A stretch of 64,000 nt of DNA from Acidobacteriota bacterium (GTDB lineage Bacteria > Acidobacteriota > Thermoanaerobaculia > Multivoradales > Multivoraceae), in NCBI GenBank assembly GCA_036337765.1, contig JAYZDP010000104.1, positions 3,764 to 67,763 on the forward strand, written 5' to 3'. Below the pieces are notes generated by a model. The model searched no databases and had not been told where the DNA came from. It worked only from the letters and a program-made list of their open reading frames with translations. Within the stretch, counting starts at the first letter, position 1. Each line of letters begins with the position of its first letter. Of the stretch, positions 1 through 64,000 are shown piece by piece. The translations under genes and the position numbers were made by a program.

Positions 1-33
1 CAGCTCTAGCAGGTAACTCTGTCACCCGCGGGC

Positions 34-1401
34 GTGCTAGCGTGGCGCCTTGGCGACTGGCCTGCGCGTCCCGGTGATCCGACCGTGAACCTGCTGCACG
101 ACCTGCTGCCTCTCCTCGCCCTGGTCGCGGCCTCCCCTGCCGCGGTGGATGACGCCGTCTCGGCCGAGATCGACGTCGTCAAGCAGCACGAGGAGGAGCA
201 CTGCCACGACGAGCGCTGCGAAGGTGGCGGCGGCCAGGGCGGCGTGCCGATCCCGAGCATCGGGCCGCGGCCCTGCGTCAACGGCCGGGCCGGGCGTTTC
301 AGCTGTAGTCAGGTCGACCTATGGTCGTTCGTGTCGATCGAAGATATCGGCGGCGGTGCCGGCAACGACGTCTGGGGCTGGACCGATCCAGCCACCGGGT
401 CCGAGTACGCGATCATGGGGCGCAACACGGGCACGTCGTTCGTGGACATCTCGGTACCCGACCAGCCGGTCTACCTGGGCGATCTGCCCGGGCGCGGGAT
501 CGCGAGCTCCTGGCGCGACATCAAGGTCTACAACGACCACGCCTACATCGTCAGCGAGTCTCCGGGGCACGGTGTGCAGATCTTCGATCTCCGCCGCCTC
601 TCCAGGGTGCGCCAGCCCCCTGTGAAGTTCTCGCAGAGCGCTCGCTGGGGCGGGTTCGGCAACGCGCACAACCTCTTCATCGAAGAGGAGACGGGTTTCG
701 CCTACATCGTCGGCTCGAATCAGTGCGCTGGCGGCCTCCTGATCCTCGACCTCACCCGGCCGCGCAACCCGGAGAGGGTGGGCTGCTTCTCCGAGGACGG
801 CTACACCCACGATATCTATTGCCACTTGTACCACGGTCCGGACACGCGCTACCAGGGCCGCGATATCTGTTACGCGTCCAACGAAGACACCCTGACCGTC
901 ATCGACACGACCGACAAAGCGTCTCCGGTGATGGTCGGGCGGGTGACCTACGAGGGCGTCGGCTACACGCACCAGGCCTGGACGACGACCAACCACCGCT
1001 GGTTGCTCCTCGGAGACGAGACTGACGAGCTCGACGGCGGGCTCGGCACCACGACCTACATCTACCACCTCCGTAACCTCGAAAGGCCTCGGCTCCACGG
1101 CCGCCACGAGTCGCCGTTGGCGTCGATCGATCACAACCAGTACGTGGTGAAGAGGTGGACGTACCAGGCCAACTACACGGCGGGCCTGCGGATTCTGGCC
1201 CTTGACCGCATCTCCCGGGGTCAGCTCTGCGAGGTGGCGCACTTCGACGTCTTCCCCCGCAACAACGGGACGAGTTTCGACGGCGCCTGGAGCGTCTATC
1301 CGTTCTTCGAGAGCGGCAACGTCGTGGTGTCGAGCTTCGAGGGGCTGGCGGTTCTACGACCGCGGATCGGCGGCCGGCTCTGTTCCCAGCCGGGGAACTA
1401 G
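34..1401 (+). CDS. Beta-propeller protein resembling the LVIVD-repeat / choice-of-anchor B family. GTG start at 34. The N-terminus may be different or longer, because an in-frame stop at 7-9 is the only upstream limit.
   Basis: Long ORF with coding-like codon usage. Repeated motifs of the kind seen in LVIVD/choice-of-anchor B beta-propellers: SFVDISVPDQP, HAYIVSESPGHGVQIFDL, FAYIVGSN, CAGGLLILDL. Family assignment from memory of motif style, not from a search. Confidence 0.5.
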   Translation: MLAWRLGDWPARPGDPTVNLLHDLLPLLALVAASPAAVDDAVSAEIDVVKQHEEEHCHDERCEGGGGQGGVPIPSIGPRPCVNGRAGRFSCSQVDLWSFVSIEDIGGGAGNDVWGWTDPATGSEYAIMGRNTGTSFVDISVPDQPVYLGDLPGRGIASSWRDIKVYNDHAYIVSESPGHGVQIFDLRRLSRVRQPPVKFSQSARWGGFGNAHNLFIEEETGFAYIVGSNQCAGGLLILDLTRPRNPERVGCFSEDGYTHDIYCHLYHGPDTRYQGRDICYASNEDTLTVIDTTDKASPVMVGRVTYEGVGYTHQAWTTTNHRWLLLGDETDELDGGLGTTTYIYHLRNLERPRLHGRHESPLASIDHNQYVVKRWTYQANYTAGLRILALDRISRGQLCEVAHFDVFPRNNGTSFDGAWSVYPFFESGNVVVSSFEGLAVLRPRIGGRLCSQPGN

Positions 1402-1438
1402 GCAGACCCCGATCGGCCGATAGACTCTCGCCACCTCC

Positions 1439-1558
1439 ATGGCACTAGCTCCTGGTTCCAAGCTCGGGCCGTACGAAGTCGTCTCTTCTCTCGGTGCGGG
1501 GCCTTGTTCTAAGGTTGGGTTACCTGTCTCCCAGCCAATCCCAAGTTACTGGAAATAG
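1439..1558 (+). pseudogene. Possible remnant of the 5' end of a Ser/Thr protein kinase gene. About 20 codons are retained, then the sequence diverges and reaches a stop.
   Basis: ATG at 1439 encodes MALAPGSKLGPYEVVSSLGAG. This matches the canonical kinase N-terminus up to the glycine loop (LGPYE..LG.GG.G.VY), but the GxGxxG loop and the rest of the domain are absent. It sits in a lower-GC intergenic stretch between convergent genes. Confidence 0.3.
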
Positions 1559-1646
1559 TGCCGTGGCCTCGTCGCTGCCGATGACCGCCGGCTGGACTTC
1601 CTCGCCGCAGGCGGAACAGAAGCGGGCAGCCCGTCGTGGTCGAGGG

Positions 1647-3629
1647 TCAGCGATCACCGCGCGGCAGGGAGAAAACGAACACGTTGTTCCCGGCGCTCGG
1701 CCGGAGCTCCGGCGTGAGGCCCGCGTCCGCCGCGGACGAGGTGCTGCCGGTAGAGGCCACGACGTACTGGCGACCATCGATGCCGTAGCCGATCGGGAAG
1801 CCCGTCACCGGCGAGCCGAGGTTTATCTCCCAGAGCACATCCCCCGTCTCGTGGTCGAGGGCCTTGAATCGGCCGTTGCTGTCGCCGACGAAGACCAGCC
1901 CACCGCCCGTCGCAAAGAGAGACTGCGTCGCCGCGCGCTGCTCGTAGACCCACAGGAACTCGCCGGTCTCAGCCGACACCGCGTAGACCGTGCCCGAGTC
2001 CTCCTTGCCCGGGGTGAGGATGTGCTCGCCGTCGAGAGCATAGCTCGGCAGGCGGCCTTCGCGGTTCGCGCTCATGCGCGCACAGGCGTTGCGCAGCGGG
2101 ACGTACATGGCGTTGGTGACCGGGCTGTATGCGCCGGCCTGCCAATCCTTGCCGCCGAGCCAGGTCGGGCAGACTAGCGCCTTCTGGCCGAGCTCCTGAA
2201 AGACCACCTCGGGGTTCTCGACCACCTCACCGGTCTCGCCGTCGATCTGGATGATGACGTTCTGCTCAACGGTCGGCGTGGCCCACAGGAACTCGCCGGT
2301 CTCGCGGTCGAGCGTGTACACGACGCCGGTCTTGCCGGGAACGCCGGTGACTACCCGGCGGGTCTCGCCCGGCTCGACGGTGGGGTTGATCCACTGCACC
2401 GCCTCGGAGTCGGGAGCCACCACCGTGTCGACGAGCATGCGCTCGAACGGGTGATCGAGGTCCCAGTGGTCGTTGAGGTGCTGGTAGTACCACGCGATCT
2501 CACCGGTATCCGCGACGAGCGCGAGCGTGGAGTTGTGGTACAGGTGCCGGTTCTCTGCTCCGCCGAGTAGGAACTTCGGTGCCGGCGCCGTGACCGAGGT
2601 GCCGATATAGACGAGGTCGAGCTCGGGGTCATAGCTCGGCACCATCCAGGTGCCGACGTGGGCGCGCTCCTCGTATGGCACGTCGCCCCAGGTCTCGTCA
2701 CCAGGCTCGCCCGGCTTGGGGATCGTGTGCCGTCGCCACAGCTCGCGCCCGGTCTTCGGATCGTGAGCGACGATCACGCACGCCTCCGGCCCGCTGCGCG
2801 CCCGGCAGCTGCGGCCCGAGATCACCTTGCCGTTGGCGACGATCGGACCCGAGCCCTGGATCGCCGCCTGGGTCTTGTAGTCGAGGACCTCGGTCTCCCA
2901 CACGAGCTCTCCGGTGCGGGCGTCGAGGGCGAGAATGAAGTCGTCGCCCGAGGTGTGGATGATCAGGTTGTCGTAGATAGCGATGTTGCGGTTGTTCTCC
3001 GACAGCGTGCCCACATACTGGCGGATGTCGTCGGGCAGCTCTCTCCGATACTCCCAGATCAGGTCGCCGGTGGCCGCATCGATCGCCTGGATGACGTCGC
3101 GCGGGTTGGGGAAGTACATGACACCGTCGTAGACCAGTGGCGTTCCCTGCTGGCGGCCTTCGCTGAGACCCCGTGACCACTCGAGCCGCAGCTCCGAGAC
3201 GTTCGATCGATCGATCTGATCCAGCGGACTGAAGGCCCAGCCATCGAGCGTTCGCCGCCACTGCAGCCAGTCGTCGCCCGACGGGCCCTGGAGGATCTCG
3301 TCGGTGACCGCAACGAAGTCCGCCGCGTCCACCTGTCCTGTGATGGGAGCCGCCACGACCGTCGAGGCCACGAGTGCCACGACGATCCCAAAGCGCGTCA
3401 GGCCCAGGACAGCGCCCCGACTGGGAGATGTCGATTCATGGCCGAACCTCGCAAGGACATGGCTCCGGCAGCGACTAACGCGGGCGGGCCGCCATCCTAT
3501 CGTGCTGCCGCTCGCCCATGATGGCCGTCGGCGTCGACACGAGCTCGGGGTTTCAAGCCGACGCTCGGGCCAAGCTCTTTGAGGGCAACTCCGCCAGGTC
3601 CTGCAAGCCGACGTTGGCGTCCATCGCAA
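1647..3629 (-). CDS. PQQ-dependent dehydrogenase (methanol/ethanol quinoprotein family), secreted. The true start is probably downstream of 3629, near 3410-3450.
   Basis: Translation shows typical quinoprotein alcohol dehydrogenase N-terminal region (DWLQWRRTLDGWAFSPLDQIDRSNVSELRLEW, GVMYFPNPRDVIQAIDAATGDLIWEY) and beta-propeller W-rich repeats throughout. A signal-peptide-like segment (RFGIVVALVASTVVAAPITGQVDA) follows an R/S-rich extension that is probably not translated. No in-frame ATG/GTG/TTG lies just upstream of the signal peptide. Confidence 0.8.
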   Translation of the reverse strand: MRWTPTSACRTWRSCPQRAWPERRLETPSSCRRRRPSWASGSTIGWRPARVSRCRSHVLARFGHESTSPSRGAVLGLTRFGIVVALVASTVVAAPITGQVDAADFVAVTDEILQGPSGDDWLQWRRTLDGWAFSPLDQIDRSNVSELRLEWSRGLSEGRQQGTPLVYDGVMYFPNPRDVIQAIDAATGDLIWEYRRELPDDIRQYVGTLSENNRNIAIYDNLIIHTSGDDFILALDARTGELVWETEVLDYKTQAAIQGSGPIVANGKVISGRSCRARSGPEACVIVAHDPKTGRELWRRHTIPKPGEPGDETWGDVPYEERAHVGTWMVPSYDPELDLVYIGTSVTAPAPKFLLGGAENRHLYHNSTLALVADTGEIAWYYQHLNDHWDLDHPFERMLVDTVVAPDSEAVQWINPTVEPGETRRVVTGVPGKTGVVYTLDRETGEFLWATPTVEQNVIIQIDGETGEVVENPEVVFQELGQKALVCPTWLGGKDWQAGAYSPVTNAMYVPLRNACARMSANREGRLPSYALDGEHILTPGKEDSGTVYAVSAETGEFLWVYEQRAATQSLFATGGGLVFVGDSNGRFKALDHETGDVLWEINLGSPVTGFPIGYGIDGRQYVVASTGSTSSAADAGLTPELRPSAGNNVFVFSLPRGDR

Positions 3630-3817
3630 GCGTCAGTGTGAGGATCGACGTCAGCGCGAACGAGGGGCTGGCCACGAGCCGCCGAAGCACGACGCGCCCG
3701 GAGCGCCGCCGGCTGTCTGTCATTGAGCGGCCGGCCCGGCGGTAGACTTCTCCACCTCATGCCGCTTCCGCCAGGTACCGGCGTGGGTTCGTACGAGATC
3801 GGAGTAGAGTCTTCGCC

Positions 3818-5515
<1,698 letters not shown>

Positions 5516-5520
5516 TCGAG

Positions 5521-6108
5521 CTATCCGCCCGGCGGCGATGTTGCGTGTACCTTGCGCATGAAGGCCCTGCAACTGTCGCAGAAGTGCAGACCGCGGGCGT
5601 CGATGACGGAGCGAAGGTAGCCGCGCTCGCCGTGACGATTGAAGTCGCCCTTGCTCATCGGACAGCAGCCACCTTGGTCAACACTGACGAAGGAGTAGTG
5701 ATGCACCAGGCCGAAGTTGTGGCCCAGTTCGTGCAGGCTGATCTTCAAGAGTCTGGCGGCTACGCGCTGAGGGTCGTACATCGAGATCCGACGGGTGGAG
5801 ACGACGGCGACATGATTGCGCCGGTCTTTGCCCCCGAACATGAAGCGAAAGAAATCCGTTCCGGAGTCGTCCACCAGCTCGGCATCCGTGATGCCGAGGA
5901 CGTGCCCGCCCACTTCCAGGTCGAGGACCTGTGTCAGGAGTCCGGCTTCGATGCTGTCGAGGGCCGGCGACTCGTAGTCGAGGAACCGAAGTCGGCGTAT
6001 GACGCCATCGAAGGCCTCTCGGATGGGCTCGAACACGGCCTCTCCGAAGCCACTGTGCATCGCGCTTCCGACGCTGACGACTTTGAGCGTAGAGAGAGTG
6101 TTCTCCAT
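5521..6108 (-). CDS. Archaemetzincin-like zinc metallopeptidase (peptidase M54 family)
   Basis: HELGHNFGLVHH metzincin zinc-binding motif (HExxHxxGxxH). It is followed by the archaemetzincin-style cysteine cluster CCPMSKGDF ... HFCDSCRAFM. About 195 aa, typical for the family. Confidence 0.65.
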   Translation of the reverse strand: MENTLSTLKVVSVGSAMHSGFGEAVFEPIREAFDGVIRRLRFLDYESPALDSIEAGLLTQVLDLEVGGHVLGITDAELVDDSGTDFFRFMFGGKDRRNHVAVVSTRRISMYDPQRVAARLLKISLHELGHNFGLVHHYSFVSVDQGGCCPMSKGDFNRHGERGYLRSVIDARGLHFCDSCRAFMRKVHATSPPGG

Positions 6109-6224
6109 TGTGACGGTGCGATAGGGCCGTCCTATGCCGTGGTCTAGTCCTAGCTAGGCCACCCGAGACAGAACGAGAAGTCAGCAGCAGTTCGCGGCTG
6201 CGAGCGCCAGCTCCAGCGCCAGGG

Positions 6225-6560
6225 CTACACCGTGAAGTTCGAGGTGAAGAGGCTCTCGTACTGCGGGCCACGCGTGCGGAACGCCTCGCACGTGACATCG
6301 CCGCTGTCCGGCTCGACGGTGACCAGAACCGCGGATCGGTTGTTGGCGAATCTCCGCAGCGAGCCGTTGATGGTGTATCCAGGAATACCCCATCCCTGGC
6401 GAGGCTTGAACGCGAGCCTCGGGTTCGGGCCCTTGTTCAATGGGCTTGCCATGACTTCGTGGCAGGTGATCGCTGGGCTGGTGCCCGCTCGCACCGACAC
6501 CGCGCCTTGATACGAGGCGTGCATGTTGCCTATGTACTTGTTGGCAGGCTGGAGAGTCAC
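6225..6560 (-). CDS. Hypothetical 111-aa protein with no recognisable domain, in a locally lower-GC segment
   Basis: Clean ORF on the minus strand between the archaemetzincin gene and a secreted-protein gene. Third-position GC is lower than in the neighbours. No motif recognised. Confidence 0.35.
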   Translation of the reverse strand: MTLQPANKYIGNMHASYQGAVSVRAGTSPAITCHEVMASPLNKGPNPRLAFKPRQGWGIPGYTINGSLRRFANNRSAVLVTVEPDSGDVTCEAFRTRGPQYESLFTSNFTV

Positions 6561-6721
6561 CGTACGCTACCTACGAGTGCCTACCTCGTCGAGGAGACGG
6601 ACCGTAGCTCTCGGGTGGCTCGGCGAGCCCTGTACCCACACGCGAGCGGCCGTATCGCTGACGTGTCCCACGATCAGTTGGAGTGGGGGTGTCGGCACGG
6701 ACCACCGAGAGGCCGCGGCGA

Positions 6722-7414
6722 CTAGAAGGCGAAGTCCTGCTGGATCACAGAGACCCGGTCGTGCACCGGCTGACCGCCGGTCGACCTTTCCTTGGTCTGC
6801 TCGTCGCTGCCGGTGGTGGCGGTAACTACGAGGCTCAGCGGCGCGCCCCAGAGCAGTACCTCGTAGGTGCCGTCCTTCGCCGTCGTGGCCTGAACCGCTA
6901 GCTCGGGGTCGTCTGGAGAGCTCACGGTGACCACGATGTCCCTTATGCCCTTCTTGCCACCCCGGGAGACCTTGCCGCGGAGCATCAGGCTCGGGCGCAT
7001 CGCCGACAGATCCTCACCCGGTTTGGCGAGGATCGGCGACAACTCGGTGTAGGTGTTGACCGGTGCGGCCACCCTGAGGACCAGGGACTCGAAGCCTTCC
7101 GCCTCGAAGGTGAGGCGCAGCATGATGCCGGCCATGTCGCGTTCCGTGAAGAGACGGCCGATTCCGCGCACCAGGTACGCCCCGGTGGCTCTCGACCGGC
7201 CACGTGCCCGGTCGGCCGGCGCGTTGTCGTTCTGAATCCACATCTCGACCTTGGGCATCGGATTGCCCTGGCTGTCGTAGATGACGCCGCCGACCCGCGT
7301 TGAGTCTTGCTGCGCAATGTTGTCGGTGTTGACCTGCGCCGCCAATGGCGGCGTGACCAGCGCGAAGGCCATCCAAGCGATGGCGATCACAAAAGGCGCT
7401 CGGGCTAGGCGCAT
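6722..7414 (-). CDS. Secreted protein with a carboxypeptidase-regulatory-like (CarbopepD_reg / Ig-like) fold, predicted from the signal peptide and beta-rich repeats
   Basis: N-terminal signal peptide MRLARAPFVIAIAWMAFALVTPPLAAQ. Segments such as GGVIYDSQGNPMPKVEMWIQ and GKVSRGGKKGIRDIVVTVSS, DGTYEVLL resemble CarbopepD_reg repeats. Confidence 0.5.
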   Translation of the reverse strand: MRLARAPFVIAIAWMAFALVTPPLAAQVNTDNIAQQDSTRVGGVIYDSQGNPMPKVEMWIQNDNAPADRARGRSRATGAYLVRGIGRLFTERDMAGIMLRLTFEAEGFESLVLRVAAPVNTYTELSPILAKPGEDLSAMRPSLMLRGKVSRGGKKGIRDIVVTVSSPDDPELAVQATTAKDGTYEVLLWGAPLSLVVTATTGSDEQTKERSTGGQPVHDRVSVIQQDFAF

Positions 7415-7647
7415 GGGCGCTTCCTCCAGCTTGTTGTTGAGGCTCTGCTAGCGTACCAGTCTGCACGACCGTCCTCGGGAGTGGGTGATCGTCGCAACCC
7501 ACGACTCTCAGGTCGATGCCCTGTTAGAGCGCTATGGTGGAATGATCGATCGGATCGAGGTCTCGATTCCGGTCGACCACGCGAGCGACCCTCGGAGGTG
7601 CTTTCAGCGGTCGTCTCGAGGATCGCGGCGTCAGCGAAGGAGCAACC

Positions 7648-8055
7648 GTGAGCCAGGTGGGGATGGTGAGCATCGTGGTGGGACTTGTCGCGGTCGGCAT
7701 GCGGCTGCCACAGGCCGTGGCACCGGCTGCCAGCCTGCGGTGGCTTCGGAAGATGGCCCGCTCGGGGGGCCGGACGCGAGCCCTGGGTGCGTTGATGGCG
7801 GCGTTTGGAGCCACGATGGTCTGGGCGGGGGGATCGGAAGACACGACCCTCGCCACTGTCCTTACGGTTGCTGGTTGGGGAATCCTCGGCCTCAGCGTGC
7901 CGGCGCTGATCGTGTTCCCCACGAGCTTCCGAGCCCTCGTCGAATGGTTCTACCCGGAGAGTGCCCCTGGACGTGAAACCTTCCTACAAATGAGAGGCGT
8001 GTTTGGTGTCGTCGTGGGGGCGTTTCTCGTGTGGTTTGGGTGGCAGGCGCTCTGA
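7648..8055 (+). CDS. Small integral membrane protein (4 predicted TM segments), function unknown
   Basis: GTG start preceded by AGGAG. Strongly hydrophobic segments: VSIVVGLVAVGM, LGALMAAFGATMVWAG, LATVLTVAGWGILGLSVPALIVF, VFGVVVGAFLVWFGW. Confidence 0.5.
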   Translation: MSQVGMVSIVVGLVAVGMRLPQAVAPAASLRWLRKMARSGGRTRALGALMAAFGATMVWAGGSEDTTLATVLTVAGWGILGLSVPALIVFPTSFRALVEWFYPESAPGRETFLQMRGVFGVVVGAFLVWFGWQAL

Positions 8056-8070
8056 CCGAGACTCGCTCTT

Positions 8071-8681
8071 CTACGGTTCTTCGACGAAGGCCTTGAGCCT
8101 GGCCAGGGCGGCGTCCCACTGTTCGCACACGCGATCGAGATAGCCGCGTACATCGTCGATCGGATCGAGGGTGAGGGTGAAGTGGCTCTCGCGTCCGACC
8201 CGCCGGCGCTCTCGAGGCAAAACTCGACGAGCGTTCGCGGCACTTCGGCAGCACCGGCGCCCTCGCCTTCGCCTAGCAAGGGCCAGGTCATGGAGAACAG
8301 CCGTTCGGGCTCGATGGTCTCGACCGTCGCTTCCCTGGTCATGTGCTCGTAGCCAGGGGCGGTCACCTTGCCTCGGGTGACTTGGTCGAGCTCGAACGGA
8401 CCCTCAAGATCCACCTGGAACCACTGGCCAACCTCCTTCGAGTCGGTGAGGGCTCGCCATACCCTCGAGACTGGAGCAGCGAGGTCGTTTCCTCCCGACG
8501 AGGACCGGGTCGACGTGACGTATCTCAGTGGCGGCGCGGTCGCGCAGACTCGCCTCGACTGGCGTGTCTTCGATAGCGGCGCCGACCTACTAGAAGGCGC
8601 GGCAGACCCCACCGGGTGATCCAGGATCTGACGGTTCCACTGCGCTACAACGTTGGCGTCGACGAACGGGCGGAGCATCAA
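8071..8681 (-). pseudogene. SRPBCC-superfamily (Aha1/AHSA1-like) protein gene, apparently frameshifted near 8195-8210
   Basis: Frame 1 gives the typical Aha1-like core: VSRVWRALTDSKEVGQWFQ ... ERLFSMTW ... RTLVEFCLESAGG. The expected C-terminus (HFTLTLDPIDDVRGYLDRVCEQWDAALARLKAFVEEP, then stop at 8071) is encoded in the -1 frame. The ORF frame runs on into R/S-rich nonsense. This is either a real frameshift or a sequencing error. Confidence 0.5.
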
Positions 8682-8743
8682 ACGCCGCGCTCGAAGGTGC
8701 TCTTCAATCGGGGCGCGGTCAAAGAGGCAAAGCGGGCGGCGAG

Positions 8744-9019
8744 TTACAGAACCGGTGTGCCCAGGTCCACGGCGGCATTGGCGCTGGCCGACGCGCTGCC
8801 GACCCGTCGCCCGGAAGAGATCACCGCGAAGACGTCGAGCAGCGTCGGCACGGTGCAGCCCATCGATGCCCGCACCCGCGCCGAGGCGATTTGCCCGACC
8901 AGCACCCGCCTCGAGAGGCGGCGGAGGTTGCGACGACGGTCCTCCGGGAGGGCGGCGAGGACCAGTTGAAAGAGGTCGGCATATACACGGTCGCCGACGA
9001 CCGCGTCGTCCAAGAGGAG
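8744..9019 (-). CDS. ArsR/SmtB-family HTH transcriptional regulator (short form), immediately upstream of the SRPBCC gene
   Basis: Translation ...VYADLFQLVLAALPEDRRRNLRRLSRRVLVGQIASARVRASMGCTVPTLLDVFAVISSGRR... aligns by eye to the ArsR consensus (F.ALADPTRRRIL.LL...E..V.EL.....S.P.VS.HL..L...G.V). ArsR-SRPBCC pairs are a common arrangement. Start uncertain (TTG near 9019). Confidence 0.4.
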   Translation of the reverse strand, partial: LLLDDAVVGDRVYADLFQLVLAALPEDRRRNLRRLSRRVLVGQIASARVRASMGCTVPTLLDVFAVISSGRRVGSASASANAAVDLGTPVL

Positions 9020-9057
9020 TTTCTCTACCTCTCGACCTAGCCGGGAGGAGGGAAGGG

Positions 9058-9459
9058 CTACGGCTCTGGTGGCATGCGCCAGAGCCAAACCAGAGCCGTG
9101 GCCGCGATGACCAGACCGAGGAACTCGCGCGAGTCCTCGATGAACTGACGATCCGTCGACATCACGCCGGCGAGGTCGCTGAGCGAGTGGTTCTGGAGCA
9201 GATCCAGGAAGCCCGGGAAGACCGTGGCACCGACGCCGACGTACACGAGGAGAACGAGGCCAATCGTCCAGGGACGGTGCCAGCCCGCGAGAGCGCCGGC
9301 AAAGAGTGCCGCCGCAGCGGCGTAAAGGGCGGCCCAGAGGAAGGAGTCGGGGTCGTTGAACTGGAGCGCGCCGAAGATCGCCATGCCCGCGCCGAGCACG
9401 ACGTAGCCGACGACGCGTTGCAGCGGGGTGGTGGCCTTCACGCGATGCCCCTGCAACAA
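9058..9459 (-). CDS. Small multi-pass membrane protein (TMEM220-like / DUF-type), function unknown
   Basis: 133-aa ORF with four hydrophobic helices (VVGYVVLGAGMAIFGAL, LWAALYAAAAALFAGALAGW, IGLVLLVYVGVGATVF, LGLVIAATALVWLW). Non-ATG (TTG) start. Confidence 0.5.
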   Translation of the reverse strand: MLQGHRVKATTPLQRVVGYVVLGAGMAIFGALQFNDPDSFLWAALYAAAAALFAGALAGWHRPWTIGLVLLVYVGVGATVFPGFLDLLQNHSLSDLAGVMSTDRQFIEDSREFLGLVIAATALVWLWRMPPEP

Positions 9460-9481
9460 TCGGGCGCCATGACACCCATCC

Positions 9482-9988
9482 TTGCACGGATGGGTCGGCC
9501 CCCTCGGTCACGCTTTACAGGACCTCGTGCCACTTCCGCCACAGACTTTTCGCGCCGGTGCCTGCGCCGTCATTGTCGGAGACGACGGCCGGGTGATGGC
9601 GTTCGAGCGTAACCAGACTCCGGTCGGGTCGTGGCAGCTGCCGCAGGGCGGCCTCGAGCCCGGCGAGTCGCCTCGCGAGGCGCTGTTTCGAGAGATCTTG
9701 GAGGAGAGCGGGATCGGTCGCGAGCTCCTGACCCTGGTCACGGAAGAGCCAAGGCTACTTGCCTACGAGCTACCGGAGGGCTTCCGCAAGCGCATCTTCG
9801 GTCGGGGCCAGACGCTCTACTGCTTCGTGCTGCGCTTCTCGGGATCGGAGGACGCCGTGACCCTTGGCGATTGTGAGGAGTTCCGCGCTTGGCGGTGGAT
9901 CGAGATGGCGCAGCTCGCTGAGGAGGTGGTCTTTTTCCGCCGGCCGCTGTATCGCGAAATCGACCGCTGGTTGCGAGAGCTCGCGTAG
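9482..9988 (+). CDS. Nudix hydrolase (RppH-like RNA pyrophosphohydrolase or diadenosine polyphosphate hydrolase type)
   Basis: Perfect Nudix box GGLEPGESPREALFREILEESGI (GX5EX7REUXEEXGU). Confidence 0.85.
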   Translation: MHGWVGPLGHALQDLVPLPPQTFRAGACAVIVGDDGRVMAFERNQTPVGSWQLPQGGLEPGESPREALFREILEESGIGRELLTLVTEEPRLLAYELPEGFRKRIFGRGQTLYCFVLRFSGSEDAVTLGDCEEFRAWRWIEMAQLAEEVVFFRRPLYREIDRWLRELA

Positions 9989-10007
9989 CGCTCAGCGAGC
10001 CGAGCCC

Positions 10008-10288
10008 TCAGCCGTACACGCGCTCGCCGTGCGGGTCGAAGAAGGCGCGCAGCGAGACCTCGGCAGGCGTGAGCGCCAGGGCCATCGTCGTGTCGACTGG
10101 GTTGGTCACGGCGTCCCCGCGCGGCGCTCGCCGCTGCATCGAGCTCGGAGATCTGGACCCCGAAGGCACGCGCCATCGAGGACTACATCGGCGCAGCCGC
10201 GCTTCGTCAGGTGGTAGGCGACGCTGCAACCCACAATGCCGCCGCCAATGACGACCGCGTCGGCTCGCGCGGGCAGGCTCGCCGTCAT
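10008..10288 (-). pseudogene. Remnant of an FAD-dependent oxidoreductase gene (DadA / glycine-oxidase / sarcosine-oxidase-beta-like). Only the N-terminal about 35 codons and a short C-terminal piece survive.
   Basis: ATG at 10288 encodes MTASLPARADAVVIGGGIVGCSVAYHLTKRG, the classic dinucleotide-binding fingerprint of DAO-family enzymes. The reading frame then collapses. A second frame ends ...LRAFFDPHGERVYG-stop at 10008, resembling a C-terminal fragment. It sits directly downstream of the alanine:cation symporter gene, a common dadA/agcS pairing. Confidence 0.5.
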
Positions 10289-10293
10289 TCCCT

Positions 10294-11730
10294 TTAGCGC
10301 CGTGCTGCGACCCGTCGCCAGTAGCCCTCGAGCTCGTCCTTGACCTTGGGCGCGAGCATGTAGAGGCCAAGGACGTTGGCCAGCGCCATGGCGAAGACCA
10401 TCGCGTCTGAAAAATCGATCACTGCCTGCAGCTGGATCGTGCAGCCGAGGACGACGAACAGGCAAAAGACAGTGTTGTAGATCGTCTTCGAGCGCGGCGA
10501 GTGACCGAAGAGGTAGATGAAGCCCTCGAGGCCGTAGTACGACCACGAGATCATCGTCGAGAATGCGAAGAGCATGACGACGACGGCGAGTGGATACGGG
10601 AACCACGAGATCACCGACTCGAAGGCCGACGACGTCAACTCGACGCCGGAGACGGTCACCTCCGCCATGCCCGGCTCCCAGACGGTCAGGGTGATGACCA
10701 GCCCTGTGATCGTGCAGATGACGACGGTGTCGATGAAAGGCTCGAGGACCGCGACTAGCCCTTCGGTGACCGGCTCTTTGGTTCGTACCGCCGAGTGGGC
10801 GATGGAGGCCGAGCCGATCCCGGCCTCGTTGGAGAAGGCGGCTCGCCGGAAGCCCAGGATCAGGACCGCGATCGCTCCGCCCGCGATTCCTTCGGGGCGG
10901 AAGGCGCCGGTGACGATCGCCTCAATGGCGAAGGGCAGCTTCGAGGCGTTGGCGAGGATCACCACTCCCGCGGTCGCCACGTACAACAGCGCCATGAGCG
11001 GCACGAGCTTCGAGGTGACCCGGGCGATCGAGCGGATGCCGCCGATGATGACGAAGGCCACTAGCACGGCGAGGATGAGGCCGAACGCCCAGCCACGCTC
11101 GGCGAAGAAGCTCCCCTCGCCTCCGGTGACGTTGACGAACTGCACGTAGGCCTGGTTCGACTGGAACATGCAGCCGACACCGAGACAGCCGACCATGACG
11201 CAGATCGCGTAGTAGACCGCCAAGCTCTTGCCGAGCCGTGGCAGGCCGAGCTCACGCAGGCCGGCATCGAGGTAGAACATCGGCCCGCCCGAGACCGAGC
11301 CGTCGGCGTGCTCGACGCGGTACTTGACGCCGAGGGTGCACTCGACGAACTTCGAGGACATGCCGAGTAGACCCGCGACGATGAGCCAAAACACCGCCCC
11401 GGGGCCGCCGACCGAGATGGCGATGGCGACGTGGGCGATGTTGCCCACCCCGACCGTGCCCGAAACGGCGGTGGTCAGGGCTTGAAAGTGGGTGACCTCG
11501 CCGGGATCGCTGGGGTCGGCGTCTGCTCCGCTGACCAGGCGAATGGCCTCACGGAAGCCGCGAATGCCGATGAAGCGGAAATAGATGGTGAAAAACGCCG
11601 CGCCGACGACCAGCCAGACCACGATCAGCTGCAGGTCGGAACCGCCGACCGGAATCGAGAAGAAGACGAGGTCGGAGAAGCGCTGAGCCAGAGGCGCAAA
11701 GAGGGCGTTGATGCGCTCGTCGATCGACAC
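10294..11730 (-). CDS. Alanine or glycine:cation (Na+) symporter, AGCS family
   Basis: 478 aa, multi-TM. N-terminal region [42 protein letters not shown] and segment [31 protein letters not shown] are characteristic of AGCS transporters. Confidence 0.9.
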
Positions 11731-12890
11731 CTAGTCGGAGTCCGGAACCTCGAGACGCACTTCGGCCTTCCGCTCGTCGCGCCCGCGGAGGTAGGTGACC
11801 TCGACGCGGTCGCCCTCCTCCTTCCTCTCGAGAAGCAGGGTCAGGTCTTCCCGGCTGCGCACGGGCTCGCCGTCGATCGCAGTGATGATGTCGCCGAGGA
11901 GCACTCGGCCGCGGCGGTCGCGGCGAAGCGGCTGCAGGCCGGCTCGGTCGGCGGGCCCGTCGGGCTCGACGCGTACGAAGATCACTCCCTCGATGCCGGC
12001 GCGCTTCGCGGTGGTGTCGGGACCCGGGTAGATGCCGAGCGCGGGCCGGTGGATCTCGCCGTGCTCGATCAGGTCCGGCACCACCCATCGCACGGTGTCG
12101 ACCGGAATGGCGAAGCCGATGCCGGCCGAGGCGCCGCTCGGGCTGTAGATCTGGGTGTTGACGCCGACGAGGCGGCCGAAGCTATCGAGAAGCGGCCCCC
12201 CCGAGTTGCCGGGGTTGATCGCGGCGTCGGTCTGGATCACGTCCTCGATGCGCGTGCGCTGGGGGTCGAGCGACTGGATCTCACGACCTAGCGCGCTGAT
12301 GACGCCGGTCGTCAAGGTGTGGTCGAGGCCGAACGGGTTGCCGATCGCGAAGACGCTCTGGCCGACCAGGAGATCCGAGGAGCTGCCAACGGGGAGCGCG
12401 GCGACCTGGTTGGCTGGAGCCTCGATCTTGAGCACCGCCAGGTCCTTCTCGCGGGCGACTCCGACCAGGGTCGCGGGCCACGACGACTGATCGCCGAGGG
12501 TCACGTGGGCGCGGTCCGCCCCCTGGATGACGTGGTAGTTGGTAACGATGTGACCCTGGTCGTCCCACACGAAGCCCGAGCCGGCGCCCGAGGGCACCGC
12601 ATAATCGCTCATCGTGAAGTAATCGCGACGCACGTCGACCGTCGTGATGTAGACGACCGAAGGCGAGGCCTCACGGAAGAGATCGACGGTCGCCTGCTCG
12701 GCCGCCTGCAGAGCGCCGCGCGGCGCTACGTCTGGCGTGGCCGCGGCGTTCGAGGCGTCCTCGGTCGGTTCTGTCGGACCCGGCTCCGCCTTGGGAAGCT
12801 CAACCCCGCTGCGCCAGAGCAGACCGGCGTAGAGGAGTAGGGCCACCAGGAGGGCGAAGACGAAGAAACGAGCGGGCGCGTGCTCTCTCA
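11731..12890 (-). CDS. HtrA/DegP-family trypsin-like serine protease with C-terminal PDZ domain. Start taken at MREHAPARFF (ATG 12890), not at the upstream ORF limit 13476.
   Basis: Catalytic triad context TNYHVI (His), DLAVLKI (Asp), GNSGGPLLD (Ser). N-terminal TM/signal FFVFALLVALLLYAGLLW. PDZ-like C-terminus. The upstream in-frame extension to 13476 is low-complexity S/P/R-rich and unlikely to be translated. Confidence 0.85.
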
Positions 12891-12940
12891 TGACGGTGTG
12901 CCGTCGACGGATGTCGTCGGACTGGGGGTAGTCTAGCCCC

Positions 12941-14533
12941 ATGCGCGAGCTTCGTCTCGGGGGTTTGCAGGCTCGGCTCCCGTGTCCGATCGCGTCAGCT
13001 GTCGAGGCCGAGCTCGTGGATTGGGACCGGGTCGACGGCACCCGGAGGCTGCTTGCCGGTGATGCATCGCTGTGGTCGGGCTGCGACGAGGCGGAGTGGC
13101 TCGGTTGGCTCGAGCCCGGTGCCGGCTGCGATACCGAAGCCTTCCGCCAGTGGCGCCACACCGCGGCCGGAGCCGGCTGGTCGAGGGTCGTGCTTCTGGG
13201 AATGGGCGGATCGAGCCTCGGGGCGCGGCTCCTGTGTGAGGGGGCACATTCGGTGCCGGGGCCTCGGGGCGCCGGTGCGCGTACGCTGGTAGTTCTCGAT
13301 ACGACCGATGCGGAAGAGATCGCCAGTGCTCGCGGCGAGCTCGACCTCGAGACCACGCTGTTCGTCGTGGCATCGAAGTCCGGCACCACGGTCGAGACCG
13401 TCTCGCTGGAGGCGTACTTCGTGGCCGAGATGGAATCGTCAGGCCTCGATGTCGGGCCGCGCGTGCTCGCCATCACCGACCCAGGGACCGAGCTCGCGAC
13501 GCGCGCGGTCGAGCGCGGCTATCACCTGCTTTATGGCCGGGCCGATATCGGTGGGCGGTTCTCGGCCCTCAGTCCTTTTGGATTGGGGGTCTTGATAGCG
13601 ATGGGCGTCGAGCCCGATTCTGTGGTCGCGGCCGCCCGACTCGCGCGGTCGGAGCTCGCCGAGGGAGCCGCGGCTGGCAACGATCCGGGGCTCGCGCTGG
13701 GTGCCGTTCTCGGTGCCTTGGCCAAGCTTGGTCACGACCTCGTGGAGATCGTGCCGCCCGCGGCCGTGCCGTCGCTCGCCGATTGGCTCGAGCAGCTTCT
13801 CGCCGAATCGACCGGCAAAGAGGGCGGGGGAATCCTCCCGATACGGTGCGGCGATGGCACTGCCCACGCCGGCCTGGTAGCCGCGTTGTGGAACGGGCGC
13901 CAAGTCGCCGACCGGGTCGGCGAGGTGCGCTCAGACTGGAAGGGCCCCCACTCCGAAGCCCTTGGCCGAGAGATCTTCAGATGGCAGGTCGCGACCGCGG
14001 TAGCCGGCTCGATCCTCGGTGTGAACCCGTTCGACCAGGCCGACGTCGACAGCGCCAAGGTGGCGGCGCACGAGCGTCTCTCGCGGCGCAGGGATCTCTC
14101 GCCGCGGGTCGTGCCGACGACGGATGCGCTCGCACGGCTGGTGGCCGGGAGCTCCGCCTCGCGCCATGTCGGTGTGCTCGCCTACCTGCCGCGCACGGCG
14201 GAGATTGTCGCGGGGGTAGAGAAAGTGCGCAAGGCGATGACCGATGCGACCGGGCGCCCCGTTACCGCGAGCTTTGGGCCACGCTATCTCCATTCCGCCG
14301 GTCAGCTGTTCAAGGGAGGCACTCCCGGGGCGTTCCTCTTCATCACCCGCCGTGGTGCTCCGTGCGTCCTCGTCCCCGGAAGCGGTGTCACCTTCGACCA
14401 GCTGCAGGCGGCGCAGGCTTCGGGCGACCTCGCCGTGCTGGCGGAGCGCGGTCGGCCGGTAGAAGCCATCGAGCTTTCGGGAGAGCTCACGGCCGGCTTG
14501 GACGACATCGCATCCCGCCTGCGCCAGCTCTGA
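12941..14533 (+). CDS. pgi: Glucose-6-phosphate isomerase
   Basis: SIS-domain signature VVLLGMGGSSLGARLL and the PGI signature ADIGGRFSALSPFG. About 530 aa. Confidence 0.8.
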   Translation: MRELRLGGLQARLPCPIASAVEAELVDWDRVDGTRRLLAGDASLWSGCDEAEWLGWLEPGAGCDTEAFRQWRHTAAGAGWSRVVLLGMGGSSLGARLLCEGAHSVPGPRGAGARTLVVLDTTDAEEIASARGELDLETTLFVVASKSGTTVETVSLEAYFVAEMESSGLDVGPRVLAITDPGTELATRAVERGYHLLYGRADIGGRFSALSPFGLGVLIAMGVEPDSVVAAARLARSELAEGAAAGNDPGLALGAVLGALAKLGHDLVEIVPPAAVPSLADWLEQLLAESTGKEGGGILPIRCGDGTAHAGLVAALWNGRQVADRVGEVRSDWKGPHSEALGREIFRWQVATAVAGSILGVNPFDQADVDSAKVAAHERLSRRRDLSPRVVPTTDALARLVAGSSASRHVGVLAYLPRTAEIVAGVEKVRKAMTDATGRPVTASFGPRYLHSAGQLFKGGTPGAFLFITRRGAPCVLVPGSGVTFDQLQAAQASGDLAVLAERGRPVEAIELSGELTAGLDDIASRLRQL

Positions 14534-14611
14534 GTCGGTAGCTGCGGGGGTCGCGCTATGAGCGTTCCACCATCTCGACGCCCTACCCGTCATGACCTAC
14601 CGCGACCCCCG

Positions 14612-16954
14612 CTACCAGAGCTCTAGCTGGGTGTCGTCGCCGATGACCTTTTCGAACTTGAGGCCGAGCAGGTCGAGGAGCGGCGTGGTGATGGGGCGGA
14701 TCTGCTTGTCGACGTAGTGCTCGTAGTCGAACGGCGACTTGCGCTCTCGTGCGGGCTCCGGGCCGTCGCTGGTGATCACGTAGTCGATCAGCGTCCCCGG
14801 GGGCCCCTTCATCTTGCGTGCGGCGGCGACATGGGGTGGAGTGGTGGCCGTGTATTCGCGCAGGTCCTTGCGCAGCGCCTTGCGGTAGACGAGCTGCTCG
14901 TCGAGCTGGCCGGTGCGCACGGCATCGACCGTCGAGCAAAGGTAGTCCTCGAATGGGCGGTCGTGGAAGAAGCGCTCGTAGAGCTCCTTCTGCATCTGTC
15001 GGGCGAGGTCGGTCCAGTCGCGGCGTACCACCTCCATGCCGGTGAAGACCACGCCGTTGTCTTCGGTGAGACCGACGTAGTGCTTCATCGCACCGCCCTC
15101 GCCGTGGCGCTTGCGTGGGAAAAGAATGCGCAGGTACAGGCGTTCGAACTCGAGCTCGAGCCGGCTCGTCACCCCCCACGTGTCGTGAACATGCGCGACG
15201 AGTCGGCGATTGAGGTCCTCGGCGAGGTGACGGCCGAGCTCGTGAGCGGCTTCTGGCGTCGATTCCGCGGAGCGGACAAACAGGCTGTCGGTGTCGCCGT
15301 AGAGCACGTCGAGGCCCTTGTCCTGCACGACGCCTTTCGCCCACATCAGGATCTCGCGCCCGAAGCTGGTGATGGCGGCCGCGAGCTTGGGGTTATAGAA
15401 CCGGCAGACAGGCGTGCCGAGCACGCCATAGAAGGAGTTCATGAGGATCTTGATGGCCTGGCTCGAGACGGCGTCGCCGCGCTCTTTGGCGTCTTCGCGC
15501 TTGACGAAAAGGCCGTCTAGGAGATCCGAGAGAATGCCCTTCTGCTTGCGAAAGATGGCTCCGTTCGGAGCCACTACCACTTCGTCCGATTGTGCGCCCT
15601 CGCCAGAGGGCAGCAGGTCAGAGCCAAGGTAGCCCAGCGGGTCGATCTCGAAGGTGCGAATGATGGACGGATACAGGCTCTTGTAGTCGAACACCAAGAC
15701 GTTGTCGTAGACCCCCGCGTCGGGCTGCAGGACCGTGCCGCCGAAGTCGTCGGATTCGAAGGTCCCGGCTCCGACGCTCGGCGCCGTGCGCCCGCGCCGC
15801 GACAGCTCCGACAGGTAGAGAAAGTCGAACGAAGCGATGGCCGCCGAGACCCGGTCGAGCGGCATGCCGGTCAAAAGGCTGCGCTCCAGCGACAGCGTCA
15901 CCAGGTCGAGCTTGTCGAGGATGTCGAGTACCAGCCTGGCGTCCTTGAGGTTGTACTCCACGAACGCCGCCCGCTCCTCGCGGTACGTGCGCAGGATCTC
16001 GCCGACTCGGTCGCTACCGTGGATGGTCTTGCCCTCGCCGAGCACCTTGTTAGATACCGAGTCGAGGCTGTAGCTCTCCATGCGAATGAAGGCGCCGCGC
16101 AGCAGGCGCACTCCGTCGAGTACGACTCGGCCGGGGATGGTGGCCTGTTCGGCGGCCCGGTCGCGACCGCCGGAGCCCTCACGGGGCACGAACAGGCGCA
16201 CGTCACCTGGCGCTCGTCCGATCTCAAGGCGCACGCCAACCGCACGCGAGCGCTGAACCAGGAAGTGGAGGTCGAAACCGATGACGTTCCAGCCGGTGAT
16301 GATGTCCGGATCCAGCTCTCGGATGCGTACACAGAGCTGGCGCAGGAGGTCCGCTTCGCTACGGTAGCTGGTGCCGAGGCCCGGACCGGCGGGCATCTCG
16401 GGGTCGACCACCATGACCTCTTCCGTGCCGCATCCGCTGAGCGCCGCCGACAGCAGCCGGTTGCGGTATGGGTCGGTCTCGATATCGATCGAGAGGATCG
16501 TCAGCGCGGGACGCGCGATCGCGGGCTCGAGGTCGGGGTTGTGAAACACCAGATCGACACCGGCACCCTCCACCGGCTGTCCGTGGATCGCCACCGCGGA
16601 CCTGATCTGCCGATCGATCAGCGGCCGGAGCGCGAAGCGCACGTCGGCTTCGAGGCACTCGATGCCAGCCCCCACCAGCCGGTCTCGTAGCGGCGGTACG
16701 TCGGATGGTTTCGGGGCCTCGACGCGCAACAGCTTTGCGCCACCCAGATCGACGCGCGGTGTTGGCAGCAGGGACGTGGCCCCGAGCGCACGCGCGCGCG
16801 CGTCGGCGCCGCGGGGGATGAAGAAGTGCGGCCGCTGGCGGTCGTCACGGACCAGGAAGGTCTTACCGCTGTCGAGCTTTCCGAACAGATGAACGACCGG
16901 ACGTTCGTTCTCGATGCGGTAGGTGGGCTGGAGGATCAGGCCGCGCGCGACCAT
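14612..16954 (-). CDS. polB: DNA polymerase II (family B, PolB)
   Basis: 780 aa. Exonuclease region followed by the family-B polymerase motifs DxxSLYPSII and YGDTDSLFV (motif C). The N-terminus (MVARGLILQPTYRIE...) resembles bacterial Pol II. Confidence 0.9.
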   Translation of the reverse strand: MVARGLILQPTYRIENERPVVHLFGKLDSGKTFLVRDDRQRPHFFIPRGADARARALGATSLLPTPRVDLGGAKLLRVEAPKPSDVPPLRDRLVGAGIECLEADVRFALRPLIDRQIRSAVAIHGQPVEGAGVDLVFHNPDLEPAIARPALTILSIDIETDPYRNRLLSAALSGCGTEEVMVVDPEMPAGPGLGTSYRSEADLLRQLCVRIRELDPDIITGWNVIGFDLHFLVQRSRAVGVRLEIGRAPGDVRLFVPREGSGGRDRAAEQATIPGRVVLDGVRLLRGAFIRMESYSLDSVSNKVLGEGKTIHGSDRVGEILRTYREERAAFVEYNLKDARLVLDILDKLDLVTLSLERSLLTGMPLDRVSAAIASFDFLYLSELSRRGRTAPSVGAGTFESDDFGGTVLQPDAGVYDNVLVFDYKSLYPSIIRTFEIDPLGYLGSDLLPSGEGAQSDEVVVAPNGAIFRKQKGILSDLLDGLFVKREDAKERGDAVSSQAIKILMNSFYGVLGTPVCRFYNPKLAAAITSFGREILMWAKGVVQDKGLDVLYGDTDSLFVRSAESTPEAAHELGRHLAEDLNRRLVAHVHDTWGVTSRLELEFERLYLRILFPRKRHGEGGAMKHYVGLTEDNGVVFTGMEVVRRDWTDLARQMQKELYERFFHDRPFEDYLCSTVDAVRTGQLDEQLVYRKALRKDLREYTATTPPHVAAARKMKGPPGTLIDYVITSDGPEPARERKSPFDYEHYVDKQIRPITTPLLDLLGLKFEKVIGDDTQLELW

Positions 16955-17013
16955 GGTCGCATCCTAGCGACTCGCCGCGGACACCGCTCGCCGGGGTCAT
17001 CGTCTAGACCCCG

Positions 17014-17250
17014 CTACGGAAAGTACGATTCCAGATCGCCGCGCCTGCGCACGTCGAGGGTCGCGCAGTGGAACGACCCGCCGAAGGAGTTGGAATTGCG
17101 GAAAGGGCACGGGATCGGCTCGAGGCCCCAGCCGCGCACGTGCTCGACTAGCCGCTGTAGGCAGCGCAGCTGGAAGGCCGCGATCTCGGCCGGCGACCGG
17201 CGAGCGCCGACAAACAAGGTCCACAGAGCAGCGGAGTCAGGGTTGTGCAT
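17014..17250 (-). pseudogene. C-terminal fragment (78 codons) of an amidinotransferase-superfamily gene (glycine/inosamine amidinotransferase-like). The upstream 300 codons are absent.
   Basis: The ORF ends ...NSFGGSFHCATLDVRRRGDLESYFP-stop. This resembles the catalytic-cysteine C-terminus of amidinotransferases (GGxFHCxTxDxRRRG). It starts 16 nt after the TraB gene stop, so there is no room for the rest of a 350-aa enzyme. Confidence 0.4.
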
Positions 17251-17265
17251 GGTCCGCGGGAGCGG

Positions 17266-18456
17266 TCAGAGAGTGCGGGCCGCGATCAGGGTGCCGGCGA
17301 TGAAGGTGCCGAGCGTGCTCCCGAGGTTGGCGAGTACCACGACCAGCAGGATGCGGGTGACATGGTTGCGCCAGAAGCCTCCGAACGAGGTGATCGCCTC
17401 AGGAAGGTCCTCGAGATCCTCGACCGTGGGGTTCTTGATCCAGGCCTGCACCAGGCCGGCCACCCAGCCGGCTGCGATGAAGGGGTTGAGACTCGTGAGC
17501 GGCGCCGCCACGAACGCCGAAACGACGGTGAGGGGGTGACCCAGGGCGAACGCTACTCCGAGTGCCGAAAGCCCGCCGTTGATCAGAACCCACAGGGCGA
17601 GCGACTCCTGCGACTTGTCGGCACCGCCGGTCACGAAGCCCCAGATCATGAGCCCGATGATGGCCGCCGGGATGGCCCACTTCAGGATGCGGGGCGCCAG
17701 CGAAGGCTTTGGCACCAAGTCGAGCGGTCCGAGGTCGCTGTCGCCCAGGATGTGCTCGGTGATTCCCTTCACGTGACCCGCACCCACTACGGCGACCACT
17801 GTTTCCCCTGGTGCATCGCGAATTTTCTGGGCGAGGTAAACGTCGCGCTCGTCGATCAAAGTCGCCTTGGCTTGCGGTAGCTCGTTGGCGAGCATCTGCA
17901 AGGCGTCGGAGAGCCGCTCTTTCTCTTTGAGCTTCTCGATGTCTTCGGCCGAGATGTCCTCGCCGACGAAGAGTCCGGCCAGGAGCTGCGAGAACACCTT
18001 GAGCTTGGTCCAGAAACCGAGGCTTGCTCCGGTACGCCGCAGCGTGATCTCGATCGCGCGGTCGGCGAGCACCAGCTCGGCGCCGAGCTCGCCGGCCTTC
18101 TCGATGCCGGCGACCATCTCGGCGCCGGGGGTGACACCCAGCTTCTTGGCGATCCGGCGCTGAAACGACGCCATGACTAGAGAGCTCAGCAGCAGCGGCG
18201 CCTTGCCCTCCCTCAGTACCTTGAGAATGTTGAGCTTCCGCCAGCTGTCGGGGTCGATCAGGCCCTGGTGCCGCGAGGCACACAGCTCGACACACACCGT
18301 GTTGGGCGCGACCTCGTCTATCGTCTGCTCGACGTCTATGACGCTTTGCTTGGACACGTGGGCAGTGCCCACCAGCAGGATCCGTCGGCCGTCGAGCTCA
18401 AGCTCGGTGACGGTGTCGGGAAGGCTCGTTTGAGACGGGGGGCTCGATTGGACCAT
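17266..18456 (-). CDS. TraB/PrgY (GumN-like) family protein with C-terminal TM region
   Basis: N-terminus VTELELDGRRILLVGTAHVSKQSVIDVEQTIDEVAPNTVCVELCASR is the TraB-family signature (GTAH...VELD/C). C-terminal hydrophobic helices. Confidence 0.75.
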   Translation of the reverse strand: MVQSSPPSQTSLPDTVTELELDGRRILLVGTAHVSKQSVIDVEQTIDEVAPNTVCVELCASRHQGLIDPDSWRKLNILKVLREGKAPLLLSSLVMASFQRRIAKKLGVTPGAEMVAGIEKAGELGAELVLADRAIEITLRRTGASLGFWTKLKVFSQLLAGLFVGEDISAEDIEKLKEKERLSDALQMLANELPQAKATLIDERDVYLAQKIRDAPGETVVAVVGAGHVKGITEHILGDSDLGPLDLVPKPSLAPRILKWAIPAAIIGLMIWGFVTGGADKSQESLALWVLINGGLSALGVAFALGHPLTVVSAFVAAPLTSLNPFIAAGWVAGLVQAWIKNPTVEDLEDLPEAITSFGGFWRNHVTRILLVVVLANLGSTLGTFIAGTLIAARTL

Positions 18457-18526
18457 GACTCATCGCGCGCCAGGGCTTCGGGGACGGCGGCTGGCGATCG
18501 TACCGAAAAGGAGGGGCCGAGGTGCA

Positions 18527-20244
18527 TGGTAAAGTCCGCGCGGCCGCGGGACCTGCCTCAAACCCCTATGAAACGGAGACTTGTCGCTTTCCTGATGACG
18601 GCCGCGGGAGTGGCCGTTCTCTCGGCTGGAGTGCAGGCTCTGGGCGGAACCTGGCTCACCCACGCCGAGGCGCACGAGGCGGTCAGCCGCCTTGTGCTTC
18701 GCGACTGGCAAGAGTCACGCGCCGCGCTCGCCGCGCTTGGCGGGCGTCGGGCTGGCGGGGCCGAAGCGCGCTCGGGGCAGCGCCTTGTTGACGTGCTGGT
18801 GGGCTCGGCGGAGTCCACCGCGGGCCTCGAGCTCGAAGCCGCGGAAGTACGCGGCCTGCCGATCGTCGCTCTGCTGCAACGTGCGCTCTCTGAGGAGCGC
18901 TACGAAGGCTGTCTACGGATGTCGGATCTGCTGGCCGAGATCGGTGCGCCGGACTTCCCGGAGTATCGGGCCGCGGCCCTCGTCGAGCTCGGCAGGGTCG
19001 ACGAGGCACGGGCGATCGAGCTGGCCGAGGAGCCGCGGACCCGCGTTCGCACCCGACTGACCCAGGCATTCTCGACGGACCTCAGTACGCTCCTCGTTCG
19101 TGATCGCAACGGTGAGCTGCTGGGCAAGACGATTCCGCAAGACGGCAGCTTCGTCGCCAACGAGGGGGTTGCCGCCGGCATCGTGCCCGCCGCGGTGTTG
19201 GCCGACGCAGAATCGCTGGGTCCGGCGCGGAGCCTGCGGCTGACCCTCGATCTCGATCTCAGCCGCCTTGCGCAAAAGGCGCTCGGCTCGTATCGCGGCA
19301 GCATGGTGGTTATCAATCCGCAGGACGGCTCGGTCCTCGCCGCCGTCAGCGACAAGCGCACCGCGCGCGACGAGGACTCGGCGGCACTGACCCAGCTCCG
19401 TGAGCCGGCCTCGATCGCCAAGCTGATTACGGTCACGGCGGCGCTTCGTGCTGGCGTCGACGTCGAGAACGTGCTGTCCGACATGGTGTGTCGCGGCTCG
19501 CTCGGCTTCCCACAGGGACCGCTGTACTGTTCCGCGATCAACGGCAAGTTACGTGGCCTCGACCGGGCGATGGCCGTGAGTTGCAACGTCGCGTTCGCCT
19601 ATCTCGGATCGATGGTCGGCCGCGAGGCCATCGTCGACGAGTTCCGGCGCTACGGCTACGACATCGAAGACGCCAACGGCTACTTCGGCCAGGTGCTCCA
19701 GCCCTGGCCTACGGAGCGCGAGCTCGGCGAGCTGTCGATAGGCCTGGAGGCCAGCGCCATCACGCCGATCCATGCGGCGCTGCAGGCGGCCACGGTGGCG
19801 AACGGCGGCTTCATGCACCGGCCCCGGCTGCACCGCGCGGCCGATACTTTCCTCGGCTTCTCCGAGCGTCTGCTGCCCGCCGAAGACGGCTGGCAGGTGA
19901 TCGAGGAGAGCTGGCAGCCGATGCTCGAGAGCGCGATGAAGGCGGTGGTCGAGCCGGGGGGTACCGCCTATCGAGTGGCGCCCAGCGACTTCCCGATCGC
20001 GCTCAAGACCGGCACGGCGTCCGAGCCGAAGACCGGCTTTCATGTCAACTACATCGGCTTCGGGCCGCTGCCAGAGGCACGTTTCGCATTCGCTGTCCGC
20101 ATCACCCACCAGCGCACGTCGCGCCGGGTACGCAACGCGGCCTACGCGGTTACCAAGCGCTTCCTGCGCAGCCTCGCCGGTTGGGACGCGGTGCACTACG
20201 TCGACGTGCCACGACCGGCGCCGGTCGCCTCGTCGGCATCCTGA
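18527..20244 (+). CDS. Penicillin-binding protein (transpeptidase domain) with an atypical helical N-terminal region. Start chosen at ATG 18527 (AGGAGG 10 nt upstream); alternative start at ATG 18569.
   Basis: Transpeptidase motifs: ASIAKLIT (SxxK), AVSCNVAF (SxN), IALKTGTA (KTG). N-terminal signal/TM KRRLVAFLMTAAGVAVLSAG. The region between the TM and the transpeptidase domain does not look like the usual PBP dimerisation domain. Confidence 0.75.
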
Positions 20245-20253
20245 CCCGAACGG

Positions 20254-21231
20254 TTGCAGATGGACATTCGCGACGACATTCTGGGTACGCTCGGCGATAC
20301 GCCACTGGTCCGACTTTCGCGCTTCGCGACCGAGGGGGCTCCGGTGGCGGCGAAGCTCGAGTCGTTCAACCCCGGTGGCAGTGTCAAGGACCGCATCGGG
20401 ATCGCGATGATCGAGGCCGCGGAAGAGGCGGGCGAGCTCGAGCCTGGGCAGATCATCTGTGAACCGACGTCGGGCAACACCGGCCTCGGCCTTGCCATGG
20501 TGGCGGCGCTCAGGGGCTACCCGTTGGTGTGCACGGCGACCGAGAAGATCTCAAGGGAAAAGGTGGCGCTGCTCGAGGCGTACGGCGCCGAAGTGGTGGT
20601 TTGCCCGTTGTCGGTGGAGAAGAAGGATCCACGCTCGTACTACAGCGTCGCTGAGCGCTACCGCGACGAGCAGGGAGCCTTTCTTCCCTACCAGTACTAC
20701 AACCAGGCCAACCCCACGGCCCACTACCGGACCACCGGCCCCGAGATCTGGCGCCAGACCGACGGCACGGTCACCCACTGGGTCGCAGGTGTGGGCACCG
20801 GCGGCACCATCAGCGGTACCGCGCGCTACCTCAAGGAGCAGAATCCCGAAGTCCGTGTCATCGGTGTCGATCCGGTGGGCAGCGTCTACGCCTACTTTCG
20901 CGAGCACGGCGAGCTGCCGCCCGCGGATCAGATCAAGAGCTATCTCATCGACGGCGTCGGCGAGGACTTCCTGCCCGAAACGGTGTGGTGGGACACGATC
21001 GACGAGGTCGTCACCGTCGACGATCGCACGGCCTATCAGGCCGCCCTCGAACTGGCCCGGATCGAGGGCTACCTGGCGGGCTCGTCGGGGGGAATGGCGG
21101 CTGCCGCGGCACGCGAGGTGGCGAAGGAGCTTGCAGCCGACGCGCTGGTAGTGACGCTCCTACCCGACTCGGGTGAGCGCTACCTCTCCAAGCTCGACCC
21201 GTCCTGGCTCGAAGAGCACGGTATCTCCTAA
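20254..21231 (+). CDS. cysK: Cysteine synthase (O-acetylserine sulfhydrylase), PLP-dependent
   Basis: PLP-lysine motif NPGGSVKDRIGIAMIEAAE. Glycine-rich loop GVGTGGTISG. 325 aa without CBS domains. Confidence 0.8.
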   Translation: MQMDIRDDILGTLGDTPLVRLSRFATEGAPVAAKLESFNPGGSVKDRIGIAMIEAAEEAGELEPGQIICEPTSGNTGLGLAMVAALRGYPLVCTATEKISREKVALLEAYGAEVVVCPLSVEKKDPRSYYSVAERYRDEQGAFLPYQYYNQANPTAHYRTTGPEIWRQTDGTVTHWVAGVGTGGTISGTARYLKEQNPEVRVIGVDPVGSVYAYFREHGELPPADQIKSYLIDGVGEDFLPETVWWDTIDEVVTVDDRTAYQAALELARIEGYLAGSSGGMAAAAAREVAKELAADALVVTLLPDSGERYLSKLDPSWLEEHGIS

Positions 21232-21481
21232 GCCCGAGGTGCGCGCTGTAGGACCAAGCGCGGTGAGGTCATCGTGGGGGCCTTCGTCGCTCACGCTCTG
21301 AATGCTCGAGAATTTGCCTCCGCTGCAGCCGGAGAAAAAGGCGGCCGCTCGTGGGTCCATGAAGAGCTACGAAAACGCCGAGCGCGAGTTCTTCGCCGAC
21401 TTGCAACTCCAGCACTGACGGGCTTTTGGCCTCAAGGTCCGGTTCGGACAGAATACACGGCTGGGTGGATCAACGAAGGCG

Positions 21482-24277
21482 ATGGGCAAACGTAGATATG
21501 TACCCGCTGTCGGCCCTCGGCTGAAGAAGCTGCTCTTCGTCGTTCTCGGGTTGTTCTCTCTGCTGGCCGTCAACTCCGCCTACATGGTCGGCGTCTCAAT
21601 CCTCGAGAGCGTGACCGGGCAGACCTACCAGAACTGGTTCTACCTGGTGATGTTCCTGCTCCATCTGGCGCTGGGAGCCCTGATCGTGCTGCCGGTGATC
21701 GTCTTCGGCACGATCCACATCCGAAACGCCCACAATCGGCCGAACCGGCGCGCTGTCGTGGCGGGATTCGCGCTCTTTGGCACGGCGCTGGTTCTCTTGG
21801 CGTCGGGGATTGTGCTGACGCGGGTGGAGGGGTTCGTCGTCATCCGCAACCCGGCGACGCGCTCGATCGCCTACTGGGCGCATGTGCTCAGCCCACTGGT
21901 TGCGGGTTGGCTGTTCGTGCTGCACCGTCTTGCCGGGCGCCGCATCCGTTGGCGGGTGGGCGCGCGTTGGGCGGCGGTGGCCGCCGTCTTCGGTGGCGTG
22001 ATGCTGGTCGTCCAGTACCAGGACCCGCGCAGCTGGAACGTTACAGGCCCGGTCAGCGGCGAGCAGTACTTCTTCCCGTCACTCGCGCGCACCGCGACCG
22101 GCGACTTCATCCCGGAATCCGTGCTCGACAACACCGAGTACTGCCGCGAGTGCCATCCCGACGTCTACGACAGTTGGCGGCACTCGGTGCACCACATCAG
22201 CTCCTTCAACAATCCTCCCTACCTCTTCAGCGTGCGCGAGACGCGCCAGGTCGCCTTCGAGCGTGACGGCGACCTGCAGGCGTCGCGCTTCTGCGCCGGC
22301 TGCCACGACCCGGTGGTCTTTTTCTCGGGTCGCTTCGACGATCCCGAGTTCGATGACGAGAACGATCCCACCGGGCAGGCGGGCATCACCTGCACGGCGT
22401 GTCACGCCATCACGAATATCAACAGCCCTCGCGGAAACTCCGACTACACCCTGGACGAGCCGATCCACTATCCCTTCGCCTTCAGCAAGGACCCGACGCT
22501 GGCATGGATCAACCGCCAGCTCGTCAAGGCCAAGCCGGAGCTGCACAAGAAGACCTTCCTCAAGCCACTGCACACGAGCGCCGAGTTCTGCGGCTCGTGC
22601 CACAAGGTGCATCTGCCAGAGGAGCTGAACAAGTACAAGTTCCTGCGCGGCCAGAATCACTACGACTCATTTCTTCTCTCCGGCGTTTCGGGCCACGGCG
22701 CCCAGAGCTTCTACTACCCCGAGACCGCCCAGGCGGGCTGCAACGGCTGCCACATGCCGACCTTCGAGTCGACCGACTTCGGCGCTCGGGTGCTGGATGA
22801 GAGCGGCGCCCTGAAGGTGCACGACCACCTTTTCCCCTCGGCCAACACCGGGCTCGCCCATCTCAAGGAGATGCCGCCGGAGGTGGTCGAGAGGCACCGC
22901 GAGTTCAGCGAGGGCAGCGTGCGGGTCGATCTGTTCGGTCTGCGCCGCGGTGGGGAGATCCAGGGCGAGCTGATCGCGCCCCTGCGCCCGACGGTGCCCA
23001 CGCTCGAGCCCGGTGAGACCTACCTGCTCGAGACCGTGGTGCGAACGTTGACGCTCGGCCACCACCTCACTCAGGGGACCACTGACTCCAACCAGCTGTG
23101 GATGGACGTCGAGGTGGCGGATGACGCGGGCGCGGTCGTCGGACGCAGCGGCGGCATGGACGGCGTGGGCCGCGTCGATCCGTGGTCGCACTTCGTCAAC
23201 GTGTACATGCTCGACCGCGAGGGACGTCGTGTCGACCGGCGCAACGCGCAGGACATCTTCGTGCCGCTGTACAACCACCAGATCCCACCGGGGGCGGCCG
23301 ACGTCGTCCACTTCCGGCTCGAAGTTCCGCCGGACGCAGTCGGCACCCTGGTGGTGCGTGCGGCCCTGCGCTACCGGAAGTTCGACACCACCTACCTGCG
23401 ACACATCTACGGTGAGGACACCACCAACGACCTGCCGATCATGACGCTGGGTAGCGACGAGATCCGCTTTCCGATCGGGCGCGTCGCTGAGACGACGCGG
23501 GTGGCGGCGAGTGAGATCCCCGAGTGGCAGCGCTGGAACGACTACGGCATCGGCCTGCTGCGCAAGGGCGGCAAGAGCAAGGGCGAGCTGCGCCAGGCCG
23601 AGGTGGCCTTCCGCCGCGTCGAGGAGCTCGGGCGCGCCGACGGCCCTCTGAACTTGGCGCGCGTCTACATCGCACAGGGAACAGTTGAGGATCTAGCCAT
23701 CGGTGCGCTCGAGCGTGCGGCGAGCTTCGATCCGCCGGCGCCGCCCTGGCTGATCGCGTGGTTTACCGGGATCGTCAATAAGCAGAACGGCCGGCTCGAC
23801 GAGGCGATCGCGAGCTTCCGCAGTCTCGCCGAGGGTACCGACGATGAGATGCGCCGCCGGGGCTTCGACTTCAGCCTCGACTATCGCGTCCTCAACGAGC
23901 TCGGCCAGACCCTCTTCGAGCGGGCCAAGGTCGAGCGTGGCGCGAACCGGCGAGCTGCGCGTGAGGCTCTCCTGACGCAGTCTCGCACCGCCCTGAAGCG
24001 CGTGCTCGAGCTCGATCCCGAAAACGTTGCCGCTCACTTCAACCTCAACCTCGTCCTTCGCCAGCTCGGCGACGACGAGCTCGCCGCTGCGCACTTCGAC
24101 GCCTACAACCGCTATCGCGCCGACGACAACGCCCACGACCGGGCGATCGCGGTCGCGCGCGCCGCCGATCCGGCCGCGAACCACGCAGCCGAGGCCATCG
24201 TCATCTACGATCTGCACCGTCAGGGCGCGACCGGCCTCGCAGGCGGCGCGCCGGAGCCCAAGGACCCTTCCGGGTGA
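21482..24277 (+). CDS. Membrane-anchored pentahaem c-type cytochrome with C-terminal TPR repeats
   Basis: N-terminal 4-5 TM helices. Five CxxCH motifs (CRECH, CAGCH, CTACH, CGSCH, CNGCH) in the periplasmic middle section. C-terminal TPR-like repeats (...NLARVYIAQG..., ...AAHFNLNLVLRQLGDDELAAAHFDAYNRY...). Confidence 0.8.
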   Translation: MGKRRYVPAVGPRLKKLLFVVLGLFSLLAVNSAYMVGVSILESVTGQTYQNWFYLVMFLLHLALGALIVLPVIVFGTIHIRNAHNRPNRRAVVAGFALFGTALVLLASGIVLTRVEGFVVIRNPATRSIAYWAHVLSPLVAGWLFVLHRLAGRRIRWRVGARWAAVAAVFGGVMLVVQYQDPRSWNVTGPVSGEQYFFPSLARTATGDFIPESVLDNTEYCRECHPDVYDSWRHSVHHISSFNNPPYLFSVRETRQVAFERDGDLQASRFCAGCHDPVVFFSGRFDDPEFDDENDPTGQAGITCTACHAITNINSPRGNSDYTLDEPIHYPFAFSKDPTLAWINRQLVKAKPELHKKTFLKPLHTSAEFCGSCHKVHLPEELNKYKFLRGQNHYDSFLLSGVSGHGAQSFYYPETAQAGCNGCHMPTFESTDFGARVLDESGALKVHDHLFPSANTGLAHLKEMPPEVVERHREFSEGSVRVDLFGLRRGGEIQGELIAPLRPTVPTLEPGETYLLETVVRTLTLGHHLTQGTTDSNQLWMDVEVADDAGAVVGRSGGMDGVGRVDPWSHFVNVYMLDREGRRVDRRNAQDIFVPLYNHQIPPGAADVVHFRLEVPPDAVGTLVVRAALRYRKFDTTYLRHIYGEDTTNDLPIMTLGSDEIRFPIGRVAETTRVAASEIPEWQRWNDYGIGLLRKGGKSKGELRQAEVAFRRVEELGRADGPLNLARVYIAQGTVEDLAIGALERAASFDPPAPPWLIAWFTGIVNKQNGRLDEAIASFRSLAEGTDDEMRRRGFDFSLDYRVLNELGQTLFERAKVERGANRRAAREALLTQSRTALKRVLELDPENVAAHFNLNLVLRQLGDDELAAAHFDAYNRYRADDNAHDRAIAVARAADPAANHAAEAIVIYDLHRQGATGLAGGAPEPKDPSG

Positions 24278-26112
24278 GAGACGAGCGCGAGCAGACACCG
24301 ACAGACGAGGAGGAGTGGGTACCCGAGGACGACGCCGTCATCGGGCGTGCATTTCGCGGCTCGCTCGTGGCTCTGGTGGCGGTCGCGGTCCTGGTCGGCG
24401 CCTTGCTCGGACTGAATCGAGGCTGTAGCGAGGCTCCGGACGACCATGAGATCGAAGCTTTTGCCCCGGTCGCGGTAACGCGGGCTGCAGAAGCGCCGTC
24501 CGTGCCGTTTGCCGACGTGACCGCCGCGTCGGGCGTGGGCTTCGTCCATCACAACGGCGCCACCGGCGACAAGCTCCTGCCCGAAACCATGGGCGGTGGA
24601 GTGGCGATCGCCGACCTCGACGGCGACGGCGATCTGGATCTGTTCTTCGTCGACTCTTCGCCCTGGGAAGGCCGGCCGGGCCGGGCCGGGACTCCCGTTC
24701 TGTACGACAACGACGGCACCGGCAGTTTCCGCGACGTGAGCGCGCAGCGCGGCCTCGACGTCAGTCTCTACGGCACCGGCGTCGCGGCTGGTGACTTCGA
24801 CAACGACGGTGATGTCGACCTGTTCGTCGCGGCGGTGGGGGAGAACCTGCTACTGCGAAACGACGACGGAGCCTTTGTCGACGTGACCGCCGAGGCGGGC
24901 GTGGCTGGCGATCCGGGCGAGTGGTCGTCGTCCAGCGCGTTCGTCGACATCGATCGAGACGGCGATCTGGATCTGTTCGTTGGCAACTACGTGCGCTGGT
25001 CGAAGGAGATCGACCTCGAGCTCGACTACCGACTGACCGGGGTCGGCCGCGCCTACGGGCCGCCTGTGAACTACGGCGGTACCTTCCCATATCTCTACCG
25101 CAACGACGGCGACGGGCGCTTCACCGACGTATCGGCCTCGAGCGGTGTCCAGGTGCGCAACGTCGCCACCGGCGGCCCGGTCGCCAAGTCGCTCGGCGTC
25201 ACACCGGTCGACGTCGATCGCGACGGCTGGCTCGATCTCTTTGTCGCCAACGACACGGTGCGCAACTTCCTTCTACACAACCGCCAGGACGGGACGTTCG
25301 AAGATGTCGGCGACCGCTACGGCATCGCCTATGGCCGCGACGGCGCGGCGACCGGCGCGATGGGCGTCGATTGGGCCGACTTCCGCAACGACGGCGAGCT
25401 GGGGTTTCTGGTGGCGAACTTCGCCAACGAGATGAGCTCACTGTTCGTCACCCAGGGCGATCCGGAGCTCTACGCAGATGAGTCGATCATTGAGGGAATC
25501 GGCGCCCCGAGTAGGCGCATGCTCAGTTTTGGGGTCTTCTTCTTCGACTACGACCTCGACGGACGACTCGATGTGCTGCAGTCCAACGGCCATCTCGAAG
25601 AGGCCATCAACGTCGTCGATCCGAGCCAGGAGTACCACCAACCGCTGCAGCTGTTCTGGAATGCGGGCGACGCGGGCATGGTCGAGGTCGATGCCGACAA
25701 GATGGACGACCTCGCACAGCGCCTTGTCGGTCGGGCGACCGCCTATGGCGACCTCGACGGCGACGGCGACCTCGACGTCGTGGTGTGTCAGACCGCGGGC
25801 CCAGCGATCGTGTTTCGTAACGATCAGGCCGAGGGCCATCATTGGCTGCGGGTGAAGCTCGAGGGCAACGGTCGGTCCTCGAACCGCGACGCGATCGGCG
25901 CGGTCGTCGAGCTGACCGCCGGTGGAACCCTACAGCGCCGCGGCGTGACGCCGTCTCGCTCCTACCAGGCACAGGTCGAGCTACCGCTGACCTTCGGACT
26001 CGGCGACGCTGGCTCAGTCGAGGGACTCGTGGTGATCTGGCCCGACGGCTCGACCTCATCGCACGAGGTGGCTCAGGTCGATCGGGTGGTCGTGATCCGC
26101 CAAGAGAGCTGA
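24274..26112 (+). CDS. CRTAC1-family protein (FG-GAP/VCBS-type repeats plus ASPIC/UnbV C-terminal domain)
   Basis: Repeated Ca-binding-like DxDxDGDxD motifs (IADLDGDGDLDLFFV, FDNDGDVDLFVAA, VDIDRDGDLDLFVGNY, VDVDRDGWLDLFVAND, DYDLDGRLDVLQSNG, YGDLDGDGDLDVVVCQ). UnbV_ASPIC-like C-terminus. GTG start overlaps the preceding stop. Confidence 0.85.
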   Translation: MRDEREQTPTDEEEWVPEDDAVIGRAFRGSLVALVAVAVLVGALLGLNRGCSEAPDDHEIEAFAPVAVTRAAEAPSVPFADVTAASGVGFVHHNGATGDKLLPETMGGGVAIADLDGDGDLDLFFVDSSPWEGRPGRAGTPVLYDNDGTGSFRDVSAQRGLDVSLYGTGVAAGDFDNDGDVDLFVAAVGENLLLRNDDGAFVDVTAEAGVAGDPGEWSSSSAFVDIDRDGDLDLFVGNYVRWSKEIDLELDYRLTGVGRAYGPPVNYGGTFPYLYRNDGDGRFTDVSASSGVQVRNVATGGPVAKSLGVTPVDVDRDGWLDLFVANDTVRNFLLHNRQDGTFEDVGDRYGIAYGRDGAATGAMGVDWADFRNDGELGFLVANFANEMSSLFVTQGDPELYADESIIEGIGAPSRRMLSFGVFFFDYDLDGRLDVLQSNGHLEEAINVVDPSQEYHQPLQLFWNAGDAGMVEVDADKMDDLAQRLVGRATAYGDLDGDGDLDVVVCQTAGPAIVFRNDQAEGHHWLRVKLEGNGRSSNRDAIGAVVELTAGGTLQRRGVTPSRSYQAQVELPLTFGLGDAGSVEGLVVIWPDGSTSSHEVAQVDRVVVIRQES

Positions 26113-26166
26113 TGCTAAAATGGCGAATCGCGCACGCTGGAGGAAGAGACGAAAGGGCGAACGGAA

Positions 26167-26901
26167 TTGGAGAAGGAAGCCGCCATCGAAACGGAGCCGA
26201 AGGTGCCTGGAGACCAGCCAGGCCCGCAGCAAGAGGACCGCGAGGGTCGCGATCTGGTTGCTGAGCTGCGCCTTGCCGAGGAGCGCATCCGTCTACTCGA
26301 GCGCGACAAGCTCATCGTGCTCAAGGAGGCCGCCGATGCGCGCCTCCCCTTGGAAGAGCAAGCGAAAGCGGCGCAGGCCGCGTTCGCGGTTGCGCAGGCG
26401 CGCATCGGTGAGCTCGAGGGGGAACGTGACGAGATCCGTGCGTTGCTCGAGAAGTTCCTGGCCGAGAACTGGAGCGATCTGAAGGAGCACACCCCGGCCG
26501 CCGGTGTGCCGATCGGATTGACCGACTTTCTCAGCCCGGCCGAATCCGGCCAGCGCGCGGCTGTGGGTGGCGACGAGGAGTCAGAGGTCGCCCCGCCCCC
26601 AGTGCACCGCTCGGCGAGCGCGCCGCCTCCTAAGCCGACGCAGTCCCCGCGCCGGGCTCCGATCGAGAACAAGGAGGATCTGGGCCAGGTCTTGGCGGCC
26701 GGCGCTTCGATCGAGACCACCGAGAACTTCGCCCGGTTCCAGCCGGTGAAGACCTCGCACATCAAGGTCAGCGACTGGCTGCAGCGCGCTCACGACTATG
26801 AAGCTCTTCGGAATCTCGCCCGCGACGAGGTAGCCGAGGAAGAGCTCGTCTCCGTTCTGTTTCTCTTCATGCAGAAGGCATTCATTCGGGTCGAGCGCTG
26901 A
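26167..26901 (+). CDS. Hypothetical coiled-coil protein (no recognisable domain). Non-ATG (TTG) start.
   Basis: Heptad-rich N-terminal half (LVAELRLAEERIRLLERDKLIVLKEAADARLPLEEQAKAAQAAFAVAQARIGELEGERDEIRALLEKFL). Proline-rich linker. Conserved-looking C-terminus. Confidence 0.45.
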   Translation: MEKEAAIETEPKVPGDQPGPQQEDREGRDLVAELRLAEERIRLLERDKLIVLKEAADARLPLEEQAKAAQAAFAVAQARIGELEGERDEIRALLEKFLAENWSDLKEHTPAAGVPIGLTDFLSPAESGQRAAVGGDEESEVAPPPVHRSASAPPPKPTQSPRRAPIENKEDLGQVLAAGASIETTENFARFQPVKTSHIKVSDWLQRAHDYEALRNLARDEVAEEELVSVLFLFMQKAFIRVER

Positions 26902-26914
26902 GCCGGCTGACCGC

Positions 26915-29488
26915 GTGATGCGCTTGCTCTCCTTCTCGTTGACGATCTTCGCCTTGGCGACACCGCTCGGCGGTGGCTCTCCCCTCGAACCACCTTCCAC
27001 GGGTGGCATCGTCGCCCTACACCGCGCCCTGGCGCGACTCGATGTGCACAAGCGGCTGCTGATCATCGGCGCACACCCCGACGATGAGGACACGAGCCTG
27101 CTCGCCCTGGTGAGTCGAGGGATGGGCGGTGAGGCAGCCTATCTCTCGCTGTCGCGCGGCGAGGGCGGCCAGAACCTCATCGGCACCGAGCTCGGCCGTG
27201 ACCTGGGTCTCGTCCGCAGCCAGGAGCTGCTTTCGGCGCGCGGCGTTGACGGTGGCCATCAGTTCTTCACCCGCGCCTTCGACTTCGGCTACACCCGCTC
27301 GCTCGACGAGACCGTCGGCCGGTGGCCTGAGGAAGTGCTGCTCGAAGACGCGGTGCGGGTGGTGCGGCGGTTCAAGCCGCAGATCATTGTGTCGGTGTTT
27401 CCCAACAGTGCGCGTGCGGGCCACGGCCAGCATCAGGCGGCCGGACTGACCGCGGAGCGAGTGTTCGAGGCGGCCGGCGATCCCGCGCAGTTCCCCGAGA
27501 TGGCCGCCGACGGCTTGGCGCCTTGGCAGCCCAGATCGTTTTACAGATCCGCCTTCTTCCGCCCTGTGCCAGGCAACCTGGTGCTCGAGACCGGAGGCAC
27601 CGACCCCGGCTCGGGTAAGACGTACTTCCAACTGGCGATGGCCTCTCGCAGCATGCATCGCTCCCAGGACATGGGGGTGTTGCAGGACACCGGGCCGCGC
27701 AGCACCCGCGTGGTACGCGAGTCGAGCGACAGCGACGATCCCGATCTCTTCGCCGGTGTGGACACCCACCTTGCGGCGATCGCCGACCTGATCGAGGACC
27801 GCGAGGACCGAGATGCGTCGCGGGCGCGGCTGCAGTCGGCGGCGGACCGCGTAGCGGCGTTGCGCCGGGAGGTCGATCCTGGGAATCTCGGGGTCGCGAC
27901 GGCGGCGCTCGGCGCACTCGTCTCGGATCTGAGAGCCGCGCACGCCCAAGCCGGCGCCGCCACCGTGGCTGGTCAGCTGCTGCGGGAGAAGGTGGAGATC
28001 GCGGAGGAGGCATGGACGATCGCGGCGGGTCTCGTTCTCGACGCGACCACCACCGACGATCGACTGGTCGCCGGTCGCCGCACGGAGATTCGCGTCGTCG
28101 TCTACAACAGCGGCAGCGCGGCGGTCGAGGTGGCCCCCGCACTCGACGTGCCGGCAGGCTGGTCCGATCCCGAAGGCCTGGATCCGCAGCAGGTGCCGGC
28201 CGGAGAGTCGAAGACCTGGACGGTCGAACTGTCGGTTCCGGCATCGGCCGAGCCCACCGTTCCGTACTTTCTGGCCGCGCCGCGCCAGGGCGACGTCTAC
28301 GATTGGTCGGGGGTGGCTGTCGACATCAAGGCAGAGCCCTTCGGGCCGCCGCCGCTGAGTGCGCGCTTTCGCCTGACCGCTGGCGGCTTGGAGCTGGAGC
28401 GGAGTCGCGAGGTCGTCCAGCGCTTTCGCGATCAGGCGGTCGGCGAGCGTCGGCGGCCGCTTCGCGTCGTGCCCGTGGTCGAGGTGGCGGTCGATCCCGC
28501 CCGCCTGGTCTGGCCCGTCGGGCAGGCCTCTCGCAGGACCGTTCGGGTAAGCCTCACCAAGAACGTCGGCGAGGCGCTGGATGGCACCATCGAGGTCAGC
28601 AGCCCGCTCGGCTGGCCCAGTGTCGCCGCCGTCGACTTCTCGCTGGAAGCGACTCGCGAGCGACGTACCTACGAGCTCGTCATCGAGCGCCCCGCCGACG
28701 ACAGCCAGGGCGGCGGCACCTTCGCCTTTGCCGCGGCCCTGTCCAGTGGGGTCGAGAGCCGCGCGGCCTATCCGTTGGTCGACTATCCTCACATCCGCGC
28801 CGTGCCGTGCCCTCGGCCCGCCCTCGCTGACATTCAGCTGCTCGATCTTGAGCTCCCCGGTGCCAAGCGCATCGCCTACATCCGGGGCGCTTCCGATCGG
28901 GTACCCGAGAGCCTGCTCGAGGTGGGTCTGCCGATCCAGCTCGTGACCTCGGACCAGCTCCTCGACATGGACGAGACGGAGCTGGCGAGCTTTGACTCCG
29001 TCGTCATCGGCTCGCGTGCCTACGAGACCGACTCCCGTCTCGCCGAAGCCAATCCCAGGCTACGCGAGTACGTCGCCCGAGGTGGGACCCTGCTGGTCCA
29101 GTACCAGCAGTACGCGTTCAGTCGCGGGGGCATGGCACTGCTACCGCTCAGTATCGCGCGGCCGCACGACCGGATCACCGACGAGACGGCGGCGATGAAC
29201 GTCATTGCTCCCGACCACGGTGCCTTCACCTCTCCGAATGCCATCGGCAAGGCCGACTGGCAGGGCTGGGTACAGGAGCGTGGCCTGTATTTCGCCAACG
29301 AGTGGGACGACAGCTACAAGAGCCTGCTGCGCATTTCCGACCCCGGCCGCGACCCGCAGGAGGGGGGTCTCCTGGTCGCACCGATCGGTGAGGGGACCTA
29401 CATCTACACTGGCCTGGCCTTCTTCCGCCAGCTCCCGGCGGGAGTCCCCGGCGCGTTCCGACTGTTCGCCAACCTGCTCAACCTCTAG
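26915..29488 (+). CDS. Large PIG-L/LmbE-family N-acetylglucosaminyl deacetylase with long C-terminal extension (Ig-like region and a GATase1/ThuA-like domain)
   Basis: LmbE/PIG-L motif LLIIGAHPDDEDTSLLALVS near the N-terminus, after a signal peptide MMRLLSFSLTIFALATPLGG. 857 aa. C-terminal segment ...GGTLLVQYQQYAF...LLVAPIGEGTYIYTGLAFFRQL resembles ThuA/DUF4159-type GATase1-like folds. Confidence 0.75.
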   Translation: MMRLLSFSLTIFALATPLGGGSPLEPPSTGGIVALHRALARLDVHKRLLIIGAHPDDEDTSLLALVSRGMGGEAAYLSLSRGEGGQNLIGTELGRDLGLVRSQELLSARGVDGGHQFFTRAFDFGYTRSLDETVGRWPEEVLLEDAVRVVRRFKPQIIVSVFPNSARAGHGQHQAAGLTAERVFEAAGDPAQFPEMAADGLAPWQPRSFYRSAFFRPVPGNLVLETGGTDPGSGKTYFQLAMASRSMHRSQDMGVLQDTGPRSTRVVRESSDSDDPDLFAGVDTHLAAIADLIEDREDRDASRARLQSAADRVAALRREVDPGNLGVATAALGALVSDLRAAHAQAGAATVAGQLLREKVEIAEEAWTIAAGLVLDATTTDDRLVAGRRTEIRVVVYNSGSAAVEVAPALDVPAGWSDPEGLDPQQVPAGESKTWTVELSVPASAEPTVPYFLAAPRQGDVYDWSGVAVDIKAEPFGPPPLSARFRLTAGGLELERSREVVQRFRDQAVGERRRPLRVVPVVEVAVDPARLVWPVGQASRRTVRVSLTKNVGEALDGTIEVSSPLGWPSVAAVDFSLEATRERRTYELVIERPADDSQGGGTFAFAAALSSGVESRAAYPLVDYPHIRAVPCPRPALADIQLLDLELPGAKRIAYIRGASDRVPESLLEVGLPIQLVTSDQLLDMDETELASFDSVVIGSRAYETDSRLAEANPRLREYVARGGTLLVQYQQYAFSRGGMALLPLSIARPHDRITDETAAMNVIAPDHGAFTSPNAIGKADWQGWVQERGLYFANEWDDSYKSLLRISDPGRDPQEGGLLVAPIGEGTYIYTGLAFFRQLPAGVPGAFRLFANLLNL

Positions 29489-29700
29489 CTCGCTGTCGAT
29501 GCCGAGCCGCTGGAGCGAGGAGACCGTGAGCAGGGTGCTGATTTTGGTGGTCGATTGTCTTCAACCGGCGGGGGGACCGAGCAGTCGTAGGCGGTCCTGT
29601 GACGCACTCTGGAGTCACACCGCCACGCATCCCTCGAACGGGATCATCCACGCCGGCGGTTCCGTTTGCGAGCTGTCTGTTCCCCTCGCGGCCGCCACGC

Positions 29701-32079
29701 TCATCCCCGGCGTCGTAGATGGACACCACGCTTGAGCGACAGCTCTCGCCCGGGCCTCCAGCCGCGCCGTCGGCCGTCGCGCAGGGCGCGGACTGCGGTC
29801 GAAAGGACCTGGGCGGCGCCTTCGAGAGCCGAGCCGCCAGGGGACTCTAAATAGCGGCGCAAGTGGCCCCAGCGGGATCGCGGGTCGGGGCGTGCTTCGA
29901 GCTCGGCGAGGACACTGACGCCCTCCCACTCGGGAAGCCGACGCCAGTGTCGGTAGAGGCGGACGGCGACACTGCGGTCGAGGGCCTCGTCGCGGCGCTG
30001 CGGGACGGCGGTCAACCAGGCAGGCTCGGCCGCCAGCCAGCCGAGAGGGCCGGCGAGCGCTCGGGTGACGAGCGCGAGCTCCTCGGCGACATCGCAGCGA
30101 TGGGCGCAGTCGGCCAGGCGGTCGGCGTCGATGAGGTCATCGCGCTCGAGGGCGAGGGCGAGGTCGAGGACGGCGCGCATCGTGACCGCGAGGTCGTGGT
30201 GCAGGAGGTGCCCGAGGGCGAGGATGAGCGCATGCTCGGGCGCCGGGGCTTCGAAGCGCACGCCGCCCGCCTGGCAGGAGGTGGCGTGGTCCCAGGTCTG
30301 CTCGAGCAACCATGGGCGCTCCGACAGCTCGTCCCAGAGATCGAAGTGGAGCTCGATCGAACGACCGGTCTCCGGGTCGTGGCGCTCGACGTGGTGGGGT
30401 GCCGTGCGGCCTCGCTCGGTGTAGCCGAGGGCCTCTAGCTCGCGTTCGAGCGCGCGGAGCTCCGCCGGGCGGCAGAGGAGGTCGAGGTCGACCATCGGAC
30501 GCAGACCGGGGGCACCGTAGAAGCGGGCGATGTCGGCCGGGCCCTTGAAAGCCAGTGGGCGCAACCCGAGTTCGCGGCAGCGCTCGAGGAGGCGGCCGAG
30601 GTCGTCGAGCCGGCGGCCGTTGTGGAGTGCCGTCAGGCAGGAGGCGCCGAACCAGTCGTCGCGCACCGCGGCGTCAACTTGGAAGGGCAGCCGGCCGTCG
30701 TGGGCGAGATGGCTGAGGACGGGCTGCAGCCGGTGCGCCGCCGCGAGGATGACCAGGCGGTCGAGGTCGTCGACCGGTCGGGGCGGTGGCTGGCCTCCGG
30801 TCGCCTTCGAGACGAACTCTCTGCAGGCCCGCTCGAGGAGGGCGATGCACGAGTCGACCGGCGTGGTTTCGAAACGGTCGGCGGCGAGGGGCGGCCGCGA
30901 CCCCGCGGCCTCGACCGCGAACCCCATGCCCTCGGCGAGGCGTCGGCAGACGCGGTCGCTAGCGTAGTCGGACGCCAGCTGGCCGCGCTTGGCGGCGGCG
31001 ATCCGGCGGGCCTCTCCGCGGTGCTCGAAGACCCAGCGCAGCAGCTCGCTCGCGTGGGCTCGGTCGGCTCGGGCCCAGTGCGGGGGACCCGAGGCGGTGC
31101 GGTACTCCTCGTCGGGAGCCTCGACCAGGTCGTAGCGCACCGCGAGCGGCCAGTCATCGCCGAGGTAGTCCTTCTGGCCTCCCCAACCGGTAAGGATCGC
31201 GGGATTGCCGAAGAGCAGCGCCTCGAAGGGGCAGATGCCCCAGCCCTCGCTGCGCGGCAGCCCGAAGAAGCAGTCGCCCCGTGTGTGCAGGCCGTCGATG
31301 GTGCGCGGCGAGACCTCCTCGGCTACGAGATGCACGCGCCCGCGGCCCGGGTACTCCGCCAGGATCTTCGCCACCTGCCACCAGGTCATCTGCTCGTGCG
31401 GCACGGCGCGGCCCACGCGGTCGCCCTCGAGGGCACCGGGCACGATCGAATCGGTCTTGACCACCAGCACTACACGCTCGTCGGCCCGGAAGGTCTCGAG
31501 GTAGGCCCGCAGGGTGTCGCTCATGGACTTGCGCGGGGTCCAGGTGGCGATGGTGTAGAAGACGAAGTCGTCGTTCTCGATCGCCCGCAGCGCGTCGGGC
31601 ACCGGAGCGCGCCGGACCTCCCGCGCGATGTGCGGCACGATCTCGATGGGTCGGGTGATGCCCTCCGACGCCAGCACCGAACGGTTGAACTCACTCGGCA
31701 CGAAGAGGCGCTCGAACCCATTCAGAACGTCGCACCAGCCGTCCGGAAGGCGATCCATCTCCCAGGCGACGTAGGCGTAGGGCGTCAGGTCGAGCGCCTT
31801 GCGCAACCAGTGGGCGTGGGCCCTCGGCGGAGGCACGTCGATCAGCAGGGTGTCGACGTCGAGAGGGCGGTGGTGGAGCCGCAGGACGCGTTCATCGATC
31901 GCCGGGTGCAGGCCCGGTAGCCGGTCGAGCGAGCTGGGCGTGTCGAGCCCCTTCGCGATCGGCCACCACGTCAGGGGGACCCCAAGCCGGTCGAGCCCTG
32001 CCGCGTAGAGCGTGGCGGCGTCGCCGTAGCCGGAGCCCGGCAGCTGGGTGACTAGCTGCAGTCCGCGGGGCGGCGTCAT
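29701..32079 (-). CDS. Fusion protein: GT4-family (GT-B) glycosyltransferase fused to a PF14907-type uncharacterised nucleotidyltransferase domain. The two halves are ordered N-terminal glycosyltransferase, C-terminal nucleotidyltransferase. Start set at ATG 32079 (MTPPRGLQLV), which overlaps the upstream gene stop as ATGA.
   Basis: Glycos_transf_1-like region FVPSEFNRSVL ... GDCFFGLPRSEGWGICPFEALLFGNPAILTGWGGQKDYL. C-terminal half has the NTP_transf_5 pattern: DRLVILAAAHRLQPVL ... LRPLAFKGPADIARFYGAPGLRPMVDLDLLCRPAELRALERELEALGY ... IELHFDLWD. Confidence 0.75.
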   Translation of the reverse strand: MTPPRGLQLVTQLPGSGYGDAATLYAAGLDRLGVPLTWWPIAKGLDTPSSLDRLPGLHPAIDERVLRLHHRPLDVDTLLIDVPPPRAHAHWLRKALDLTPYAYVAWEMDRLPDGWCDVLNGFERLFVPSEFNRSVLASEGITRPIEIVPHIAREVRRAPVPDALRAIENDDFVFYTIATWTPRKSMSDTLRAYLETFRADERVVLVVKTDSIVPGALEGDRVGRAVPHEQMTWWQVAKILAEYPGRGRVHLVAEEVSPRTIDGLHTRGDCFFGLPRSEGWGICPFEALLFGNPAILTGWGGQKDYLGDDWPLAVRYDLVEAPDEEYRTASGPPHWARADRAHASELLRWVFEHRGEARRIAAAKRGQLASDYASDRVCRRLAEGMGFAVEAAGSRPPLAADRFETTPVDSCIALLERACREFVSKATGGQPPPRPVDDLDRLVILAAAHRLQPVLSHLAHDGRLPFQVDAAVRDDWFGASCLTALHNGRRLDDLGRLLERCRELGLRPLAFKGPADIARFYGAPGLRPMVDLDLLCRPAELRALERELEALGYTERGRTAPHHVERHDPETGRSIELHFDLWDELSERPWLLEQTWDHATSCQAGGVRFEAPAPEHALILALGHLLHHDLAVTMRAVLDLALALERDDLIDADRLADCAHRCDVAEELALVTRALAGPLGWLAAEPAWLTAVPQRRDEALDRSVAVRLYRHWRRLPEWEGVSVLAELEARPDPRSRWGHLRRYLESPGGSALEGAAQVLSTAVRALRDGRRRGWRPGRELSLKRGVHLRRRG

Positions 32080-32948
32080 CGAGGCCCGGCCGCGAGCTCG
32101 TGCGGCGTCGGGACGAGGGGCTGCAGCAGGCGGGCGAGCCCACTCGACGAGCGGTGGATGCGCGTGACGGTGAGCTCCTCGGCGTGGTGGGTCGAGAAGT
32201 CGACTCGATCCTCTTCCCACCACATGTGCTGCCACAGGTGGAGCGAGGAGGCCTCGCCGGTGTCCAGCGGCTCTTCGGCGAAGAGCCGTGCGATCCCCTC
32301 CGGCGTCGAGCGCACCGGGAAGAACGTCGCCTCGGGCTCGACGTGGATCTCGTCGGGGAGCTCTTCGCTGAGCTGCTGCGCGAGGAAGCCCGAGTGGTTG
32401 CTCCAGCTGCCGTCGAGGGCACCCTCCATACGTTCACGCCAGGTGCGGGCGAAGAGCGAGCCGGGCTCGGCCATCAGCAGGGCGTTGCAGAGGGACGGCT
32501 TGACGTTGCCGGTGTGTTCGTCGACGACCGGCGGCTCTCGGCCGATGACGAAGCTCTCTTCCCACAGGTGCTCCGGTGGCGGCCGCAGGAAGATCGTGTC
32601 GATGTCGGCGTAGAGACCGCCGTGCTCGATCAGGGCGTCGAGTCGCACGAAGTCGGCCTGGTGGGCATAGCGGTAGGCTTCGGGGACGAGCCGGTCATCG
32701 TAGCGCGCGCGATCGATCTCGACCGGCCGCTCGACACGAACCAACTCCAGGTGCGGCCGGATCTCCTCCCACAGAGCGCCGAACGGCAGCGAATGGTAGT
32801 GCAGCACGATCTTCTCCGGCCGGACGACCTGGCGACACGACTCGATGGCCGCGTAGTGGAGCGGGTGAAAGGTGAGCCGCTGAGGGCGGAGTCCGAAGAC
32901 GAAGTGCGCGATGCGCGGGATCCCGGCCATGGGAGAGGGAAGTGACAT
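32076..32948 (-). CDS. GT32-like glycosyltransferase (Och1/DXD sugar-binding region family)
   Basis: N-terminal IPRIAHFVFG (compare IPKxIHQIW) and ADFVRLDALIEHGGLYADIDTIF (DXD-containing motif of Gly_transf_sug). Start ATG 32948 (alternative ATG 32930). Translationally coupled to the downstream GT-NTase gene. Confidence 0.65.
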   Translation of the reverse strand: MSLPSPMAGIPRIAHFVFGLRPQRLTFHPLHYAAIESCRQVVRPEKIVLHYHSLPFGALWEEIRPHLELVRVERPVEIDRARYDDRLVPEAYRYAHQADFVRLDALIEHGGLYADIDTIFLRPPPEHLWEESFVIGREPPVVDEHTGNVKPSLCNALLMAEPGSLFARTWRERMEGALDGSWSNHSGFLAQQLSEELPDEIHVEPEATFFPVRSTPEGIARLFAEEPLDTGEASSLHLWQHMWWEEDRVDFSTHHAEELTVTRIHRSSSGLARLLQPLVPTPHELAAGPR

Positions 32949-32974
32949 TAGCACGCGACCGCGGGCGGAGCCTG

Positions 32975-34234
32975 ATGCTCGCTCCGCTGGTGCCCGAGCC
33001 GACGGGCAACGGCTTGGCGATGCGGGCGGCGACGTCGCTCGAGGCCTTGGCGCGCCTCGGCGACGTGACACTGGTGGTCGTTCCGGCGGCCGATCCGGAG
33101 GCCGCCCGACGCGACGCTGGCTGGGCGCGCGAGCGGTGCGAGCGGTTGGTGCTCATGGCGCTGCCCTCCGGCCGGGAGGCCGCAGCCGCGTGGCTCGCCT
33201 CGCCCACGGGGCGTCGGATCGCGGCCGCCGCTGGGTCGTTGCCGTCGCTCGCGCGGGGGGTGCCGCCGGTTCTCGGCAGCCGGCTCGCTGCCGAGCTGGG
33301 ACGGGGCTTCGAGCGTATCTTCACGCTTCGGCTTTACCTGTCCGGCGTGGCCCTCGGCTGGCGCGACGCGGAAGCGGCGGGCGCTCCGCAGCTCGTGCTC
33401 GATCTCGACGAGGACGACGCTGCGACGCTCTCGGCAATCGCCCGGCTCGAAGCGGCACGTGGCGTGGGGGATCGCGCCCGGAAGACCCGGGAGGAGGCGG
33501 AGGCCTTCGGCCGCCTCGCGGGCGCTGCTCTACCGAACTTTGACCGTCTGCTGGCGTCGACCGTACTCGAGGCGCAGGGTCTGGCCGCGGCGACTGGCGG
33601 ACGGGAGATCGTCGTAGTGCCGAACGCGGTGCGACGGCCCGGGAACGGTGACAGCCCAGGGAGGCCGCCTGCATCAAGCGCAGGGTCGGCGGCTCCCCGA
33701 CTGCTGCTGGTCGGCAACTACTCCTACCTGCCGAATGTCGATGCAGCCGAACGCCTGGTGCGGGGCATCCTGCCGCGTCTTCGCGAGTCCCGTTCCGAGG
33801 CGGAGGCGCACCTGGTGGGCGGGGGCGGCGGCTCGGTGCTCGAGGCTCTGGCGAGGGAGGATGGAGCGGTCGTCCACGGCTGGGTCGACGACCTCCGGCC
33901 GCACTACGGCGCGGCGGCGGTGGTGGTGGTGCCGCTGCGGGCCGGCGGTGGCAGCCGCCTGAAGATCCTCGAGGCGGCGGCTCACGGCGTGCCGGTGGTC
34001 GCCACTCCGGTAGCCGCTCGGGGGCTCGAGGGGCTACGCGACGGCCGGGAGATCCGCCTGGCCGAGAGCGACGACGAGTTGGCTCTTGCGGTCCGGACGG
34101 TGCTCGACGATCCGGCGGCCGCCGCGGCGGTCGCGGAACGGGCTCGCGATCGGGTGCTTGCGGCGCACGCGGCCGACCGCGTCGCGGCCGATTTGGCGAC
34201 CCTCCTCGAGACTCCCTCGACCGGGCGCCGGTGA
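32975..34234 (+). CDS. GT4-family glycosyltransferase (group 1). Start ATG 32975 (MLAPLVPEP); the ORF could extend to GTG 32942.
   Basis: N-terminal MLAPLVPEPTGNGLAMRA (compare RIL.L.P..P..GG). C-terminal Glycos_transf_1 motifs GGGGGSVLEAL ... GGGSRLKILEAAAHGVPVVATPVAARGL. Confidence 0.8.
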   Translation: MLAPLVPEPTGNGLAMRAATSLEALARLGDVTLVVVPAADPEAARRDAGWARERCERLVLMALPSGREAAAAWLASPTGRRIAAAAGSLPSLARGVPPVLGSRLAAELGRGFERIFTLRLYLSGVALGWRDAEAAGAPQLVLDLDEDDAATLSAIARLEAARGVGDRARKTREEAEAFGRLAGAALPNFDRLLASTVLEAQGLAAATGGREIVVVPNAVRRPGNGDSPGRPPASSAGSAAPRLLLVGNYSYLPNVDAAERLVRGILPRLRESRSEAEAHLVGGGGGSVLEALAREDGAVVHGWVDDLRPHYGAAAVVVVPLRAGGGSRLKILEAAAHGVPVVATPVAARGLEGLRDGREIRLAESDDELALAVRTVLDDPAAAAAVAERARDRVLAAHAADRVAADLATLLETPSTGRR

Positions 34235-34249
34235 TACCGTGCGCGGATT

Positions 34250-34531
34250 GTGAGCGAGTCACCGAAGTACGAGCGGGCGCCGGGCCTGGAGTCGCACGAG
34301 GCCGATGATGGACTGGTGATCTTCGATCCCGCCGTCGACAAGATCCACCACATCAACTCCTCGGCCGGAGTGTTCTTCGAGCTCTGCGACGGCACCCGTG
34401 ACGCCGAGCGCATCGCCGAGGTCGCGACCGGCGTCTTCGGCCCGGACGAATTGCCGGAGGGCGCCGTCGCACAGGCGCTCGAGATGCTGGTGCGCGAGGG
34501 CATCGTACGGCAGGTCGACGGGGACTCTTGA
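34250..34531 (+). CDS. PqqD-family protein (RiPP recognition element, peptide chaperone)
   Basis: 93 aa. DGLVIFDPAVDKIHHINSSAGVFFELCDGTRDAERIAEVATGVFG...AVAQALEMLVREGIV matches the PqqD consensus along its whole length. GTG start 16 nt after the GT4 stop. Confidence 0.8.
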   Translation: MSESPKYERAPGLESHEADDGLVIFDPAVDKIHHINSSAGVFFELCDGTRDAERIAEVATGVFGPDELPEGAVAQALEMLVREGIVRQVDGDS

Positions 34532-35385
34532 TCTCCTTCCAACTGCTCGACACCCGGGTGGAGGTCGTGCGCGACGACCCGGTGATCGACGGCGGGCTGC
34601 GCTACCTGGCGCACGGCGCTTCGAGCGAGGTCGTCGTCCGGCGGACGATACGCTATGCCATCGAGGGCTCGGGGCCGTGGCTGCTGCGCGAGGAGGGCGA
34701 CGCTGTCGACGTCCTGGAAGATCCGGACGACTTGCTCTGGTTCCTCTTTGTGCGTGTACACGGTCGGGTGTGCGAGCGCTATTCGCTGGCGGGCTGGTCG
34801 ACCTTCCACGCCGCCGTCGCGGGCGTGCGAGGCGTGCGGCTGTTGTTCGTCGGACCGTCGAGCGTCGGCAAATCGACTCTCGCTTCGACGCTGCTCTTTG
34901 GGGGGCATTCGGTCGAGGGCGACGAGATGGCCTTCGAGCGCGCTGGCGTCGTGGTGCCGCTGGCGCGCCGCTTTCATCTCAAGGAAGGGATCGAGCGGCA
35001 CGTGTCGGGCCTGGCCCCCTGGATCGACGATCTGCCGGCGGTCAGGCGCGACGGCGCGCCGGTGCGGGCCTTCGACCCGAGCGAGCACGGCTTCGAGTGG
35101 AGGGTGAGGTCGGCGCCGGTCGACGCGGTCGTCTGTCTGCGCGCCGAGCACGGCGGAGAGAGCCGGCTTCGGGAGATAACGACCTTCGAAGCGCTGACGG
35201 GATTGCTGGGCGGTGCTCTGAACTGGGTCCAGTCGCGAAGCGTCCTGGTGGCGGCGGCGACGCGGCTGGCCAGGGCGCGGCGGGTCGAGCTCACCTTGGG
35301 ACGGCCCTCCGAGACCCTGGCGGCGCTCGAGTCCTGGTGCGGCTCGATCGACGGGAAGTTGCCGGACACGGACGGGATCGTCTAG
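34528..35385 (+). CDS. HPr-kinase-like (HprK C-terminal-domain-like) P-loop kinase, of the type found in phosphorylating lasso-peptide clusters
   Basis: Walker A GPSSVGKSTLASTLL in the context LLFVGPSSVGKST...GHSVEGDEMAF. About 285 aa. Start overlaps the PqqD stop (TTGA). Confidence 0.7.
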   Translation: MISFQLLDTRVEVVRDDPVIDGGLRYLAHGASSEVVVRRTIRYAIEGSGPWLLREEGDAVDVLEDPDDLLWFLFVRVHGRVCERYSLAGWSTFHAAVAGVRGVRLLFVGPSSVGKSTLASTLLFGGHSVEGDEMAFERAGVVVPLARRFHLKEGIERHVSGLAPWIDDLPAVRRDGAPVRAFDPSEHGFEWRVRSAPVDAVVCLRAEHGGESRLREITTFEALTGLLGGALNWVQSRSVLVAAATRLARARRVELTLGRPSETLAALESWCGSIDGKLPDTDGIV

Positions 35386-35415
35386 GATGCGCTCGTACAT
35401 CACGGGAGACCACCC

Positions 35416-35580
35416 ATGTCGAAGAGAGAAGAGGCCCTTGAAGAGTTCGACGAGTCGCGACGCGACTTCGTGCGCAAGGCCGGCGTGGCCGGTTTCGTGG
35501 CGCCGGTGGTGGCGTCGTTCACGATGTCCGGTCTGATGGCCCGCCCGGCCGCCGCGCAGGCACCGAACCAGTCGCCATAG
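35416..35580 (+). CDS. 54-aa peptide MSKREEALEEFDESRRDFVRKAGVAGFVAPVVASFTMSGLMARPAAAQAPNQSP. It resembles a twin-arginine (Tat) signal peptide with almost no mature domain, and is the candidate substrate (precursor) of the surrounding PqqD/HprK/NTase/GT cluster.
   Basis: ATG preceded by GGGAGA at -12. Located 30 nt after the kinase gene and 10 nt before the GT2-TPR gene, co-oriented. Contains SRRDFVRK (RRxFLK-like), a hydrophobic h-region and an AQA motif. Ends NQSP with a Ser at the penultimate position. Confidence 0.5.
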   Translation: MSKREEALEEFDESRRDFVRKAGVAGFVAPVVASFTMSGLMARPAAAQAPNQSP

Positions 35581-35589
35581 AGCCCGGCG

Positions 35590-36687
35590 GTGGTGCGCGT
35601 CACCGCTGCCCTCATTGTCCGCGACGAAGCGGAGCATCTGCGCGCTTGCCTACAGGCGGCCGGTCCGCTCGTTGACGAGATCGTCGTCGTCGACACCGGA
35701 TCGGATGACGACAGCCCGGCGGTCGCCGAGGCGGCTGGGGCGCACGTGATCTACGATGCGTGGCGGGACGACTTCGCTCGCCCTCGCAACCTCGGCCTCG
35801 AGGCCGCCACGGGCGACTGGATCCTCTACCTCGACGCCGACGAGAGGGTGGCGGCGGAGCCGGGGTGGCGACAGCGGCTTGAGGCGCCCGATGTCCTGGG
35901 GGCCCGGGTGGCGTTCCGCGCGGCCAGCCACCTGACCCCGTACACCGAGCTCCGCCTCTTCCGTAGCCGCCCGGACCTGCGCTTCCGCGGCGCCATCCAC
36001 GAGACGGTGGTCCCGGACGTCGAGGCAGTCGCGGCCCGCGAGGGCGTGCGGGTGGTCGACGCGCCCGAGGTCTTCGTGGAGCACCTCGGCTACGAGGGTG
36101 ATCGAACGCCCAAGTACCGGCGCGACCTGCCGATCCTGCGCCGGGCTGTCGAGGACGATCCCGATCGTCTCTTTCTCTGGCACGCCCTGGGCGAGGCGGC
36201 GCTCGGGCTGGGGCGGCGCGTCGAGGCGGAGCGGGCGTGGCGGCGCGGCGTCGAGGTTGCCCGGAGGGCCCCGGGGAATGCGATCGGTACCATGTTGTGG
36301 GTCGACCTCATCTCGATGCACTTTGCGTGGGAGACGATCGAGGACGTCGAAGCCCTGGTCGATGAGGCACTGGTCCGGTCCCCCGAGGACCCGGCGGTGC
36401 TCTGGTGGAGCGCACGCTGGTCCGCCGAGGCTGGCGATCCCGTTGGGGCGGAGCGGCGGCTGCGTGCCCTCCTCGAACGGGGAGAGCCGAAAGGGCCCGG
36501 CGCGGTCGGGGTCGACCGGCGGCTCTTCGGCGAGCTCGGCTGGGCCCTGCTGGGGTCGGTGCTGCTGGCCGAGGGGCGTGACGAAGAGGCGCTACGCTAC
36601 CTGAGGCTTGCGGCGGAGCGGCGCCCGGACGACGCCGAGCTGCGGGCGAAGCGAAGCCTCGCCGAGTCCCGCCTGACGTCGGCCTGA
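35590..36687 (+). CDS. GT2-family glycosyltransferase (SpsA-like) with C-terminal TPR repeats
   Basis: N-terminal ALIVRDEAEHLRACLQAAGPLVDEIVVVDTGSDDDS ... WILYLDADERV (GT2 DxD). C-terminal helical repeats (LGEAALGLGRRVEAERAWRRGVEVAR..., LAEGRDEEALRYLRLAAERRPDDAEL). Confidence 0.8.
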   Translation: MVRVTAALIVRDEAEHLRACLQAAGPLVDEIVVVDTGSDDDSPAVAEAAGAHVIYDAWRDDFARPRNLGLEAATGDWILYLDADERVAAEPGWRQRLEAPDVLGARVAFRAASHLTPYTELRLFRSRPDLRFRGAIHETVVPDVEAVAAREGVRVVDAPEVFVEHLGYEGDRTPKYRRDLPILRRAVEDDPDRLFLWHALGEAALGLGRRVEAERAWRRGVEVARRAPGNAIGTMLWVDLISMHFAWETIEDVEALVDEALVRSPEDPAVLWWSARWSAEAGDPVGAERRLRALLERGEPKGPGAVGVDRRLFGELGWALLGSVLLAEGRDEEALRYLRLAAERRPDDAELRAKRSLAESRLTSA

Positions 36688-36867
36688 GTGACCACCAGAT
36701 GGCGGTTCTCCGACCCGTCGGGCGACGCTCATCCCCAGTCCAAGCTGACTCTCAGGCGTCCCCTTCGCGGGTTCATACTGTGTGTCTCCGCGATAGACGT
36801 TGAAAGGCGCCGCCAGGGTCGGACCGCGGAAGTCCTTTCCTGACGAGGCCTTGTAGCTATCAAAGGT

Positions 36868-36944
<77 letters not shown>

Positions 36945-36984
36945 CCAAGGTTCGTTGGCCGCCCTTTCGGGCGAAGGGAGATAG

Positions 36985-38687
<1,703 letters not shown>

Positions 38688-38712
38688 CCGGCCACCCACT
38701 CGCCAGTTCGGT

Positions 38713-40083
38713 TCAGTCGCCCTTCTTCGAATCGCCCCTTGCAAGGGTGATCTTTAGGGCCGGTGGCGTGATGAGGGTGGTGACCATGACCATGATGACG
38801 ACGGCCGAGAAGACCGAGATGTCGATGACCGGCTCGCCGTTGAGCACCAGCGCCGCGCCGATGCCGGCGAAGATCAGGCCGACCTCGCCGCGAGGCACCA
38901 TGCCGACGGCGATGGAGATCCTGTCGAGGCCCTTCTCGAGCACGCCGAGCGCGCAGACCATCTTGCCGATGATGGCCACCAGCGAAAGCAGCGCAGCGAA
39001 ACCCAGAACCTCGACCCGGCCCAGGCTCGATAGATCCACCTTCATACCGGTGACCACAAAAAAGATCGGCACTAGAAAGAGCGTGATCGGGTGCAGCAGC
39101 TCTTCGAGGTCGTGGTCTCCACGATCGAGAAAGTTCTTGTAGTGCAGCTTGTCGAGAATCAGGCCGGCGGAGAACGCTCCTACGATCGGCTCGAGGCCCA
39201 GCACCTTCGCCAGCCATGCGAGAAGGAAGCAGAACGCGAGCGAGAGCGCGATCAGAGTGCCCTGGATGCGCATGCGGAAGGCGGCGCCGAAGAGCTTCGG
39301 TGACAGCCAGCCGCCGATGATGAGCGCTCCGGCGAGAAAGGCGACCGCCTTGAAGATGATCAAGCCGACCTGGAGCAGTTCGAGCTCGGCGCCGGTGTTG
39401 GTGGCCGTGATGATGCCCGACACCACGGCGAGAATGACCAGGCCCAACACGTCATCGATTACCGCGGCGCCGAGGATGATCTTCGATTCGCGCGCCTGGA
39501 TCTTGCCCAGATCAGTGAGGACCCGCGCGGTGATGCCGACGCTGGTTGCGCACAGTGTGGCGCCCACGAAGACGTGGACCAGCGTGTGGTACTCGGGAAG
39601 CATCAGCGCCGAGATACCCCAGCCAAGAAAGAACGGGGCGACGACCCCGAGAAGCGCCACGGCCAGGCTCGACGTGCCGACCGACATCATCTCTTTGACG
39701 CTCGATTCGAGGCCGACCTCGAAGAGCAGCAGGATGACGCCGAGCTCGGCCAGGATCTCGATGCCGACGTTGTGCGAGATGAAGGCTAAACCGTCAAAGC
39801 CGACCAGGACGAGGTTTCCGAGGACGACGCCGGCGATGAGCTCGCCGAGGACGGCGGGCTGGCCGACGCGTTCCATGATCTCGCCGCCGAGCTTGGCCGC
39901 GGCGAGGATCACCACCAGCGCCAGCAGCACCGGCACCACGACGCTCTCGTGGCCGCCTCCCGAGTTGTCCTCGGCGTGCTCGGCCTCGGCCATGGCGGCG
40001 GTCTCGCCGCCGAACGGATCGCCGATGACCGAAAGCGCCAGACAGGCGATCACCAGCAGCAGCAGAATCGATCTGCGACGCAT
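38713..40083 (-). CDS. Cation:proton antiporter (CPA2 / Kef-type Na+/H+ exchanger family membrane protein). Start at MRRRSILLLLV.
   Basis: About 456 aa, 12-13 TM. Signal-like N-terminus. Na_H_Exchanger-like segments (GEIMERVGQPAVLGELIAGVVLG ...). Confidence 0.8.
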   Translation of the reverse strand: MRRRSILLLLVIACLALSVIGDPFGGETAAMAEAEHAEDNSGGGHESVVVPVLLALVVILAAAKLGGEIMERVGQPAVLGELIAGVVLGNLVLVGFDGLAFISHNVGIEILAELGVILLLFEVGLESSVKEMMSVGTSSLAVALLGVVAPFFLGWGISALMLPEYHTLVHVFVGATLCATSVGITARVLTDLGKIQARESKIILGAAVIDDVLGLVILAVVSGIITATNTGAELELLQVGLIIFKAVAFLAGALIIGGWLSPKLFGAAFRMRIQGTLIALSLAFCFLLAWLAKVLGLEPIVGAFSAGLILDKLHYKNFLDRGDHDLEELLHPITLFLVPIFFVVTGMKVDLSSLGRVEVLGFAALLSLVAIIGKMVCALGVLEKGLDRISIAVGMVPRGEVGLIFAGIGAALVLNGEPVIDISVFSAVVIMVMVTTLITPPALKITLARGDSKKGD

Positions 40084-40151
40084 TTTCAGGTCCCTTCTTA
40101 CTCTGCGAGAGTCGGGTATCCTAGCAGTCTGCTTCACGGCGCGAAGCCGCG

Positions 40152-43100
40152 GTGATTCCCCGACCGATGACGATCCGCGAGCCTGAATCCGTCGCTGCGG
40201 CCGGCGTGCTGGACGAGATCGAAGCGCGTCTTACGGGTTCGGCCGAGTTGCAGGCCCTGCTGCGCTGCGAAGGTGCCTTCGGTGGGCTGCCGATCGCGGC
40301 GGCCGCCTGGCTCCTGGAGATCTCGGCGCGAGCGGCCGACCGCCCTCTACTGGTGATCGTGCCGCGTGAGACCGAGGCGCGGGAATGGATGCAGGCGGCG
40401 ATCGGGCTGGGCCGGCGCGATGATGCGGTTTGGTTTCCGGCGCCGTCACTCAGCCCGTACCAGGAGGTGGAAACGCCGCTCTCGGTACGCGCACAGGAGG
40501 TTTCGGCTATCCATCGTGTGCTGTGCGCGGCGCGACCCACGGTGGTCTGTACGCCGCGCGCTCTCTTTCGTCGCCTACCGGCGCTCGACGACTTCCGCCG
40601 CGCCGTCAAGACCATTCACCGCCAGGGAGAGTACCGGGTCGAGGCGCTCGCCGAGTACCTGGTCCGTCAGGGGTACCACCACGCCGACCTGGTCACCGAG
40701 ACCGGCGAATTCGCGGTTCGGGGCGGGGTGATCGACATCTTTCCGCCCAACGAAGTCGAGCCGATCCGGCTCGATCTCTTCGGCGACACGATCGAGTCGA
40801 TCCGGGTGTTCGATCCGATCAGCCAGCGGTCGTCGCGCCACCTCGAACGGGTGGCGATCCTGCCGATGGATCTGTTCGGGTCGGGCCAGGCGGAGATCGA
40901 GCGCCTGGGGGCAGTTCTCTCCGAGCGGATGAGCCCCGACTGGGGGCTCGAAGCCGAGCGGAGGCTGGCGGGGCTGGTCGCCGGCGAGGCTTTTGCCGGT
41001 TGGGATCAGCTGCTTCCTCTGCTCGAAGACGAACCGGGATCGCTCACCGATCTGCTGCCGGGATTCTTGACGGTGGCCTACGACGTGCCGACGCTCAAGG
41101 CCGAGGTCGAGCACTTCGCCGAGCTTCTCGAGGATCAGTTCGAGAGTCGCCGCGAGGCGCGGGCACTGGCAGTGGCGCCGGAAGAGCTCACGTTTCCGCG
41201 CTCTGAGGTCGAAGCGACCCTCGAGGGAGCCGCGATCCGCATCGTCGAGCTCCCCACTGAGCGCGGGGTCGTCGACTTCCGGGGCGCCGCCACCGACGTC
41301 TTCCACAACCAGCTGCCGCGTTTCCCGCGCGAGGTCGAGACCGCTCGTGCACGCGGCGACCGGCTGGTGATCGCCGCTCCCGAGGAGCATCACCCGCGGG
41401 TGCGCGATGCGCTGGAGCCCTACGGCGTGCGCTTCGGCGGTGAGGGCGTCTCACTGATCGCCGGCGAGTTCGCGCGTGGTTTTCGGCTGCCGGCCGCCGG
41501 GGTGGTGCTCTACACCGAGGATCAGCTCTTTCCCCGCCGTCCTGCAGCTCGCCGCAAGAGCGATCGCCTCGGCGCCTTCTTCTCCGGTCTGCGCGACCTG
41601 CGAGTCGGTGACTTCGTCGTCCACTCCGAGCACGGCATCGGGCAGCTGGTCGGCTTGCGCTCTCTCGACGAGGGTGCGAGCGATCCCGCGCTGCCCCCCA
41701 CCCTGGCGGGGCTCGACGACAACGACGAAACTGCCGTCGAGGTGATGGAGATCGCCTATTCCGGCGGCCAGGTACTGCTCCTGCCGCTCAGCCGCCTCGA
41801 TCAGATCCAGCGCTACTCGGGTCTCGAAGGGGTCGACCCGCGTCTCGATCGACTGGGTGGCACGAGCTGGAAGAAGACCCAGAGCCGGGTGCGCTCGAGC
41901 GTACGGATCATGGCCAAGGAGCTCCTGAAGCTCTATGCCGAGCGCCAGCTCGCCGAGGCGCCGGCGATGGAGCCGGACAGTGACATGTTGCGTCAGTTCG
42001 AAGCCGCCTTCGAGTTCGAGGAGACCGAGGATCAGCTTGTGGCTACTGCCGCGATCAAGGAGGATCTCGAGAGCCAGCAGCCGATGGATCGCCTGCTGTG
42101 CGGCGACGTCGGCTTCGGCAAGACCGAGGTCGCCATGCGCGCCGCCTTCAAGGTGGTCGACTCCGGCTTCCAGGTTGCGATACTGGCGCCGACGACGATC
42201 CTCGCCGATCAGCACCTCGAGACCTTCCGGGCGCGGATGGCGCAGTTTCCGGTGAACGTCGAGATGGTGTCGCGCTTTCGGACCGCTGCCGCGGTGCGGG
42301 CCATCGCCAAGGAAGTCTCCCATCAGAAGGTCGACATGCTCGTCGGCACGCACCGGCTGCTGTCGAAGGACATCGAGTTCAAAAAGCTCGGCCTGGTGAT
42401 CATCGACGAGGAGCAGCGCTTCGGGGTGGCCCAGAAAGAGCGCCTCAAGCACCTGCGCCGCAACGTCCACGTGCTCGCCATGTCGGCGACCCCGGTGCCA
42501 CGGACGCTGCAGCTCTCGATCGCCGGCGTGCGCGACCTGTCGCTGATCGAGTCGCCGCCGAAAGACCGGATGGCGATCGAGACCCAGATCCTGCCCTTCT
42601 CGAAGGAGCTGATCCGTGAGGCGATCGAGGCCGAACTCGAGCGCAATGGCCAGGTCTACTACGTCTACAACCAGGTCGAGTCCATCGAACGCATGGCTAC
42701 GACGCTGCGCGAGCTGATTCCGGGGCTGCGTATCACGGTGGGTCACGGGCAGATGGACGAGCGTGAGCTGTCGCAACGAATGCACGCCTTCACTCGCGGC
42801 GAGCACGACGTGCTGGTGGCCTCGACGATCATCGAGAACGGCATCGACATCCCCAACGTCAACACCATGCTGGTGCATCGCGCCGACCGTTTCGGTCTCG
42901 CCCAGCTCTACCAGCTACGCGGTCGGGTCGGGCGCAGCCACCAGCTGGCGTACTGCTACCTGCTGATCCCCGGCGATCGGGTGCTGCCGCGCGACGCCCA
43001 CAAGCGCCTATCGGCGATCCGCGAGTTCACCGAGCTAGGAGCCGGCTTCCGGATCGCTGCCCGCGATCTCGAGATCCGCGGCGCCGGCAACCTCCTCGGC

Positions 43101-43640
43101 GCCGAACAGAGCGGTCACATCGCCGACGTGGGCATCGAGACCTACCTCAAACTGCTCGAGGAGACGATTCGCGAGCTCAAGGGCGAAGAGCCGGTGGCGG
43201 CGCCGTCGACCGCGATCGACCTTCCGCTCGATGTCGCGATCCCCGAAGACTACGTGCAGGACACCAATCTGCGCATGGGCATCTACCGCCGCCTGGGCTC
43301 GGGCACCGCGCCCAGCGGGGAGGTCCTGGAGGAGCTCGAAGATCGCTTCGGCACGGTGCCTGAAAGCGTCGTCCGGTTGGCTGCCCTTGCCGATCTGAAA
43401 CGCCTTGCCGAAGATCTTCGTGTCCAGTCGATCTCGGTCAAGAGGGGACAGGTTGTGCTGCGCTTCCGGCGCGACGCCAGGGTTGATGTCGATGCGCTGG
43501 CGCGTTTCGTCTCCGAGCAGCCGGCGGCGAGCTTCAGCCCGTCGGGTGTGTTGAGCCTGCCGCCCTGTGATCGCTCGGTGTGGCTCTCGGCCGCCCGCGA
43601 GGGCCTTGAGGCGATCGCCGGGGAGGGCGCGCAGCAGTGA
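40152..43640 (+). CDS. mfd: Transcription-repair coupling factor
   Basis: 1162 aa. UvrB-homology N-terminal region. Superfamily-2 helicase motifs (LLCGDVGFGKTEVAMRAAF, DEEQRFGV, HGQMDERELSQRMHAF). TRCF C-terminal domain. Confidence 0.95.
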   Translation: MIPRPMTIREPESVAAAGVLDEIEARLTGSAELQALLRCEGAFGGLPIAAAAWLLEISARAADRPLLVIVPRETEAREWMQAAIGLGRRDDAVWFPAPSLSPYQEVETPLSVRAQEVSAIHRVLCAARPTVVCTPRALFRRLPALDDFRRAVKTIHRQGEYRVEALAEYLVRQGYHHADLVTETGEFAVRGGVIDIFPPNEVEPIRLDLFGDTIESIRVFDPISQRSSRHLERVAILPMDLFGSGQAEIERLGAVLSERMSPDWGLEAERRLAGLVAGEAFAGWDQLLPLLEDEPGSLTDLLPGFLTVAYDVPTLKAEVEHFAELLEDQFESRREARALAVAPEELTFPRSEVEATLEGAAIRIVELPTERGVVDFRGAATDVFHNQLPRFPREVETARARGDRLVIAAPEEHHPRVRDALEPYGVRFGGEGVSLIAGEFARGFRLPAAGVVLYTEDQLFPRRPAARRKSDRLGAFFSGLRDLRVGDFVVHSEHGIGQLVGLRSLDEGASDPALPPTLAGLDDNDETAVEVMEIAYSGGQVLLLPLSRLDQIQRYSGLEGVDPRLDRLGGTSWKKTQSRVRSSVRIMAKELLKLYAERQLAEAPAMEPDSDMLRQFEAAFEFEETEDQLVATAAIKEDLESQQPMDRLLCGDVGFGKTEVAMRAAFKVVDSGFQVAILAPTTILADQHLETFRARMAQFPVNVEMVSRFRTAAAVRAIAKEVSHQKVDMLVGTHRLLSKDIEFKKLGLVIIDEEQRFGVAQKERLKHLRRNVHVLAMSATPVPRTLQLSIAGVRDLSLIESPPKDRMAIETQILPFSKELIREAIEAELERNGQVYYVYNQVESIERMATTLRELIPGLRITVGHGQMDERELSQRMHAFTRGEHDVLVASTIIENGIDIPNVNTMLVHRADRFGLAQLYQLRGRVGRSHQLAYCYLLIPGDRVLPRDAHKRLSAIREFTELGAGFRIAARDLEIRGAGNLLGAEQSGHIADVGIETYLKLLEETIRELKGEEPVAAPSTAIDLPLDVAIPEDYVQDTNLRMGIYRRLGSGTAPSGEVLEELEDRFGTVPESVVRLAALADLKRLAEDLRVQSISVKRGQVVLRFRRDARVDVDALARFVSEQPAASFSPSGVLSLPPCDRSVWLSAAREGLEAIAGEGAQQ

Positions 43641-44452
43641 GGGCGATCTGCGTCGTGGCTCTGGCGCTCTTCTCGTTGGCTGCGCTGAGCTGCGGAGACT
43701 CCGACCGGATCGCAACTGTCGGGGGCGACCCGGCGACATTCAGTGAGTTCGAGACCTTCGTAGCCGAGCGCGCCGGGGGCGAGTGGGCGTCGCTCGAGGA
43801 GACGGTCCTGGCCCGGCTGCTGAGAAGGTTTCTCGACGAGAAGCTGCTCGAACGCTGGGTGCGGGATGCAGGGGAGGTGCGGCGCGCCGAGCTGCCCCTG
43901 GAGGCCGTCGCGCGCCTGGTCGCCGCCCCGGTAGAGGTGAGTGCGGAGGACGTGCGTCGGCACCTTGCCGCGAACCCGGAGCTGCTGGCGCGACCGGAGC
44001 GAATCGAGCTCGGTCAGCTTCTTATTCCCGATCGCGCGATCGCGGCCGAGGTGCGATCTTTGATGGTCACTGGCGCGGGCTTCGCCCCCACGGCCGAGGC
44101 GGCCGGAGAACTGCAGGGGGTGGTGTACGGCGGATACCGGGAACTGGCCCGGGCCGATCTGCCGATCGCCTTCCGCGAGCGCCTCTTCGAGATGCAGGAG
44201 GGCGCCATCTCACCGGTAATCGAGGCGGACTACGGGTTTCACCTCTTTCACGTTGCGCGCCGCCACCCGGCGGAGACCTTGGCGTGGCAGGCGGTCGCGG
44301 AGGTCGTCCGCAAGAGCCTGCGATCCCAGGCGTCGCAGCGCATCGAGCGGGATATGCTCAGCCGAGCGAGCGAACGCTATCGAGTCGAGGTGATGGGCGG
44401 GAATTTGCCGTTTTCGTGGGATGTTGAGGATCGAGATGAAGCGGGTCTGTAG
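43637..44452 (+). CDS. Parvulin-type (PpiC) peptidyl-prolyl isomerase, lipoprotein
   Basis: Lipoprotein signal MRAICVVALALFSLAALSCG. SurA-N-like helical region. C-terminal PpiC segment ...SPVIEADYGFHLFHV.... Confidence 0.6.
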   Translation: MRAICVVALALFSLAALSCGDSDRIATVGGDPATFSEFETFVAERAGGEWASLEETVLARLLRRFLDEKLLERWVRDAGEVRRAELPLEAVARLVAAPVEVSAEDVRRHLAANPELLARPERIELGQLLIPDRAIAAEVRSLMVTGAGFAPTAEAAGELQGVVYGGYRELARADLPIAFRERLFEMQEGAISPVIEADYGFHLFHVARRHPAETLAWQAVAEVVRKSLRSQASQRIERDMLSRASERYRVEVMGGNLPFSWDVEDRDEAGL

Positions 44453-45506
44453 CAGTCTCTTCGCCCTTGCGGCGGTGCTCTTGGCGGTTCCGAGCCGAGC
44501 GGAGGTGGTGAATCGCGTGGTTGCACGGGTCAACGACCGGATCGCGACGTTGTACGACTACGAGACGCGCTTCCAGGACGGCCTGGCGCGTATTCGTGAG
44601 CTGCCGGCGGACCCCGTGGAGCGGGGCGAGTTCTTGGCGCAGCACGCCCGCGACACGATGAAGGCCGTTTTCGAAGAACTGCTGGTGCTGTCGCGGGCCG
44701 ATCAGCTGGGCGTGTTCGTCTCCGATACCGAGGTAGACGATGCCCTGATCGACATGCGCGAGCAGAACGATCTGCAGAACAACGACCAGTTCCGGGCCGC
44801 GCTGGCCGCGTCAGGAATCATCTACGAAGACCTCCTCGAGCAGTACCGGACCCAGCTCATGTTTCAGCGGGTGATGGGGCGCGAGGTCTACTCGCAGATC
44901 GACATCTCCGAGGAGGATCTGCGGCGCTACTACCGCGAGAACGAAGACGAGTTCCGCGAGCCGGAGAGACGCCAGATCAGAGAGATCGTCGTGCTCGACG
45001 CCACCGGTAGCGACAGCGCCGCGGCCGAACTGGCGTCGGTCGTGGTCGGCGCTCTGCGCGCAGGGCGCTCCTTCGAGGACGTTGCTGCCGACTACGACGA
45101 CGAGACCGTGTCATCGGTCATCGACGTGGGCTGGGTCACGCCTGGCGATCTCGACCCGAAGCTCGAGGAGGCGGTCTGGGCTCTTGAGGTGGGGGCCTAC
45201 GGCGACCCGGTGACTGCCCGCGGAGGGCTGCACGTCGCCCGGCTGATCGATCTCGAGGCGTCGGTGGTCAAGCCGTTCAAGGATGTCGAGGACGCCATCC
45301 ACCAGCAGCAACGGATGGCCGCGACCGAAGACCGTATCGACGGCTACCTGGTCGATCTCGAGGAGAACTCTTACCTCTTTCTCGATCCTCCGGAGGCGGC
45401 TGCGGGGTTTCGCACCGCAACCGGCGAAACCCCTTTGAGTGCTGAGTTTCCGATCCTGGACGCGGACCCGGGCTCGGCCGGCGCTGGCGATCCCTCCGAT
45501 CCGTAG
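44436..45506 (+). CDS. SurA-like periplasmic chaperone / parvulin-type peptidyl-prolyl isomerase. Start at MKRVCSS (alternative ATG 44421).
   Basis: Signal peptide MKRVCSSLFALAAVLLAVPSRAE. SurA N-terminal domain (VVARVNDRIATLYDYE...). Parvulin domain (GYRELARADL... / VGWVTPGDLDPKLEEAVWALEVGAYGDPVTARGGLHVARL). Confidence 0.7.
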   Translation: MKRVCSSLFALAAVLLAVPSRAEVVNRVVARVNDRIATLYDYETRFQDGLARIRELPADPVERGEFLAQHARDTMKAVFEELLVLSRADQLGVFVSDTEVDDALIDMREQNDLQNNDQFRAALAASGIIYEDLLEQYRTQLMFQRVMGREVYSQIDISEEDLRRYYRENEDEFREPERRQIREIVVLDATGSDSAAAELASVVVGALRAGRSFEDVAADYDDETVSSVIDVGWVTPGDLDPKLEEAVWALEVGAYGDPVTARGGLHVARLIDLEASVVKPFKDVEDAIHQQQRMAATEDRIDGYLVDLEENSYLFLDPPEAAAGFRTATGETPLSAEFPILDADPGSAGAGDPSDP

Positions 45507-45716
45507 CAGCGCATAAGGCTCGCTACCGGCTGCGGAGGCCGTGGTAGTCAGGGTTGCCGGGGCGTCGAATCTGTGGCGCGCTCATACCGCGACCTCCGCA
45601 GCTGTAGTTGTCCTTCCGGGGGGCGCTCGCCGCGCAGGCCCGGAGGGGACGCTTTCTCGACTCATGCGGCCGTGCCGCGGCGCGCGGTGCGGCGACGGAA
45701 TCGTGTCTTCGAGAAG

Positions 45717-45751
45717 TGGAGTAGGGTGGAAGAGTATGGACAAAAATGGAG
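45717..45751 (+). promoter_or_regulatory. Candidate MraZ operator: four direct repeats of (G/A)TGGA(G/A/C) spaced 9-10 bp, about 70 bp upstream of mraZ
   Basis: GTGGAG at 45717, GTGGAA at 45726, ATGGAC at 45736, ATGGAG at 45746. A perfect 7-bp inverted repeat CTTGTAG-N10-CTACAAG follows at 45763-45786. Local GC drop typical of a promoter region. Confidence 0.5.
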
Positions 45752-45820
45752 TAAGATGTTAGCTTGTAGACCTTAGGCCCTACAAGCAGGGAGTGAATTC
45801 CGTCTCGGGAGAATGGGGGT

Positions 45821-46261
45821 TTGGGCGAGTTTCGTGGCAGCGCTCCGGCAAAGATCGATGATAGGGGCCGCTTCAAGGTCCCGACCGGTTTTTTCCGTGC
45901 GTTCGAGGCCGGTTACGGGCCAGAGGTGTTCGTCACCTCGTTTCGGGGGGACTGTACCCACATATACCCCCTCGAGGTCTGGGACGACATCGAGAAGCAG
46001 CTCGCCAGGCTGCCTCGTACGGCGAGCGGAAAGCGGCGCTTTCTCGAGCGGGTCTCCTACTTCGGGCAAGAGGGTCGGCTCGACAGCCAGGGGCGCATCG
46101 TCATTCCGCCGATTCTCCGAGACAACGCAGGGATGGCGGGAGAAGTAGTGGTTCTGGGGCTTCAGGACCACCTCGAGATCTGGAATCGGGAGCGGTTCGA
46201 GATGCGGATGAAGGACGAGCCGCTCACGGACGACGATCTTGACGGATTGACGCTGCTCTAG
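45821..46261 (+). CDS. mraZ: Division/cell-wall cluster transcriptional regulator MraZ (TTG start)
   Basis: Two MraZ/SpoVT-AbrB repeats: ...KIDDRGRFKVPTGFFRAF... and ...LDSQGRIVIPPILRDNAG...LEIW. Confidence 0.85.
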   Translation: MGEFRGSAPAKIDDRGRFKVPTGFFRAFEAGYGPEVFVTSFRGDCTHIYPLEVWDDIEKQLARLPRTASGKRRFLERVSYFGQEGRLDSQGRIVIPPILRDNAGMAGEVVVLGLQDHLEIWNRERFEMRMKDEPLTDDDLDGLTLL

Positions 46262-46267
46262 GGGGTC

Positions 46268-47221
46268 TTGGACAGCGCCGAAAGCGGATGGAGGGGTTCG
46301 ATTCGGTTTGAGCATCAGCCGGTACTTTTGCAGGAGGTCGCGGGCTTCTGCCGGCCGAACGCCGGTGTGCTCGTCGACTGTACGGTCGGCCTCGGAGGGC
46401 ATGCCGAGCACCTCCTTGCGACCTATCCAGAGCTGCGGCTGGTCGGTATCGACCGCGACCCGGAAGCCTTGGACATCGCGGGACGGAGGCTTGAGCGCTT
46501 CGGCGACCGAGTGCAGCTGGCGGAGGGCCGGTTCTCGGAGCTCGAAGCCGTTCTGGACCGACTGCGAGTTGAGCGCCTCGGTGGGCTGGTTGCCGATCTC
46601 GGGGTCTCGTCTCTACACCTCGACAAGGCGGAGAGGGGCTTCTCGTTTCGCAGAGACGGGCCGCTGGACATGCGGATGGGTCGCGGCGAGCTGACCGCGG
46701 CGGAAATCGTCGATTCCTATTCGGAGGAGGACCTGGTGCGAATCTTCAGACAGTACGGCGAGGAAAGGCAGGCCCGTCGCGTCGCGCGTGCACTCATCCG
46801 GGAGCGGACCCAGGTCGCCGTGGAGACCACTCAGCAGCTGCGCGAGATCGTCTCCGAGGCCAAGACCGGGGGTGCACGGGGCCGCAAGATCGATCCCTCC
46901 ACCCACGTCTTTCAGGCGCTGCGCATGGAAGTCAACGAGGAGCTAGGGGAGCTGGAGGAGGTCCTCGACCAGGGTCTACGCCGGCTCGAGACCGGCGGCT
47001 CGCTGGTCGTCATCTCGTACCACAGCCTCGAGGATCGGATCGTCAAGCACACTCTGCGTGGTGCCGAGCGCGGTGATGTCGATCCGGTCACCGGCCGGTC
47101 GCGCAGCGAGACGCAGGTGCTCGAGGTGCTGACCAAGAAGCCCATCCGACCGTCGAGCGAGGAGGTGTCGCGCAACCCGCGCGCCCGCTCCGCTCGGCTA
47201 CGCGCCGCCCGGAGAATCTAG
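46268..47221 (+). CDS. rsmH: 16S rRNA (cytosine1402-N4)-methyltransferase
   Basis: HQPVLLQEVAGF, GVLVDCTVGLGGHAE, SAM-MTase motifs, C-terminal ...DRIVKH. Confidence 0.9.
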   Translation: MDSAESGWRGSIRFEHQPVLLQEVAGFCRPNAGVLVDCTVGLGGHAEHLLATYPELRLVGIDRDPEALDIAGRRLERFGDRVQLAEGRFSELEAVLDRLRVERLGGLVADLGVSSLHLDKAERGFSFRRDGPLDMRMGRGELTAAEIVDSYSEEDLVRIFRQYGEERQARRVARALIRERTQVAVETTQQLREIVSEAKTGGARGRKIDPSTHVFQALRMEVNEELGELEEVLDQGLRRLETGGSLVVISYHSLEDRIVKHTLRGAERGDVDPVTGRSRSETQVLEVLTKKPIRPSSEEVSRNPRARSARLRAARRI

Positions 47222-47563
47222 TTGGCCAACCCGTACGTCCGCCACCGTCCGGTCGAGAACCTGGTCCTGGTGCGCGAGCGCGACCGGCGGAAGATGCGGG
47301 AGCTCGCTTGGATGGCGGTGGCGGTACTGCCGCTCGCTGTGGTTCTGCTCGGCTACACCTGGGTGCGCCAGGAGATCGTCCAGACTGGCTACGAGGTGCG
47401 AAACCTCGAACGTCGGCTCGAGGAGAGGACGCGCGAAGAGCGCCTCAAGCGGCTCGAGCTGTCGCGGCTGAGCGCGCCCGAGAGGGTGGCCGAGGTGGCG
47501 ACCGGCGAGCTCGGCATGCACTTTCCTCCTATCGAGCAGCTGGTCTACGTGGTGCCGCAATGA
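47222..47563 (+). CDS. ftsL: Cell division protein FtsL
   Basis: 113 aa, single TM (MAVAVLPLAVVLLGYTWV) followed by coiled coil. Position between rsmH and ftsI. Confidence 0.6.
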   Translation: MANPYVRHRPVENLVLVRERDRRKMRELAWMAVAVLPLAVVLLGYTWVRQEIVQTGYEVRNLERRLEERTREERLKRLELSRLSAPERVAEVATGELGMHFPPIEQLVYVVPQ

Positions 47564-49347
47564 AGCTGCGGCTGGTTGTCTTTGCGCTCGTGATCGTCGG
47601 CTGGACCGGCGGGCTAGGAGCACGCCTGTACGAGCTGCAGGTAGATCGTCATCTCGAGTTCAGCGTCAAAGCGGCCAATCAGCAACGGCTGGTAGTCGAG
47701 ATCGGAGCGCTGCGTGGCACGATCTACGACGCCAGAGGTCGCGAACTGGCCGTCTCGGTCGAGGTCGAGTCGGTCTGGGCGGACCCGAAGGAAGTCGACG
47801 ATCTCGAAGCGACTGCCGAGATTCTGGCCGAGATCCTCGGTCTCGACACCGGGAAGCTGGCCGAGCGACTCGACTCGGACAGCGGGTTCGAATGGGTAGC
47901 CCGCAAAGTCGATCCTGAGGCGTCCGCGGCGGTTCGTGCGCTCGATCTCGACGGGATCCACTTCCAGTACGAGAGCCGCCGTTTCTACCCGATGGGGAGC
48001 TCGGCGGCGCACGTGCTCGGCTTCGTCGGCATGGACGGCGGCGGGCTGGCCGGGATCGAGGCTCGCTATCAGAAGGTCGTCGCCGGCAGCTCGGCGAACC
48101 GCATGCTGCTGCGCGACGCCAATCAGCGGGGGCTCGCGGTACCGGAGTATCCGATCGCCGAGCCGACGCCGGGCAGCGACCTCTACCTGACGATTGACTC
48201 GAGTCTGCAGTACCTGGCCGAGACCGAGCTGCGCCGGGCAGTCGAAGAGACCCGGGCAGATGGCGGTGTCGTGGTGCTTCTGGACCCGGCTGACTCGGCG
48301 GTTCTGGCGATGGCGTCGATGCCGACCTTCGATCCGAACCACTTCGCCCGCTTCACGAGCGAGTCGTGGCACAACCGCGCCGTGGAAGAGGTCTTCGAGC
48401 CGGGCTCGACTTTCAAGATGATCACCGCCGCCGCCGCCTTCGAGAGCCTCATGATCTCGCCCGACGACCTGTTCTACTGCGAGGAGGGCGCGATCTTTGT
48501 CGGCAGAACTCGCATTCGCGACCACAAGGCCTTTGGCGAGCTCACCTTTCGCGAGGTAATCGAGAAGTCGTCGAACGTCGGCGTGATCAAGGCCGCCCTG
48601 CAGCTCGGTCAAGAGCGTCTCTACTCGACCATCGGCAACTTCGGCTTCGGGCGCAGGACCGGCATCGATCTTCCCGGCGAGACCGGTGGCATCGTCAACC
48701 CGCTCTCGGCGTGGCGCGAGAACTCGAAGGCGTACGTCTCGTTCGGCCACGAGATCTCCGTCACGCCGATCCAGATGGTCAACGCCTTCGCCGCCCTGGC
48801 CAACGGCGGCACGCTGAACCAGCCCTTCGTGGCCCGCGCAATCGGCCGCGGCGAAGAAATCGAGCCGTTGCCGCGGAATCACTCCCCGACCCGTGCTGTC
48901 GATGCCCATTCCGCGCTCACGCTGGAGCGAGTCCTGGAAGGGGTGGTCGAGAACGGGACGGGGCGTAAGGCACAGGTCCCCGGCTACCGGGTTGCCGGTA
49001 AGACGGGCACCGCCGAAAAGGTGATTCCGGGTGTGGGGTACTCGCCGACGGGCCGAATGGCGAGCTTCATCGGCTTTGTGCCGGCGCGTGAGCCGCGGCT
49101 GGTGGGCCTGGTGATGCTCGATCAGCCGCGCACCCAGACCCACGGTGGCCAGGTCGCGGCACCGGTCTTTCAGGCGATCATGACCAAGGCCCTGCAGTAC
49201 ATGGGCGTTGCTCCCGACCCCGAGGTCTGGCCGCCGCGCGATGAGCCGGAGCCGGTGCCCGAGCTCGAGCCGGTGATCGCCGCGCCGCTTCTCGCGTCTG
49301 GCACCCTGGAGCCAGGCGAGCTGGTTCCTAGTGGGGCCGACACTTGA
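47560..49347 (+). CDS. ftsI: Peptidoglycan D,D-transpeptidase FtsI (PBP3). Start at MKLRLVVFALV; the ORF upstream to 47308 is not used.
   Basis: PBP dimerisation domain then transpeptidase motifs STFKMITA (SxxK), SSN (KSSNVGV), KTGTA. Confidence 0.85.
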   Translation: MKLRLVVFALVIVGWTGGLGARLYELQVDRHLEFSVKAANQQRLVVEIGALRGTIYDARGRELAVSVEVESVWADPKEVDDLEATAEILAEILGLDTGKLAERLDSDSGFEWVARKVDPEASAAVRALDLDGIHFQYESRRFYPMGSSAAHVLGFVGMDGGGLAGIEARYQKVVAGSSANRMLLRDANQRGLAVPEYPIAEPTPGSDLYLTIDSSLQYLAETELRRAVEETRADGGVVVLLDPADSAVLAMASMPTFDPNHFARFTSESWHNRAVEEVFEPGSTFKMITAAAAFESLMISPDDLFYCEEGAIFVGRTRIRDHKAFGELTFREVIEKSSNVGVIKAALQLGQERLYSTIGNFGFGRRTGIDLPGETGGIVNPLSAWRENSKAYVSFGHEISVTPIQMVNAFAALANGGTLNQPFVARAIGRGEEIEPLPRNHSPTRAVDAHSALTLERVLEGVVENGTGRKAQVPGYRVAGKTGTAEKVIPGVGYSPTGRMASFIGFVPAREPRLVGLVMLDQPRTQTHGGQVAAPVFQAIMTKALQYMGVAPDPEVWPPRDEPEPVPELEPVIAAPLLASGTLEPGELVPSGADT

Positions 49348-50852
49348 CCAGCGGCGAGATGGTGCAACTGTCGCGTCTCGTCGAGGGTCTGCCGGTCGCC
49401 TGGGCTGGCGATCCGCAGGTGGGTGAGTCCCTGGACATCTCAGGAATCTCCTACGATTCGCGCCGCGTCGAGTCCGGCGACCTGTTCGTAGCCTGGACCG
49501 GAGAGGAGTTCGACGGCATGCGCTTCGCCGCCGACGCGGCGGGGCGGGGTGCCGTCGCGGTACTGGGCGAGTCGTGTGAGGACGCGCGAGTGCCGTGCCT
49601 GCGGGCCAAAGAGCCGCGCCGCCTCTTGGGACCGCTAGCATCTCGACTGTACGGCCACCCCGACCGCGAACTGCTGTTCGTCGGCGTCACCGGGACGAAC
49701 GGCAAGACGACCGTGGTGTCACTGATCGCGGCGCTGCTGGAGGCGGCAGGTCGGCCCGCGGCCAGTTTCGGCACGCTCGGCTACAGCTTCGGCGAGCTGG
49801 ACTTCGCCGGATATGCCGCGTTCCCCGAGCGCCGCACGACTCCGGAGGCGTCTGATCTTTTCCGCATGCTGCGGGGCGCGCAAGACGCCGGCGCGCGCGC
49901 CGCGGTCATGGAGGTGTCGTCGCACGCTCTGTCTCAGGGCCGAGTCGGGTGTGCGACATACGACCTCGCGGTGTTTCTGAACCTGACCCGCGACCACCTC
50001 GACTTCCACGGCGATCTTGAGCACTACTTCGAGGCCAAGGCAGCCCTCTTTCAGCAGCTCAAGCAGGACGGCCGTGGGGTCATCAACGTCGACGACGAGT
50101 GGGGCCGTCGCCTCGCGCAGCTCCAGCCGCGGGCACTCACCTTCGGGGACTCCGGCGACGTGCGCTACTCGCGTCTCGAACTCTCGGCCCAGGGCATCTC
50201 GGGCACGCTCGAGAGCCCGGCGGGACCGATCGAGTTGGCTTCGCCACTGCTCGGCGAATACAACGCCAGAAACCTTCTCGCCGCGGCCGCCGCCGGCGTC
50301 GCGGCGGGCCTCGATGCGGCACAGATCGGCTCGGGGCTGGCGACGCTCGACCCGCTCCCGGGGCGCATGCAGGCGGTCGATTGCGGCCAGCCGTTCCCGG
50401 TCTTCGTCGACTTCGCCCACACGGATGGTGCGCTGCGCGCTGCCCTCGCCTCGATGCGCAGCTTGGGCGTGCAGCGGGTGGCCGTGGTGGTGGGATGCGG
50501 CGGCGAGCGTGATGCGGGCAAGCGGCAACTGATGGGCGCGGTGGCAGCCGAGCTCGCGGACTACGCGATCCTGACCTCCGACAACCCGCGGCGGGAGGAT
50601 CCCGAGACAATTCTCGAGCAGATGGAGGAGGGCGCCCGGGACGTTCCCGGGGCCCGCTACGAAGTGATCGTCGACCGTCGCGACGCCATCCGTCGCGCCA
50701 TCGCGATCGCGCGGCCCGGCTGGAGCGTTCTGATCGCAGGCAAGGGTCACGAGCGTTGGCAGGACCTCGGCGACCGTCGCGTTGAGTTCGTAGACGCGGA
50801 CGAGGTCGAGAAGGCTCTAGAGGCAGGTTTTGGTTCGGTACCGATTGAGTGA
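49344..50852 (+). CDS. murE: UDP-N-acetylmuramoyl-L-alanyl-D-glutamate--2,6-diaminopimelate ligase
   Basis: Mur ligase P-loop VGVTGTNGKTT, DNPR motif (TSDNPRRED) typical of MurE, position in dcw cluster. Confidence 0.9.
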   Translation: MTSGEMVQLSRLVEGLPVAWAGDPQVGESLDISGISYDSRRVESGDLFVAWTGEEFDGMRFAADAAGRGAVAVLGESCEDARVPCLRAKEPRRLLGPLASRLYGHPDRELLFVGVTGTNGKTTVVSLIAALLEAAGRPAASFGTLGYSFGELDFAGYAAFPERRTTPEASDLFRMLRGAQDAGARAAVMEVSSHALSQGRVGCATYDLAVFLNLTRDHLDFHGDLEHYFEAKAALFQQLKQDGRGVINVDDEWGRRLAQLQPRALTFGDSGDVRYSRLELSAQGISGTLESPAGPIELASPLLGEYNARNLLAAAAAGVAAGLDAAQIGSGLATLDPLPGRMQAVDCGQPFPVFVDFAHTDGALRAALASMRSLGVQRVAVVVGCGGERDAGKRQLMGAVAAELADYAILTSDNPRREDPETILEQMEEGARDVPGARYEVIVDRRDAIRRAIAIARPGWSVLIAGKGHERWQDLGDRRVEFVDADEVEKALEAGFGSVPIE

Positions 50853-52239
50853 AGCGGCGGAGGCCATGCAGGGCGAGCTGGACAGAGTAGATCCCGACGC
50901 CTGCTTCGAGGGTGCGGCTCTCGATTCGCGCCGCATTGCGGGCGGTGAGCTGTTCTTCGCCCTCGAGGGTGAGCAGACCGACGGTCACCGCTTCGTGGCC
51001 GATGCTATCGAATGCGGCGCCGCGGCGGCCGTGGTCGAACGTGGAGTGGATCTCGGCGGGGCGCGGCTGCCTGTGGTGCGCGTCGACGACTGCTTCGAGG
51101 CGCTGCACGAGCTGACACGCCACGTACGGGATCGCGTGCCGGAACGGTTGATCGGCGTGACCGGCTCCGCAGGCAAGACGACCACGAAAGACCTGCTGGC
51201 CGCGATGCTTGCCGAGCGTTTCCGGACCGCCTCGACTCCCGGCAACCTCAACAACCTCTATGGCTTCCCACTGGCGCTGTTGGGAGTGCCCGACGACGCG
51301 GAGTGGATGGTGGCGGAAATGGGGATGTCCGAGCCCGGCGAGCTCGGTCGCGTCAGCCGCCTCGGCCGTCCGAACATCGTGCTCTTGTCGAACATTCGTC
51401 CCGCTCATCTCGGTTCCTTTGACTCGGTCACGGGGGTGGCCGAGGCCAAGGCAGAGATCTTCGAGGGCCTGACCGAGGGTGGGCTGGTGGTAGCGAACGC
51501 CGATGACCCCGAGGTCGTTCGAGTGGCTGAGCGCGAGCGGCAGCGGTCCGGCTGCGAGATCGCGTGGTTCTCTCTCGCGGGCGTGGTGGCCGAGTTTGAG
51601 AGCCCAACGCTGCGAGTATCGGGGCTCGAGTGCCCGGTAGATGGGCGGCCGGGCAGTCGGTTCACGCTGGCCGCCGGCGACGCACGCATCGAGGTCTCGC
51701 TCCTGCTGCCGGGGCGTCACAACGTCGAAAACTTCCTCGCAGCGGCGACTACGGCACATCGTGTCGGCGTAACGCTCGAGGAGATCGCGCGCGCAGTGGA
51801 ATCGGCCGGCCCCGCACCGATGCGCGGCGTCGTTCACTACGTGGGCGGCGACGCACGGGTCTTCGACGACTCGTACAACTCCAACCCTGACGCGTTGACC
51901 AAGACCCTGCAGGCCGCGAGCGAACTACCGGCGCGGCGGCACTGGGCGGTCATCGGCGAGATGCTCGAGCTGGGTCGTCGCGCCCCCGAGTTCCACCGCC
52001 TTGCGGGCGCAGAGGCGGTGCGCCTCGGGTTCGATCCGATCGTCGGCGTGGGCGAGCTTGCACGCGGCCTGGTGGCGGCGGCCAAGGAGGCCGGCGCGGA
52101 CGCCCGCTGGATCGCGACCGCCGACGAGGCGGCTGCCGTGGCGGCGACGGAGCTGGCCGGCGGGGATCTGGTGCTCGTAAAGGGCTCGCGAGGTGTCGGT
52201 CTGGAAGTGGTGGTCGAGCGACTGGTGAGGCCCTCCTGA
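50830..52239 (+). CDS. murF: UDP-N-acetylmuramoyl-tripeptide--D-alanyl-D-alanine ligase
   Basis: Mur ligase P-loop IGVTGSAGKTTTKD, position after murE. Confidence 0.9.
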   Translation: MVRYRLSEAAEAMQGELDRVDPDACFEGAALDSRRIAGGELFFALEGEQTDGHRFVADAIECGAAAAVVERGVDLGGARLPVVRVDDCFEALHELTRHVRDRVPERLIGVTGSAGKTTTKDLLAAMLAERFRTASTPGNLNNLYGFPLALLGVPDDAEWMVAEMGMSEPGELGRVSRLGRPNIVLLSNIRPAHLGSFDSVTGVAEAKAEIFEGLTEGGLVVANADDPEVVRVAERERQRSGCEIAWFSLAGVVAEFESPTLRVSGLECPVDGRPGSRFTLAAGDARIEVSLLLPGRHNVENFLAAATTAHRVGVTLEEIARAVESAGPAPMRGVVHYVGGDARVFDDSYNSNPDALTKTLQAASELPARRHWAVIGEMLELGRRAPEFHRLAGAEAVRLGFDPIVGVGELARGLVAAAKEAGADARWIATADEAAAVAATELAGGDLVLVKGSRGVGLEVVVERLVRPS

Positions 52240-52242
52240 GCC

Positions 52243-53316
52243 ATGCTCTACCACCTCCTGTTTCCGCTTCGCGACTCGATCGCGGCTCTGAACGTCGTTC
52301 GCTACATCACCTTTCGTGCGGCAGGTGCTGCGCTGATGGCGCTTGTCATCGCGCTGATCCTGGGTCCCTGGGCCATTCGCACGTTGCGGCGGCTGTCGGT
52401 GGGCCAGACGATTCGAGAGGAGGGACCTCAGAGCCATCGCGAGAAGGAGGGCACGCCGACCATGGGCGGGCTTCTGATCCTCTTCTCGCTCACCGTGACG
52501 ACGCTTCTGTGGGCGCGTCTGGACAACCCCTACGTATGGTTGACGGTGGGCACAGCGCTTGCCTTCGGCGCGATCGGTTTCGCCGACGACTACCTGAAGG
52601 TGGTGAGGCGGCACAACCGCGGTTTGAGCGCGATGGTAAAGCTCGCGGCACAGGTCGTGGTCGGCGCCGTCTTCGGGTGGGTGCTGTTGAGCGTCGCCTT
52701 CGAGCCGACGCTGACCTTCCCGTTCTTCAAGGACCTGGTGATCGACCTCGGCGTGCTCTACGTGCCGTTCGTGATCCTGATTCTTGCCGGCTTCTCCAAC
52801 GCGGTGAACCTGACCGACGGCCTCGATGGGCTCGCGATCGGCGCGACCCTGATCGCCGCCGCGGCCTACGCGATCTTCACCTATATCGCCGGGCACAGGA
52901 TCGTCTCGGAGTACCTGCAGGTCAGCTATCAGCCGGGAGTCGGGGAGCTGGCAATCTTTTGCAGCGCACTGGTGGGGGCGAGCCTCGGCTTTCTGTGGTT
53001 CAACAGCCACCCGGCGGAGGTCTTTATGGGCGACGTCGGGGCGCTGGCCATCGGCGGCGCGATCGCCGCGGTCGCCATCCTGTCGAAGCAGGAGCTACTG
53101 CTGTTCTTCGTCATGGGGCTCTTCCTGATGGAGCTCGGGTCGGTCGTCATCCAGGTGGCGTCGTTCAAGCTCACTGGCAAGCGTGTCTTCCGCATGGCTC
53201 CGATTCACCATCACTTCGAGCTGGCGGGCTGGAAAGAATCGCAGATCGTGGTGCGGTTCTGGATACTGGCAATCCTCTTCGCCTTGCTCAGCCTCTCGAC
53301 ATTGAAGTTGCGATGA
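52243..53316 (+). CDS. mraY: Phospho-N-acetylmuramoyl-pentapeptide transferase
   Basis: 10-TM protein with MraY motifs (NAVNLTDGLDGLA, HHHFE). Confidence 0.95.
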   Translation: MLYHLLFPLRDSIAALNVVRYITFRAAGAALMALVIALILGPWAIRTLRRLSVGQTIREEGPQSHREKEGTPTMGGLLILFSLTVTTLLWARLDNPYVWLTVGTALAFGAIGFADDYLKVVRRHNRGLSAMVKLAAQVVVGAVFGWVLLSVAFEPTLTFPFFKDLVIDLGVLYVPFVILILAGFSNAVNLTDGLDGLAIGATLIAAAAYAIFTYIAGHRIVSEYLQVSYQPGVGELAIFCSALVGASLGFLWFNSHPAEVFMGDVGALAIGGAIAAVAILSKQELLLFFVMGLFLMELGSVVIQVASFKLTGKRVFRMAPIHHHFELAGWKESQIVVRFWILAILFALLSLSTLKLR

Positions 53317-54689
53317 AGGTGCCCTGGTCCAGCGACGAGTGGCAGCGGGTCGTCGTCTACGGCATGGGTCGATCGGGCCTCGCCGCGGCGCATTTCCTGC
53401 GCTCGCGCGACGTCGAAGTGGTGGCCGTCGACGGACGTGACGACGTCGACCTGGGCGAGCTAGGCGCAGACGCTGGAGTTACCGCCCGCTTCGGCACAGA
53501 GCCCACGGCGCCTGACGTGGGCGTCGACGGCGTGGTTCTCAGCCCAGGCGTGGCGAGCTCGCGGCCGTTCGTTGCGGCGGCGCACAGAGCCGGAATCCCA
53601 GTGATTGGCGAAGTCGAGCTCGCCTTTCCCTTCCTCGAGGGTCCTGTCATCGGCGTCACCGGCTCGAACGGTAAGAGCACGACGGCCAGCCTGGTTGCCG
53701 AGATGCTGCGATGTGCCGAGCTGCCGGGCGTCCTGTGCGGCAACATCGGTGAGCCGCTGACCTCGAAGATCGACGGCGCGGGCGGGCGCATCTTCGTGGT
53801 CGAGCTGTCGAGCTTTCAGCTCGAAACCGTCAAGACCTTCCGGGCGAGAGCAGCGGCGCTGGTCAATGTCTCCCCCGATCATCTCGACCGCTACGCCGGC
53901 CTCGACAGCTACGCCGCGGCCAAGGAGCGGATCTTCGAGCGCCAGACCAGCGACGACACTGCGGTGCTCAACGCCGACGACGAGCTCTCGACACGCGCGG
54001 CCACCCGTGTAGAGGAAGCCCGCGTGCGCTACTTCTCACGTCGCTCGCGCGTCGCCGACGGCTGCTGGACCGATGGCAACACGGTGGTCGAGTCCGAGCC
54101 GGGCACAAGCGCCGAGGAGGTTTTCCGTATCGACGAGATTCGCCTCGAGGGCACCGTCAACCTCGAGAACGCGATGGCGGCTACACTGCTGGCACGCGCC
54201 CTGGGTGCCGACCGTGAGCACGTGCGCCGCGGCGTGGCCGGCTTCGATGGCCTGGCACACCGTCTCGTGCGGATCGCCGATCTCGACGGTGTCTGCTTCT
54301 ACGACGACTCGAAGGGCACCAACGTCGGAGCCACGCGCCAATCGCTGGCCGGTTTCGCGGATAGCAGCGTCCACCTCATCCTTGGCGGCACCTCGAAGGG
54401 CGCCGACTTCGCGCCGCTCGTAGAGACGGTCGAAACCAAGGCACGGTGTGCGTATCTGATCGGTGAGGCGGCGGCTGAGATCGCTGCCACCCTGGCGGGT
54501 CGCGTCGCCATCGACCGGTCCGACACGCTCGAGCGCGCGGTGTGCCGGGCGGCGGAAGCCGCGCGCGCCGGCGAGGCGGTGGTGCTGTCGCCGGCCTGTG
54601 CCAGCTTCGACCAGTTCGCCAATTTCGAGGAGCGCGGCGATCGCTTTCAGGAGCTCGTCTCAGAGCTCGCGGAGGCGCGCCGTGGCTAA
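53313..54689 (+). CDS. murD: UDP-N-acetylmuramoylalanine--D-glutamate ligase. ATG overlaps the mraY stop (ATGA).
   Basis: VVVYGMGRSGLAAAHFL Rossmann N-terminus. P-loop GVTGSNGKSTT. Confidence 0.9.
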   Translation: MKVPWSSDEWQRVVVYGMGRSGLAAAHFLRSRDVEVVAVDGRDDVDLGELGADAGVTARFGTEPTAPDVGVDGVVLSPGVASSRPFVAAAHRAGIPVIGEVELAFPFLEGPVIGVTGSNGKSTTASLVAEMLRCAELPGVLCGNIGEPLTSKIDGAGGRIFVVELSSFQLETVKTFRARAAALVNVSPDHLDRYAGLDSYAAAKERIFERQTSDDTAVLNADDELSTRAATRVEEARVRYFSRRSRVADGCWTDGNTVVESEPGTSAEEVFRIDEIRLEGTVNLENAMAATLLARALGADREHVRRGVAGFDGLAHRLVRIADLDGVCFYDDSKGTNVGATRQSLAGFADSSVHLILGGTSKGADFAPLVETVETKARCAYLIGEAAAEIAATLAGRVAIDRSDTLERAVCRAAEAARAGEAVVLSPACASFDQFANFEERGDRFQELVSELAEARRG

Positions 54690-55776
54690 GAAGCTGGTCT
54701 TCGACAAACCGCTCTTTTTCACCATCACGGTGCTGCTGCTGCTCGGTATCGTCATGGTCTATTCGGCGTCGGTCTTCAACGTCGACCCGACACGGCAGTC
54801 GGCGCTTTCAAATCACCCGTTCCTCAAACAGATCGCCGCAGCGATCCTGGGTCTGGTCGCGATGGTGGTGGCGATGCAGCTCGACTTCCGCCGCCTGCAG
54901 CGGCCTGCCGTTCTGTACACGATCGTTGGTGGCGTCGTGGGCCTTCTTATCCTGGCGCTTCTGTCTCCCGAGGTGAACTCCACCAATCGCTGGATCTTCG
55001 TCGGCGGTGTTTCGATCCAGCCCTCTGAGCTGGCGAAGATCGCCGTGGTGCTTTTCGTCGCGTACCACATTGCGCGCAAGGACGAAGAGGTCAACGAACC
55101 GTCGATGCTCGTGCCGGTGGCTTTGGGGACGAGCTTCTTCGTTGTCCTGATCCTGCTCCAGCCGGACTTCGGGACGGCAGGGATCATCCTCGCGACCGCC
55201 GGCATCATGCTGTTTCTCGCTGGACTGTCGTGGCGCTTCATCGCGCTTTCGGTAGTGGTGGCGCTGCCGGCCCTATGGTTTCTTGTGATCTCGGTGCCGT
55301 ACCGGCGGGCGCGGCTGTTCTCCTTCCTCGAGCCCGAGCTGGATCCTCTCGGTGGCGGCTATCAGGTGGTGCAGTCGATGATCGCAGTCGGTTCGGGGGG
55401 ACCGTGGGGTCTCGGCCTGGGCCAGAGCGTGCAGAAGCTGCACTTTCTGCCCTTCGCCGAGTCGGATTTCATCTACGGAGTCCTGGCCGAGGAGCTGGGG
55501 CTGATCGGCGCCGTCGGTGTGGTCCTGCTCTTCGCGGTGTTCTTCTGGCGCGGCATGCGCGCGGGCCACAAGGTCCGCGAACCGTTCGCGAAGTACATGG
55601 CCTGGGGTTTGTGCACGTCGATCGTGCTCCAGGCTTTCATCAACATCAGCGTGGCGGTCTCACTCCTACCCACCACGGGTACTCCACTGCCGCTCATTTC
55701 CTACGGGGGCTCGTCGCTGGTTTCTACGCTCCTGGCCTGCGGGCTGGTGCTCAACGTCTCGCAGCACGGAACATGA
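54682..55776 (+). CDS. ftsW: Peptidoglycan glycosyltransferase FtsW (SEDS family). GTG start.
   Basis: Multi-TM SEDS protein (VLLLLGIVMVYSAS..., PSELAKIA, LPTTGTPLPLISYGGSSL). Confidence 0.9.
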   Translation: MAKKLVFDKPLFFTITVLLLLGIVMVYSASVFNVDPTRQSALSNHPFLKQIAAAILGLVAMVVAMQLDFRRLQRPAVLYTIVGGVVGLLILALLSPEVNSTNRWIFVGGVSIQPSELAKIAVVLFVAYHIARKDEEVNEPSMLVPVALGTSFFVVLILLQPDFGTAGIILATAGIMLFLAGLSWRFIALSVVVALPALWFLVISVPYRRARLFSFLEPELDPLGGGYQVVQSMIAVGSGGPWGLGLGQSVQKLHFLPFAESDFIYGVLAEELGLIGAVGVVLLFAVFFWRGMRAGHKVREPFAKYMAWGLCTSIVLQAFINISVAVSLLPTTGTPLPLISYGGSSLVSTLLACGLVLNVSQHGT

Positions 55777-55777
55777 G

Positions 55778-56845
55778 GTGGGCAGGCGAGCACTCTTGGC
55801 TGGTGGTGGAAGCGGGGGACACGTGTTCCCTGGGCTCGCCGTTGCCGAAGCCTTGGAGAGGCGAGGATGGCAAGTGAGCTTCGCCGGAACGGCCCAGGGC
55901 ATGGAGGCGCGCCTCGCGCTCTCGCAGGGACTCGAGTTCCACTCGTTACCGGCGAAGCCGCTGCGCGGCCGCAACCCAATCCAGGGTCTGGGCGCGTTGG
56001 CCACCCTGGCGCGCTCCACGGTGAGCGCGGTGGGGTTGATCCGGCGTCTCGGTGCCGACGTGGTGATCGCCACCGGTGGCTATGTCTGTGTCTCGGCGGG
56101 ACTCGCGGCCCGGCTGTGCCGGCTGCCGTTGATCCTGGTGGAGCCGAACGCCGAGCCAGGGCTGGCCAATCGTCTTCTGGGTCGCTTTGCGAGCTCGGCA
56201 GCGGTGGCCTGGCAGAGGACCGCCGATGCGCTGCCCTGCTCCACCGAGCTGACCGGAGTGCCGGTGCGCCGCAGCTTCTTCGAGGTCGATCGACCGGCGC
56301 TCGGCGCTCCCTGGAAGATCCTGGTCCTGGGTGGCAGCCAGGGGGCTCAGAGCCTGAACGTCGAAGTCCCGCCGGTGCTTCATCGGCTGGTCCGCGACGG
56401 GGACCGCGAGCTCGAGGTGGTGCACCAAGCCGGCTCGGGAAAGGAGGCCGCCACCGAGTCGGCCTACATGGCGACCGACGTCAAGGCGACGGTGGTGCCC
56501 TTCATCGACAATGTCGCAGAGGCGATGGCCGACTGCCATCTGGTGCTATCGCGTGCGGGCGCGGTGACACTGGCCGAGATCTGCGCCGCGGGTCGACCCT
56601 CGATTCTGTTTCCGCTGTCGCTCGCCGGAGGCCACCAGGGCCACAACGCGGCGGCACTCCACTCTGCGGGCGCGGCCCGCGTCGTGGATGCGATGGAGAT
56701 CGATCCCGAAAAGCTACGCCTCGTTCTGCTCGATGTGCTCGACGCGCAGCGGCTCGAGGCGATGTCGTCCAGCGCCAGCCAGCTCGCCCGGTCGGACGCC
56801 GCGGAGGCGATCGCAAGCCTCGTCGAGGCGGAGGTGTCGCGGTGA
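55778..56845 (+). CDS. murG: UDP-N-acetylglucosamine--N-acetylmuramyl-(pentapeptide) pyrophosphoryl-undecaprenol N-acetylglucosamine transferase. GTG start.
   Basis: ALLAGGGSGGHVFPGLAVAEAL N-terminus (GGTGGH motif variant). GT28 C-terminal domain. Confidence 0.9.
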   Translation: MGRRALLAGGGSGGHVFPGLAVAEALERRGWQVSFAGTAQGMEARLALSQGLEFHSLPAKPLRGRNPIQGLGALATLARSTVSAVGLIRRLGADVVIATGGYVCVSAGLAARLCRLPLILVEPNAEPGLANRLLGRFASSAAVAWQRTADALPCSTELTGVPVRRSFFEVDRPALGAPWKILVLGGSQGAQSLNVEVPPVLHRLVRDGDRELEVVHQAGSGKEAATESAYMATDVKATVVPFIDNVAEAMADCHLVLSRAGAVTLAEICAAGRPSILFPLSLAGGHQGHNAAALHSAGAARVVDAMEIDPEKLRLVLLDVLDAQRLEAMSSSASQLARSDAAEAIASLVEAEVSR

Positions 56846-58230
56846 TGTTCCGGGATTTCGCCGTTCTGTCGCATGTGCACTTCGTGGGCGTCGGCGGCGC
56901 GGGCATGAGCGGCATTGCCGAGATTCTGCTCGACTACGACCTGCGCGTCAGCGGCTCGGACCTCTCGCTGTCCGACACCACGACCCGGCTTTCGGCTCTG
57001 GGTGTTGCGATCCGGGCGGGGCACGAGGCCGCGAATGTCGAGGGGTCCGATCTGGTCGTCATCTCGTCGGCCGTGCCGCCGGACAACGCCGAAGTGGTTG
57101 CGGCACGCGCGGCTGGGATTCCCGTGGTCCGACGGGCCGAGATGCTCGCCGAGCTCATGCGTCTGAAGTACGGCATTGCCGTCGCGGGCACCCACGGCAA
57201 GACCACGACCACCTCTCTGGTCGGCCTGCTGCTCACCGAAGGCGGCCTCGACCCGACCGTGATCGTCGGCGGGCGCCTCCGCGTGACCGGGACGGGCGCA
57301 CGTCATGGCCGTAGCGACTATCTGGTTGCCGAAGCCGACGAGTTCGACCGAAGCTTCCTGCGCCTTGCGCCGATCATCGCGGTCCTGACTTCGATCGACG
57401 TTGAGCATCTCGACACCTATCGCGACCTCGACGATATTCGCGAGGCTTTCGTGACTTTCGCTCAGAAGGTCCCGTTCTTCGGCCAGGTCATCGTCTGCGT
57501 CGACGACGACAACGTCCGTCAGATTCTGCCTGCCCTCGCCGACAGGCGCGTGGTCACCTACGGCCTCAGCGCCGAGGCCGAGATTCGCGCCACCGACATC
57601 GAGGTCGACGCCGACGGCTCGGCCTTCGTCGCCTCCTCGTCGCGGGAGGGGCGCCTCGGGACGATACGGCTGCCGATCCCTGGTGTGCACAACGTTCAGA
57701 ACGCCCTCGCCGCCCTTGCCGTGGGCCTGGGCGTGGGGCTGGACATCGAAGGTCTCACCGACGCGCTCGCCGGTTTCGGAGGCGTCCATCGGCGCTTCGA
57801 GCGACTCGGCACCTGGCGCGGGGCGACGGTGGTCGACGACTACGCCCACCATCCGACCGAGGTTGCGGCGACGCTCGAGGCGGCGCGCCAGGTGTTCCCT
57901 GAATCGCGGGTTCACGTGGTGTTTCAGCCCCATTTGTTCAGCCGAACCCGGGCCTTCGCCACCGACTTCGGCCGCGCCCTGCTGGCGGCCGACACGGCCG
58001 TAGTCACCGATGTCTACCCGTCGCGCGAGCAGCCCGTCGAGGGCGTGACGGGAGAGCTCGTAGCCAACGCCGCTCGCGAAGCGGGTCACGAGGATGTCCT
58101 CTATTGCGAGGACTGGCGCGACGTTGATGTAGAGCTCGCCAGCCGGATCGAGGAGGGCGACGCCATCCTTACGCTCGGTGCCGGCGATATCTATCAACTG
58201 GCGCGCAGTCTCGCGGAGAGCGACGGTTGA
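56845..58230 (+). CDS. murC: UDP-N-acetylmuramate--L-alanine ligase
   Basis: HFVGVGGAGMSGIAEIL N-terminus. P-loop IAVAGTHGKTTTTS. Confidence 0.9.
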   Translation: MFRDFAVLSHVHFVGVGGAGMSGIAEILLDYDLRVSGSDLSLSDTTTRLSALGVAIRAGHEAANVEGSDLVVISSAVPPDNAEVVAARAAGIPVVRRAEMLAELMRLKYGIAVAGTHGKTTTTSLVGLLLTEGGLDPTVIVGGRLRVTGTGARHGRSDYLVAEADEFDRSFLRLAPIIAVLTSIDVEHLDTYRDLDDIREAFVTFAQKVPFFGQVIVCVDDDNVRQILPALADRRVVTYGLSAEAEIRATDIEVDADGSAFVASSSREGRLGTIRLPIPGVHNVQNALAALAVGLGVGLDIEGLTDALAGFGGVHRRFERLGTWRGATVVDDYAHHPTEVAATLEAARQVFPESRVHVVFQPHLFSRTRAFATDFGRALLAADTAVVTDVYPSREQPVEGVTGELVANAAREAGHEDVLYCEDWRDVDVELASRIEEGDAILTLGAGDIYQLARSLAESDG

Positions 58231-59105
58231 CGACTCCGAGCCGTGCCGTCGCCGGCGAGTTTCTCCGGCCGCGGCATCCGCGGCGCCGCCGGCGCTCGTC
58301 GCCCGCGGTCGCGCTGGTCCGCGTCCTCGCGCGCGCCTTCATGGTGGTCGCGCCGCCATTGGCGGTCGCGTCCTGGCTCGTGCGCAGTGGTGGCTTCGAG
58401 CTCGCGAATCTCGAAGCGCAGGTTACCGGCCGAGTGGCCGAGAGCTGGGTTCGGGCACGGCTCGGTCCGGAGATGGGACAGAATCTGGTGACGCTGCCGC
58501 TCGACAGGGTGCAGGCTCGCCTCGACGGCCATCCCTGGATCGCGAGCGTTGTGGTCGACAAGGCCCTTCCCAACGGGCTACGGGTCTCGATCGAGGAGCG
58601 CGAACCGGCAGCCGTTCTCACGAGCGGCGGCAGTCTGGTCTACGTCGATGTCGCGGGCCAGCGCATCGCGCCTGTGGGTGCGAACGACTCGGTTGCCGGC
58701 CTCCTGCGCGTCCGGCCGAAAGAGACGGACGGTGGACCGCCGACAGCCATGGAATTGGCCGAGACCCAATGCCTGGAGCGCGCGATCGAGCTCGGCCGGA
58801 GTCTCGAAAGCGGGGGCGCGACGCTTCCGATCTGGTTGTCGCAGCTCCACGGTCTCGAGGTGGTGGGAGATGACGATTTCAGACTCTTTTCGAGAGGCCT
58901 CGCGTTTCCGGTTCTGGTGCGCTCCACCGATGGAGCCGAGCGCATACGGGAACTGGCGACTCTCATGGCCCGCATTCGTGAAGACGGTGACTCGGCCGGC
59001 GATCCTTTCAAGATCCGCGAGATCGATCTTCGTTACCGCGGCCAGGTGATCGTGCGGTCTGGCGAGGCAGCGCAGTGGGACCCAAATCAAGGAGACGTTA
59101 CGTAG
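58227..59105 (+). CDS. ftsQ: Cell division protein FtsQ (POTRA domain)
   Basis: Single TM (AFMVVAPPLAVASWLV) then POTRA-like FELANLEAQVTGRVAESWVRARL..., position between murC and ftsA. Confidence 0.8.
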   Translation: MTTPSRAVAGEFLRPRHPRRRRRSSPAVALVRVLARAFMVVAPPLAVASWLVRSGGFELANLEAQVTGRVAESWVRARLGPEMGQNLVTLPLDRVQARLDGHPWIASVVVDKALPNGLRVSIEEREPAAVLTSGGSLVYVDVAGQRIAPVGANDSVAGLLRVRPKETDGGPPTAMELAETQCLERAIELGRSLESGGATLPIWLSQLHGLEVVGDDDFRLFSRGLAFPVLVRSTDGAERIRELATLMARIREDGDSAGDPFKIREIDLRYRGQVIVRSGEAAQWDPNQGDVT

Positions 59106-60344
59106 ATGCCCAACACCGAAGACCACATTGTCGGAATCGACATCGGTTCGTCGAAGGTCGCTGTTCTGATCGGCCAACACGACGAGAACGGGGAGTTGGA
59201 GGTGGTCGGCAAGGGTCTGGCCCCGAACCGCGGAGCCAGGCGCGGCAACATCGTCAACGTCGAGAGCACGGTCGAGGCGCTGAAGCAGGCCTGCGAAGAG
59301 GCAGAAGTGATGGCGGGAGTCGAGATCTCGCGGGCCTACGTTGGCGCCGCCGGCCCCGACGTACGCAGCGTGAACTCGCGAGGCATGGTCTCGGTAGCCC
59401 GCAAGGACCGCGAGATCAACCGCCAGGACATCGATAGAGTGCTGGAGGCCGCCCAGTCGGCGGCGCTGCCGGCCGATCACGAGATCCTCCACGCTATTCC
59501 GCAGGAGTTCATCGTCGACGACCAGGGCGGCATCGCCGATCCCCTTGGAATGCTCGGCGGCCGGCTCGAGGTGCTGGTGCATCTCGTCACCGGTCACGCA
59601 ACGCGGTCGAAGACACTTCTGACCTGCGTCAACAAAGCCGGCATCGAGGTGGTGGGGATCGTCTTCGAGCCTCTCGCCACGGCGATGGCTGTGCTGACGC
59701 CCGACGAGCAGGAACTCGGCGTTTTGCTGGTCGACATCGGATCAGGCACTACAAGCTTTGCCTACTACACCAACTCCGAGGTGCACCACAGCGCGGTACT
59801 GCCGATCGCGGCGGGTCACTTCACCAACGACTTGGCGATGGTGTTGCGGACGCCCTTTGCAGAGGCGGAGGAGATCAAGGCCCGCTACGGCTGCTGCCTT
59901 GCGAGTCTCGTCGACAGCGACGAGGGCATTTCGGTGGGCGCGGTGGGCGGTGGCGGTGCACGGGTCGTCGCGCGGCGCGAGCTCACCGAGATTCTCCAAC
60001 CACGGGCGGAGGAGATCTTTCACCTGATCCGCGAGGAGATGACGAAGTCGGTCGGCGACCTGAACCTGCGTGGCGGGTTGGTGCTGACAGGCGGCGGCGC
60101 CCAGCTCGACGGTCTGGTGGAGATCGCAGAACAGGTTTTTGATGCCAGCGCTCGGGCAGGTCTGCCGAGCGGTCTGGGGGGATTGGTCGACGTCATTCAC
60201 AGCCCGACCTGGTCGACTGCGGCGGGGCTTCTGGTTCACGGTAAGAGTGAAGAAGACGCCCATCCGCGCGTAAGCGGTCGCTCTTTTTTTGGAGTGCGGT
60301 CGCTGATGGGCAGTGTCAAGGGCATGTTCTCGGACCTGCTGTGA
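59106..60344 (+). CDS. ftsA: Cell division protein FtsA
   Basis: Actin-fold: IVGIDIGSSKVAVLIG, DIGSGTTSFAY, C-terminal amphipathic tail. Confidence 0.9.
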   Translation: MPNTEDHIVGIDIGSSKVAVLIGQHDENGELEVVGKGLAPNRGARRGNIVNVESTVEALKQACEEAEVMAGVEISRAYVGAAGPDVRSVNSRGMVSVARKDREINRQDIDRVLEAAQSAALPADHEILHAIPQEFIVDDQGGIADPLGMLGGRLEVLVHLVTGHATRSKTLLTCVNKAGIEVVGIVFEPLATAMAVLTPDEQELGVLLVDIGSGTTSFAYYTNSEVHHSAVLPIAAGHFTNDLAMVLRTPFAEAEEIKARYGCCLASLVDSDEGISVGAVGGGGARVVARRELTEILQPRAEEIFHLIREEMTKSVGDLNLRGGLVLTGGGAQLDGLVEIAEQVFDASARAGLPSGLGGLVDVIHSPTWSTAAGLLVHGKSEEDAHPRVSGRSFFGVRSLMGSVKGMFSDLL

Positions 60345-60392
60345 GGGTCGCGGAACGCGCGGAGAACACAGTAGAGAAAGGGGCCTAGCGAG

Positions 60393-61712
60393 ATGATCTT
60401 TTTTGATGAACAGAAGACGGACGGGGACCTCCCGATCACACTCGAGAATCGCGACCTGCTGCCGGCCAAGATCAAGGTGATCGGTGTCGGCGGCGGTGGT
60501 GGCAATGCGGTCAACCGCATGATCGACGCGCAACTACGCGGCGTCGAGTTCATCGCCGCCAATACCGATCTGCAGGCGTTGGCGAAGTGCCGAGCGCCTA
60601 CCAAGATACAGCTCGGCAAGCTGATCACGCGGGGTCTCGGCGCCGGTGCCGACCCTGATGTCGGCCGTAAGGCGGCATTGGAAGACAGCGACCGGATTCT
60701 CGAGTACATCGAGGGCTCGGACATGATCTTTCTCGCCGCCGGGCTGGGCGGGGGCACGGGTACCGGCGCGATTCCGGTCCTCGCGTCGCTCGCCGCTCAG
60801 GTGGGCGCGTTGACCGTTGCCGTCGTCACCAAGCCGTTCGCGTTCGAGGGCCGGCGGCGCATGCTCCTCGCCGATGCCGGCCTCGACATGCTGCGTGACT
60901 CGGTCGATACGGTAATCGCGATCCCCAACGAGCGCCTGCTCAAGTTCGTCGATCGCGGCACGCCGCTGAGCGAGGCCTTCCTCACCGCCGACGATGTGCT
61001 GCGTCAGGGCGTTCAGGGGATTTCGGACCTCATCACCATTCCCGGCGAGGTCAATGCCGACTTCGCCGACGTGCGGACAATCATGACCGGAATGGGTATG
61101 GCGCTGATGGGCAGTGGCCTCGCCAAGGGTGACAACCGCGCGATCGAAGCGGCTCAGGCTGCCGTGTCGTCGCCGCTACTCGAGGAGACCTCGATCCAGG
61201 GCGCCCAGGGAGTGTTGATCAACATCACCGGAGGTCAGGACCTCACCCTTCATGAGGTAGCCGACGCGGCCAAGGCGATCTCGGATCTGGTCGACGCCGA
61301 CGCCAACATCATCTCGGGTCTCGTTATCGACGAGAACATGGTCGACGAGGTCAAGGTCACGGTCATCGCCACCGGCTTCCGTGAGGGCGTATTCTCGGTC
61401 GACGAGGAGCCCAGCTTCGCGTCGGCCTTCACCCCGCCGCGAGAAGAGGAAGCCGCGGAGCCTTCGGTCTGGTCACACACGGAGGAGGAAGCGCCCTCGG
61501 CGGAACCCGAGCCAGCAGGCCCGGGCCTCGATCAGATGGAGCTCAGTGGGCGCGAGCGCGACGAGGTGGCGGACGAGGAGGAGGAAGAGGTTCCGTTTTA
61601 CAAGAAGGTGCTGGCGCACAATCATCAGAAGGACGAGGGTGGCTTCGGGCCGAATTGGTCTTCGGTCGATGACTACGACATTCCGACCGTGCTGCGTAAG
61701 CAGATGGACTAG
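60393..61712 (+). CDS. ftsZ: Cell division GTPase FtsZ
   Basis: Tubulin signature GGGTGTG ([16 protein letters not shown]), [15 protein letters not shown]7 loop, acidic C-terminal linker. Confidence 0.95.
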
Positions 61713-61769
61713 GGCGAGGGTACGAACGATTCCCGTCGCCTAGGTGAGTCTTCATGGGGTCCCCAGCAC

Positions 61770-61827
61770 GGGAGGGAGCCCGTCGTGCTCGCGCAGACGC
61801 TCCGCGCGACGGGTGCCCACCCTCCCT
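61770..61827. terminator. Long imperfect GC-rich hairpin between convergent ftsZ and argS. Candidate bidirectional terminator.
   Basis: GGGAGGGAGCCCGTCG ... CGACGGGTGCCCACCCTCCC: outer GGGAGGG/CCCTCCC and inner CCCGTCG/CGACGGG arms around a 21-nt loop. No clear U-tract, so intrinsic-terminator status is uncertain. Confidence 0.35.
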
Positions 61828-61924
61828 CAGCCCCATGACGGGCTGTTCGTGCGCTCGCTGGAGGCGGCGCCAGGCCCGCGGAGCTGGAACGTCTCTAGGC
61901 GGGGTTGGAGGGCGGATCGGCCGG

Positions 61925-63850
61925 CTACATGCGCTCGGGGATGGGGATGCCGAGGATGTCGAGGATTTCGGCGAGGCCTTTGCGGAAGACGTCCATGGTG
62001 GCCAGGCGGACGGTTCGGAGGGCCTCGTCTTCTTCTTGGAGGATCGGGTGGCGGTGGTAGATGGCGTGGAACTTTCGCGCCAGGTCGATGGCGTGGCGGG
62101 CAAGGAGTGAGAGTTCGAGTGTGTCGGCGGCCCTTTCGGCGATCTCGGAGGTTTGCGAGACCGTGAGCACGAGGTCCCAAAGGTCGTCTTGCCAGAGCTC
62201 GGGGGGTAGGGCGGCCATCGCGGCGGCGTCGGTGCTCGCCGGCAGATCGGCAGCCTCGAGTCGGCGGCGGATGTTCTGCTCTCGGACCAGCGAGTACTGC
62301 AGGTAGGGACCGGTCTCGCCTTCGAAGTTCAAAGCGTCTTCGAAGTCGAAGGCGATGACGCGGGTGGTCGTGGCCTTGACCATGAGGAAGCGCATCGCCG
62401 CGGTCGCGATCTGAAGGCTCAGACGCTCGAGCTCGGTGGGGTCGAGCTCTCGGTTGCGCTCGGCGATGCCGTTGCTCGCCTTCTCGGTGAGCTGGTCGAG
62501 TAGGTCATCGGCTTTGACGCCGATTCCCTTGCGGCCCGCCATGAGGGTCGCCTTCGAGTCGTCCTCGGTCTCGACACCGAGCTGCGCCGCGGCGGCGGGA
62601 GACAGCGCCACCATCTCGTAGGCGAAGTGGATGCTGCGGTCGGCTTCGACCTCGAAACCGGTCGCTCGCAGGCCGGCGGCGACGATCTTCTGCAGGTAGC
62701 TCTGGCGAGCGTCGATGACGTTGATGACCTGATCGCCGCGCCCGAACACCGGCACATCCCCGGTATCGCCGGCGCCATCGGCTTCGGCGGTCTCCCACAC
62801 CCCCTCCGCGTCCCACTTGCGGTACTGGAAGTCGAGCCCAAGTCGGCCAAACTTCCAAAGCTGATAGGCGATGTCCTTGCCGACGTAGGTGACCGTGCCG
62901 TCGGAGCGGGTGATGACCTTGTCGGCGTCCTCCAGCCCCTCGAACTCGGGATCCTCCGACAACGGCATGACCCAGCAGCCGGCGTTTTTGCCCGACTCCT
63001 CGAGGCGCACGGCGCCCGCCGTCTTGAGGCGCTCGAAGGCGGTTGCGAAGAAGTGCAGGCGAAGGATCTCGCTCTCGCGAGTGATGAGGTCGTAGCCGAT
63101 GGCGAGGCGCTGCATCGTCTGGAGATGGCAGTGCACGATGCGCCGAGCGACTAGGCGCCCGATCTCCGCGCGCTCTCCGGCGTTCGCTTCGAGGGCATGG
63201 AGGGTGTCGCGTCGCAGCTTGCGGCGCTGGGGATCGGCATCGAACCAGTCGCCGACCGCGCTGTAGAGGTCCCAGCAGTAGTAGTCGAACGGCTCCTCGA
63301 CCGCGGCCACAGCCTCCGCATCCATTCCCCGAATGTCGACGAAGCCCACCACGACGTCGGCTACCTGCACGCCGGTGTCGTCAATGTAGTTCTGGACCTC
63401 GACGCGGCGACCCAGGGCCCGCAGCACCGACGCCAGGACGTCTCCCAGAATGGCGTTGCGCAGATGCCCGATGTGCGCCGCCTTATTGGGGTTGATGTTG
63501 GTGTGCTCGACCACGATGCGTTCGGTGGAGTCCGCGGAGCTGAGCAGGTTCCCATCCGCGACCCTCGCGGCGAAGCTGGAGCGTTCGACGAAGAAGTTCA
63601 GGTAACCGGGCCCCTCGACGCTGGCTCGCGCGAGCTCAGGCGGTAGCTGTAGCGCAGCGTGGATCTCGGCCGCGATCTCGCGCGGATTCCGCTTCAACGC
63701 CCGCGCGAGGTGCAGGCCGGCCGGCGCCGCCAGATCGCCCAGCTCACGAGTCGGCGGCACTTCGATCACGGGCGAGTGCTCGATGTCATAGAGCTCTGCG
63801 ATCGTTCTCGCGAGAAGTGTGGCTAGCTGGGTCTTCAGCGCCGCGAGCAT
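61925..63850 (-). CDS. argS: Arginine--tRNA ligase
   Basis: 641 aa. Class I HIGH variant NINPNKAAHIGHLRNAILGD. ArgRS add-1 N-terminal domain. DALR anticodon-binding C-terminus. Confidence 0.9.
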   Translation of the reverse strand: MLAALKTQLATLLARTIAELYDIEHSPVIEVPPTRELGDLAAPAGLHLARALKRNPREIAAEIHAALQLPPELARASVEGPGYLNFFVERSSFAARVADGNLLSSADSTERIVVEHTNINPNKAAHIGHLRNAILGDVLASVLRALGRRVEVQNYIDDTGVQVADVVVGFVDIRGMDAEAVAAVEEPFDYYCWDLYSAVGDWFDADPQRRKLRRDTLHALEANAGERAEIGRLVARRIVHCHLQTMQRLAIGYDLITRESEILRLHFFATAFERLKTAGAVRLEESGKNAGCWVMPLSEDPEFEGLEDADKVITRSDGTVTYVGKDIAYQLWKFGRLGLDFQYRKWDAEGVWETAEADGAGDTGDVPVFGRGDQVINVIDARQSYLQKIVAAGLRATGFEVEADRSIHFAYEMVALSPAAAAQLGVETEDDSKATLMAGRKGIGVKADDLLDQLTEKASNGIAERNRELDPTELERLSLQIATAAMRFLMVKATTTRVIAFDFEDALNFEGETGPYLQYSLVREQNIRRRLEAADLPASTDAAAMAALPPELWQDDLWDLVLTVSQTSEIAERAADTLELSLLARHAIDLARKFHAIYHRHPILQEEDEALRTVRLATMDVFRKGLAEILDILGIPIPERM

Positions 63851-64000
63851 GACCGGCGGAGTGTATATCGCAGCAGATTTGGCAGGCCGGTGAGGACTCG
63901 TCCTCGGAAGGTGACAGTTTGGGCACTTGTAAGGGCCTTGTTTGCAGCGAAATACGATAGAATTCCGCGGTTATGGGGGAGAACCGGATCGCTTTCAAGA

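What the first reader, a model, noticed from the sequence alone, without database searches (positions are those of the whole stretch)
21482..26112. Membrane-anchored pentahaem cytochrome c-TPR protein translationally coupled to a CRTAC1-family (FG-GAP/ASPIC) protein
The two genes overlap (GTGA) and so are probably co-translated. A haem-rich periplasmic domain fused to TPR protein-interaction repeats, next to a calcium-binding beta-propeller-like CRTAC1 protein, suggests an extracellular redox/adhesion module. TPR+CRTAC1 pairs are a recurring but functionally unexplained arrangement. The five CxxCH sites with N-terminal TM anchors make this a candidate extracellular electron-transfer or metal-oxide-interaction component.
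Basis: partly seen in the sequence, partly recalled or inferred. Interest (0 to 1): 0.5.

Follow-up and report, generated by a model that had tools for sequence, protein, structure and literature searches.

The report
Membrane b/c cytochrome paired with CRTAC1 propeller
Two always-adjacent genes encode a membrane cytochrome, with five c-haem sites and probably two previously unnoticed b-haem sites, and a calcium-binding propeller protein of the enigmatic CRTAC1 family; the pair is conserved in at least six bacterial phyla, looks like an undescribed electron-transfer module, and is probably not an extracellular metal-reducing device.

Summary
ORF1 (21482-24277, 931 aa) has five CxxCH motifs that use all ten of its cysteines, and a C-terminal TPR domain. 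ORF2 (24274-26112, 612 aa) is a CRTAC1-type FG-GAP propeller with an UnbV_ASPIC domain. The two overlap by GTGA.

The haem motifs are invariant in orthologues down to about 30% identity. An ORF2 orthologue lies directly downstream in 56 of 64 informative loci from six phyla, and nothing else nearby is conserved.

New findings:
- The "TM anchors" form a conserved five-helix domain with four histidines in depth-matched pairs (H61/H134, H79/H148). The second pair is usually lost together. I infer a di-haem b module with no Pfam family.
- TPR::CRTAC1 fusions occur in both domain orders.

Best reading (about 0.5): a two-subunit inner-membrane module that wires the quinone pool through b and c haems to a TPR-docked propeller acting on an unknown periplasmic substrate.

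The extracellular electron-transfer idea is poorly supported: both proteins are inner-membrane anchored and no outer-membrane conduit or second cytochrome is nearby. I rate it a new variant of a known kind, interest moderate to high.

The parts
21482..24277 (+). ORF1, 931 aa. It is a fusion of a five-helix membrane domain, a pentahaem c domain, an Ig-like beta-sandwich and TPR repeats.
   Evidence: The ORF is listed. An identical protein is named 'multiheme c-type cytochrome' (Acidobacteriota MAG). The AF2 model has pLDDT 92.1 and pTM 0.89.
21482..22021 (+). N-terminal membrane domain, aa 1-180. Five TM helices at aa 12-45, 52-83, 89-113, 124-151 and 157-179. Putative di-haem cytochrome b module.
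   Evidence: Helices are from the model. K+R counts are 6/4/6 in the predicted cytoplasmic segments and 0/3 in the periplasmic loops. No Pfam family matches and no PDB sequence relative was found. Some members give sub-threshold hits to Ni_hydr_CYTB (4 of 22) and DUF4405 (3 of 22, best E 1.2e-3).
21662..21664 (+). H61 codon (TM2, periplasmic side). Proposed ligand of the outer haem b, together with H134.
   Evidence: Invariant in A3 and conserved at 90% or more in A1. Retained in nearly all of 104 representatives.
21881..21883 (+). H134 codon (TM4, periplasmic side). Proposed partner of H61.
   Evidence: Invariant in A3. It lies 10 residues from the periplasmic end of helix 124-151, and H61 lies 9 residues from the periplasmic end of helix 52-83.
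21716..21718 (+). H79 codon (TM2, cytoplasmic side). Proposed ligand of the inner haem b, together with H148.
   Evidence: Conserved at 90% or more. It is lost together with H148 in about 12 of 104 representatives, against 4 single losses.
21923..21925 (+). H148 codon (TM4, cytoplasmic side). Proposed partner of H79.
   Evidence: Same evidence as for H79. H148 lies 3 residues and H79 4 residues from the cytoplasmic helix ends.
22049..22909 (+). Periplasmic five-haem alpha-helical cap, aa 190-476.
22142..22156 (+). CxxCH 1 (CRECH, aa 221-225).
   Evidence: Cys and His are invariant.
22292..22306 (+). CxxCH 2 (CAGCH, aa 271-275).
   Evidence: The whole motif is invariant in 77 orthologues.
22391..22405 (+). 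CxxCH 3 (CTACH, aa 304-308).
22589..22603 (+). CxxCH 4 (CGSCH, aa 370-374).
22739..22753 (+). CxxCH 5 (CNGCH, aa 420-424), followed by the near-invariant M425.
22190..23062 (+). Span holding the candidate distal haem ligands. H237, H355, H449 and H527 are invariant and H364 is conserved at 90% or more. H527 lies in the Ig-like domain.
   Evidence: Alignment A1. Codons were checked. The assignment of these histidines as ligands is an inference.
22919..23476 (+). Ig-like beta-sandwich 'stem', aa 480-665.
   Evidence: Strands are from the model. No Pfam family matches. The domain belongs to the cap-plus-Ig architecture shared with 5ze8 and MccSep.
23522..24196 (+). C-terminal TPR solenoid, aa 681-905. 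Proposed dock for ORF2.
24260..24277 (+). Gene junction. AAGGA ribosome-binding-like sequence at 24260-24264, and GTGA at 24274-24277 where the ORF2 start overlaps the ORF1 stop.
24274..26112 (+). ORF2, 612 aa. Membrane-anchored CRTAC1-family protein.
   Evidence: The AF2 model has pLDDT 84.6. The best solved match is murine CRTAC1, 9etn_A, with Foldseek E 3e-30 and TM 0.73.
24319..24420 (+). ORF2 conserved cytoplasmic motif VPEDDAVIGRAFRGS (aa 16-30), followed by a variable TM helix (aa 30-49).
   Evidence: D19, D20, I23, G24 and S30 are invariant in A2. The motif is absent from CRTAC1 paralogues in the same loci. The model has a helix at aa 17-49.
24508..25821 (+). FG-GAP beta-propeller with DxDxDG calcium-type loops, aa 79-516.
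25012..25065 (+). Clade-specific, nearly invariant loop DLELDYRLTGVGRAYGPP (aa 247-264). The model predicts it with low confidence, and it is a candidate interface or active-site loop.
   Evidence: Invariant residues are. pLDDT is below 50. The loop is an insertion missing from 11 of 18 paralogues.
25840..26100 (+). C-terminal UnbV_ASPIC beta-sandwich, aa 523-609.
   Evidence: Pfam match at aa 540-605. Aligned to the murine CRTAC1 C-terminal domain. Strands are from the model.

Best explanation
The two genes encode the two subunits of one inner-membrane redox module.

ORF1 is a cytochrome b-c fusion. Its five transmembrane helices carry two bis-histidine haem-b sites stacked across the membrane. 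H61/H134 sit near the periplasm and H79/H148 near the cytoplasm. These sites connect a quinone or cytoplasmic-side site to a chain of five c haems. The c haems sit in a periplasmic 'cap' that rests on an Ig-like stem. The C-terminal TPR solenoid holds ORF2.

ORF2 is a calcium-binding CRTAC1-type beta-propeller, itself tethered to the membrane by an N-terminal helix. The propeller binds, and may transform, a still unknown periplasmic substrate. Electrons pass between that substrate and the quinone pool through the seven haems.

I lean towards the donor direction: periplasmic substrate oxidation feeding the quinone pool, following the logic of formate dehydrogenase-N or hydrogenase-1, or of the membrane PQQ alcohol dehydrogenases. 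My reason is that a membrane-spanning two-haem b path is what such redox-loop enzymes use, whereas simple quinol dehydrogenases of the NapC/NrfH/CymA type do not need one.

Shown: the motifs, their conservation, the predicted folds, the topology and the gene linkage. Inferred: haem b binding, the ORF1-ORF2 contact through the TPR domain, quinone coupling, the direction of electron flow and the substrate.
For: (1) Haem c. All five CxxCH are invariant from 75% down to 29% identity. There are exactly five further conserved histidines: H237, H355, H449 and H527 invariant, and H364 at 90% or more.

(2) Haem b.
- Four histidines lie in TM2 and TM4. Both helices run from periplasm to cytoplasm, and the histidines sit at matching depths: 9 and 10 residues from the outer helix ends, and 4 and 3 residues from the inner ends.
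- Among 104 cluster representatives, 83 keep all four. About 12 have lost H79 and H148 together while keeping H61 and H134. Only 4 show a single loss. This is the pattern expected if each pair ligates one cofactor.
- The commonest weak Pfam hit of family members is Ni_hydr_CYTB (tied with two unrelated families), and DUF4405 follows. I recall both as di-haem b families.

(3) Topology places the haem c domain, the TPR domain and the propeller in the periplasm.

(5) Partnership.
- An ORF2 orthologue (50-68% identity) lies directly downstream in 56 of 64 informative loci from Acidobacteriota, Latescibacterota, Planctomycetota, Verrucomicrobiota, Gammaproteobacteria and Chloroflexota.
- No other neighbour is conserved.
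- The linkage persists in relatives at 31-34% identity, with the gene order sometimes reversed.
- TPR::CRTAC1 fusions occur in both orders.
- The TPR domain is as conserved as the catalytic-looking parts.
- The cytochrome-linked CRTAC1 clade has its own N-terminal motif and loop, which paralogues lack.

(6) Independent precedent. A CRTAC1-family gene sits between genes for haem-containing hydrazine-synthase-like subunits in other bacteria (PMC12758564).
Against: - No haem b family is detected at significance. Pfam hits are sub-threshold.
- hhalign against E. coli FdnI and HyaC gives probability below 1%.
- No solved structure matched the membrane domain in the listed hits.
- I could not read the model coordinates, so His-His distances were not measured.
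- No redox cofactor or metal site is evident in ORF2.
- The closest solved relative of ORF2, mammalian CRTAC1, has to my knowledge no known redox role.
- About 10% of loci lack an adjacent CRTAC1 gene.
- One distant subfamily sits next to a response-regulator/PPDK_N gene instead.
- Physical contact between the two proteins was not modelled.
- The direction of electron flow and the substrate are guesses.
Confidence: 0.5

Rival explanations
1. ORF1 is a general inner-membrane quinol dehydrogenase, working like CymA, ImcH or CbcL. It hands electrons to soluble periplasmic carriers and, through them, to extracellular acceptors such as metal oxides. The CRTAC1 protein would be only an accessory, stabilising or adhesive partner.
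For: - The protein is a membrane-embedded multihaem cytochrome with a likely b-type module.
- NCBIfam gives weak similarity to NrfB, DmsE-family and GSU2203-type cytochromes.
- Geobacter CbcL is, from my own knowledge, a comparable b-c fusion.
Against: - No outer-membrane porin or cytochrome, and no second cytochrome, is conserved nearby or present in the window.
- The strict pairing with one specific CRTAC1 orthogroup, which has clade-specific features, and the highly conserved TPR domain argue for a dedicated partner rather than promiscuous carriers.
- The hosts include many lineages I do not know as metal reducers (own knowledge).
Confidence: 0.17
2. The five-haem cap is itself the catalytic centre, a multihaem cytochrome enzyme like NrfA or MccSep. 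It would act on a small nitrogen, sulfur or oxygen species. The TPR domain and the CRTAC1 protein would serve only as scaffold or substrate-channelling parts.
For: - The cap-plus-Ig-stem fold matches T. tepidum c552, which the MccSep authors compare with the polysulfide reductase MccSep. In MccSep a residue from the Ig-like domain reaches the active-site haem.
- In ORF1 the invariant H527 also comes from the Ig-like domain.
- Only four non-motif histidines are strictly invariant for five haems.
Against: - A fifth histidine (H364) is conserved at 90% or more, so all five haems can be bis-His. That is the signature of electron-transfer haems.
- ORF1 has no cysteine outside the CxxCH motifs. The His/Cys-ligated haem and the Sec/Cys site that define MccSep are therefore absent.
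- No CxxCK or other variant motif is present.
Confidence: 0.13
3. The module moves reducing power outward for repair or protection of the envelope, in the manner of MsrQ/MsrP or other di-haem b transmembrane reductases. Cytoplasmic or quinol electrons would cross the membrane and be delivered to the propeller, which reduces an oxidised periplasmic target.
For: - Two haem sites stacked across the membrane are what transmembrane reductases use (own knowledge).
- ORF2 has a conserved cytoplasmic motif.
- An AhpC/Redoxin gene lies next to the cytochrome gene in one locus. This is a single observation.
Against: - This shares all the untested steps of the best explanation.
- No reductase cofactor is seen in ORF2.
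- No conserved cytoplasmic partner gene was found.
- This reading differs from the best explanation only in direction, so it is a sub-variant rather than a true alternative.
Confidence: 0.12
4. The adjacency has no functional meaning, or the proteins have a non-redox structural or adhesive role in which the haems are vestigial.
For: TPR repeats and FG-GAP propellers are classical protein- and ligand-binding scaffolds. The structural neighbours of ORF2 include lectins and integrins.
Against: - The pair is kept in 88% of informative loci across six phyla, while every other neighbour varies.
- It also persists in distant relatives.
- All ten haem-attachment cysteines and nine histidines are under near-absolute conservation.
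Confidence: 0.04

Closest known systems
Low-potential penta-haem cytochrome c552 of Thermochromatium tepidum (PDB 5ZE8), and the Geobacter sulfurreducens MccSep/ExtKL polysulfide reductase that its authors compare with it
   Different: As far as I know, both are soluble periplasmic proteins. ORF1 adds an N-terminal five-helix membrane domain and a C-terminal TPR domain. ORF1 lacks the His/Cys-ligated haem 2 and the Sec/Cys residue of MccSep, because it has no non-motif cysteine. Sequence identity to 5ZE8 is only 19%.
Membrane di-haem cytochrome b subunits and fusions: FdnI/HyaC (Pfam Ni_hydr_CYTB), DUF4405 proteins and Geobacter CbcL (a b-c fusion; own knowledge)
   Same: A helical bundle carries two pairs of histidines on two helices, placing one haem near each membrane face. 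It is coupled to a periplasmic redox partner. Several family members give weak Ni_hydr_CYTB and DUF4405 hits.
   Different: No significant sequence or profile similarity was found. The domain has five helices, with His spacings of 18 and 14 residues. The domain order and haem number differ from CbcL (own knowledge, not tested). The partner is a CRTAC1 propeller, not a hydrogenase or formate dehydrogenase.
CRTAC1 / ASPIC / UnbV family (mammalian cartilage acidic protein 1, PDB 9ETN; enediyne 'E4' proteins)
   Same: FG-GAP calcium-loop beta-propeller plus a C-terminal UnbV_ASPIC beta-sandwich. The best structural match is 9etn_A at E 3e-30 and TM 0.73. Some database entries for close homologues carry the label 'enediyne biosynthesis protein E4'.
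   Different: ORF2 has an N-terminal membrane anchor with a conserved cytoplasmic motif, and a clade-specific invariant loop at aa 247-264. Pfam finds no EGF-like domain. Identity to the mouse protein is 22%. No member of this family has an established biochemical function (own knowledge).
Periplasmic propeller enzymes wired to cytochromes c: quinohaemoprotein PQQ alcohol dehydrogenases, cytochrome cd1 and hydrazine synthase (own knowledge, plus PMC12758564)
   Same: The design principle is a beta-propeller that binds the substrate next to a c-haem chain leading to the respiratory chain. A CRTAC1 gene is embedded in hydrazine-synthase-like haem gene clusters.
   Different: No PQQ, d1-haem or other cofactor signature was found in ORF2. 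No homology to those propellers was shown. This is an analogy only.

Membership tests
Multihaem c-type cytochrome | Two or more CxxCH haem-attachment motifs, conserved among homologues | tested here: met
   Five CxxCH motifs are present. Their Cys and His are invariant in 77 orthologues and in a 29-75% identity alignment.
Multihaem c-type cytochrome | Haem domain located outside the cytoplasmic membrane, so that the maturation machinery can attach haem | tested here: met
   Five predicted TM helices have a positive-inside pattern (K+R 6/4/6 inside, 0/3 outside). This places residues beyond aa 180 in the periplasm. This is a prediction only.
Multihaem c-type cytochrome | Covalently bound haem actually present | not testable with these tools
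   This needs haem staining or mass spectrometry of the protein.
Five-haem cap + Ig-like stem cytochromes (5ZE8 / MccSep fold) | Alpha-helical five-haem domain followed by an Ig-like beta-sandwich | tested here: met
MccSep-type polysulfide reductase | His/Cys-ligated active-site haem 2, and a Sec or Cys residue from the Ig-like domain | tested here: not met
   ORF1 has no cysteine outside the five CxxCH motifs. The defining features are described.
Di-haem cytochrome b (Ni_hydr_CYTB / DUF4405 type) | Four conserved histidines on transmembrane helices, forming two bis-His sites at opposite membrane faces | tested here: met
   H61 and H134 are invariant, and H79 and H148 are conserved at 90% or more. 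The pairs sit at matching depths on two co-directional helices, and the inner pair is lost together.
Di-haem cytochrome b (Ni_hydr_CYTB / DUF4405 type) | Significant sequence or profile match to the family | tested here: not met
   No Pfam hit for the window protein. Other members give only sub-threshold hits: 4 of 22 to Ni_hydr_CYTB (best E 0.066) and 3 of 22 to DUF4405 (best E 1.2e-3). hhalign against FdnI and HyaC gives probability below 1%.
Di-haem cytochrome b (Ni_hydr_CYTB / DUF4405 type) | Non-covalent haem b bound; a quinone site | not testable with these tools
   This needs spectroscopy of the purified protein. Model coordinates could not be read to measure His-His distances.
TPR repeat proteins | Tandem helix-turn-helix repeats forming a solenoid | tested here: met
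CRTAC1 / ASPIC-UnbV family (ORF2) | FG-GAP/VCBS calcium-loop beta-propeller followed by a UnbV_ASPIC domain | tested here: met
   Pfam FG-GAP_3 x6 at E 1e-37 and UnbV_ASPIC at E 3e-16. Foldseek E 3e-30 and TM 0.73 to murine CRTAC1. The source annotation is 'CRTAC1 family protein'.
CRTAC1 / ASPIC-UnbV family (ORF2) | Calcium actually bound; a biochemical activity | not testable with these tools
   DxDxDG-type loops are invariant. To my knowledge no activity is known for any family member.
Extracellular electron-transfer conduit (porin-cytochrome, Mtr/Pcc type) | Outer-membrane beta-barrel and periplasmic or extracellular multihaem cytochromes encoded together | tested here: not met
   Only ORF1 and ORF2 are conserved across 80 loci. 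No other ORF in the 64-kb window has a CxxCH. The immediate neighbours are a transpeptidase, a PLP enzyme and a PIG-L protein.

The most novel reading that the evidence does not exclude
The pair may be the core of a previously unrecognised, very widespread respiratory-type enzyme. In this reading the CRTAC1-family beta-propeller is the substrate-converting subunit, and a new type of b2c5 cytochrome links it electrogenically to the quinone pool. This would give the first biochemical role to the CRTAC1/ASPIC/UnbV family. That family includes the human osteoarthritis marker CRTAC1 and the unexplained 'E4' protein of enediyne biosynthesis. It would also define a new di-haem b membrane domain family.
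Probability: 0.25. Interest if true: 0.8.

Novelty: new variant of a known kind. Interest (0 to 1): 0.55.

Why it matters
The family is large.
- More than 6,000 sequence clusters at 90% identity were among the scored candidates.
- There are 812 clusters at 50% identity with E of 1e-30 or better.
- At least 522 hits were found among species-representative genomes.

It is also unusually conserved, at 58-70% identity over 930 residues between phyla. It occurs in abundant but poorly understood soil, sediment and marine lineages: Thermoanaerobaculia, Vicinamibacteria, Latescibacterota, Planctomycetota, Verrucomicrobiota and uncultured Gammaproteobacteria.

Current annotation says only 'multihaem cytochrome' or 'TPR protein' next to 'CRTAC1 family protein'. 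Three points make the function directly testable:
- The membrane part carries a likely di-haem b module.
- The cytochrome is dedicated to one CRTAC1 orthogroup.
- TPR and CRTAC1 modules are also found fused.

If the function is confirmed, metabolic models of these organisms would gain a new quinone-linked periplasmic redox reaction. The CRTAC1/UnbV family, so far without a mechanism, would gain a functional context.

Tried and rejected
- Pfam on the isolated membrane domain (aa 1-208) and the middle domain (aa 447-691) gave no family.
- A PDB sequence search with a profile of the membrane domain gave nothing.
- hhalign of the membrane-domain profile against E. coli FdnI and HyaC was not significant. 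Homology to Ni_hydr_CYTB is therefore not claimed.
- Model coordinates are not exposed to scripts, so haem-ligand distances could not be measured.
- BLASTP of the ORF1 TPR domain against the separate or fused TPR partners of CRTAC1 paralogues gave no specific similarity. Common descent of these TPR modules is not claimed.
- I looked for cytochrome::CRTAC1 fusions among the longest family members. There were none, only longer TPR arrays.
- I tested whether a HEAT-repeat protein replaces CRTAC1 in loci that lack it. It is not a recurrent alternative.
- The mirror-tree correlation of ORF1 and ORF2 pairwise identities was only moderate (Pearson 0.57) and is not used as evidence.
- The promoter and terminator scan found nothing above background. 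There is no Rfam element upstream.
- Literature searches for the pairing returned only PMC12758564. A search for UnbV with enediyne found nothing in the library.
- A cluster look-up gave no organism names for members on long contigs.

Full report
**1. What is there**

The window carries two co-directional ORFs on the + strand: 21482..24277 (931 aa) and 24274..26112 (612 aa).

- They share the tetranucleotide GTGA. GTG is at 24274-24276 and TGA at 24275-24277. An AAGGA lies 9 nt upstream of the GTG.
- 24274 is the first possible start in its frame, and it precedes a conserved N-terminal motif. The overlap is therefore forced.
- Identical proteins exist in the public collection, on a 94-kb contig of an Acidobacteriota MAG. 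They are named 'multiheme c-type cytochrome' and 'CRTAC1 family protein'.

ORF1 has five CxxCH motifs, at aa 221, 271, 304, 370 and 420.

- All ten cysteines of ORF1 lie in these motifs.
- No other ORF of 100 aa or more in the 64-kb window has even one CxxCH.
- Pfam sees Cytochrome_C554 at aa 221-308 and weak TPR matches.
- A family profile hits solved TPR proteins at E 8e-77.

ORF2 has six FG-GAP_3 repeats and a UnbV_ASPIC domain.

**2. Conservation and linkage**

ORF1 belongs to a very large family.

- 6,278 clusters at 90% identity scored E of 1e-5 or better among the scored candidates. The best 120 are 66-76% identical over the full length.
- In a library of 50%-identity representatives there are 3,904 hits at E of 1e-3 or better and 812 at 1e-30 or better. 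The full-length architecture is kept down to about 30% identity.
- The best 80 loci come from Acidobacteriota (Thermoanaerobaculia, Vicinamibacteraceae), Latescibacterota, Planctomycetota, Verrucomicrobiota, Gammaproteobacteria and Chloroflexota, at 57-70% identity.

The five CxxCH motifs are invariant in 77 orthologues and in a 74-sequence alignment spanning 29-75% identity.

- An ORF2 orthologue (50-68% identity) starts within 600 nt downstream in 56 of the 64 loci that have at least 1.5 kb of downstream sequence. One more lies 2.3 kb away, and seven have none.
- All-against-all clustering of the ORFs in the 80 loci shows that nothing else is conserved. The next real family occurs in only 8 loci.
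- In the window, the flanking genes are a transpeptidase, a PLP-dependent enzyme, an unknown 244-aa ORF and a PIG-L protein.
- The linkage extends to distant relatives. A 34%-identical homologue is followed by a CRTAC1 gene with a 4-nt overlap. A 32% homologue is preceded by one with a 4-nt overlap and followed by another FG-GAP gene. A 31% homologue sits two genes downstream of two CRTAC1 genes.
- One distant subfamily lacks CRTAC1 and instead faces a response-regulator/PPDK_N gene.
- The 4-nt overlap itself is not conserved in the core group, where spacings run from -3 to 559 nt.

**3. Anatomy of ORF1**

The AlphaFold2 model is confident, with pLDDT 92.1 and pTM 0.89. It shows four parts.

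(a) Five transmembrane helices, at aa 12-45, 52-83, 89-113, 124-151 and 157-179.

- K+R counts are 6, 4 and 6 in the N-terminus and in the second and fourth connecting segments. They are 0 and 3 in the other two.
- The N-terminus is therefore cytoplasmic, and everything after aa 180 is periplasmic.

(b) An alpha-helical region at aa 194-476 that holds the five CxxCH motifs.

(c) A beta-sandwich at aa 480-665.

(d) A TPR solenoid at aa 681-903.

- From my own knowledge of the 2019 paper on 5ze8 (Chen et al., cited), that protein has a five-haem domain followed by an Ig-like domain.
- The MccSep preprint shows it as a comparison structure for Geobacter MccSep/ExtKL, a five-haem cap on an Ig-like stem, where a selenocysteine from the Ig-like domain reaches a His/Cys-ligated haem 2 (bioRxiv 10.1101/2025.11.18.688581).
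- ORF1 cannot work that way, because it has no cysteine outside the CxxCH motifs.
- Besides the motif histidines, H237, H355, H449 and H527 are invariant and H364 is conserved at 90% or more. That is one candidate distal ligand per haem, so a purely electron-transferring bis-His chain is the simplest reading. This is an inference.

**4. The membrane domain is more than an anchor**

- H61 and H134 are invariant, and H79 and H148 are conserved at 90% or more.
- TM2 and TM4 both run from periplasm to cytoplasm.
- H61 and H134 lie 9 and 10 residues from the periplasmic helix ends. H79 and H148 lie 4 and 3 residues from the cytoplasmic ends.
- This is the geometry of two bis-His haem sites stacked across a membrane.
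- Among 104 representatives with this region, 83 have all four histidines. About 12 keep H61 and H134 but have lost both H79 and H148. Only 4 have lost just one of the latter. Correlated loss is what one expects if H79 and H148 bind one cofactor and H61 and H134 another.

No Pfam family matches the window protein here. When 22 diverse members were scanned individually, the commonest weak hit was Ni_hydr_CYTB ('prokaryotic cytochrome b561'), in 4 members. Two unrelated families were hit equally often. DUF4405 followed in 3 members, with best E 1.2e-3.

Profile comparison with E. coli FdnI and HyaC was not significant. No solved relative was found.

I therefore call this a putative new di-haem b domain. 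It works like the FdnI/HyaC kind, but membership of that family is not shown.

**5. ORF2**

The model (pLDDT 84.6) has three parts: an N-terminal helix at aa 17-49, a beta-propeller at aa 79-516 and a beta-sandwich at aa 523-609.

- Its best solved match by far is murine CRTAC1 (9etn_A), with Foldseek E 3e-30, TM 0.73 and 22% identity.
- The next matches are an aldos-2-ulose dehydratase, fungal GlcNAc-binding lectins and integrin alpha propellers.
- Sequence similarity to CRTAC1 is confined to the FG-GAP repeats and the C-terminal domain.
- The Asp-rich calcium-type loops are invariant.

Compared with 18 CRTAC1 paralogues from the same loci, the cytochrome-linked clade has private features:

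- a conserved cytoplasmic motif, VPEDDAVIGRAFRxS, before a variable TM helix;
- an inserted, nearly invariant loop at aa 247-264, which the model cannot place (pLDDT below 50);
- clade-specific residues W131, K305, M387, R414, H440 and W462.

These are candidate contact or active-site elements.

**6. TPR and CRTAC1 belong together**

- In a Latescibacterota locus the cytochrome gene is preceded by CRTAC1, a small TPR protein, CRTAC1, and then a 1,068-aa TPR::FG-GAP::UnbV fusion.
- In a gammaproteobacterial locus the gene upstream of the cytochrome is a 997-aa FG-GAP::UnbV::TPR fusion.
- Fusions in both orders are a Rosetta-stone argument that TPR modules and CRTAC1 propellers interact.
- The TPR domain of ORF1 is as conserved between phyla (62% mean pairwise identity) as the haem domain (69%), the Ig domain (63%) and the membrane domain (58%). 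That is unusual for TPR repeats and fits a fixed partner.
- No specific sequence similarity links the ORF1 TPR domain to those other TPR modules.

**7. Mechanism**

The best-supported picture is a two-subunit inner-membrane module. A b2c5 cytochrome connects a quinone or cytoplasmic-side site, through two b haems and five c haems, to a periplasmic CRTAC1 propeller held by the TPR domain.

A membrane-spanning pair of b haems is characteristic of redox-loop enzymes such as formate dehydrogenase-N and hydrogenase-1, and of transmembrane reductases such as MsrQ (own knowledge). Plain quinol dehydrogenases of the NapC/NrfH/CymA type manage with a single helix. I therefore lean towards oxidation of a periplasmic substrate at the propeller, with electrons delivered to quinone at the inner face. 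The opposite direction is not excluded.

The substrate is unknown.

- The carbohydrate-related structural neighbours of the propeller hint at glycans or other organic substrates, but weakly.
- So does one distant locus with an arylsulfotransferase, a sulfotransferase and a hybrid two-component regulator.
- An independent paper reports a CRTAC1-family gene between genes for haem-containing hydrazine-synthase-like subunits in non-anammox bacteria (PMC12758564). CRTAC1 proteins therefore keep company with haem proteins elsewhere too.

**8. Rivals**

No porin-cytochrome or second cytochrome is conserved nearby or present in the window.
- A catalytic multihaem enzyme is made unlikely by the full set of five candidate distal histidines and the absence of the MccSep features.
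- A non-redox scaffold is made unlikely by the absolute conservation of the haem ligands.
- A reductive, envelope-repair direction remains a live sub-variant.

**9. Novelty**

The open-access literature available to me contains no description of this pair or of the membrane domain. Databases label the proteins only generically.

Cytochrome b-c fusions and propeller-plus-cytochrome enzymes are known kinds. New here are the particular b-type domain, the cap/Ig/TPR combination and above all the dedicated CRTAC1 partner. I rate it a new variant of a known kind, with moderate-to-high interest. It is widespread, strongly conserved and directly testable, and it would give a first functional context to the CRTAC1/UnbV family.

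The main weaknesses are these:

- haem b binding, the protein-protein contact and quinone coupling are all inferred;
- I could not measure distances in the model;
- I could not run a complex prediction.

Noticed in passing
L002:401-7895 (Latescibacterota MAG), upstream of the cytochrome gene: An array of CRTAC1 (591 aa), a small TPR protein (247 aa), CRTAC1 (592 aa) and a 1,068-aa TPR::FG-GAP::UnbV fusion lies directly before the cytochrome-CRTAC1 pair. Several other loci (L010, L011, L044, L060) also carry extra CRTAC1 paralogues upstream.
   Followed up: partly
L050:4530-7523 (Candidatus Rariloculaceae, Gammaproteobacteria): A 997-aa protein has the opposite fusion order, FG-GAP/UnbV at the N-terminus and TPR at the C-terminus. 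It lies immediately upstream of the cytochrome gene.
   Followed up: partly
L088:1-10586 (contig carrying a 31%-identical homologue, P0243): The distant cytochrome-TPR gene sits between an arylsulfotransferase (PF05935) and a sulfotransferase gene. Two CRTAC1 genes lie upstream, and a hybrid two-component regulator of the polysaccharide-utilisation type lies downstream. This may be a clue to substrate class, but it is a single locus.
   Followed up: no
L084:1-1971 and L086:2-2845 (homologues P0172 and P0179, about 33% identity): This distant subfamily is divergently paired with a Response_reg + PPDK_N protein. In L086 it has no CRTAC1 gene within 4 kb downstream, so it may have a different partner or regulation.
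   Followed up: partly
window 25012-25065 (ORF2 aa 247-264): The loop DLELDYRLTGVGRAYGPP is almost invariant in the cytochrome-linked clade, yet it is the least confident part of the model (pLDDT below 50). It is missing from most paralogues.
   Followed up: partly
L003, L031, L062, L066, L077, L083: About one locus in ten has the cytochrome gene without an adjacent CRTAC1 gene. In L083 a HEAT-repeat protein starts right after the stop codon, and a homologue of it lies 3.8 kb downstream in L062. It is not a recurrent substitute. Whether these genomes carry the CRTAC1 partner elsewhere was not checked.
   Followed up: partly
window 14612-16954 (-) and 17266-18456 (-): A family B DNA polymerase (780 aa, with DNA_pol_B and exonuclease domains) and a TraB/PrgY/GumN-family protein lie a few kb upstream of the pair. 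Homologues of the TraB-like protein appear upstream in 8 loci.
   Followed up: no
window 26167-26901 (+) and 26915-29488 (+): A 244-aa ORF with no Pfam family and an 857-aa PIG-L deacetylase-like protein with an NPCBM_assoc domain lie directly downstream. Neither is conserved next to the pair in other genomes.
   Followed up: partly
window 30001-36000: G+C rises to 0.70-0.72, against 0.65-0.68 in most of the window, and GC skew is positive.
   Followed up: no
Literature: PMC12758564: In non-anammox bacteria, a CRTAC1-family FG-GAP gene sits between, or next to, genes for homologues of the haem-containing hydrazine synthase alpha and beta-gamma subunits. This is a second, independent association of CRTAC1 proteins with haem proteins.
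   Followed up: partly

What the first reader, a model, noticed from the sequence alone, without database searches (positions are those of the whole stretch)
29701..36687. Compact PqqD + HPr-kinase-like + PF14907 nucleotidyltransferase + four-glycosyltransferase cluster around a 54-aa peptide: candidate undescribed RRE-dependent peptide phospho-glycosylation system
Seven tightly packed genes form two divergent operons (features listed at 29701-36687). Minus strand: a GT32-like gene translationally coupled (ATGA) to a GT4::nucleotidyltransferase fusion. Plus strand: GT4, PqqD-like RRE, HprK-like P-loop kinase, 54-aa peptide, GT2-TPR. The PqqD/HprK-like kinase/NTP_transf_5 trio is described only for lasso peptides whose C-terminal Ser is phosphorylated (paeninodin type) and then glycosylated on the phosphate by the nucleotidyltransferase (pseudomycoidin type). 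This window has no lasso cyclase (Asn-synthetase-like) and no B2 leader protease, and it adds three extra glycosyltransferases and a neighbouring PIG-L deacetylase. The simplest reading is a non-lasso system in which an RRE presents a small peptide (C-terminal ...NQSP) to a kinase and to glycosyl-adding enzymes, giving a peptide-phospho-glycan conjugate. I do not know this arrangement as a described system.
Basis: partly seen in the sequence, partly recalled or inferred. Interest (0 to 1): 0.9.

Follow-up and report, generated by a model that had tools for sequence, protein, structure and literature searches.

The report
Peptide phospho-glycosylation cassette, Tat-like leader
The seven genes are real and belong to a widespread, unnamed bacterial gene cassette in which a peptide-binding chaperone, a kinase and several sugar-adding enzymes most likely decorate the short tail of a small gene-encoded peptide whose front end looks like an export signal.

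Summary
Profile, structure-sequence and fold searches confirm six enzymes. These are a GT-B glycosyltransferase fused to PF14907 NTP_transf_5, a GT32-like enzyme, a GT4, PqqD (an RRE peptide-binding domain), an HprK/PEPCK-fold P-loop kinase, and a GT2-TPR closest to the protein and peptide glycosyltransferases GmaR and SunS. The seventh gene is the 54-aa ORF.

No lasso cyclase or B2 protease was found in the window. Neither recurred among 106 flanking ORFs of related loci.

A degenerate kinase motif retrieved 89 loci from distinct genomes: Alpha- and Gammaproteobacteria, Acidobacteriota, Actinomycetota and Rokubacteria. They share the order GT4 > PqqD > kinase > 1-8 small ORFs > GT2-TPR > NTP_transf_5, often with divergent GT32 and GT-B genes.

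The small ORFs form an uncurated precursor family of at least 484 clusters. The leader carries [RK]R-x-F-L-K-K and an almost invariant F-x-x-P-x-V/I, which matches the Y/WxxPxL motif bound by lasso RREs. The core is short and variable, with N-x-S/T at a fixed distance, often at the C-terminus.

The closest characterised system is the Bacillota LPP family (2026). This cassette lacks LPP's dedicated peptidase and exporter and has a different leader. The PIG-L neighbour is not part of it. I rate it a new variant of a known kind; the chemistry is inferred.

The parts
29701..32079 (-). Gene A, 792 aa, a fusion. The N-terminal GT-B (GT4-like) glycosyltransferase covers aa 1 to about 430 (nt 30790-32079). 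The PF14907 NTP_transf_5 nucleotidyltransferase-like domain covers aa 438-673 (nt 30061-30768).
   Evidence: PF14907 E=3.7e-41. The AF2 model of aa 1-430 matches GT-B/GT4 structures, with 3oy2 at E=3.9e-15. No other instance of this fusion was found. In other loci the two parts are separate genes.
32076..32948 (-). Gene B, about 290 aa, a GT32-like (Och1-type DXD) glycosyltransferase. It is translationally coupled to A through an ATGA overlap at 32076-32079.
   Evidence: PF04488 E=7.9e-9, above the cut-off. Homologs lie divergently upstream of the cassette in 25 loci. A GT32::GT-B fusion sits next to a PqqD gene in L093.
32942..34234 (+). Gene C, 430 aa, a GT4 glycosyltransferase and the first gene of the plus-strand operon. 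An alternative ATG start lies at 32975.
   Evidence: PF13692 E=1.5e-23. The best NCBIfam match is the stp1 PEP-CTERM glycosyltransferase at 115 bits, below the 316-bit cut-off. Homologs lie directly upstream of PqqD in 62 loci.
34250..34531 (+). Gene D, 93 aa, a discrete PqqD-family RiPP recognition element (RRE).
   Evidence: PF05402 scores 26.4 bits, above the gathering score of 23.4. NCBI names it 'PqqD family peptide modification chaperone'. Homologs are present in 79 of 92 loci, and in 21 of 22 loci with adequate flanks.
34528..35385 (+). Gene E, 285 aa, an HprK/PEPCK-fold P-loop kinase. The P-loop is at aa 109-117 and the GDE motif at aa 131-133.
   Evidence: The family has 525 representatives. 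H94, G114, K115, T117, G126, D132, R147 and G188 are invariant, and E133 is nearly so. The profile hits HPrK/P chains 1jb1, 2qmh and 1ko7 at E about 2e-6. The AF2 model has pLDDT 94.9, and its Foldseek top hits are PEPCK and HprK/P.
35416..35580 (+). Gene F, the 54-aa precursor peptide MSKREEALEEFDESRRDFVRKAGVAGFVAPVVASFTMSGLMARPAAAQAPNQSP. The leader is roughly aa 1-47/49 and the core is (Q)APNQSP.
   Evidence: It is conserved downstream of the kinase in about 80 loci. The family has at least 484 clusters, all annotated as hypothetical or as 'tail fiber domain' proteins. No Pfam or NCBIfam precursor model covers it.
35455..35478 (+). Tat-consensus-like n-region S14-R-R-D-F-V-R-K21 within F.
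   Evidence: Read directly from the sequence. TIGR01409 TAT_signal scores 15.5 bits against a cut-off of 16.7, and 9 of 42 family members hit it. Across the family the split is RR in 51 and KR in 50 of 101.
35494..35511 (+). F27-V-A-P30-V-V32, the candidate RRE-binding motif (F-x-x-P-x-V/I) within F.
   Evidence: Among 101 non-redundant family members, F occurs in 95, P in 101 and V/I in 101. The motif has the form of the [Y/W]xxPx[L/V/I/F/A] motif bound by discrete lasso and LPP RREs.
35566..35574 (+). N51-Q52-S53, the conserved N-x-S/T core motif within F. Ser53 is the proposed modification site.
   Evidence: N-x-S/T lies 8-22 residues after the motif block in 68 of 101 peptides. Shuffled controls give 15.5±3.4, with a maximum of 30 in 1000 shuffles. 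The position peaks at 14-15, and N51 is at 15.
35590..36687 (+). Gene G, 365 aa, a GT2 (GT-A) catalytic domain plus C-terminal TPR repeats, of the peptide/protein glycosyltransferase type.
   Evidence: PF00535 E=5.8e-15 plus TPR families. The best NCBIfam match is the SunS peptide S-glycosyltransferase at 49 bits, below the cut-off. The closest solved chains are GmaR at 8e-17 and SunS and 7msk at about 1e-11. Homologs lie directly downstream of the precursor genes in 65 loci.

Best explanation
The locus is one member of a widespread, so far unnamed RiPP-like cassette. The canonical order is GT4 > PqqD > HprK-like kinase > precursor(s) > GT2-TPR > NTP_transf_5, with or without divergent GT32 and GT-B genes.

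Proposed mechanism:
(i) The 54-aa peptide is the substrate.
(ii) The discrete PqqD RRE binds the leader through the near-invariant F27-x-x-P30-x-V32 motif.
(iii) The RRE-bound peptide is presented to the soluble HprK-like kinase. The kinase phosphorylates the conserved Ser/Thr of the N-x-S/T motif (Ser53), which sits a fixed ~15-17 residues downstream and next to the C-terminus.
(iv) The PF14907 domain adds sugar to the phosphate, as in pseudomycoidin. The SunS/GmaR-like GT2-TPR acts directly on the peptide. GT4, GT32 and the GT-B domain of A extend a glycan that is probably mannose-rich.
(v) All of this happens in the cytoplasm.
(vi) The cassette has no dedicated protease or exporter. The leader looks like a Tat/Sec signal with an A-x-A site. 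The modified peptide is therefore probably exported by a general pathway and trimmed by signal peptidase I, or it stays membrane-anchored.

Shown here: domain identities, conserved synteny, precursor-family features, and absence of lasso genes. Inferred: steps ii-vi.
For: Domain identities.

Synteny. 89 of 90 motif-retrieved genome loci carry a kinase homolog in the same gene order. In 22 loci with adequate flanks the counts are PqqD 21, precursor 20, GT2-TPR 19, GT4 17 and NTP_transf_5 14.

Precursor hallmarks. The leader is conserved and the core is hypervariable. There are 1-8 tandem copies per locus. F-x-x-P-x-V/I is near-invariant. N-x-S/T is enriched 4-fold over shuffles at a fixed distance. 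13 of 62 short cores end exactly in N-x-S/T, and 31 of 62 end within 3 residues of it.

Precedents:
- HprK-like kinases phosphorylate the C-terminal Ser of paeninodin precursors.
- LppK phosphorylates Ser3 of the LPP core, and that system also uses an RRE.
- The PF14907-type enzyme adds hexoses to the phosphoserine of pseudomycoidin.
- The RRE-binding motif is [Y/W]xxPx[L/V/I/F/A].

Localisation. The enzymes have no TM-like stretch, with a maximum 19-residue Kyte-Doolittle mean (KD19) of 1.32 or less. The peptide reaches 1.71.

Export. ABC_tran occurs in only 2 of 106 flanking ORFs, and no peptidase recurs.

Sugar type. Flanks are rich in Mannosyl_trans3 (13), Anp1 (9) and GT10 (4), and one locus has a phosphomannose isomerase.
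Against: - No chemistry was measured.
- The kinase scores below the curated cut-offs of PF07475 and TIGR04352.
- The roles of the Asn and the Ser/Thr cannot be separated. Acidimicrobiia cores replace N-x-S with S/T-rich 'TPSSSG'.
- LppN, the LPP NTP transferase, was inactive when tested heterologously, so the PF14907 function rests on one in vivo lasso study.
- Only half of the family keeps twin arginines, and 0 of 42 hit Pfam TAT_signal. This weakens Tat export.
- Pro50 and Pro54 flank the window's motif, and a Pro right after A-Q-A would disfavour signal peptidase I at that bond.
- The loci are 8-kb blocks, so genes further away were not seen.
Confidence: 0.7

Rival explanations
1. Glycocin-like system. 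The SunS/GmaR-like GT2-TPR is the primary enzyme and glycosylates the core Ser/Thr, or Cys in some homologs, directly. The kinase and the PF14907 domain act later, for example on the sugar, or have a regulatory or immunity role.
For: G's closest solved relatives are protein and peptide glycosyltransferases: GmaR at 8e-17, and SunS and 7msk at about 1e-11. G-type genes always follow the precursor genes. Some homologous cores place N-x-S/T between two Cys, as in disulfide-looped glycocins: L034, L090 and L015.
Against: G scores 49 bits against a 350-bit cut-off for the SunS family. The window core has no Cys. The kinase and the RRE are conserved more strictly than any glycosyltransferase. Every characterised RRE-associated HprK-like kinase phosphorylates the peptide itself. 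This rival partly overlaps the main model rather than excluding it.
Confidence: 0.18
2. Cytoplasmic Asn-linked glycosylation. The conserved N-x-S/T is a true sequon. One of the glycosyltransferases attaches sugar to Asn51, and yeast-mannan-type families (GT32, Anp1/GT62, Mnn1-like) extend it.
For: N-x-S/T is positionally fixed and 4-fold enriched. GT32-like, Anp1 and Mannosyl_trans3 genes recur in the cassettes.
Against: There is no HMW1C/GT41-type or PglB-type N-glycosyltransferase here. Some members replace Asn with Asp or Ser/Thr while keeping the Ser, as in RDGSG and TPSSSG. This reading leaves the strictly conserved kinase without a role.
Confidence: 0.08
3. Ordinary surface-polysaccharide locus. 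The small ORF is an unrelated Tat/Sec-secreted mini-protein, and PqqD and the kinase regulate glycan synthesis.
For: The locus is rich in glycosyltransferases. C resembles PEP-CTERM/EPS glycosyltransferases. The leader resembles a signal peptide.
Against: No polysaccharide polymerase, flippase or initiating transferase recurs in the flanks. The small ORF is strictly adjacent to the kinase and the RRE. It shows tandem amplification with variable tails and carries an RRE-type motif inside its hydrophobic region. These are precursor features, not features of a random secreted protein.
Confidence: 0.04
4. Degraded lasso-peptide cluster that has lost its cyclase and B2 protease.
For: The trio of RRE, HprK-like kinase and PF14907 enzyme is best known from paeninodin and pseudomycoidin lasso clusters.
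Against: No Asn_synthase or Transglut_core3 hit was found in the window, and neither recurs in 106 flanking ORFs. The same cyclase-less architecture is conserved across at least 5 phyla. The core is too short for a lasso, at 5-7 residues.
Confidence: 0.01

Closest known systems
Linear polyphosphorylated peptides (LPP; lppAKBSDN) of Bacillota, Popov et al., Nat Commun 2026 (PMC13381572)
   Same: [quoted passage not shown] It has 1-3 precursors with a conserved N-terminus and a variable C-terminus, and an aromatic-x-x-P-x-V leader motif. It is embedded in glycosyltransferase-rich loci. In LPP the kinase polyphosphorylates a single core Ser.
   Different: LPP is defined by a SipW-like signal peptidase (LppS) and an MsbA-like exporter (LppD). 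Both are absent here. The leader differs: YxxPxVLxHQxIxFETxxS in LPP, against [RK]RxFLKK...FxxPxVxSF...AxA here. LPP is stated to be restricted to Bacillota, whereas this cassette occurs in Acidobacteriota, Proteobacteria, Actinomycetota and Rokubacteria. GT4 and GT2-TPR are core genes here.
Phosphorylated and phosphoglycosylated lasso peptides (paeninodin, pseudomycoidin)
   Same: An HprK-like kinase acts on a C-terminal Ser of the linear precursor. A PF14907-type nucleotidyltransferase adds hexose to the phosphate. A discrete RRE is present.
   Different: There is no lasso cyclase or B2 protease, and the core is too short to form a lasso.
NCBIfam 'HPr-rel-A system' (TIGR04352 HprK-related kinase A plus TIGR04353 PqqD family chaperone)
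   Same: These are the best-scoring curated families for both E and D. They define a non-lasso pairing of an HprK-like kinase with a PqqD protein.
   Different: Scores are far below the cut-offs. E scores 25 bits against 200. The best score among 20 cassette kinases is E=3e-17. D scores 21 bits against 35. This is a sister clade, not a member. I found no literature on that system.
Glycocin S/O-glycosyltransferases (SunS, ThuS) and the flagellin O-GlcNAc transferase GmaR
   Same: G shares the architecture of a GT2 catalytic domain plus a helical-repeat C-terminal domain. These are its closest solved relatives.
   Different: G scores below the SunS family cut-off. Glycocin systems have no RRE, kinase or PF14907 enzyme. 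Their precursors are helical and disulfide-bonded.
Tat signal peptides and their binding chaperones (TorD/DmsD-type REMPs); functional analogy only
   Same: F carries S-R-R-x-F-V-R-K, a mildly hydrophobic region, a basic residue in the c-region and A-x-A. A small cytoplasmic protein is predicted to bind inside the signal.
   Different: Half of the family has KR rather than RR. The hydrophobic region is conserved in sequence, which is unlike signal peptides. No REMP homolog is present. Export was not tested.

Membership tests
Lasso peptide biosynthetic cluster (paeninodin/pseudomycoidin type) | Lasso cyclase (Asn-synthetase-like, PF00733) | tested here: not met
   No hit was found in the seven proteins or in 20 flanking proteins between 10 and 52 kb. 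The family does not occur in two or more of 106 flanking ORFs of homologous loci.
Lasso peptide biosynthetic cluster (paeninodin/pseudomycoidin type) | B2 leader protease (PF13471 Transglut_core3) | tested here: not met
   Same searches as for the cyclase.
Lasso peptide biosynthetic cluster (paeninodin/pseudomycoidin type) | Discrete RRE (B1/PqqD) with a leader motif of the form aromatic-x-x-P-x-hydrophobic | tested here: met
   PF05402 scores above its gathering score. F-x-x-P-x-V/I occurs in 95-101 of 101 precursors.
LPP family (Popov et al. 2026) | SipW-like signal peptidase I (LppS) as leader peptidase | tested here: not met
   No S26/S24 peptidase was found in the window's cluster or flanks, and none recurs in homologous loci.
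LPP family (Popov et al. 2026) | MsbA-like ABC exporter (LppD) | tested here: not met
   No ABC transporter was found among the 27 window proteins scanned. ABC_tran occurs in only 2 of 106 flanking ORFs.
LPP family (Popov et al. 2026) | Discrete RRE plus HprK-like kinase plus NTP transferase | tested here: met
   The trio is also present in L001 and in at least 50 loci.
LPP family (Popov et al. 2026) | Leader consensus YxxPxVLxHQxIxFETxxS | tested here: not met
   The window leader reads FVAPVVASFTMSGLMARP. Only the aromatic-x-x-P-x-V part is shared.
LPP family (Popov et al. 2026) | Polyphosphorylation of one core Ser | not testable with these tools
   This needs mass spectrometry of the co-expressed peptide.
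NCBIfam HPr-rel-A system | Kinase reaches the TIGR04352 cut-off (200 bits) | tested here: not met
   E scores 25.2 bits. The best values among related kinases are E=5.9e-15 and 3.2e-17.
NCBIfam HPr-rel-A system | PqqD protein reaches the TIGR04353 cut-off (35 bits) | tested here: not met
   D scores 21 bits. A few homologs come close, with a best value of 2.1e-10.
Glycocin (SunS-type) system | Glycosyltransferase reaches the TIGR04195 SunS family cut-off (350 bits) | tested here: not met
   G scores 49.2 bits over the N-terminal 140 aa. SunS, ThuS and GmaR are nevertheless its nearest solved chains.
Twin-arginine (Tat) signal peptide | S/T-R-R-x-F-L-K motif and a TIGR01409 score at or above 16.7 bits | tested here: inconclusive
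   SRRDFVRK is present. TIGR01409 scores 15.5 bits, just under the cut-off, and 9 of 42 relatives hit it. Pfam TAT_signal hits 0 of 42. Across the family the split is RR 51 and KR 50.
SynChlorMet cassette (ScmC/ScmD) | Radical SAM/SPASM maturases next to the HprK-like ScmC and the PqqD-like ScmD | tested here: not met
   No radical SAM domain was found in the window's cluster or flanks. The ScmC and ScmD models give only weak hits.

The most novel reading that the evidence does not exclude
The leader is a genuine Tat/Sec export signal that doubles as the RiPP leader.

The PqqD RRE clamps the F-x-x-P-x-V motif inside the signal's hydrophobic region. In doing so it acts like a Tat 'proofreading' chaperone and holds the peptide in the cytoplasm. 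Meanwhile the kinase, the PF14907 domain and four soluble glycosyltransferases build a phospho-linked, mannose-rich glycan on the N-x-S tail.

The bulky product is then exported without any dedicated transporter. Housekeeping signal peptidase I serves as the 'leader peptidase' and releases a 5-10-residue phosphoglycopeptide, or the uncleaved signal leaves a signal-anchored glycan on the cell surface.

This would be a ribosomal-peptide-primed route to surface or secreted glycans in Gram-negative bacteria and Actinomycetota.
Probability: 0.25. Interest if true: 0.85.

Novelty: new variant of a known kind. Interest (0 to 1): 0.72.

Why it matters
RRE-guided peptide phosphorylation with sugar addition was known from a few Bacillota lasso peptides and, since 2026, from the Bacillota-restricted LPP family. 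The final products and biological roles of both are still unknown.

This locus shows that a related but distinct cassette is widespread outside Bacillota. The kinase family has at least 525 representatives and the precursor family at least 484 clusters, spread over soil and marine Proteobacteria, Acidobacteriota and Actinomycetota. It has its own uncurated precursor family, obligatory peptide-type glycosyltransferases, and no dedicated protease or exporter.

It yields sharp, testable predictions:
- an F-x-x-P-x-V recognition motif;
- a single conserved Ser/Thr site next to the C-terminus;
- a signal-peptide-like leader.

It also occurs in cultured strains in which the product could be identified: Devosia sp. 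Root413D1, Devosia insulae DS-56, Bradyrhizobium diazoefficiens SZCCT0138, Mesorhizobium sp. KR9-304 and Actinospongicola halichondriae Hal317.

If the export idea holds, the cassette would link RiPP logic to general protein export and to cell-surface glycan synthesis.

Tried and rejected
- A word-index homolog search with the kinase gave only 2 non-self hits. The exhaustive representative search was needed.
- The search for related loci with the single kinase found nothing in genome contigs. A hand-made degenerate pattern running from the P-loop to the GDE motif solved this.
- Literature searches for 'ScmC', 'HprK-related kinase', PF14907, and twin-arginine together with RiPP returned nothing relevant. 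ScmC turned out to be Haft's SynChlorMet cassette protein.
- Upstream genes were tested as possible parts: PIG-L/NPCBM, the 244-aa ORF, and FG-GAP/ASPIC. None occurred in any of the 92 loci, so all were rejected.
- The genomic-island idea (higher GC, adjacent tRNA-Met) was checked. No att-like direct repeats flank the cluster, only chance-level matches.
- phmmer of D against PDB sequences found no significant hit.
- phmmer of A and of B against PDB sequences was uninformative. Fold search was needed for A's N-terminal domain.
- Pfam and NCBIfam have no model for the precursor family. The only hits are weak Tat-signal matches, plus Peptidase_S74 in one subfamily.

Full report
OBSERVATION. The window has 65-69% GC and comes from an Acidobacteriota MAG. 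The proteins match NCBI records on a 94,467-bp contig, locus tags VYE73_07420/07425. All seven ORFs are present at the stated positions.

Minus strand:
- B (32076-32948) has the GT32-type DXD domain PF04488, E=7.9e-9.
- B's TGA overlaps the ATG of A (29701-32079).
- A carries PF14907 NTP_transf_5 at aa 438-673, E=3.7e-41.
- A's N-terminal 430 aa is only a sub-threshold Glycos_transf_1 hit. An AF2 model (pLDDT 69) matches GT-B/GT4 enzymes: 3oy2 at E=3.9e-15, plus GlgM, PimB', BshA and MshA.

Plus strand:
- C is a GT4 (PF13692, 1.5e-23).
- D is PqqD (26.4 bits, above the gathering score of 23.4).
- E is the P-loop protein.
- F is the 54-aa ORF.
- G is GT2 plus TPR.
- Gaps are operon-like: 15 nt, a TTGA overlap, 30 nt with a GGGAG ribosome-binding site, and 9 nt.

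E is weak against single HMMs (PF07475 19 bits, TIGR04352 25 bits). The HprK-like assignment holds on stronger tests:
- A 32-sequence profile hits HPrK/P chains at about 2e-6 across the His, P-loop and acidic-motif region.
- H94, G114, K115, T117, D132 and R147 are invariant.
- The AF2 model (pLDDT 94.9) retrieves PEPCK and HprK/P as top folds.

No Asn-synthetase-like cyclase or Transglut_core3 protease was found among 20 flanking proteins between 10 and 52 kb. Those flanks are housekeeping genes: enolase, ftsB, mfd, surA and mraW-mur downstream; PBP, PALP enzyme and DNA polymerase B upstream.

THE CASSETTE IS WIDESPREAD. The kinase has 525 representatives at E<=1e-3 in the exhaustive library. 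A degenerate DNA pattern spanning the P-loop to the GDE motif retrieved 90 genome loci. Of these, 89 encode a kinase homolog. The taxa are:
- Alphaproteobacteria: Devosia, Bradyrhizobium, Mesorhizobium, Xanthobacteraceae, Acidocella;
- Gammaproteobacteria: Halieaceae;
- Acidobacteriota;
- Actinomycetota: Acidimicrobiia, Microthrixaceae, Solirubrobacterales, Actinospongicola;
- Rokubacteria.

HMMs built from the window's proteins show one recurring order: [GT-B< GT32<] GT4> PqqD> kinase> small ORF(s)> GT2-TPR> NTP_transf_5.

In the 22 loci with enough flank, the counts are PqqD 21, small ORF 20, GT2-TPR 19, GT4 17, NTP_transf_5 14, GT32 11 and GT-B 10.

In the window, NTP_transf_5 has become fused to the GT-B gene. 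No other instance of that fusion was found. Elsewhere a GT32::GT-B fusion sits beside a PqqD gene.

The PIG-L/NPCBM, 244-aa and FG-GAP genes upstream occur in none of the loci.

Among 106 unassigned flanking ORFs, the recurrent families are further glycosyltransferases: Mannosyl_trans3 in 13, Anp1 in 9 and GT10 in 4. No lasso enzyme, peptidase or exporter family recurs, and ABC_tran appears only twice.

THE SMALL ORF IS A PRECURSOR FAMILY. A profile of the small ORFs finds 103 copies (101 non-redundant) in about 80 loci. All lie on the kinase strand, typically 10-130 nt downstream, with 1-8 tandem copies per locus. In the large protein collection there are at least 484 clusters. Every one is annotated 'hypothetical' or, for one subfamily, 'tail fiber domain-containing'. 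No Pfam or NCBIfam model covers the family.

Anatomy of the precursor:
- An acidic N-terminus.
- [RK]R-x-[FT]-[LI]-x-[KR]; the window has S-R-R-D-F-V-R-K.
- A block F-x-x-P-x-[VI]-x-[ST]-[FY], with F in 95, P in 101 and V/I in 101 of 101.
- x-M/I-x-G-L and an A-x-A-like stretch.
- A short, variable tail.

N-x-S/T lies 8-22 residues after the block in 68 of 101 peptides. Shuffled controls give 15.5±3.4, with a maximum of 30 in 1000 shuffles. The position peaks sharply at 14-15, and the window's N51 is at 15. Of 62 short tails, 13 end exactly in N-x-S/T and 31 end within three residues of it.

Where Asn is missing, a Ser/Thr is still kept at that place (RDGSG, TPSSSG, TASSSG). The hydroxyl residue is therefore the most conserved core feature.

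The F-x-x-P-x-V block has the form of the [Y/W]xxPx[L/V/I/F/A] motif that discrete lasso and LPP RREs bind.

The RR members resemble Tat signals. 9 of 42 hit TIGR01409, and the window scores 15.5 bits against a cut-off of 16.7. Half of the family has KR, however, and none hits Pfam TAT_signal.

MECHANISM. Shown:
- The enzyme families are identified.
- All six enzymes lack TM-like segments, with a maximum 19-residue Kyte-Doolittle mean (KD19) of 1.32 or less. The only hydrophobic stretch is in F, at 1.71.
- G's nearest solved relatives are enzymes that glycosylate proteins or peptides directly: GmaR at 8e-17, SunS and ThuS-like at about 1e-11.

From the literature:
- HprK-like kinases phosphorylate the C-terminal Ser of paeninodin precursors with little other sequence requirement.
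- A PF14907-type enzyme adds one or two hexoses to that phosphate in pseudomycoidin.
- LppK polyphosphorylates Ser3 of the LPP core in an RRE-containing system.

Inferred:
- D binds F27-x-x-P30-x-V32.
- E phosphorylates Ser53.
- A's PF14907 domain and G add the first sugars.
- C, B and A's GT-B domain extend a glycan that is probably mannose-containing.
- Because there is no cassette protease or exporter and the leader is signal-like with A-x-A, export and trimming probably use general machinery.

The order of kinase and GT2-TPR action, and the role of Asn51, are open.

COMPARISON. The nearest characterised system is the LPP family (PMC13381572). It shares the RRE, the HprK-like kinase, the NTP transferase, the linear peptide and the glycosyltransferase-rich surroundings. 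LPP is defined by a SipW-like peptidase and an MsbA-like pump, has a different leader, and is reported as restricted to Bacillota. This cassette therefore fails LPP membership.

It also fails lasso membership, because it has no cyclase and no B2 protease.

The closest curated families are the HPr-rel-A system models. The kinases score far below the cut-off, with a best value of 3e-17 in 20 tested. They form a sister clade.

I found no paper describing this cassette or its precursor family.

VERDICT. The locus is one member of a large, uncharacterised family. I rate that family a new variant of the RRE + HprK-like kinase + NTP-transferase peptide-modification kind. The chemistry and the fate of the product are inferred, not shown.

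LIMITS. The homologous loci are fixed 8-kb blocks, so distal genes were not seen. The RRE fold and the RRE-leader complex could not be modelled. No experiment was possible.

Noticed in passing
window 36868-36944 (-): A tRNA-Met (CAT) gene lies 180 nt downstream of gene G. The cluster has higher GC (0.70-0.76) than its flanks (about 0.65-0.67). This suggests a horizontally acquired island, but no att-like direct repeats were found.
   Followed up: partly
L004 5076-5480, L023 5396-5839, L026 6830-7432, L034 2289-2702, L037 1223-2071, L056 5489-6454, L082 6138-7068, L086 3479-3895; P0171 and many others: A large alphaproteobacterial subfamily of the precursors continues after the N-G-S-G core. 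The extension is a C-terminal Peptidase_S74 'chaperone of endosialidase' self-cleaving domain with the SDRRLK signature. NCBI annotates these as 'tail fiber domain-containing protein'. Self-cleavage would create a new C-terminus a few residues after the N-x-S motif.
   Followed up: partly
L052 1235-4618; also L010, L012, L034, L035, L056, L090, L015: Precursor genes occur in tandem arrays: 8 copies in L052 and 3 in several other loci. Leaders are conserved and tails diverge, which is a typical RiPP precursor pattern.
   Followed up: yes
L090 4672-5488, L034 3091-3665 and 2289-2702, L015 7002-7702: Some cores place the N-x-S/T motif between two cysteines, for example VCSNMLHSGKC, SCVSNSSCG and VCVSNSTCA. 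This suggests a small disulfide loop around the modified site, reminiscent of glycocins.
   Followed up: no
L001 1940-2233; L019, L033, L039, L028, L048, L060, L083, L085 precursors: Acidimicrobiia and other actinobacterial precursors carry long Thr-rich, mucin-like tails of 30-110 aa after the conserved 'AQTxSSSG' site. Many have further NQT/NTT motifs, which hints at multi-site glycosylation.
   Followed up: no
L015 2995-4542, L056 1276-2805, L073 3468-4991, L090 348-2126, L047 6195-7703, L036 2691-3851: Mannosyl_trans3 (Mnn1-like) proteins of about 510 aa flank the cassette in many loci, and Anp1 and GT10 families recur. One locus has a phosphomannose isomerase right after GT2-TPR. Together with the GT32-like gene, these are families best known from yeast mannan synthesis.
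   Followed up: partly
L093 1657-4049 (P0006): A 673-aa GT32::GT-B fusion lies next to a PqqD gene in an unrelated metagenome. It is the counterpart of the window's separate B gene plus the N-terminal half of A, and it supports a functional link between the two.
   Followed up: partly
window 21482-29488 (+): Upstream neighbours are a 931-aa multihaem cytochrome c554-like/TPR protein, an FG-GAP/ASPIC protein, a 244-aa protein with no family hit, and an 857-aa PIG-L plus NPCBM_assoc protein. None co-occurs with the cassette elsewhere.
   Followed up: yes

What the first reader, a model, noticed from the sequence alone, without database searches (positions are those of the whole stretch)
29701..32079. 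Glycosyltransferase fused in one polypeptide to the PF14907-type nucleotidyltransferase
The about 790-aa protein joins a Glycos_transf_1-type catalytic domain (FVPSEFNRSVL ... EGWGICPFEALLFGNPAILTGWGG) to a full-length NTP_transf_5-like domain (AFKGPADIARFYGAPGLRPMVDLDLLCRP ... IELHFDLWD). In known systems the nucleotidyltransferase is a stand-alone enzyme that transfers a sugar-phosphate or nucleotide to a phosphorylated Ser. A fusion to a GT suggests sequential chemistry on one substrate. Translational coupling to the GT32 gene (overlapping ATGA) supports a tailoring sub-operon.
Basis: partly seen in the sequence, partly recalled or inferred. Interest (0 to 1): 0.6.

Follow-up and report, generated by a model that had tools for sequence, protein, structure and literature searches.

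The report
Glycosyltransferase–nucleotidyltransferase fusion in peptide-tailoring cassette
The 792-residue protein is a real end-to-end fusion of a sugar-transferring enzyme and a poorly understood nucleotidyltransferase that are separate neighbouring genes in related bacteria, and it sits in a conserved gene set that appears to phosphorylate and glycosylate a small 54-residue peptide.

Summary
Window 29701-32079 (- strand) is one 792-aa ORF. Residues 1-390 are a complete GT4-like glycosyltransferase. Residues 393-792 are a complete PF14907 nucleotidyltransferase (141.8 bits, cut-off 31.2). The ATG overlaps the stop of the upstream GT32 gene (ATGA).

The fusion is not an artefact. A second Thermoanaerobaculia genome (L006) has the same in-frame fusion, 53% identical across the junction. 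In other lineages the two halves are adjacent, translationally coupled genes, one gene apart, or placed elsewhere in the same cassette.

The fusion is rare. No other protein among 1.84 billion representatives matched both halves.

The gene belongs to a conserved 7-kb cassette with:
- a PqqD-type peptide-binding protein;
- an HPr-kinase-like P-loop kinase;
- GT32, GT4 and GT2-TPR glycosyltransferases;
- a conserved 54-aa peptide with a twin-arginine-signal-like leader, an FxxPxV motif and a Ser/Thr-rich tail.

This resembles the kinase/nucleotidyltransferase tailoring of pseudomycoidin and the linear polyphosphorylated peptides (LPPs) reported in 2026.

The likely function is inferred, not shown: phosphorylation of the peptide tail, then sugar attachment and extension by the bifunctional enzyme. 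I rate it a new variant of a known kind, of moderate to high interest.

The parts
29701..32079 (-). 792-aa fused ORF: GT4-like glycosyltransferase followed by a PF14907 nucleotidyltransferase
   Evidence: ORF and translation. Pfam. Identical protein in NCBI named 'nucleotidyltransferase family protein', Acidobacteriota MAG. Orthologous fusion in L006.
30904..32079 (-). N-terminal domain, aa 1-392: complete GT-B, GT4-like glycosyltransferase. It carries an EX7E motif (E278 at nt 31246-31248, E286 at nt 31222-31224).
   Evidence: Stand-alone homologues of about 390 aa match aa 1-390 (P0007, E=1e-104). The family profile hits PDB 3oy2 at E=6e-11. 36 of 42 family members hit PF00534. Motif positions.
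30880..30918 (-). Fusion junction, about aa 388-400 (...GMGFAVEAAGSRPP...). It corresponds to the stop/start overlap of the separate genes in other lineages.
   Evidence: In L004 the GT ends ...MGFAIPKP* and overlaps the nucleotidyltransferase ATG (ATGA). In L001 the genes abut as TGAGTG. I read the window DNA at the junction in all three frames by eye and saw no stop nearby. The first 12 residues of the C-half have low model confidence.
29701..30903 (-). C-terminal domain, aa 393-792: full-length PF14907 nucleotidyltransferase. The Pfam match is nt 30061-30768. Conserved residues are G513, D531, D533, E576, H578 and D639.
32076..33071 (-). GT32-type glycosyltransferase (Gly_transf_sug, DXD). 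Its stop overlaps the start of the fusion ORF. The likely true start is at 32948 or 32930.
   Evidence: Pfam PF04488 E=1e-8. ATGA overlap. The gene is syntenic in L006, L007, L040 and L082-L084. It is fused to the GT-N domain in P0003, P0008 and P0103.
32942..34234 (+). GT4 glycosyltransferase (Glyco_trans_1_4), divergent from the GT32 gene
   Evidence: Pfam E=1.5e-23. Syntenic in L006, L007, L040, L081, L082 and L083.
34250..34531 (+). PqqD-family small protein (93 aa), a likely peptide-recognition element
   Evidence: Pfam PqqD 26.4 bits, cut-off 23.4. 40-47% identical to PqqD genes in L040 and L006.
34528..35385 (+). HPr-kinase-like P-loop kinase (285 aa; GPSSVGKST). Its start overlaps the PqqD stop (TTGA).
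   Evidence: TIGR04352 HprK_rel_A E=8e-6 over aa 15-248 and Hpr_kinase_C E=8e-4, both below cut-off. 50% identical to the L006 orthologue. Orthologues on record hit ScmC and Hpr_kinase_C.
35416..35580 (+). Conserved 54-aa peptide gene, the candidate substrate or precursor: MSKREEALEEFDESRRDFVRKAGVAGFVAPVVASFTMSGLMARPAAAQAPNQSP
   Evidence: Homologues occupy the same position in L006, L007, L040, L082 and L083; L081 has the same leader on a 165-aa protein elsewhere in its cassette, and in L040 only the PqqD neighbourhood is visible. Synonymous changes exceed non-synonymous ones. GGAG lies upstream. Weak TAT-signal similarity.
35590..36687 (+). GT2 glycosyltransferase with a C-terminal TPR domain
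   Evidence: Pfam Glycos_transf_2 E=5.8e-15 plus TPR. Partial similarity to SunS-type peptide glycosyltransferases, E=3.6e-13, far below cut-off. Syntenic in L006, L007, L081, L082 and L083.

Best explanation
The ORF is a genuine bifunctional enzyme. It arose by in-frame fusion of two genes that are normally separate members of one conserved cassette: a GT4-like retaining-type glycosyltransferase ('GT-N') and a PF14907 Pol-beta-fold nucleotidyltransferase.

The cassette also encodes a 54-aa peptide, a PqqD-type recognition protein, an HPr-kinase-like kinase and three further glycosyltransferases (GT32, GT4, GT2-TPR). The peptide has a twin-arginine-signal-like leader containing FxxPxV and a short Ser/Thr/Asn-rich tail after a conserved AAQ.

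Proposed mechanism, inferred by analogy with pseudomycoidin (PsmK/PsmN) and with the linear polyphosphorylated peptides (LPPs) of Bacillota:
1. PqqD binds the leader.
2. The kinase phosphorylates a Ser or Thr in the tail.
3. The nucleotidyltransferase domain acts on that phosphate. It either attaches the first sugar through a phosphodiester or activates the phosphate by nucleotidylation.
4. The fused GT domain and the other glycosyltransferases add or extend the glycan.
The product would be a phospho-glycosylated peptide, or a small protein in some relatives.

Shown: the domain identities, the fusion, its recurrence, the conserved cassette and the conserved peptide. Inferred: the substrate, the order of steps and the chemistry of the nucleotidyltransferase domain.
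For: Domains:
- PF14907 scores 141.8 bits.
- The C-half aligns end to end with stand-alone PF14907 proteins.
- G, DxD, H and D are invariant in 31 sequences.
- The GT half matches about 390-aa stand-alone GTs at E down to 1e-104 and solved GT4 enzymes.

The fusion is real and maintained:
- L006 has an 825-aa orthologue, 53% identical over 754 aa spanning the junction.

The gene pair is conserved:
- The nucleotidyltransferase gene lies directly downstream of a GT-N orthologue in L001-L005 and L041, with ATGA or TGAGTG junctions in L004 and L001.

The cassette is conserved:
- Full synteny in L006 and L007 and in L082 and L083.
- In a census of 75 PF14907 loci, 44 have an HprK-like kinase, 44 a PqqD protein and 35 both.

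The peptide is conserved:
- Seven homologues share invariant RR.F...AP.V..F, with more synonymous than non-synonymous codon differences.
- In L081 the same leader precedes a 110-aa domain.

Precedents:
- PsmN is required for hexose addition on phospho-Ser, and its DxD mutant is inactive (PMC6993621).
- The LPP core set is RRE + HprK-like kinase + NTP transferase in GT-rich loci. The LPP authors speculate that LppN needs an unidentified partner (PMC13381572).
Against: - There is no experimental evidence for any step.
- The kinase assignment rests on sub-threshold matches.
- The cassette lacks the SpI-type leader peptidase and MsbA-type exporter that define LPP clusters, and I saw no lasso cyclase or protease.
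- The position of the nucleotidyltransferase in the cassette varies. It is next to GT2-TPR in L082, distal in L083 and absent from L081. GT-N is therefore not an obligatory partner.
- The closest structural relatives transfer NMP to hydroxyl groups, not sugars, so the actual reaction could be nucleotidylation.
- I did not test directly whether PsmN and LppN belong to PF14907.
Confidence: 0.55

Rival explanations
1. Donor-supply model. The nucleotidyltransferase domain does not touch the peptide. It makes an activated donor, such as an NDP-sugar from a sugar-1-phosphate and an NTP, which the fused glycosyltransferase uses at once. The fusion would then serve substrate channelling.
For: The PsmN authors state this as an alternative: an enzyme producing a substrate used by a host glycosyltransferase. 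The LPP authors suggest a partner that produces a rare substrate. The fold relatives use NTPs. A fusion of a donor-making enzyme to a donor-using enzyme is a common arrangement (my own knowledge).
Against: PF14907 genes track kinase and PqqD genes (35 of 75 loci have both) rather than sugar-activation genes. In L081 the kinase-like protein lacks a recognisable P-loop (my reading of the translation) and no PF14907 gene lies within 8 kb. That fits a dependence on phosphorylation, but it is a single case. Known sugar-1-phosphate nucleotidylyltransferases have a different fold (my own knowledge).
Confidence: 0.2
2. Independent decoration. The nucleotidyltransferase domain adds a nucleotide (AMP, UMP or similar) to a hydroxyl of the peptide or its glycan as a final or regulatory modification. 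It would be mechanistically unrelated to the fused GT beyond sharing a substrate.
For: The best structural matches are O-nucleotidylyltransferases and MenT-type enzymes: ANT(2''), LnuA, MenT1. The catalytic G...DxD...E/H set is intact.
Against: The only genetic datum for this enzyme type is a +162 Da (hexose) product, not a nucleotide adduct. This model gives no reason for GT-N and the nucleotidyltransferase to be adjacent, coupled or fused.
Confidence: 0.15
3. Ordinary cell-envelope polysaccharide locus. The glycosyltransferases build an exopolysaccharide or lipopolysaccharide side chain. The nucleotidyltransferase acts like LicD or fukutin-type enzymes, adding a phospho-substituent to the glycan. 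The small peptide, PqqD and kinase would be unrelated or regulatory.
Against: The syntenic cassette has no initiating phosphoglycosyltransferase, flippase, polymerase or exporter. The peptide, PqqD and kinase are conserved in the same order across seven loci. FKRP is a much weaker match than the ANT and MenT enzymes.
Confidence: 0.08
4. Assembly or sequencing artefact. Two adjacent genes were merged by an indel or a lost stop codon in a metagenome-assembled genome.
For: The source is a MAG. No second fused protein appears among 1.84 billion representatives. L006 appears to carry a frameshift in its GT32 gene (two tblastn segments in different frames), so that assembly has indel errors or pseudogenes.
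Against: Two independent assemblies of different species carry the same in-frame fusion with a homologous junction. In unfused relatives the two genes are in different frames (ATGA overlap in L004), so a single error would not give a clean fusion. I saw no stop in any frame near the junction when reading the DNA.
Confidence: 0.02

Closest known systems
Linear polyphosphorylated peptide (LPP) clusters of Bacillota (LppA/K/B/S/D/N; PMC13381572, 2026)
   Same: Both have a discrete PqqD-type recognition protein, an HprK-like kinase and an uncharacterised NTP transferase, with no lasso cyclase. Both sit in glycosyltransferase-rich surroundings. Precursors have a conserved N-terminal leader and a variable C-terminus (35-200 aa in LPP; 50-165 aa here). 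The LPP leader has a YxxPxV-type motif; here it is [F/Y]xAPxV. In LPP the phosphorylated Ser is at position 3 of a core starting AQS; here the tail begins AQA, AQS, AQP, AQT or AQG.
   Different: The phylum differs (Acidobacteriota). The cassette has no SpI-type peptidase and no MsbA-type exporter. The leader looks like a twin-arginine signal. Four glycosyltransferase genes are fixed parts of the cassette. The NTP transferase is fused to, or coupled with, one of them. I compared LppN, LppK and LppB with this locus only through the published description, not by sequence.
Paeninodin/pseudomycoidin-type lasso peptide tailoring (PadeK/PsmK kinase, PsmN nucleotidyltransferase; PMC6993621, PMC8498205)
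   Different: I saw no lasso cyclase, B1/B2 protease or ABC exporter among the window ORFs scanned. PsmN is stand-alone or, in some clusters, fused to B2, not to a glycosyltransferase. No dedicated glycosyltransferases are reported in the psm cluster.
Pfam PF14907 (NTP_transf_5, 'uncharacterised nucleotidyltransferase')
   Same: Strong full-length match, conserved G...DxD...H...D residues and a Pol-beta-type fold.
   Different: It is fused to an N-terminal glycosyltransferase. This architecture was seen in only two genomes here. No member of the family has a solved structure or a defined reaction.
GT4-family retaining glycosyltransferases (Pfam Glycos_transf_1 / GT4-conflict; e.g. PBCV-1 B736L, PDB 3oy2)
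   Same: About 390 aa, with an EX7E motif. The family profile matches solved GT4 enzymes.
   Different: It is a divergent subfamily; this protein alone is below the Pfam cut-off. The subfamily often occurs in multi-GT fusions (with GT32, GT2, an FkbM methyltransferase, and giant proteins up to 4106 aa). Donor and acceptor are unknown.
NCBIfam 'HPr-rel-A system' models (TIGR04352 HprK-related kinase A, TIGR04353 PqqD family chaperone)
   Same: These are the best NCBIfam matches for the kinase and the PqqD protein of this cassette.
   Different: Scores are far below the cut-offs (25 against 200 bits; 21 against 35 bits). The cassette is at most a distant relative. That system has no described function in the papers searched.

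Membership tests
Pfam PF14907 NTP_transf_5 | Match to the family HMM above the gathering score | tested here: met
   141.8 bits against 31.2, E=3.7e-41, profile positions 4-242 of 249.
Pfam PF14907 NTP_transf_5 | Pol-beta-type nucleotidyltransferase fold with a glycine motif and DxD carboxylates | tested here: met
Pfam PF14907 NTP_transf_5 | Full-length colinearity with stand-alone members (not a fragment) | tested here: met
   Aligns from the first to the last residues of P0115 (418 aa) and P0139 (396 aa).
GT4-like GT-B glycosyltransferase (Glycos_transf_1) | Match to the Pfam HMM above the gathering score | tested here: not met
   18.7-20.2 bits against 26.4 for this protein. At E<=1e-3, 36 of 42 family members hit PF00534, and the closest homologue P0007 passes the cut-off at 28.6 bits.
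GT4-like GT-B glycosyltransferase (Glycos_transf_1) | Profile-level homology to solved GT4 enzymes | tested here: met
   Family profile against PDB: 3oy2 E=6.2e-11, TreT 4.9e-5, and others.
GT4-like GT-B glycosyltransferase (Glycos_transf_1) | EX7E motif in the C-terminal lobe | tested here: met
   E278-G-W-G-I-C-P-F-E286. E278 is invariant in 42 sequences.
GT4-like GT-B glycosyltransferase (Glycos_transf_1) | Two Rossmann-like lobes (GT-B fold) | tested here: inconclusive
   The single-sequence AF2 model of the whole protein failed (pLDDT 35.5). The fold is inferred only from length and colinearity with 3oy2.
LPP-type (linear phosphorylated peptide) RiPP cluster | Discrete PqqD-type recognition element | tested here: met
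   ORF 34250-34531, Pfam PqqD 26.4 bits against 23.4.
LPP-type (linear phosphorylated peptide) RiPP cluster | HprK-like kinase | tested here: inconclusive
   ORF 34528-35385 has a Walker A motif. It matches TIGR04352 at E=8e-6 and Hpr_kinase_C at E=8e-4, both below cut-off. Orthologues carry ScmC and Hpr_kinase_C hits.
LPP-type (linear phosphorylated peptide) RiPP cluster | NTP transferase (LppN/PsmN type) | tested here: inconclusive
   A PF14907 domain is present. I could not retrieve the LppN and PsmN sequences, so their membership of PF14907 was not checked.
LPP-type (linear phosphorylated peptide) RiPP cluster | Precursor with a conserved leader carrying a [Y/W]xxPx[LVIAFY]-like motif | tested here: inconclusive
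   The conserved 54-aa peptide has FVAPVV. Homologues in L081 and L083 have YxAPxV. F replaces Y/W in most of them, and binding was not tested.
LPP-type (linear phosphorylated peptide) RiPP cluster | SpI-type leader peptidase and MsbA-type exporter in the core cluster | tested here: not met
   Neither is in the syntenic cassette here or in L006, L007, L082 or L083. Neither was found among the window ORFs scanned.
Lasso peptide cluster | Macrolactam synthetase (C) and leader protease (B/B2) | tested here: not met
   No such domains in the cassette or in the other window ORFs scanned.

The most novel reading that the evidence does not exclude
The cassette makes a previously undescribed class of ribosomal product. 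A peptide that is little more than a twin-arginine-type signal sequence plus a 6-12-residue Ser/Thr-rich tail (or, in relatives, a small secreted domain) is phosphorylated. It is then given an oligosaccharide through a phosphodiester. The GT-nucleotidyltransferase fusion would be the bifunctional enzyme that creates and extends that linkage. This would assign the first defined reaction and partner to the PF14907 family (PsmN/LppN).
Probability: 0.3. Interest if true: 0.8.

Novelty: new variant of a known kind. Interest (0 to 1): 0.62.

Why it matters
PF14907 nucleotidyltransferases recur next to HPr-kinase-like kinases and PqqD proteins in lasso-peptide and LPP clusters. Their reaction is unknown.
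- PsmN is genetically needed for hexose addition to phospho-Ser.
- Deleting LppN had no effect, and its discoverers proposed an unidentified partner (PMC13381572).

A natural fusion, backed by a conserved coupled gene pair, points to a specific GT4-like glycosyltransferase as that partner. It offers a single polypeptide in which both activities and their substrate, a defined 54-aa peptide, can be tested together.

It also extends this tailoring logic from Bacillota to Acidobacteriota. There it appears in a compact seven-gene cassette with an unusual signal-peptide-like precursor.

Tried and rejected
- Single-sequence AF2 of the whole protein gave pLDDT 35.5 and was unusable.
- A full-length alignment mixing GT-only and nucleotidyltransferase-only rows placed the nucleotidyltransferases on the GT half. 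I therefore modelled only the C-half.
- A word-indexed homology search with the C-half found nothing, not even the protein itself. With a 31-sequence profile it found only 10 hits.
- A metagenome scan with the single protein found no relatives.
- The nucleotidyltransferase profile has no sequence-level match in the PDB.
- NCBIfam has no model for either half.
- The PIG-L/NPCBM_assoc gene downstream (26915-29488) is not part of the cassette. It has no counterpart in L004 or L006.
- I first scanned frames 34398-35441(+) and 33982-35637(-) and found nothing. The real genes are in another frame (34250-34531 and 34528-35385).
- The promoter and terminator scan of 29300-37100 gave nothing useful.
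- Long stop-to-stop frames around the nucleotidyltransferases of L059 and L062 gave no PDB matches and were not pursued.
- The L007 264-aa gene between the GT and the nucleotidyltransferase has no Pfam or NCBIfam match.
Full report
**1. The observation**

The - strand of the window carries an ORF ending at 29701. Read from the ATG at 32079 it is 792 aa. That ATG overlaps the TGA of the upstream gene 32076-33071 in the sequence cgATGAcg. Orthologues begin at the same place.

Pfam gives NTP_transf_5 (PF14907) at 141.8 bits against a cut-off of 31.2. The match covers aa 438-673 and almost the whole profile. Glycos_transf_1 scores only 18.7 bits, below its cut-off of 26.4. NCBIfam has no model for either half. 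The identical protein is in NCBI as 'nucleotidyltransferase family protein' from an Acidobacteriota MAG.

**2. The two halves**

An exhaustive search of 1.84 billion representative proteins returned two kinds of hit besides the protein itself.
- Stand-alone proteins of about 390 aa match aa 1-390 (best P0007, E=1e-104, 49% identity).
- Stand-alone PF14907 proteins of about 400 aa match aa 416-754 (P0115, P0139).

No other protein among the 150 listed matched both halves. Such a protein would have outscored every listed hit.

The N-half family is GT4-like.
- 36 of 42 members hit PF00534 and 28 of 42 hit PF20706.
- Its profile hits solved GT4/GT-B enzymes: PDB 3oy2 at E=6e-11, TreT and others.
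- The EX7E motif (E278...E286) is intact, and E278 is invariant.

This GT family is prone to fusions. Partners include GT32, GT2, an FkbM methyltransferase, and giant multi-GT proteins.

The C-half aligns from its first to its last residues with stand-alone PF14907 proteins. G513, R527, M529, D531, D533 and D639 are invariant in 31 sequences, and H578 is invariant in the 11- and 12-sequence alignments. The family has no sequence-level relative in the PDB.

**3. Is the fusion real?**

The contigs that carry the closest stand-alone nucleotidyltransferases (L001-L005, L041) have an orthologue of the N-half GT immediately upstream, 42-49% identical. In L004 the genes overlap as ATGA. In L001 they abut as TGAGTG.

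A scan of species-representative genomes found L006, a Thermoanaerobaculia MAG chromosome (OY761158.1). It has an 825-aa ORF with the same fusion, 53% identical over 754 aa and alignable across the junction.

In L007 (Ca. Multivoradales) the two genes are separated by one extra 264-aa gene.

Two independent assemblies of diverged species share an in-frame junction. In unfused relatives the genes are in different frames. An artefact is therefore very unlikely. The fusion probably arose once and has been maintained.

**4. The context**

The window, L006 and L007 share the same gene set. On one strand lie GT32 and then GT-N with the nucleotidyltransferase. Diverging from them lie GT4, a small ORF, a 285-aa ORF, a 54-aa ORF and GT2-TPR.
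- The small ORF (34250-34531) is a PqqD-family protein, 26.4 bits against a cut-off of 23.4.
- The next ORF (34528-35385, overlapping as TTGA) has a Walker A motif. It matches HprK-related kinase A and Hpr_kinase_C weakly. Orthologues on record carry ScmC and Hpr_kinase_C hits.
- The 54-aa ORF (35416-35580) is conserved in L006, L007, L040, L082 and L083. In L081 its leader forms the N-terminus of a 165-aa protein.

The peptide alignment gives the consensus DESRRDFxRKAxxAGFVAPVVASFTMxGLMxRPAAAQ, followed by a Ser/Thr/Asn-rich tail of 6-12 residues. Invariant positions are R15, R16, F18, A29, P30, V32 and F35. Codon differences are mostly synonymous: 14 synonymous against 12 non-synonymous over 48 codons versus L006, and 12 against 5 over 32 codons versus L007. 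A GGAG lies upstream in the window and in L006, and an AGGAGG in L007. The peptide resembles a twin-arginine signal only weakly.

I built profiles iteratively and applied them to 75 non-redundant PF14907 loci. 44 have an HprK-like kinase, 44 have a PqqD protein and 35 have both. Many of these contigs are short.

The closest stand-alone GT-N homologues sit in the same cassette, but the nucleotidyltransferase moves around:
- fused to GT-N in the window and L006;
- adjacent to GT-N in L001, L004 and L041;
- one gene away in L007;
- coupled to GT2-TPR in L082;
- distal in L083;
- absent in L081, where I also saw no P-loop in the kinase-like protein (my reading of the translation).

The cassette is richer in G+C (71.5%) than its flanks (67%). 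It lies among housekeeping genes: enolase, mfd and the dcw cluster.

**5. Comparison with known systems**

In the pseudomycoidin cluster the HPr-kinase homologue PsmK phosphorylates the C-terminal Ser. The nucleotidyltransferase-like PsmN is required for adding one or two hexoses to the phosphorylated peptide. A DxD mutant is inactive, and PsmN was modelled on ANT(2''). The authors could not say whether PsmN is itself a new kind of glycosyltransferase or makes a substrate for a host enzyme (PMC6993621).

Some lasso clusters fuse this nucleotidyltransferase to the B2 protease (PMC8498205).

In 2026 a non-lasso family, the linear polyphosphorylated peptides (LPPs), was described in Bacillota.
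- The clusters are embedded in glycosyltransferase-rich loci.
- The leader motif is YxxPxVLxHQxIxFETxxS.
- Ser3 of a core beginning AQSNWK is phosphorylated.
- Deleting lppN had no effect, and the authors speculated that LppN needs a partner encoded elsewhere (PMC13381572).

The present cassette shares the RRE, kinase and nucleotidyltransferase logic. It also shares a [F/Y]xAPxV leader motif and an AQ[S/A/P/T/G] start of the tail. It lacks the peptidase, the exporter and any lasso genes. It adds four fixed glycosyltransferase genes and a signal-like leader. It is a relative in logic, not a demonstrated member.

**6. Mechanism**

My preferred reading has four steps.
1. PqqD binds the leader.
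2. The kinase phosphorylates a tail Ser or Thr.
3. The nucleotidyltransferase domain acts at that phosphate, by sugar attachment or nucleotidyl activation.
4. The fused GT and the other GTs add or extend the glycan.

The fusion and the coupled gene pair argue that the GT and the nucleotidyltransferase act in consecutive or interdependent steps. None of the chemistry is shown.

The rivals are donor supply by the nucleotidyltransferase to the GT, independent nucleotidylation, a conventional polysaccharide locus, and an artefact. Each is listed with its evidence and refutation test.

**7. Verdict**

The fusion is rare: two genomes here, and none among the best hits in 1.84 billion representatives. 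The system it belongs to is a variant of a recently recognised kind.

Its value is as a natural pointer to the missing partner and substrate of PF14907 enzymes.

Noticed in passing
window 35416-35580 (+): A conserved 54-aa ORF lies between the kinase-like gene and GT2-TPR. It has a twin-arginine-signal-like leader, an FVAPVV motif and a tail ending AAAQAPNQSP. Its status as a previously called gene was not checked. It is the likely substrate of the whole cassette.
   Followed up: yes
window 34250-35385 (+): A PqqD-family gene (34250-34531) and an HPr-kinase-like P-loop gene (34528-35385) overlap by TTGA. They are easy to miss because longer ORFs in other frames cover the same DNA.
   Followed up: yes
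window 32930-32948: The divergent GT32 (-) and GT4 (+) genes appear to start within a few bases of each other, or even to overlap at their 5' ends. That leaves no intergenic promoter region. True starts were not determined.
   Followed up: no
window 29701-36687: The cassette has 71.5% G+C against about 67% in 20 kb on either side. It interrupts housekeeping genes, which is compatible with horizontal acquisition.
   Followed up: partly
L006 7852-8768: The GT32 orthologue in the Thermoanaerobaculia chromosome OY761158.1 matches in two frames. This is an apparent frameshift: either a pseudogene or a long-read indel error.
   Followed up: no
L007 9119-13150: In Ca. Multivoradales an extra 264-aa gene with no family match sits between GT-N and the nucleotidyltransferase. 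A bifunctional ATP-sulfurylase/APS-kinase gene follows the nucleotidyltransferase, hinting at sulfation in that variant.
   Followed up: partly
L081 3553-12122: This cassette variant has no PF14907 gene within 8 kb. I saw no Walker A motif in its kinase-like protein. Its substrate homologue is a 165-aa protein with the same leader plus a CLIPPER/DUF11-type domain. This may be co-loss of kinase activity and the nucleotidyltransferase.
   Followed up: partly
L025 9755-12133; L033; L013 4494-6287; L014 1028-2725; P0162: Other PF14907 fusions were found: to an MFS transporter (Terriglobia, 792-795 aa), to a Peptidase_S24-type domain, to a polysaccharide deacetylase and to a PF00912 transglycosylase.
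   Followed up: partly
L024 1560-2090; L032 8690-8878; L045 1860-2090; L052 3918-4244; L054 3811-4224; L078: Small ORFs with an RRxFLK-type motif and a hydrophobic AAPV-like segment lie next to PqqD/kinase/nucleotidyltransferase genes in distant phyla (Planctomycetaceae, Caulobacteraceae and others). One has a Cys-rich tail. This suggests a broad class of signal-like precursors.
   Followed up: partly
L082-L084: Several cassettes carry two tandem GT-N paralogues after GT32. The window has one, fused to the nucleotidyltransferase.
   Followed up: no
window 14612-16963 (-): A family-B DNA polymerase gene (DNA_pol_B plus the exonuclease domain) lies in the chromosomal flank.
   Followed up: no
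window 21482-26112 (+): A 931-aa protein with a cytochrome c554-like domain and TPR repeats is followed by an FG-GAP/ASPIC-UnbV protein, upstream of the PIG-L/NPCBM_assoc gene. These are not syntenic with the cassette.
   Followed up: no
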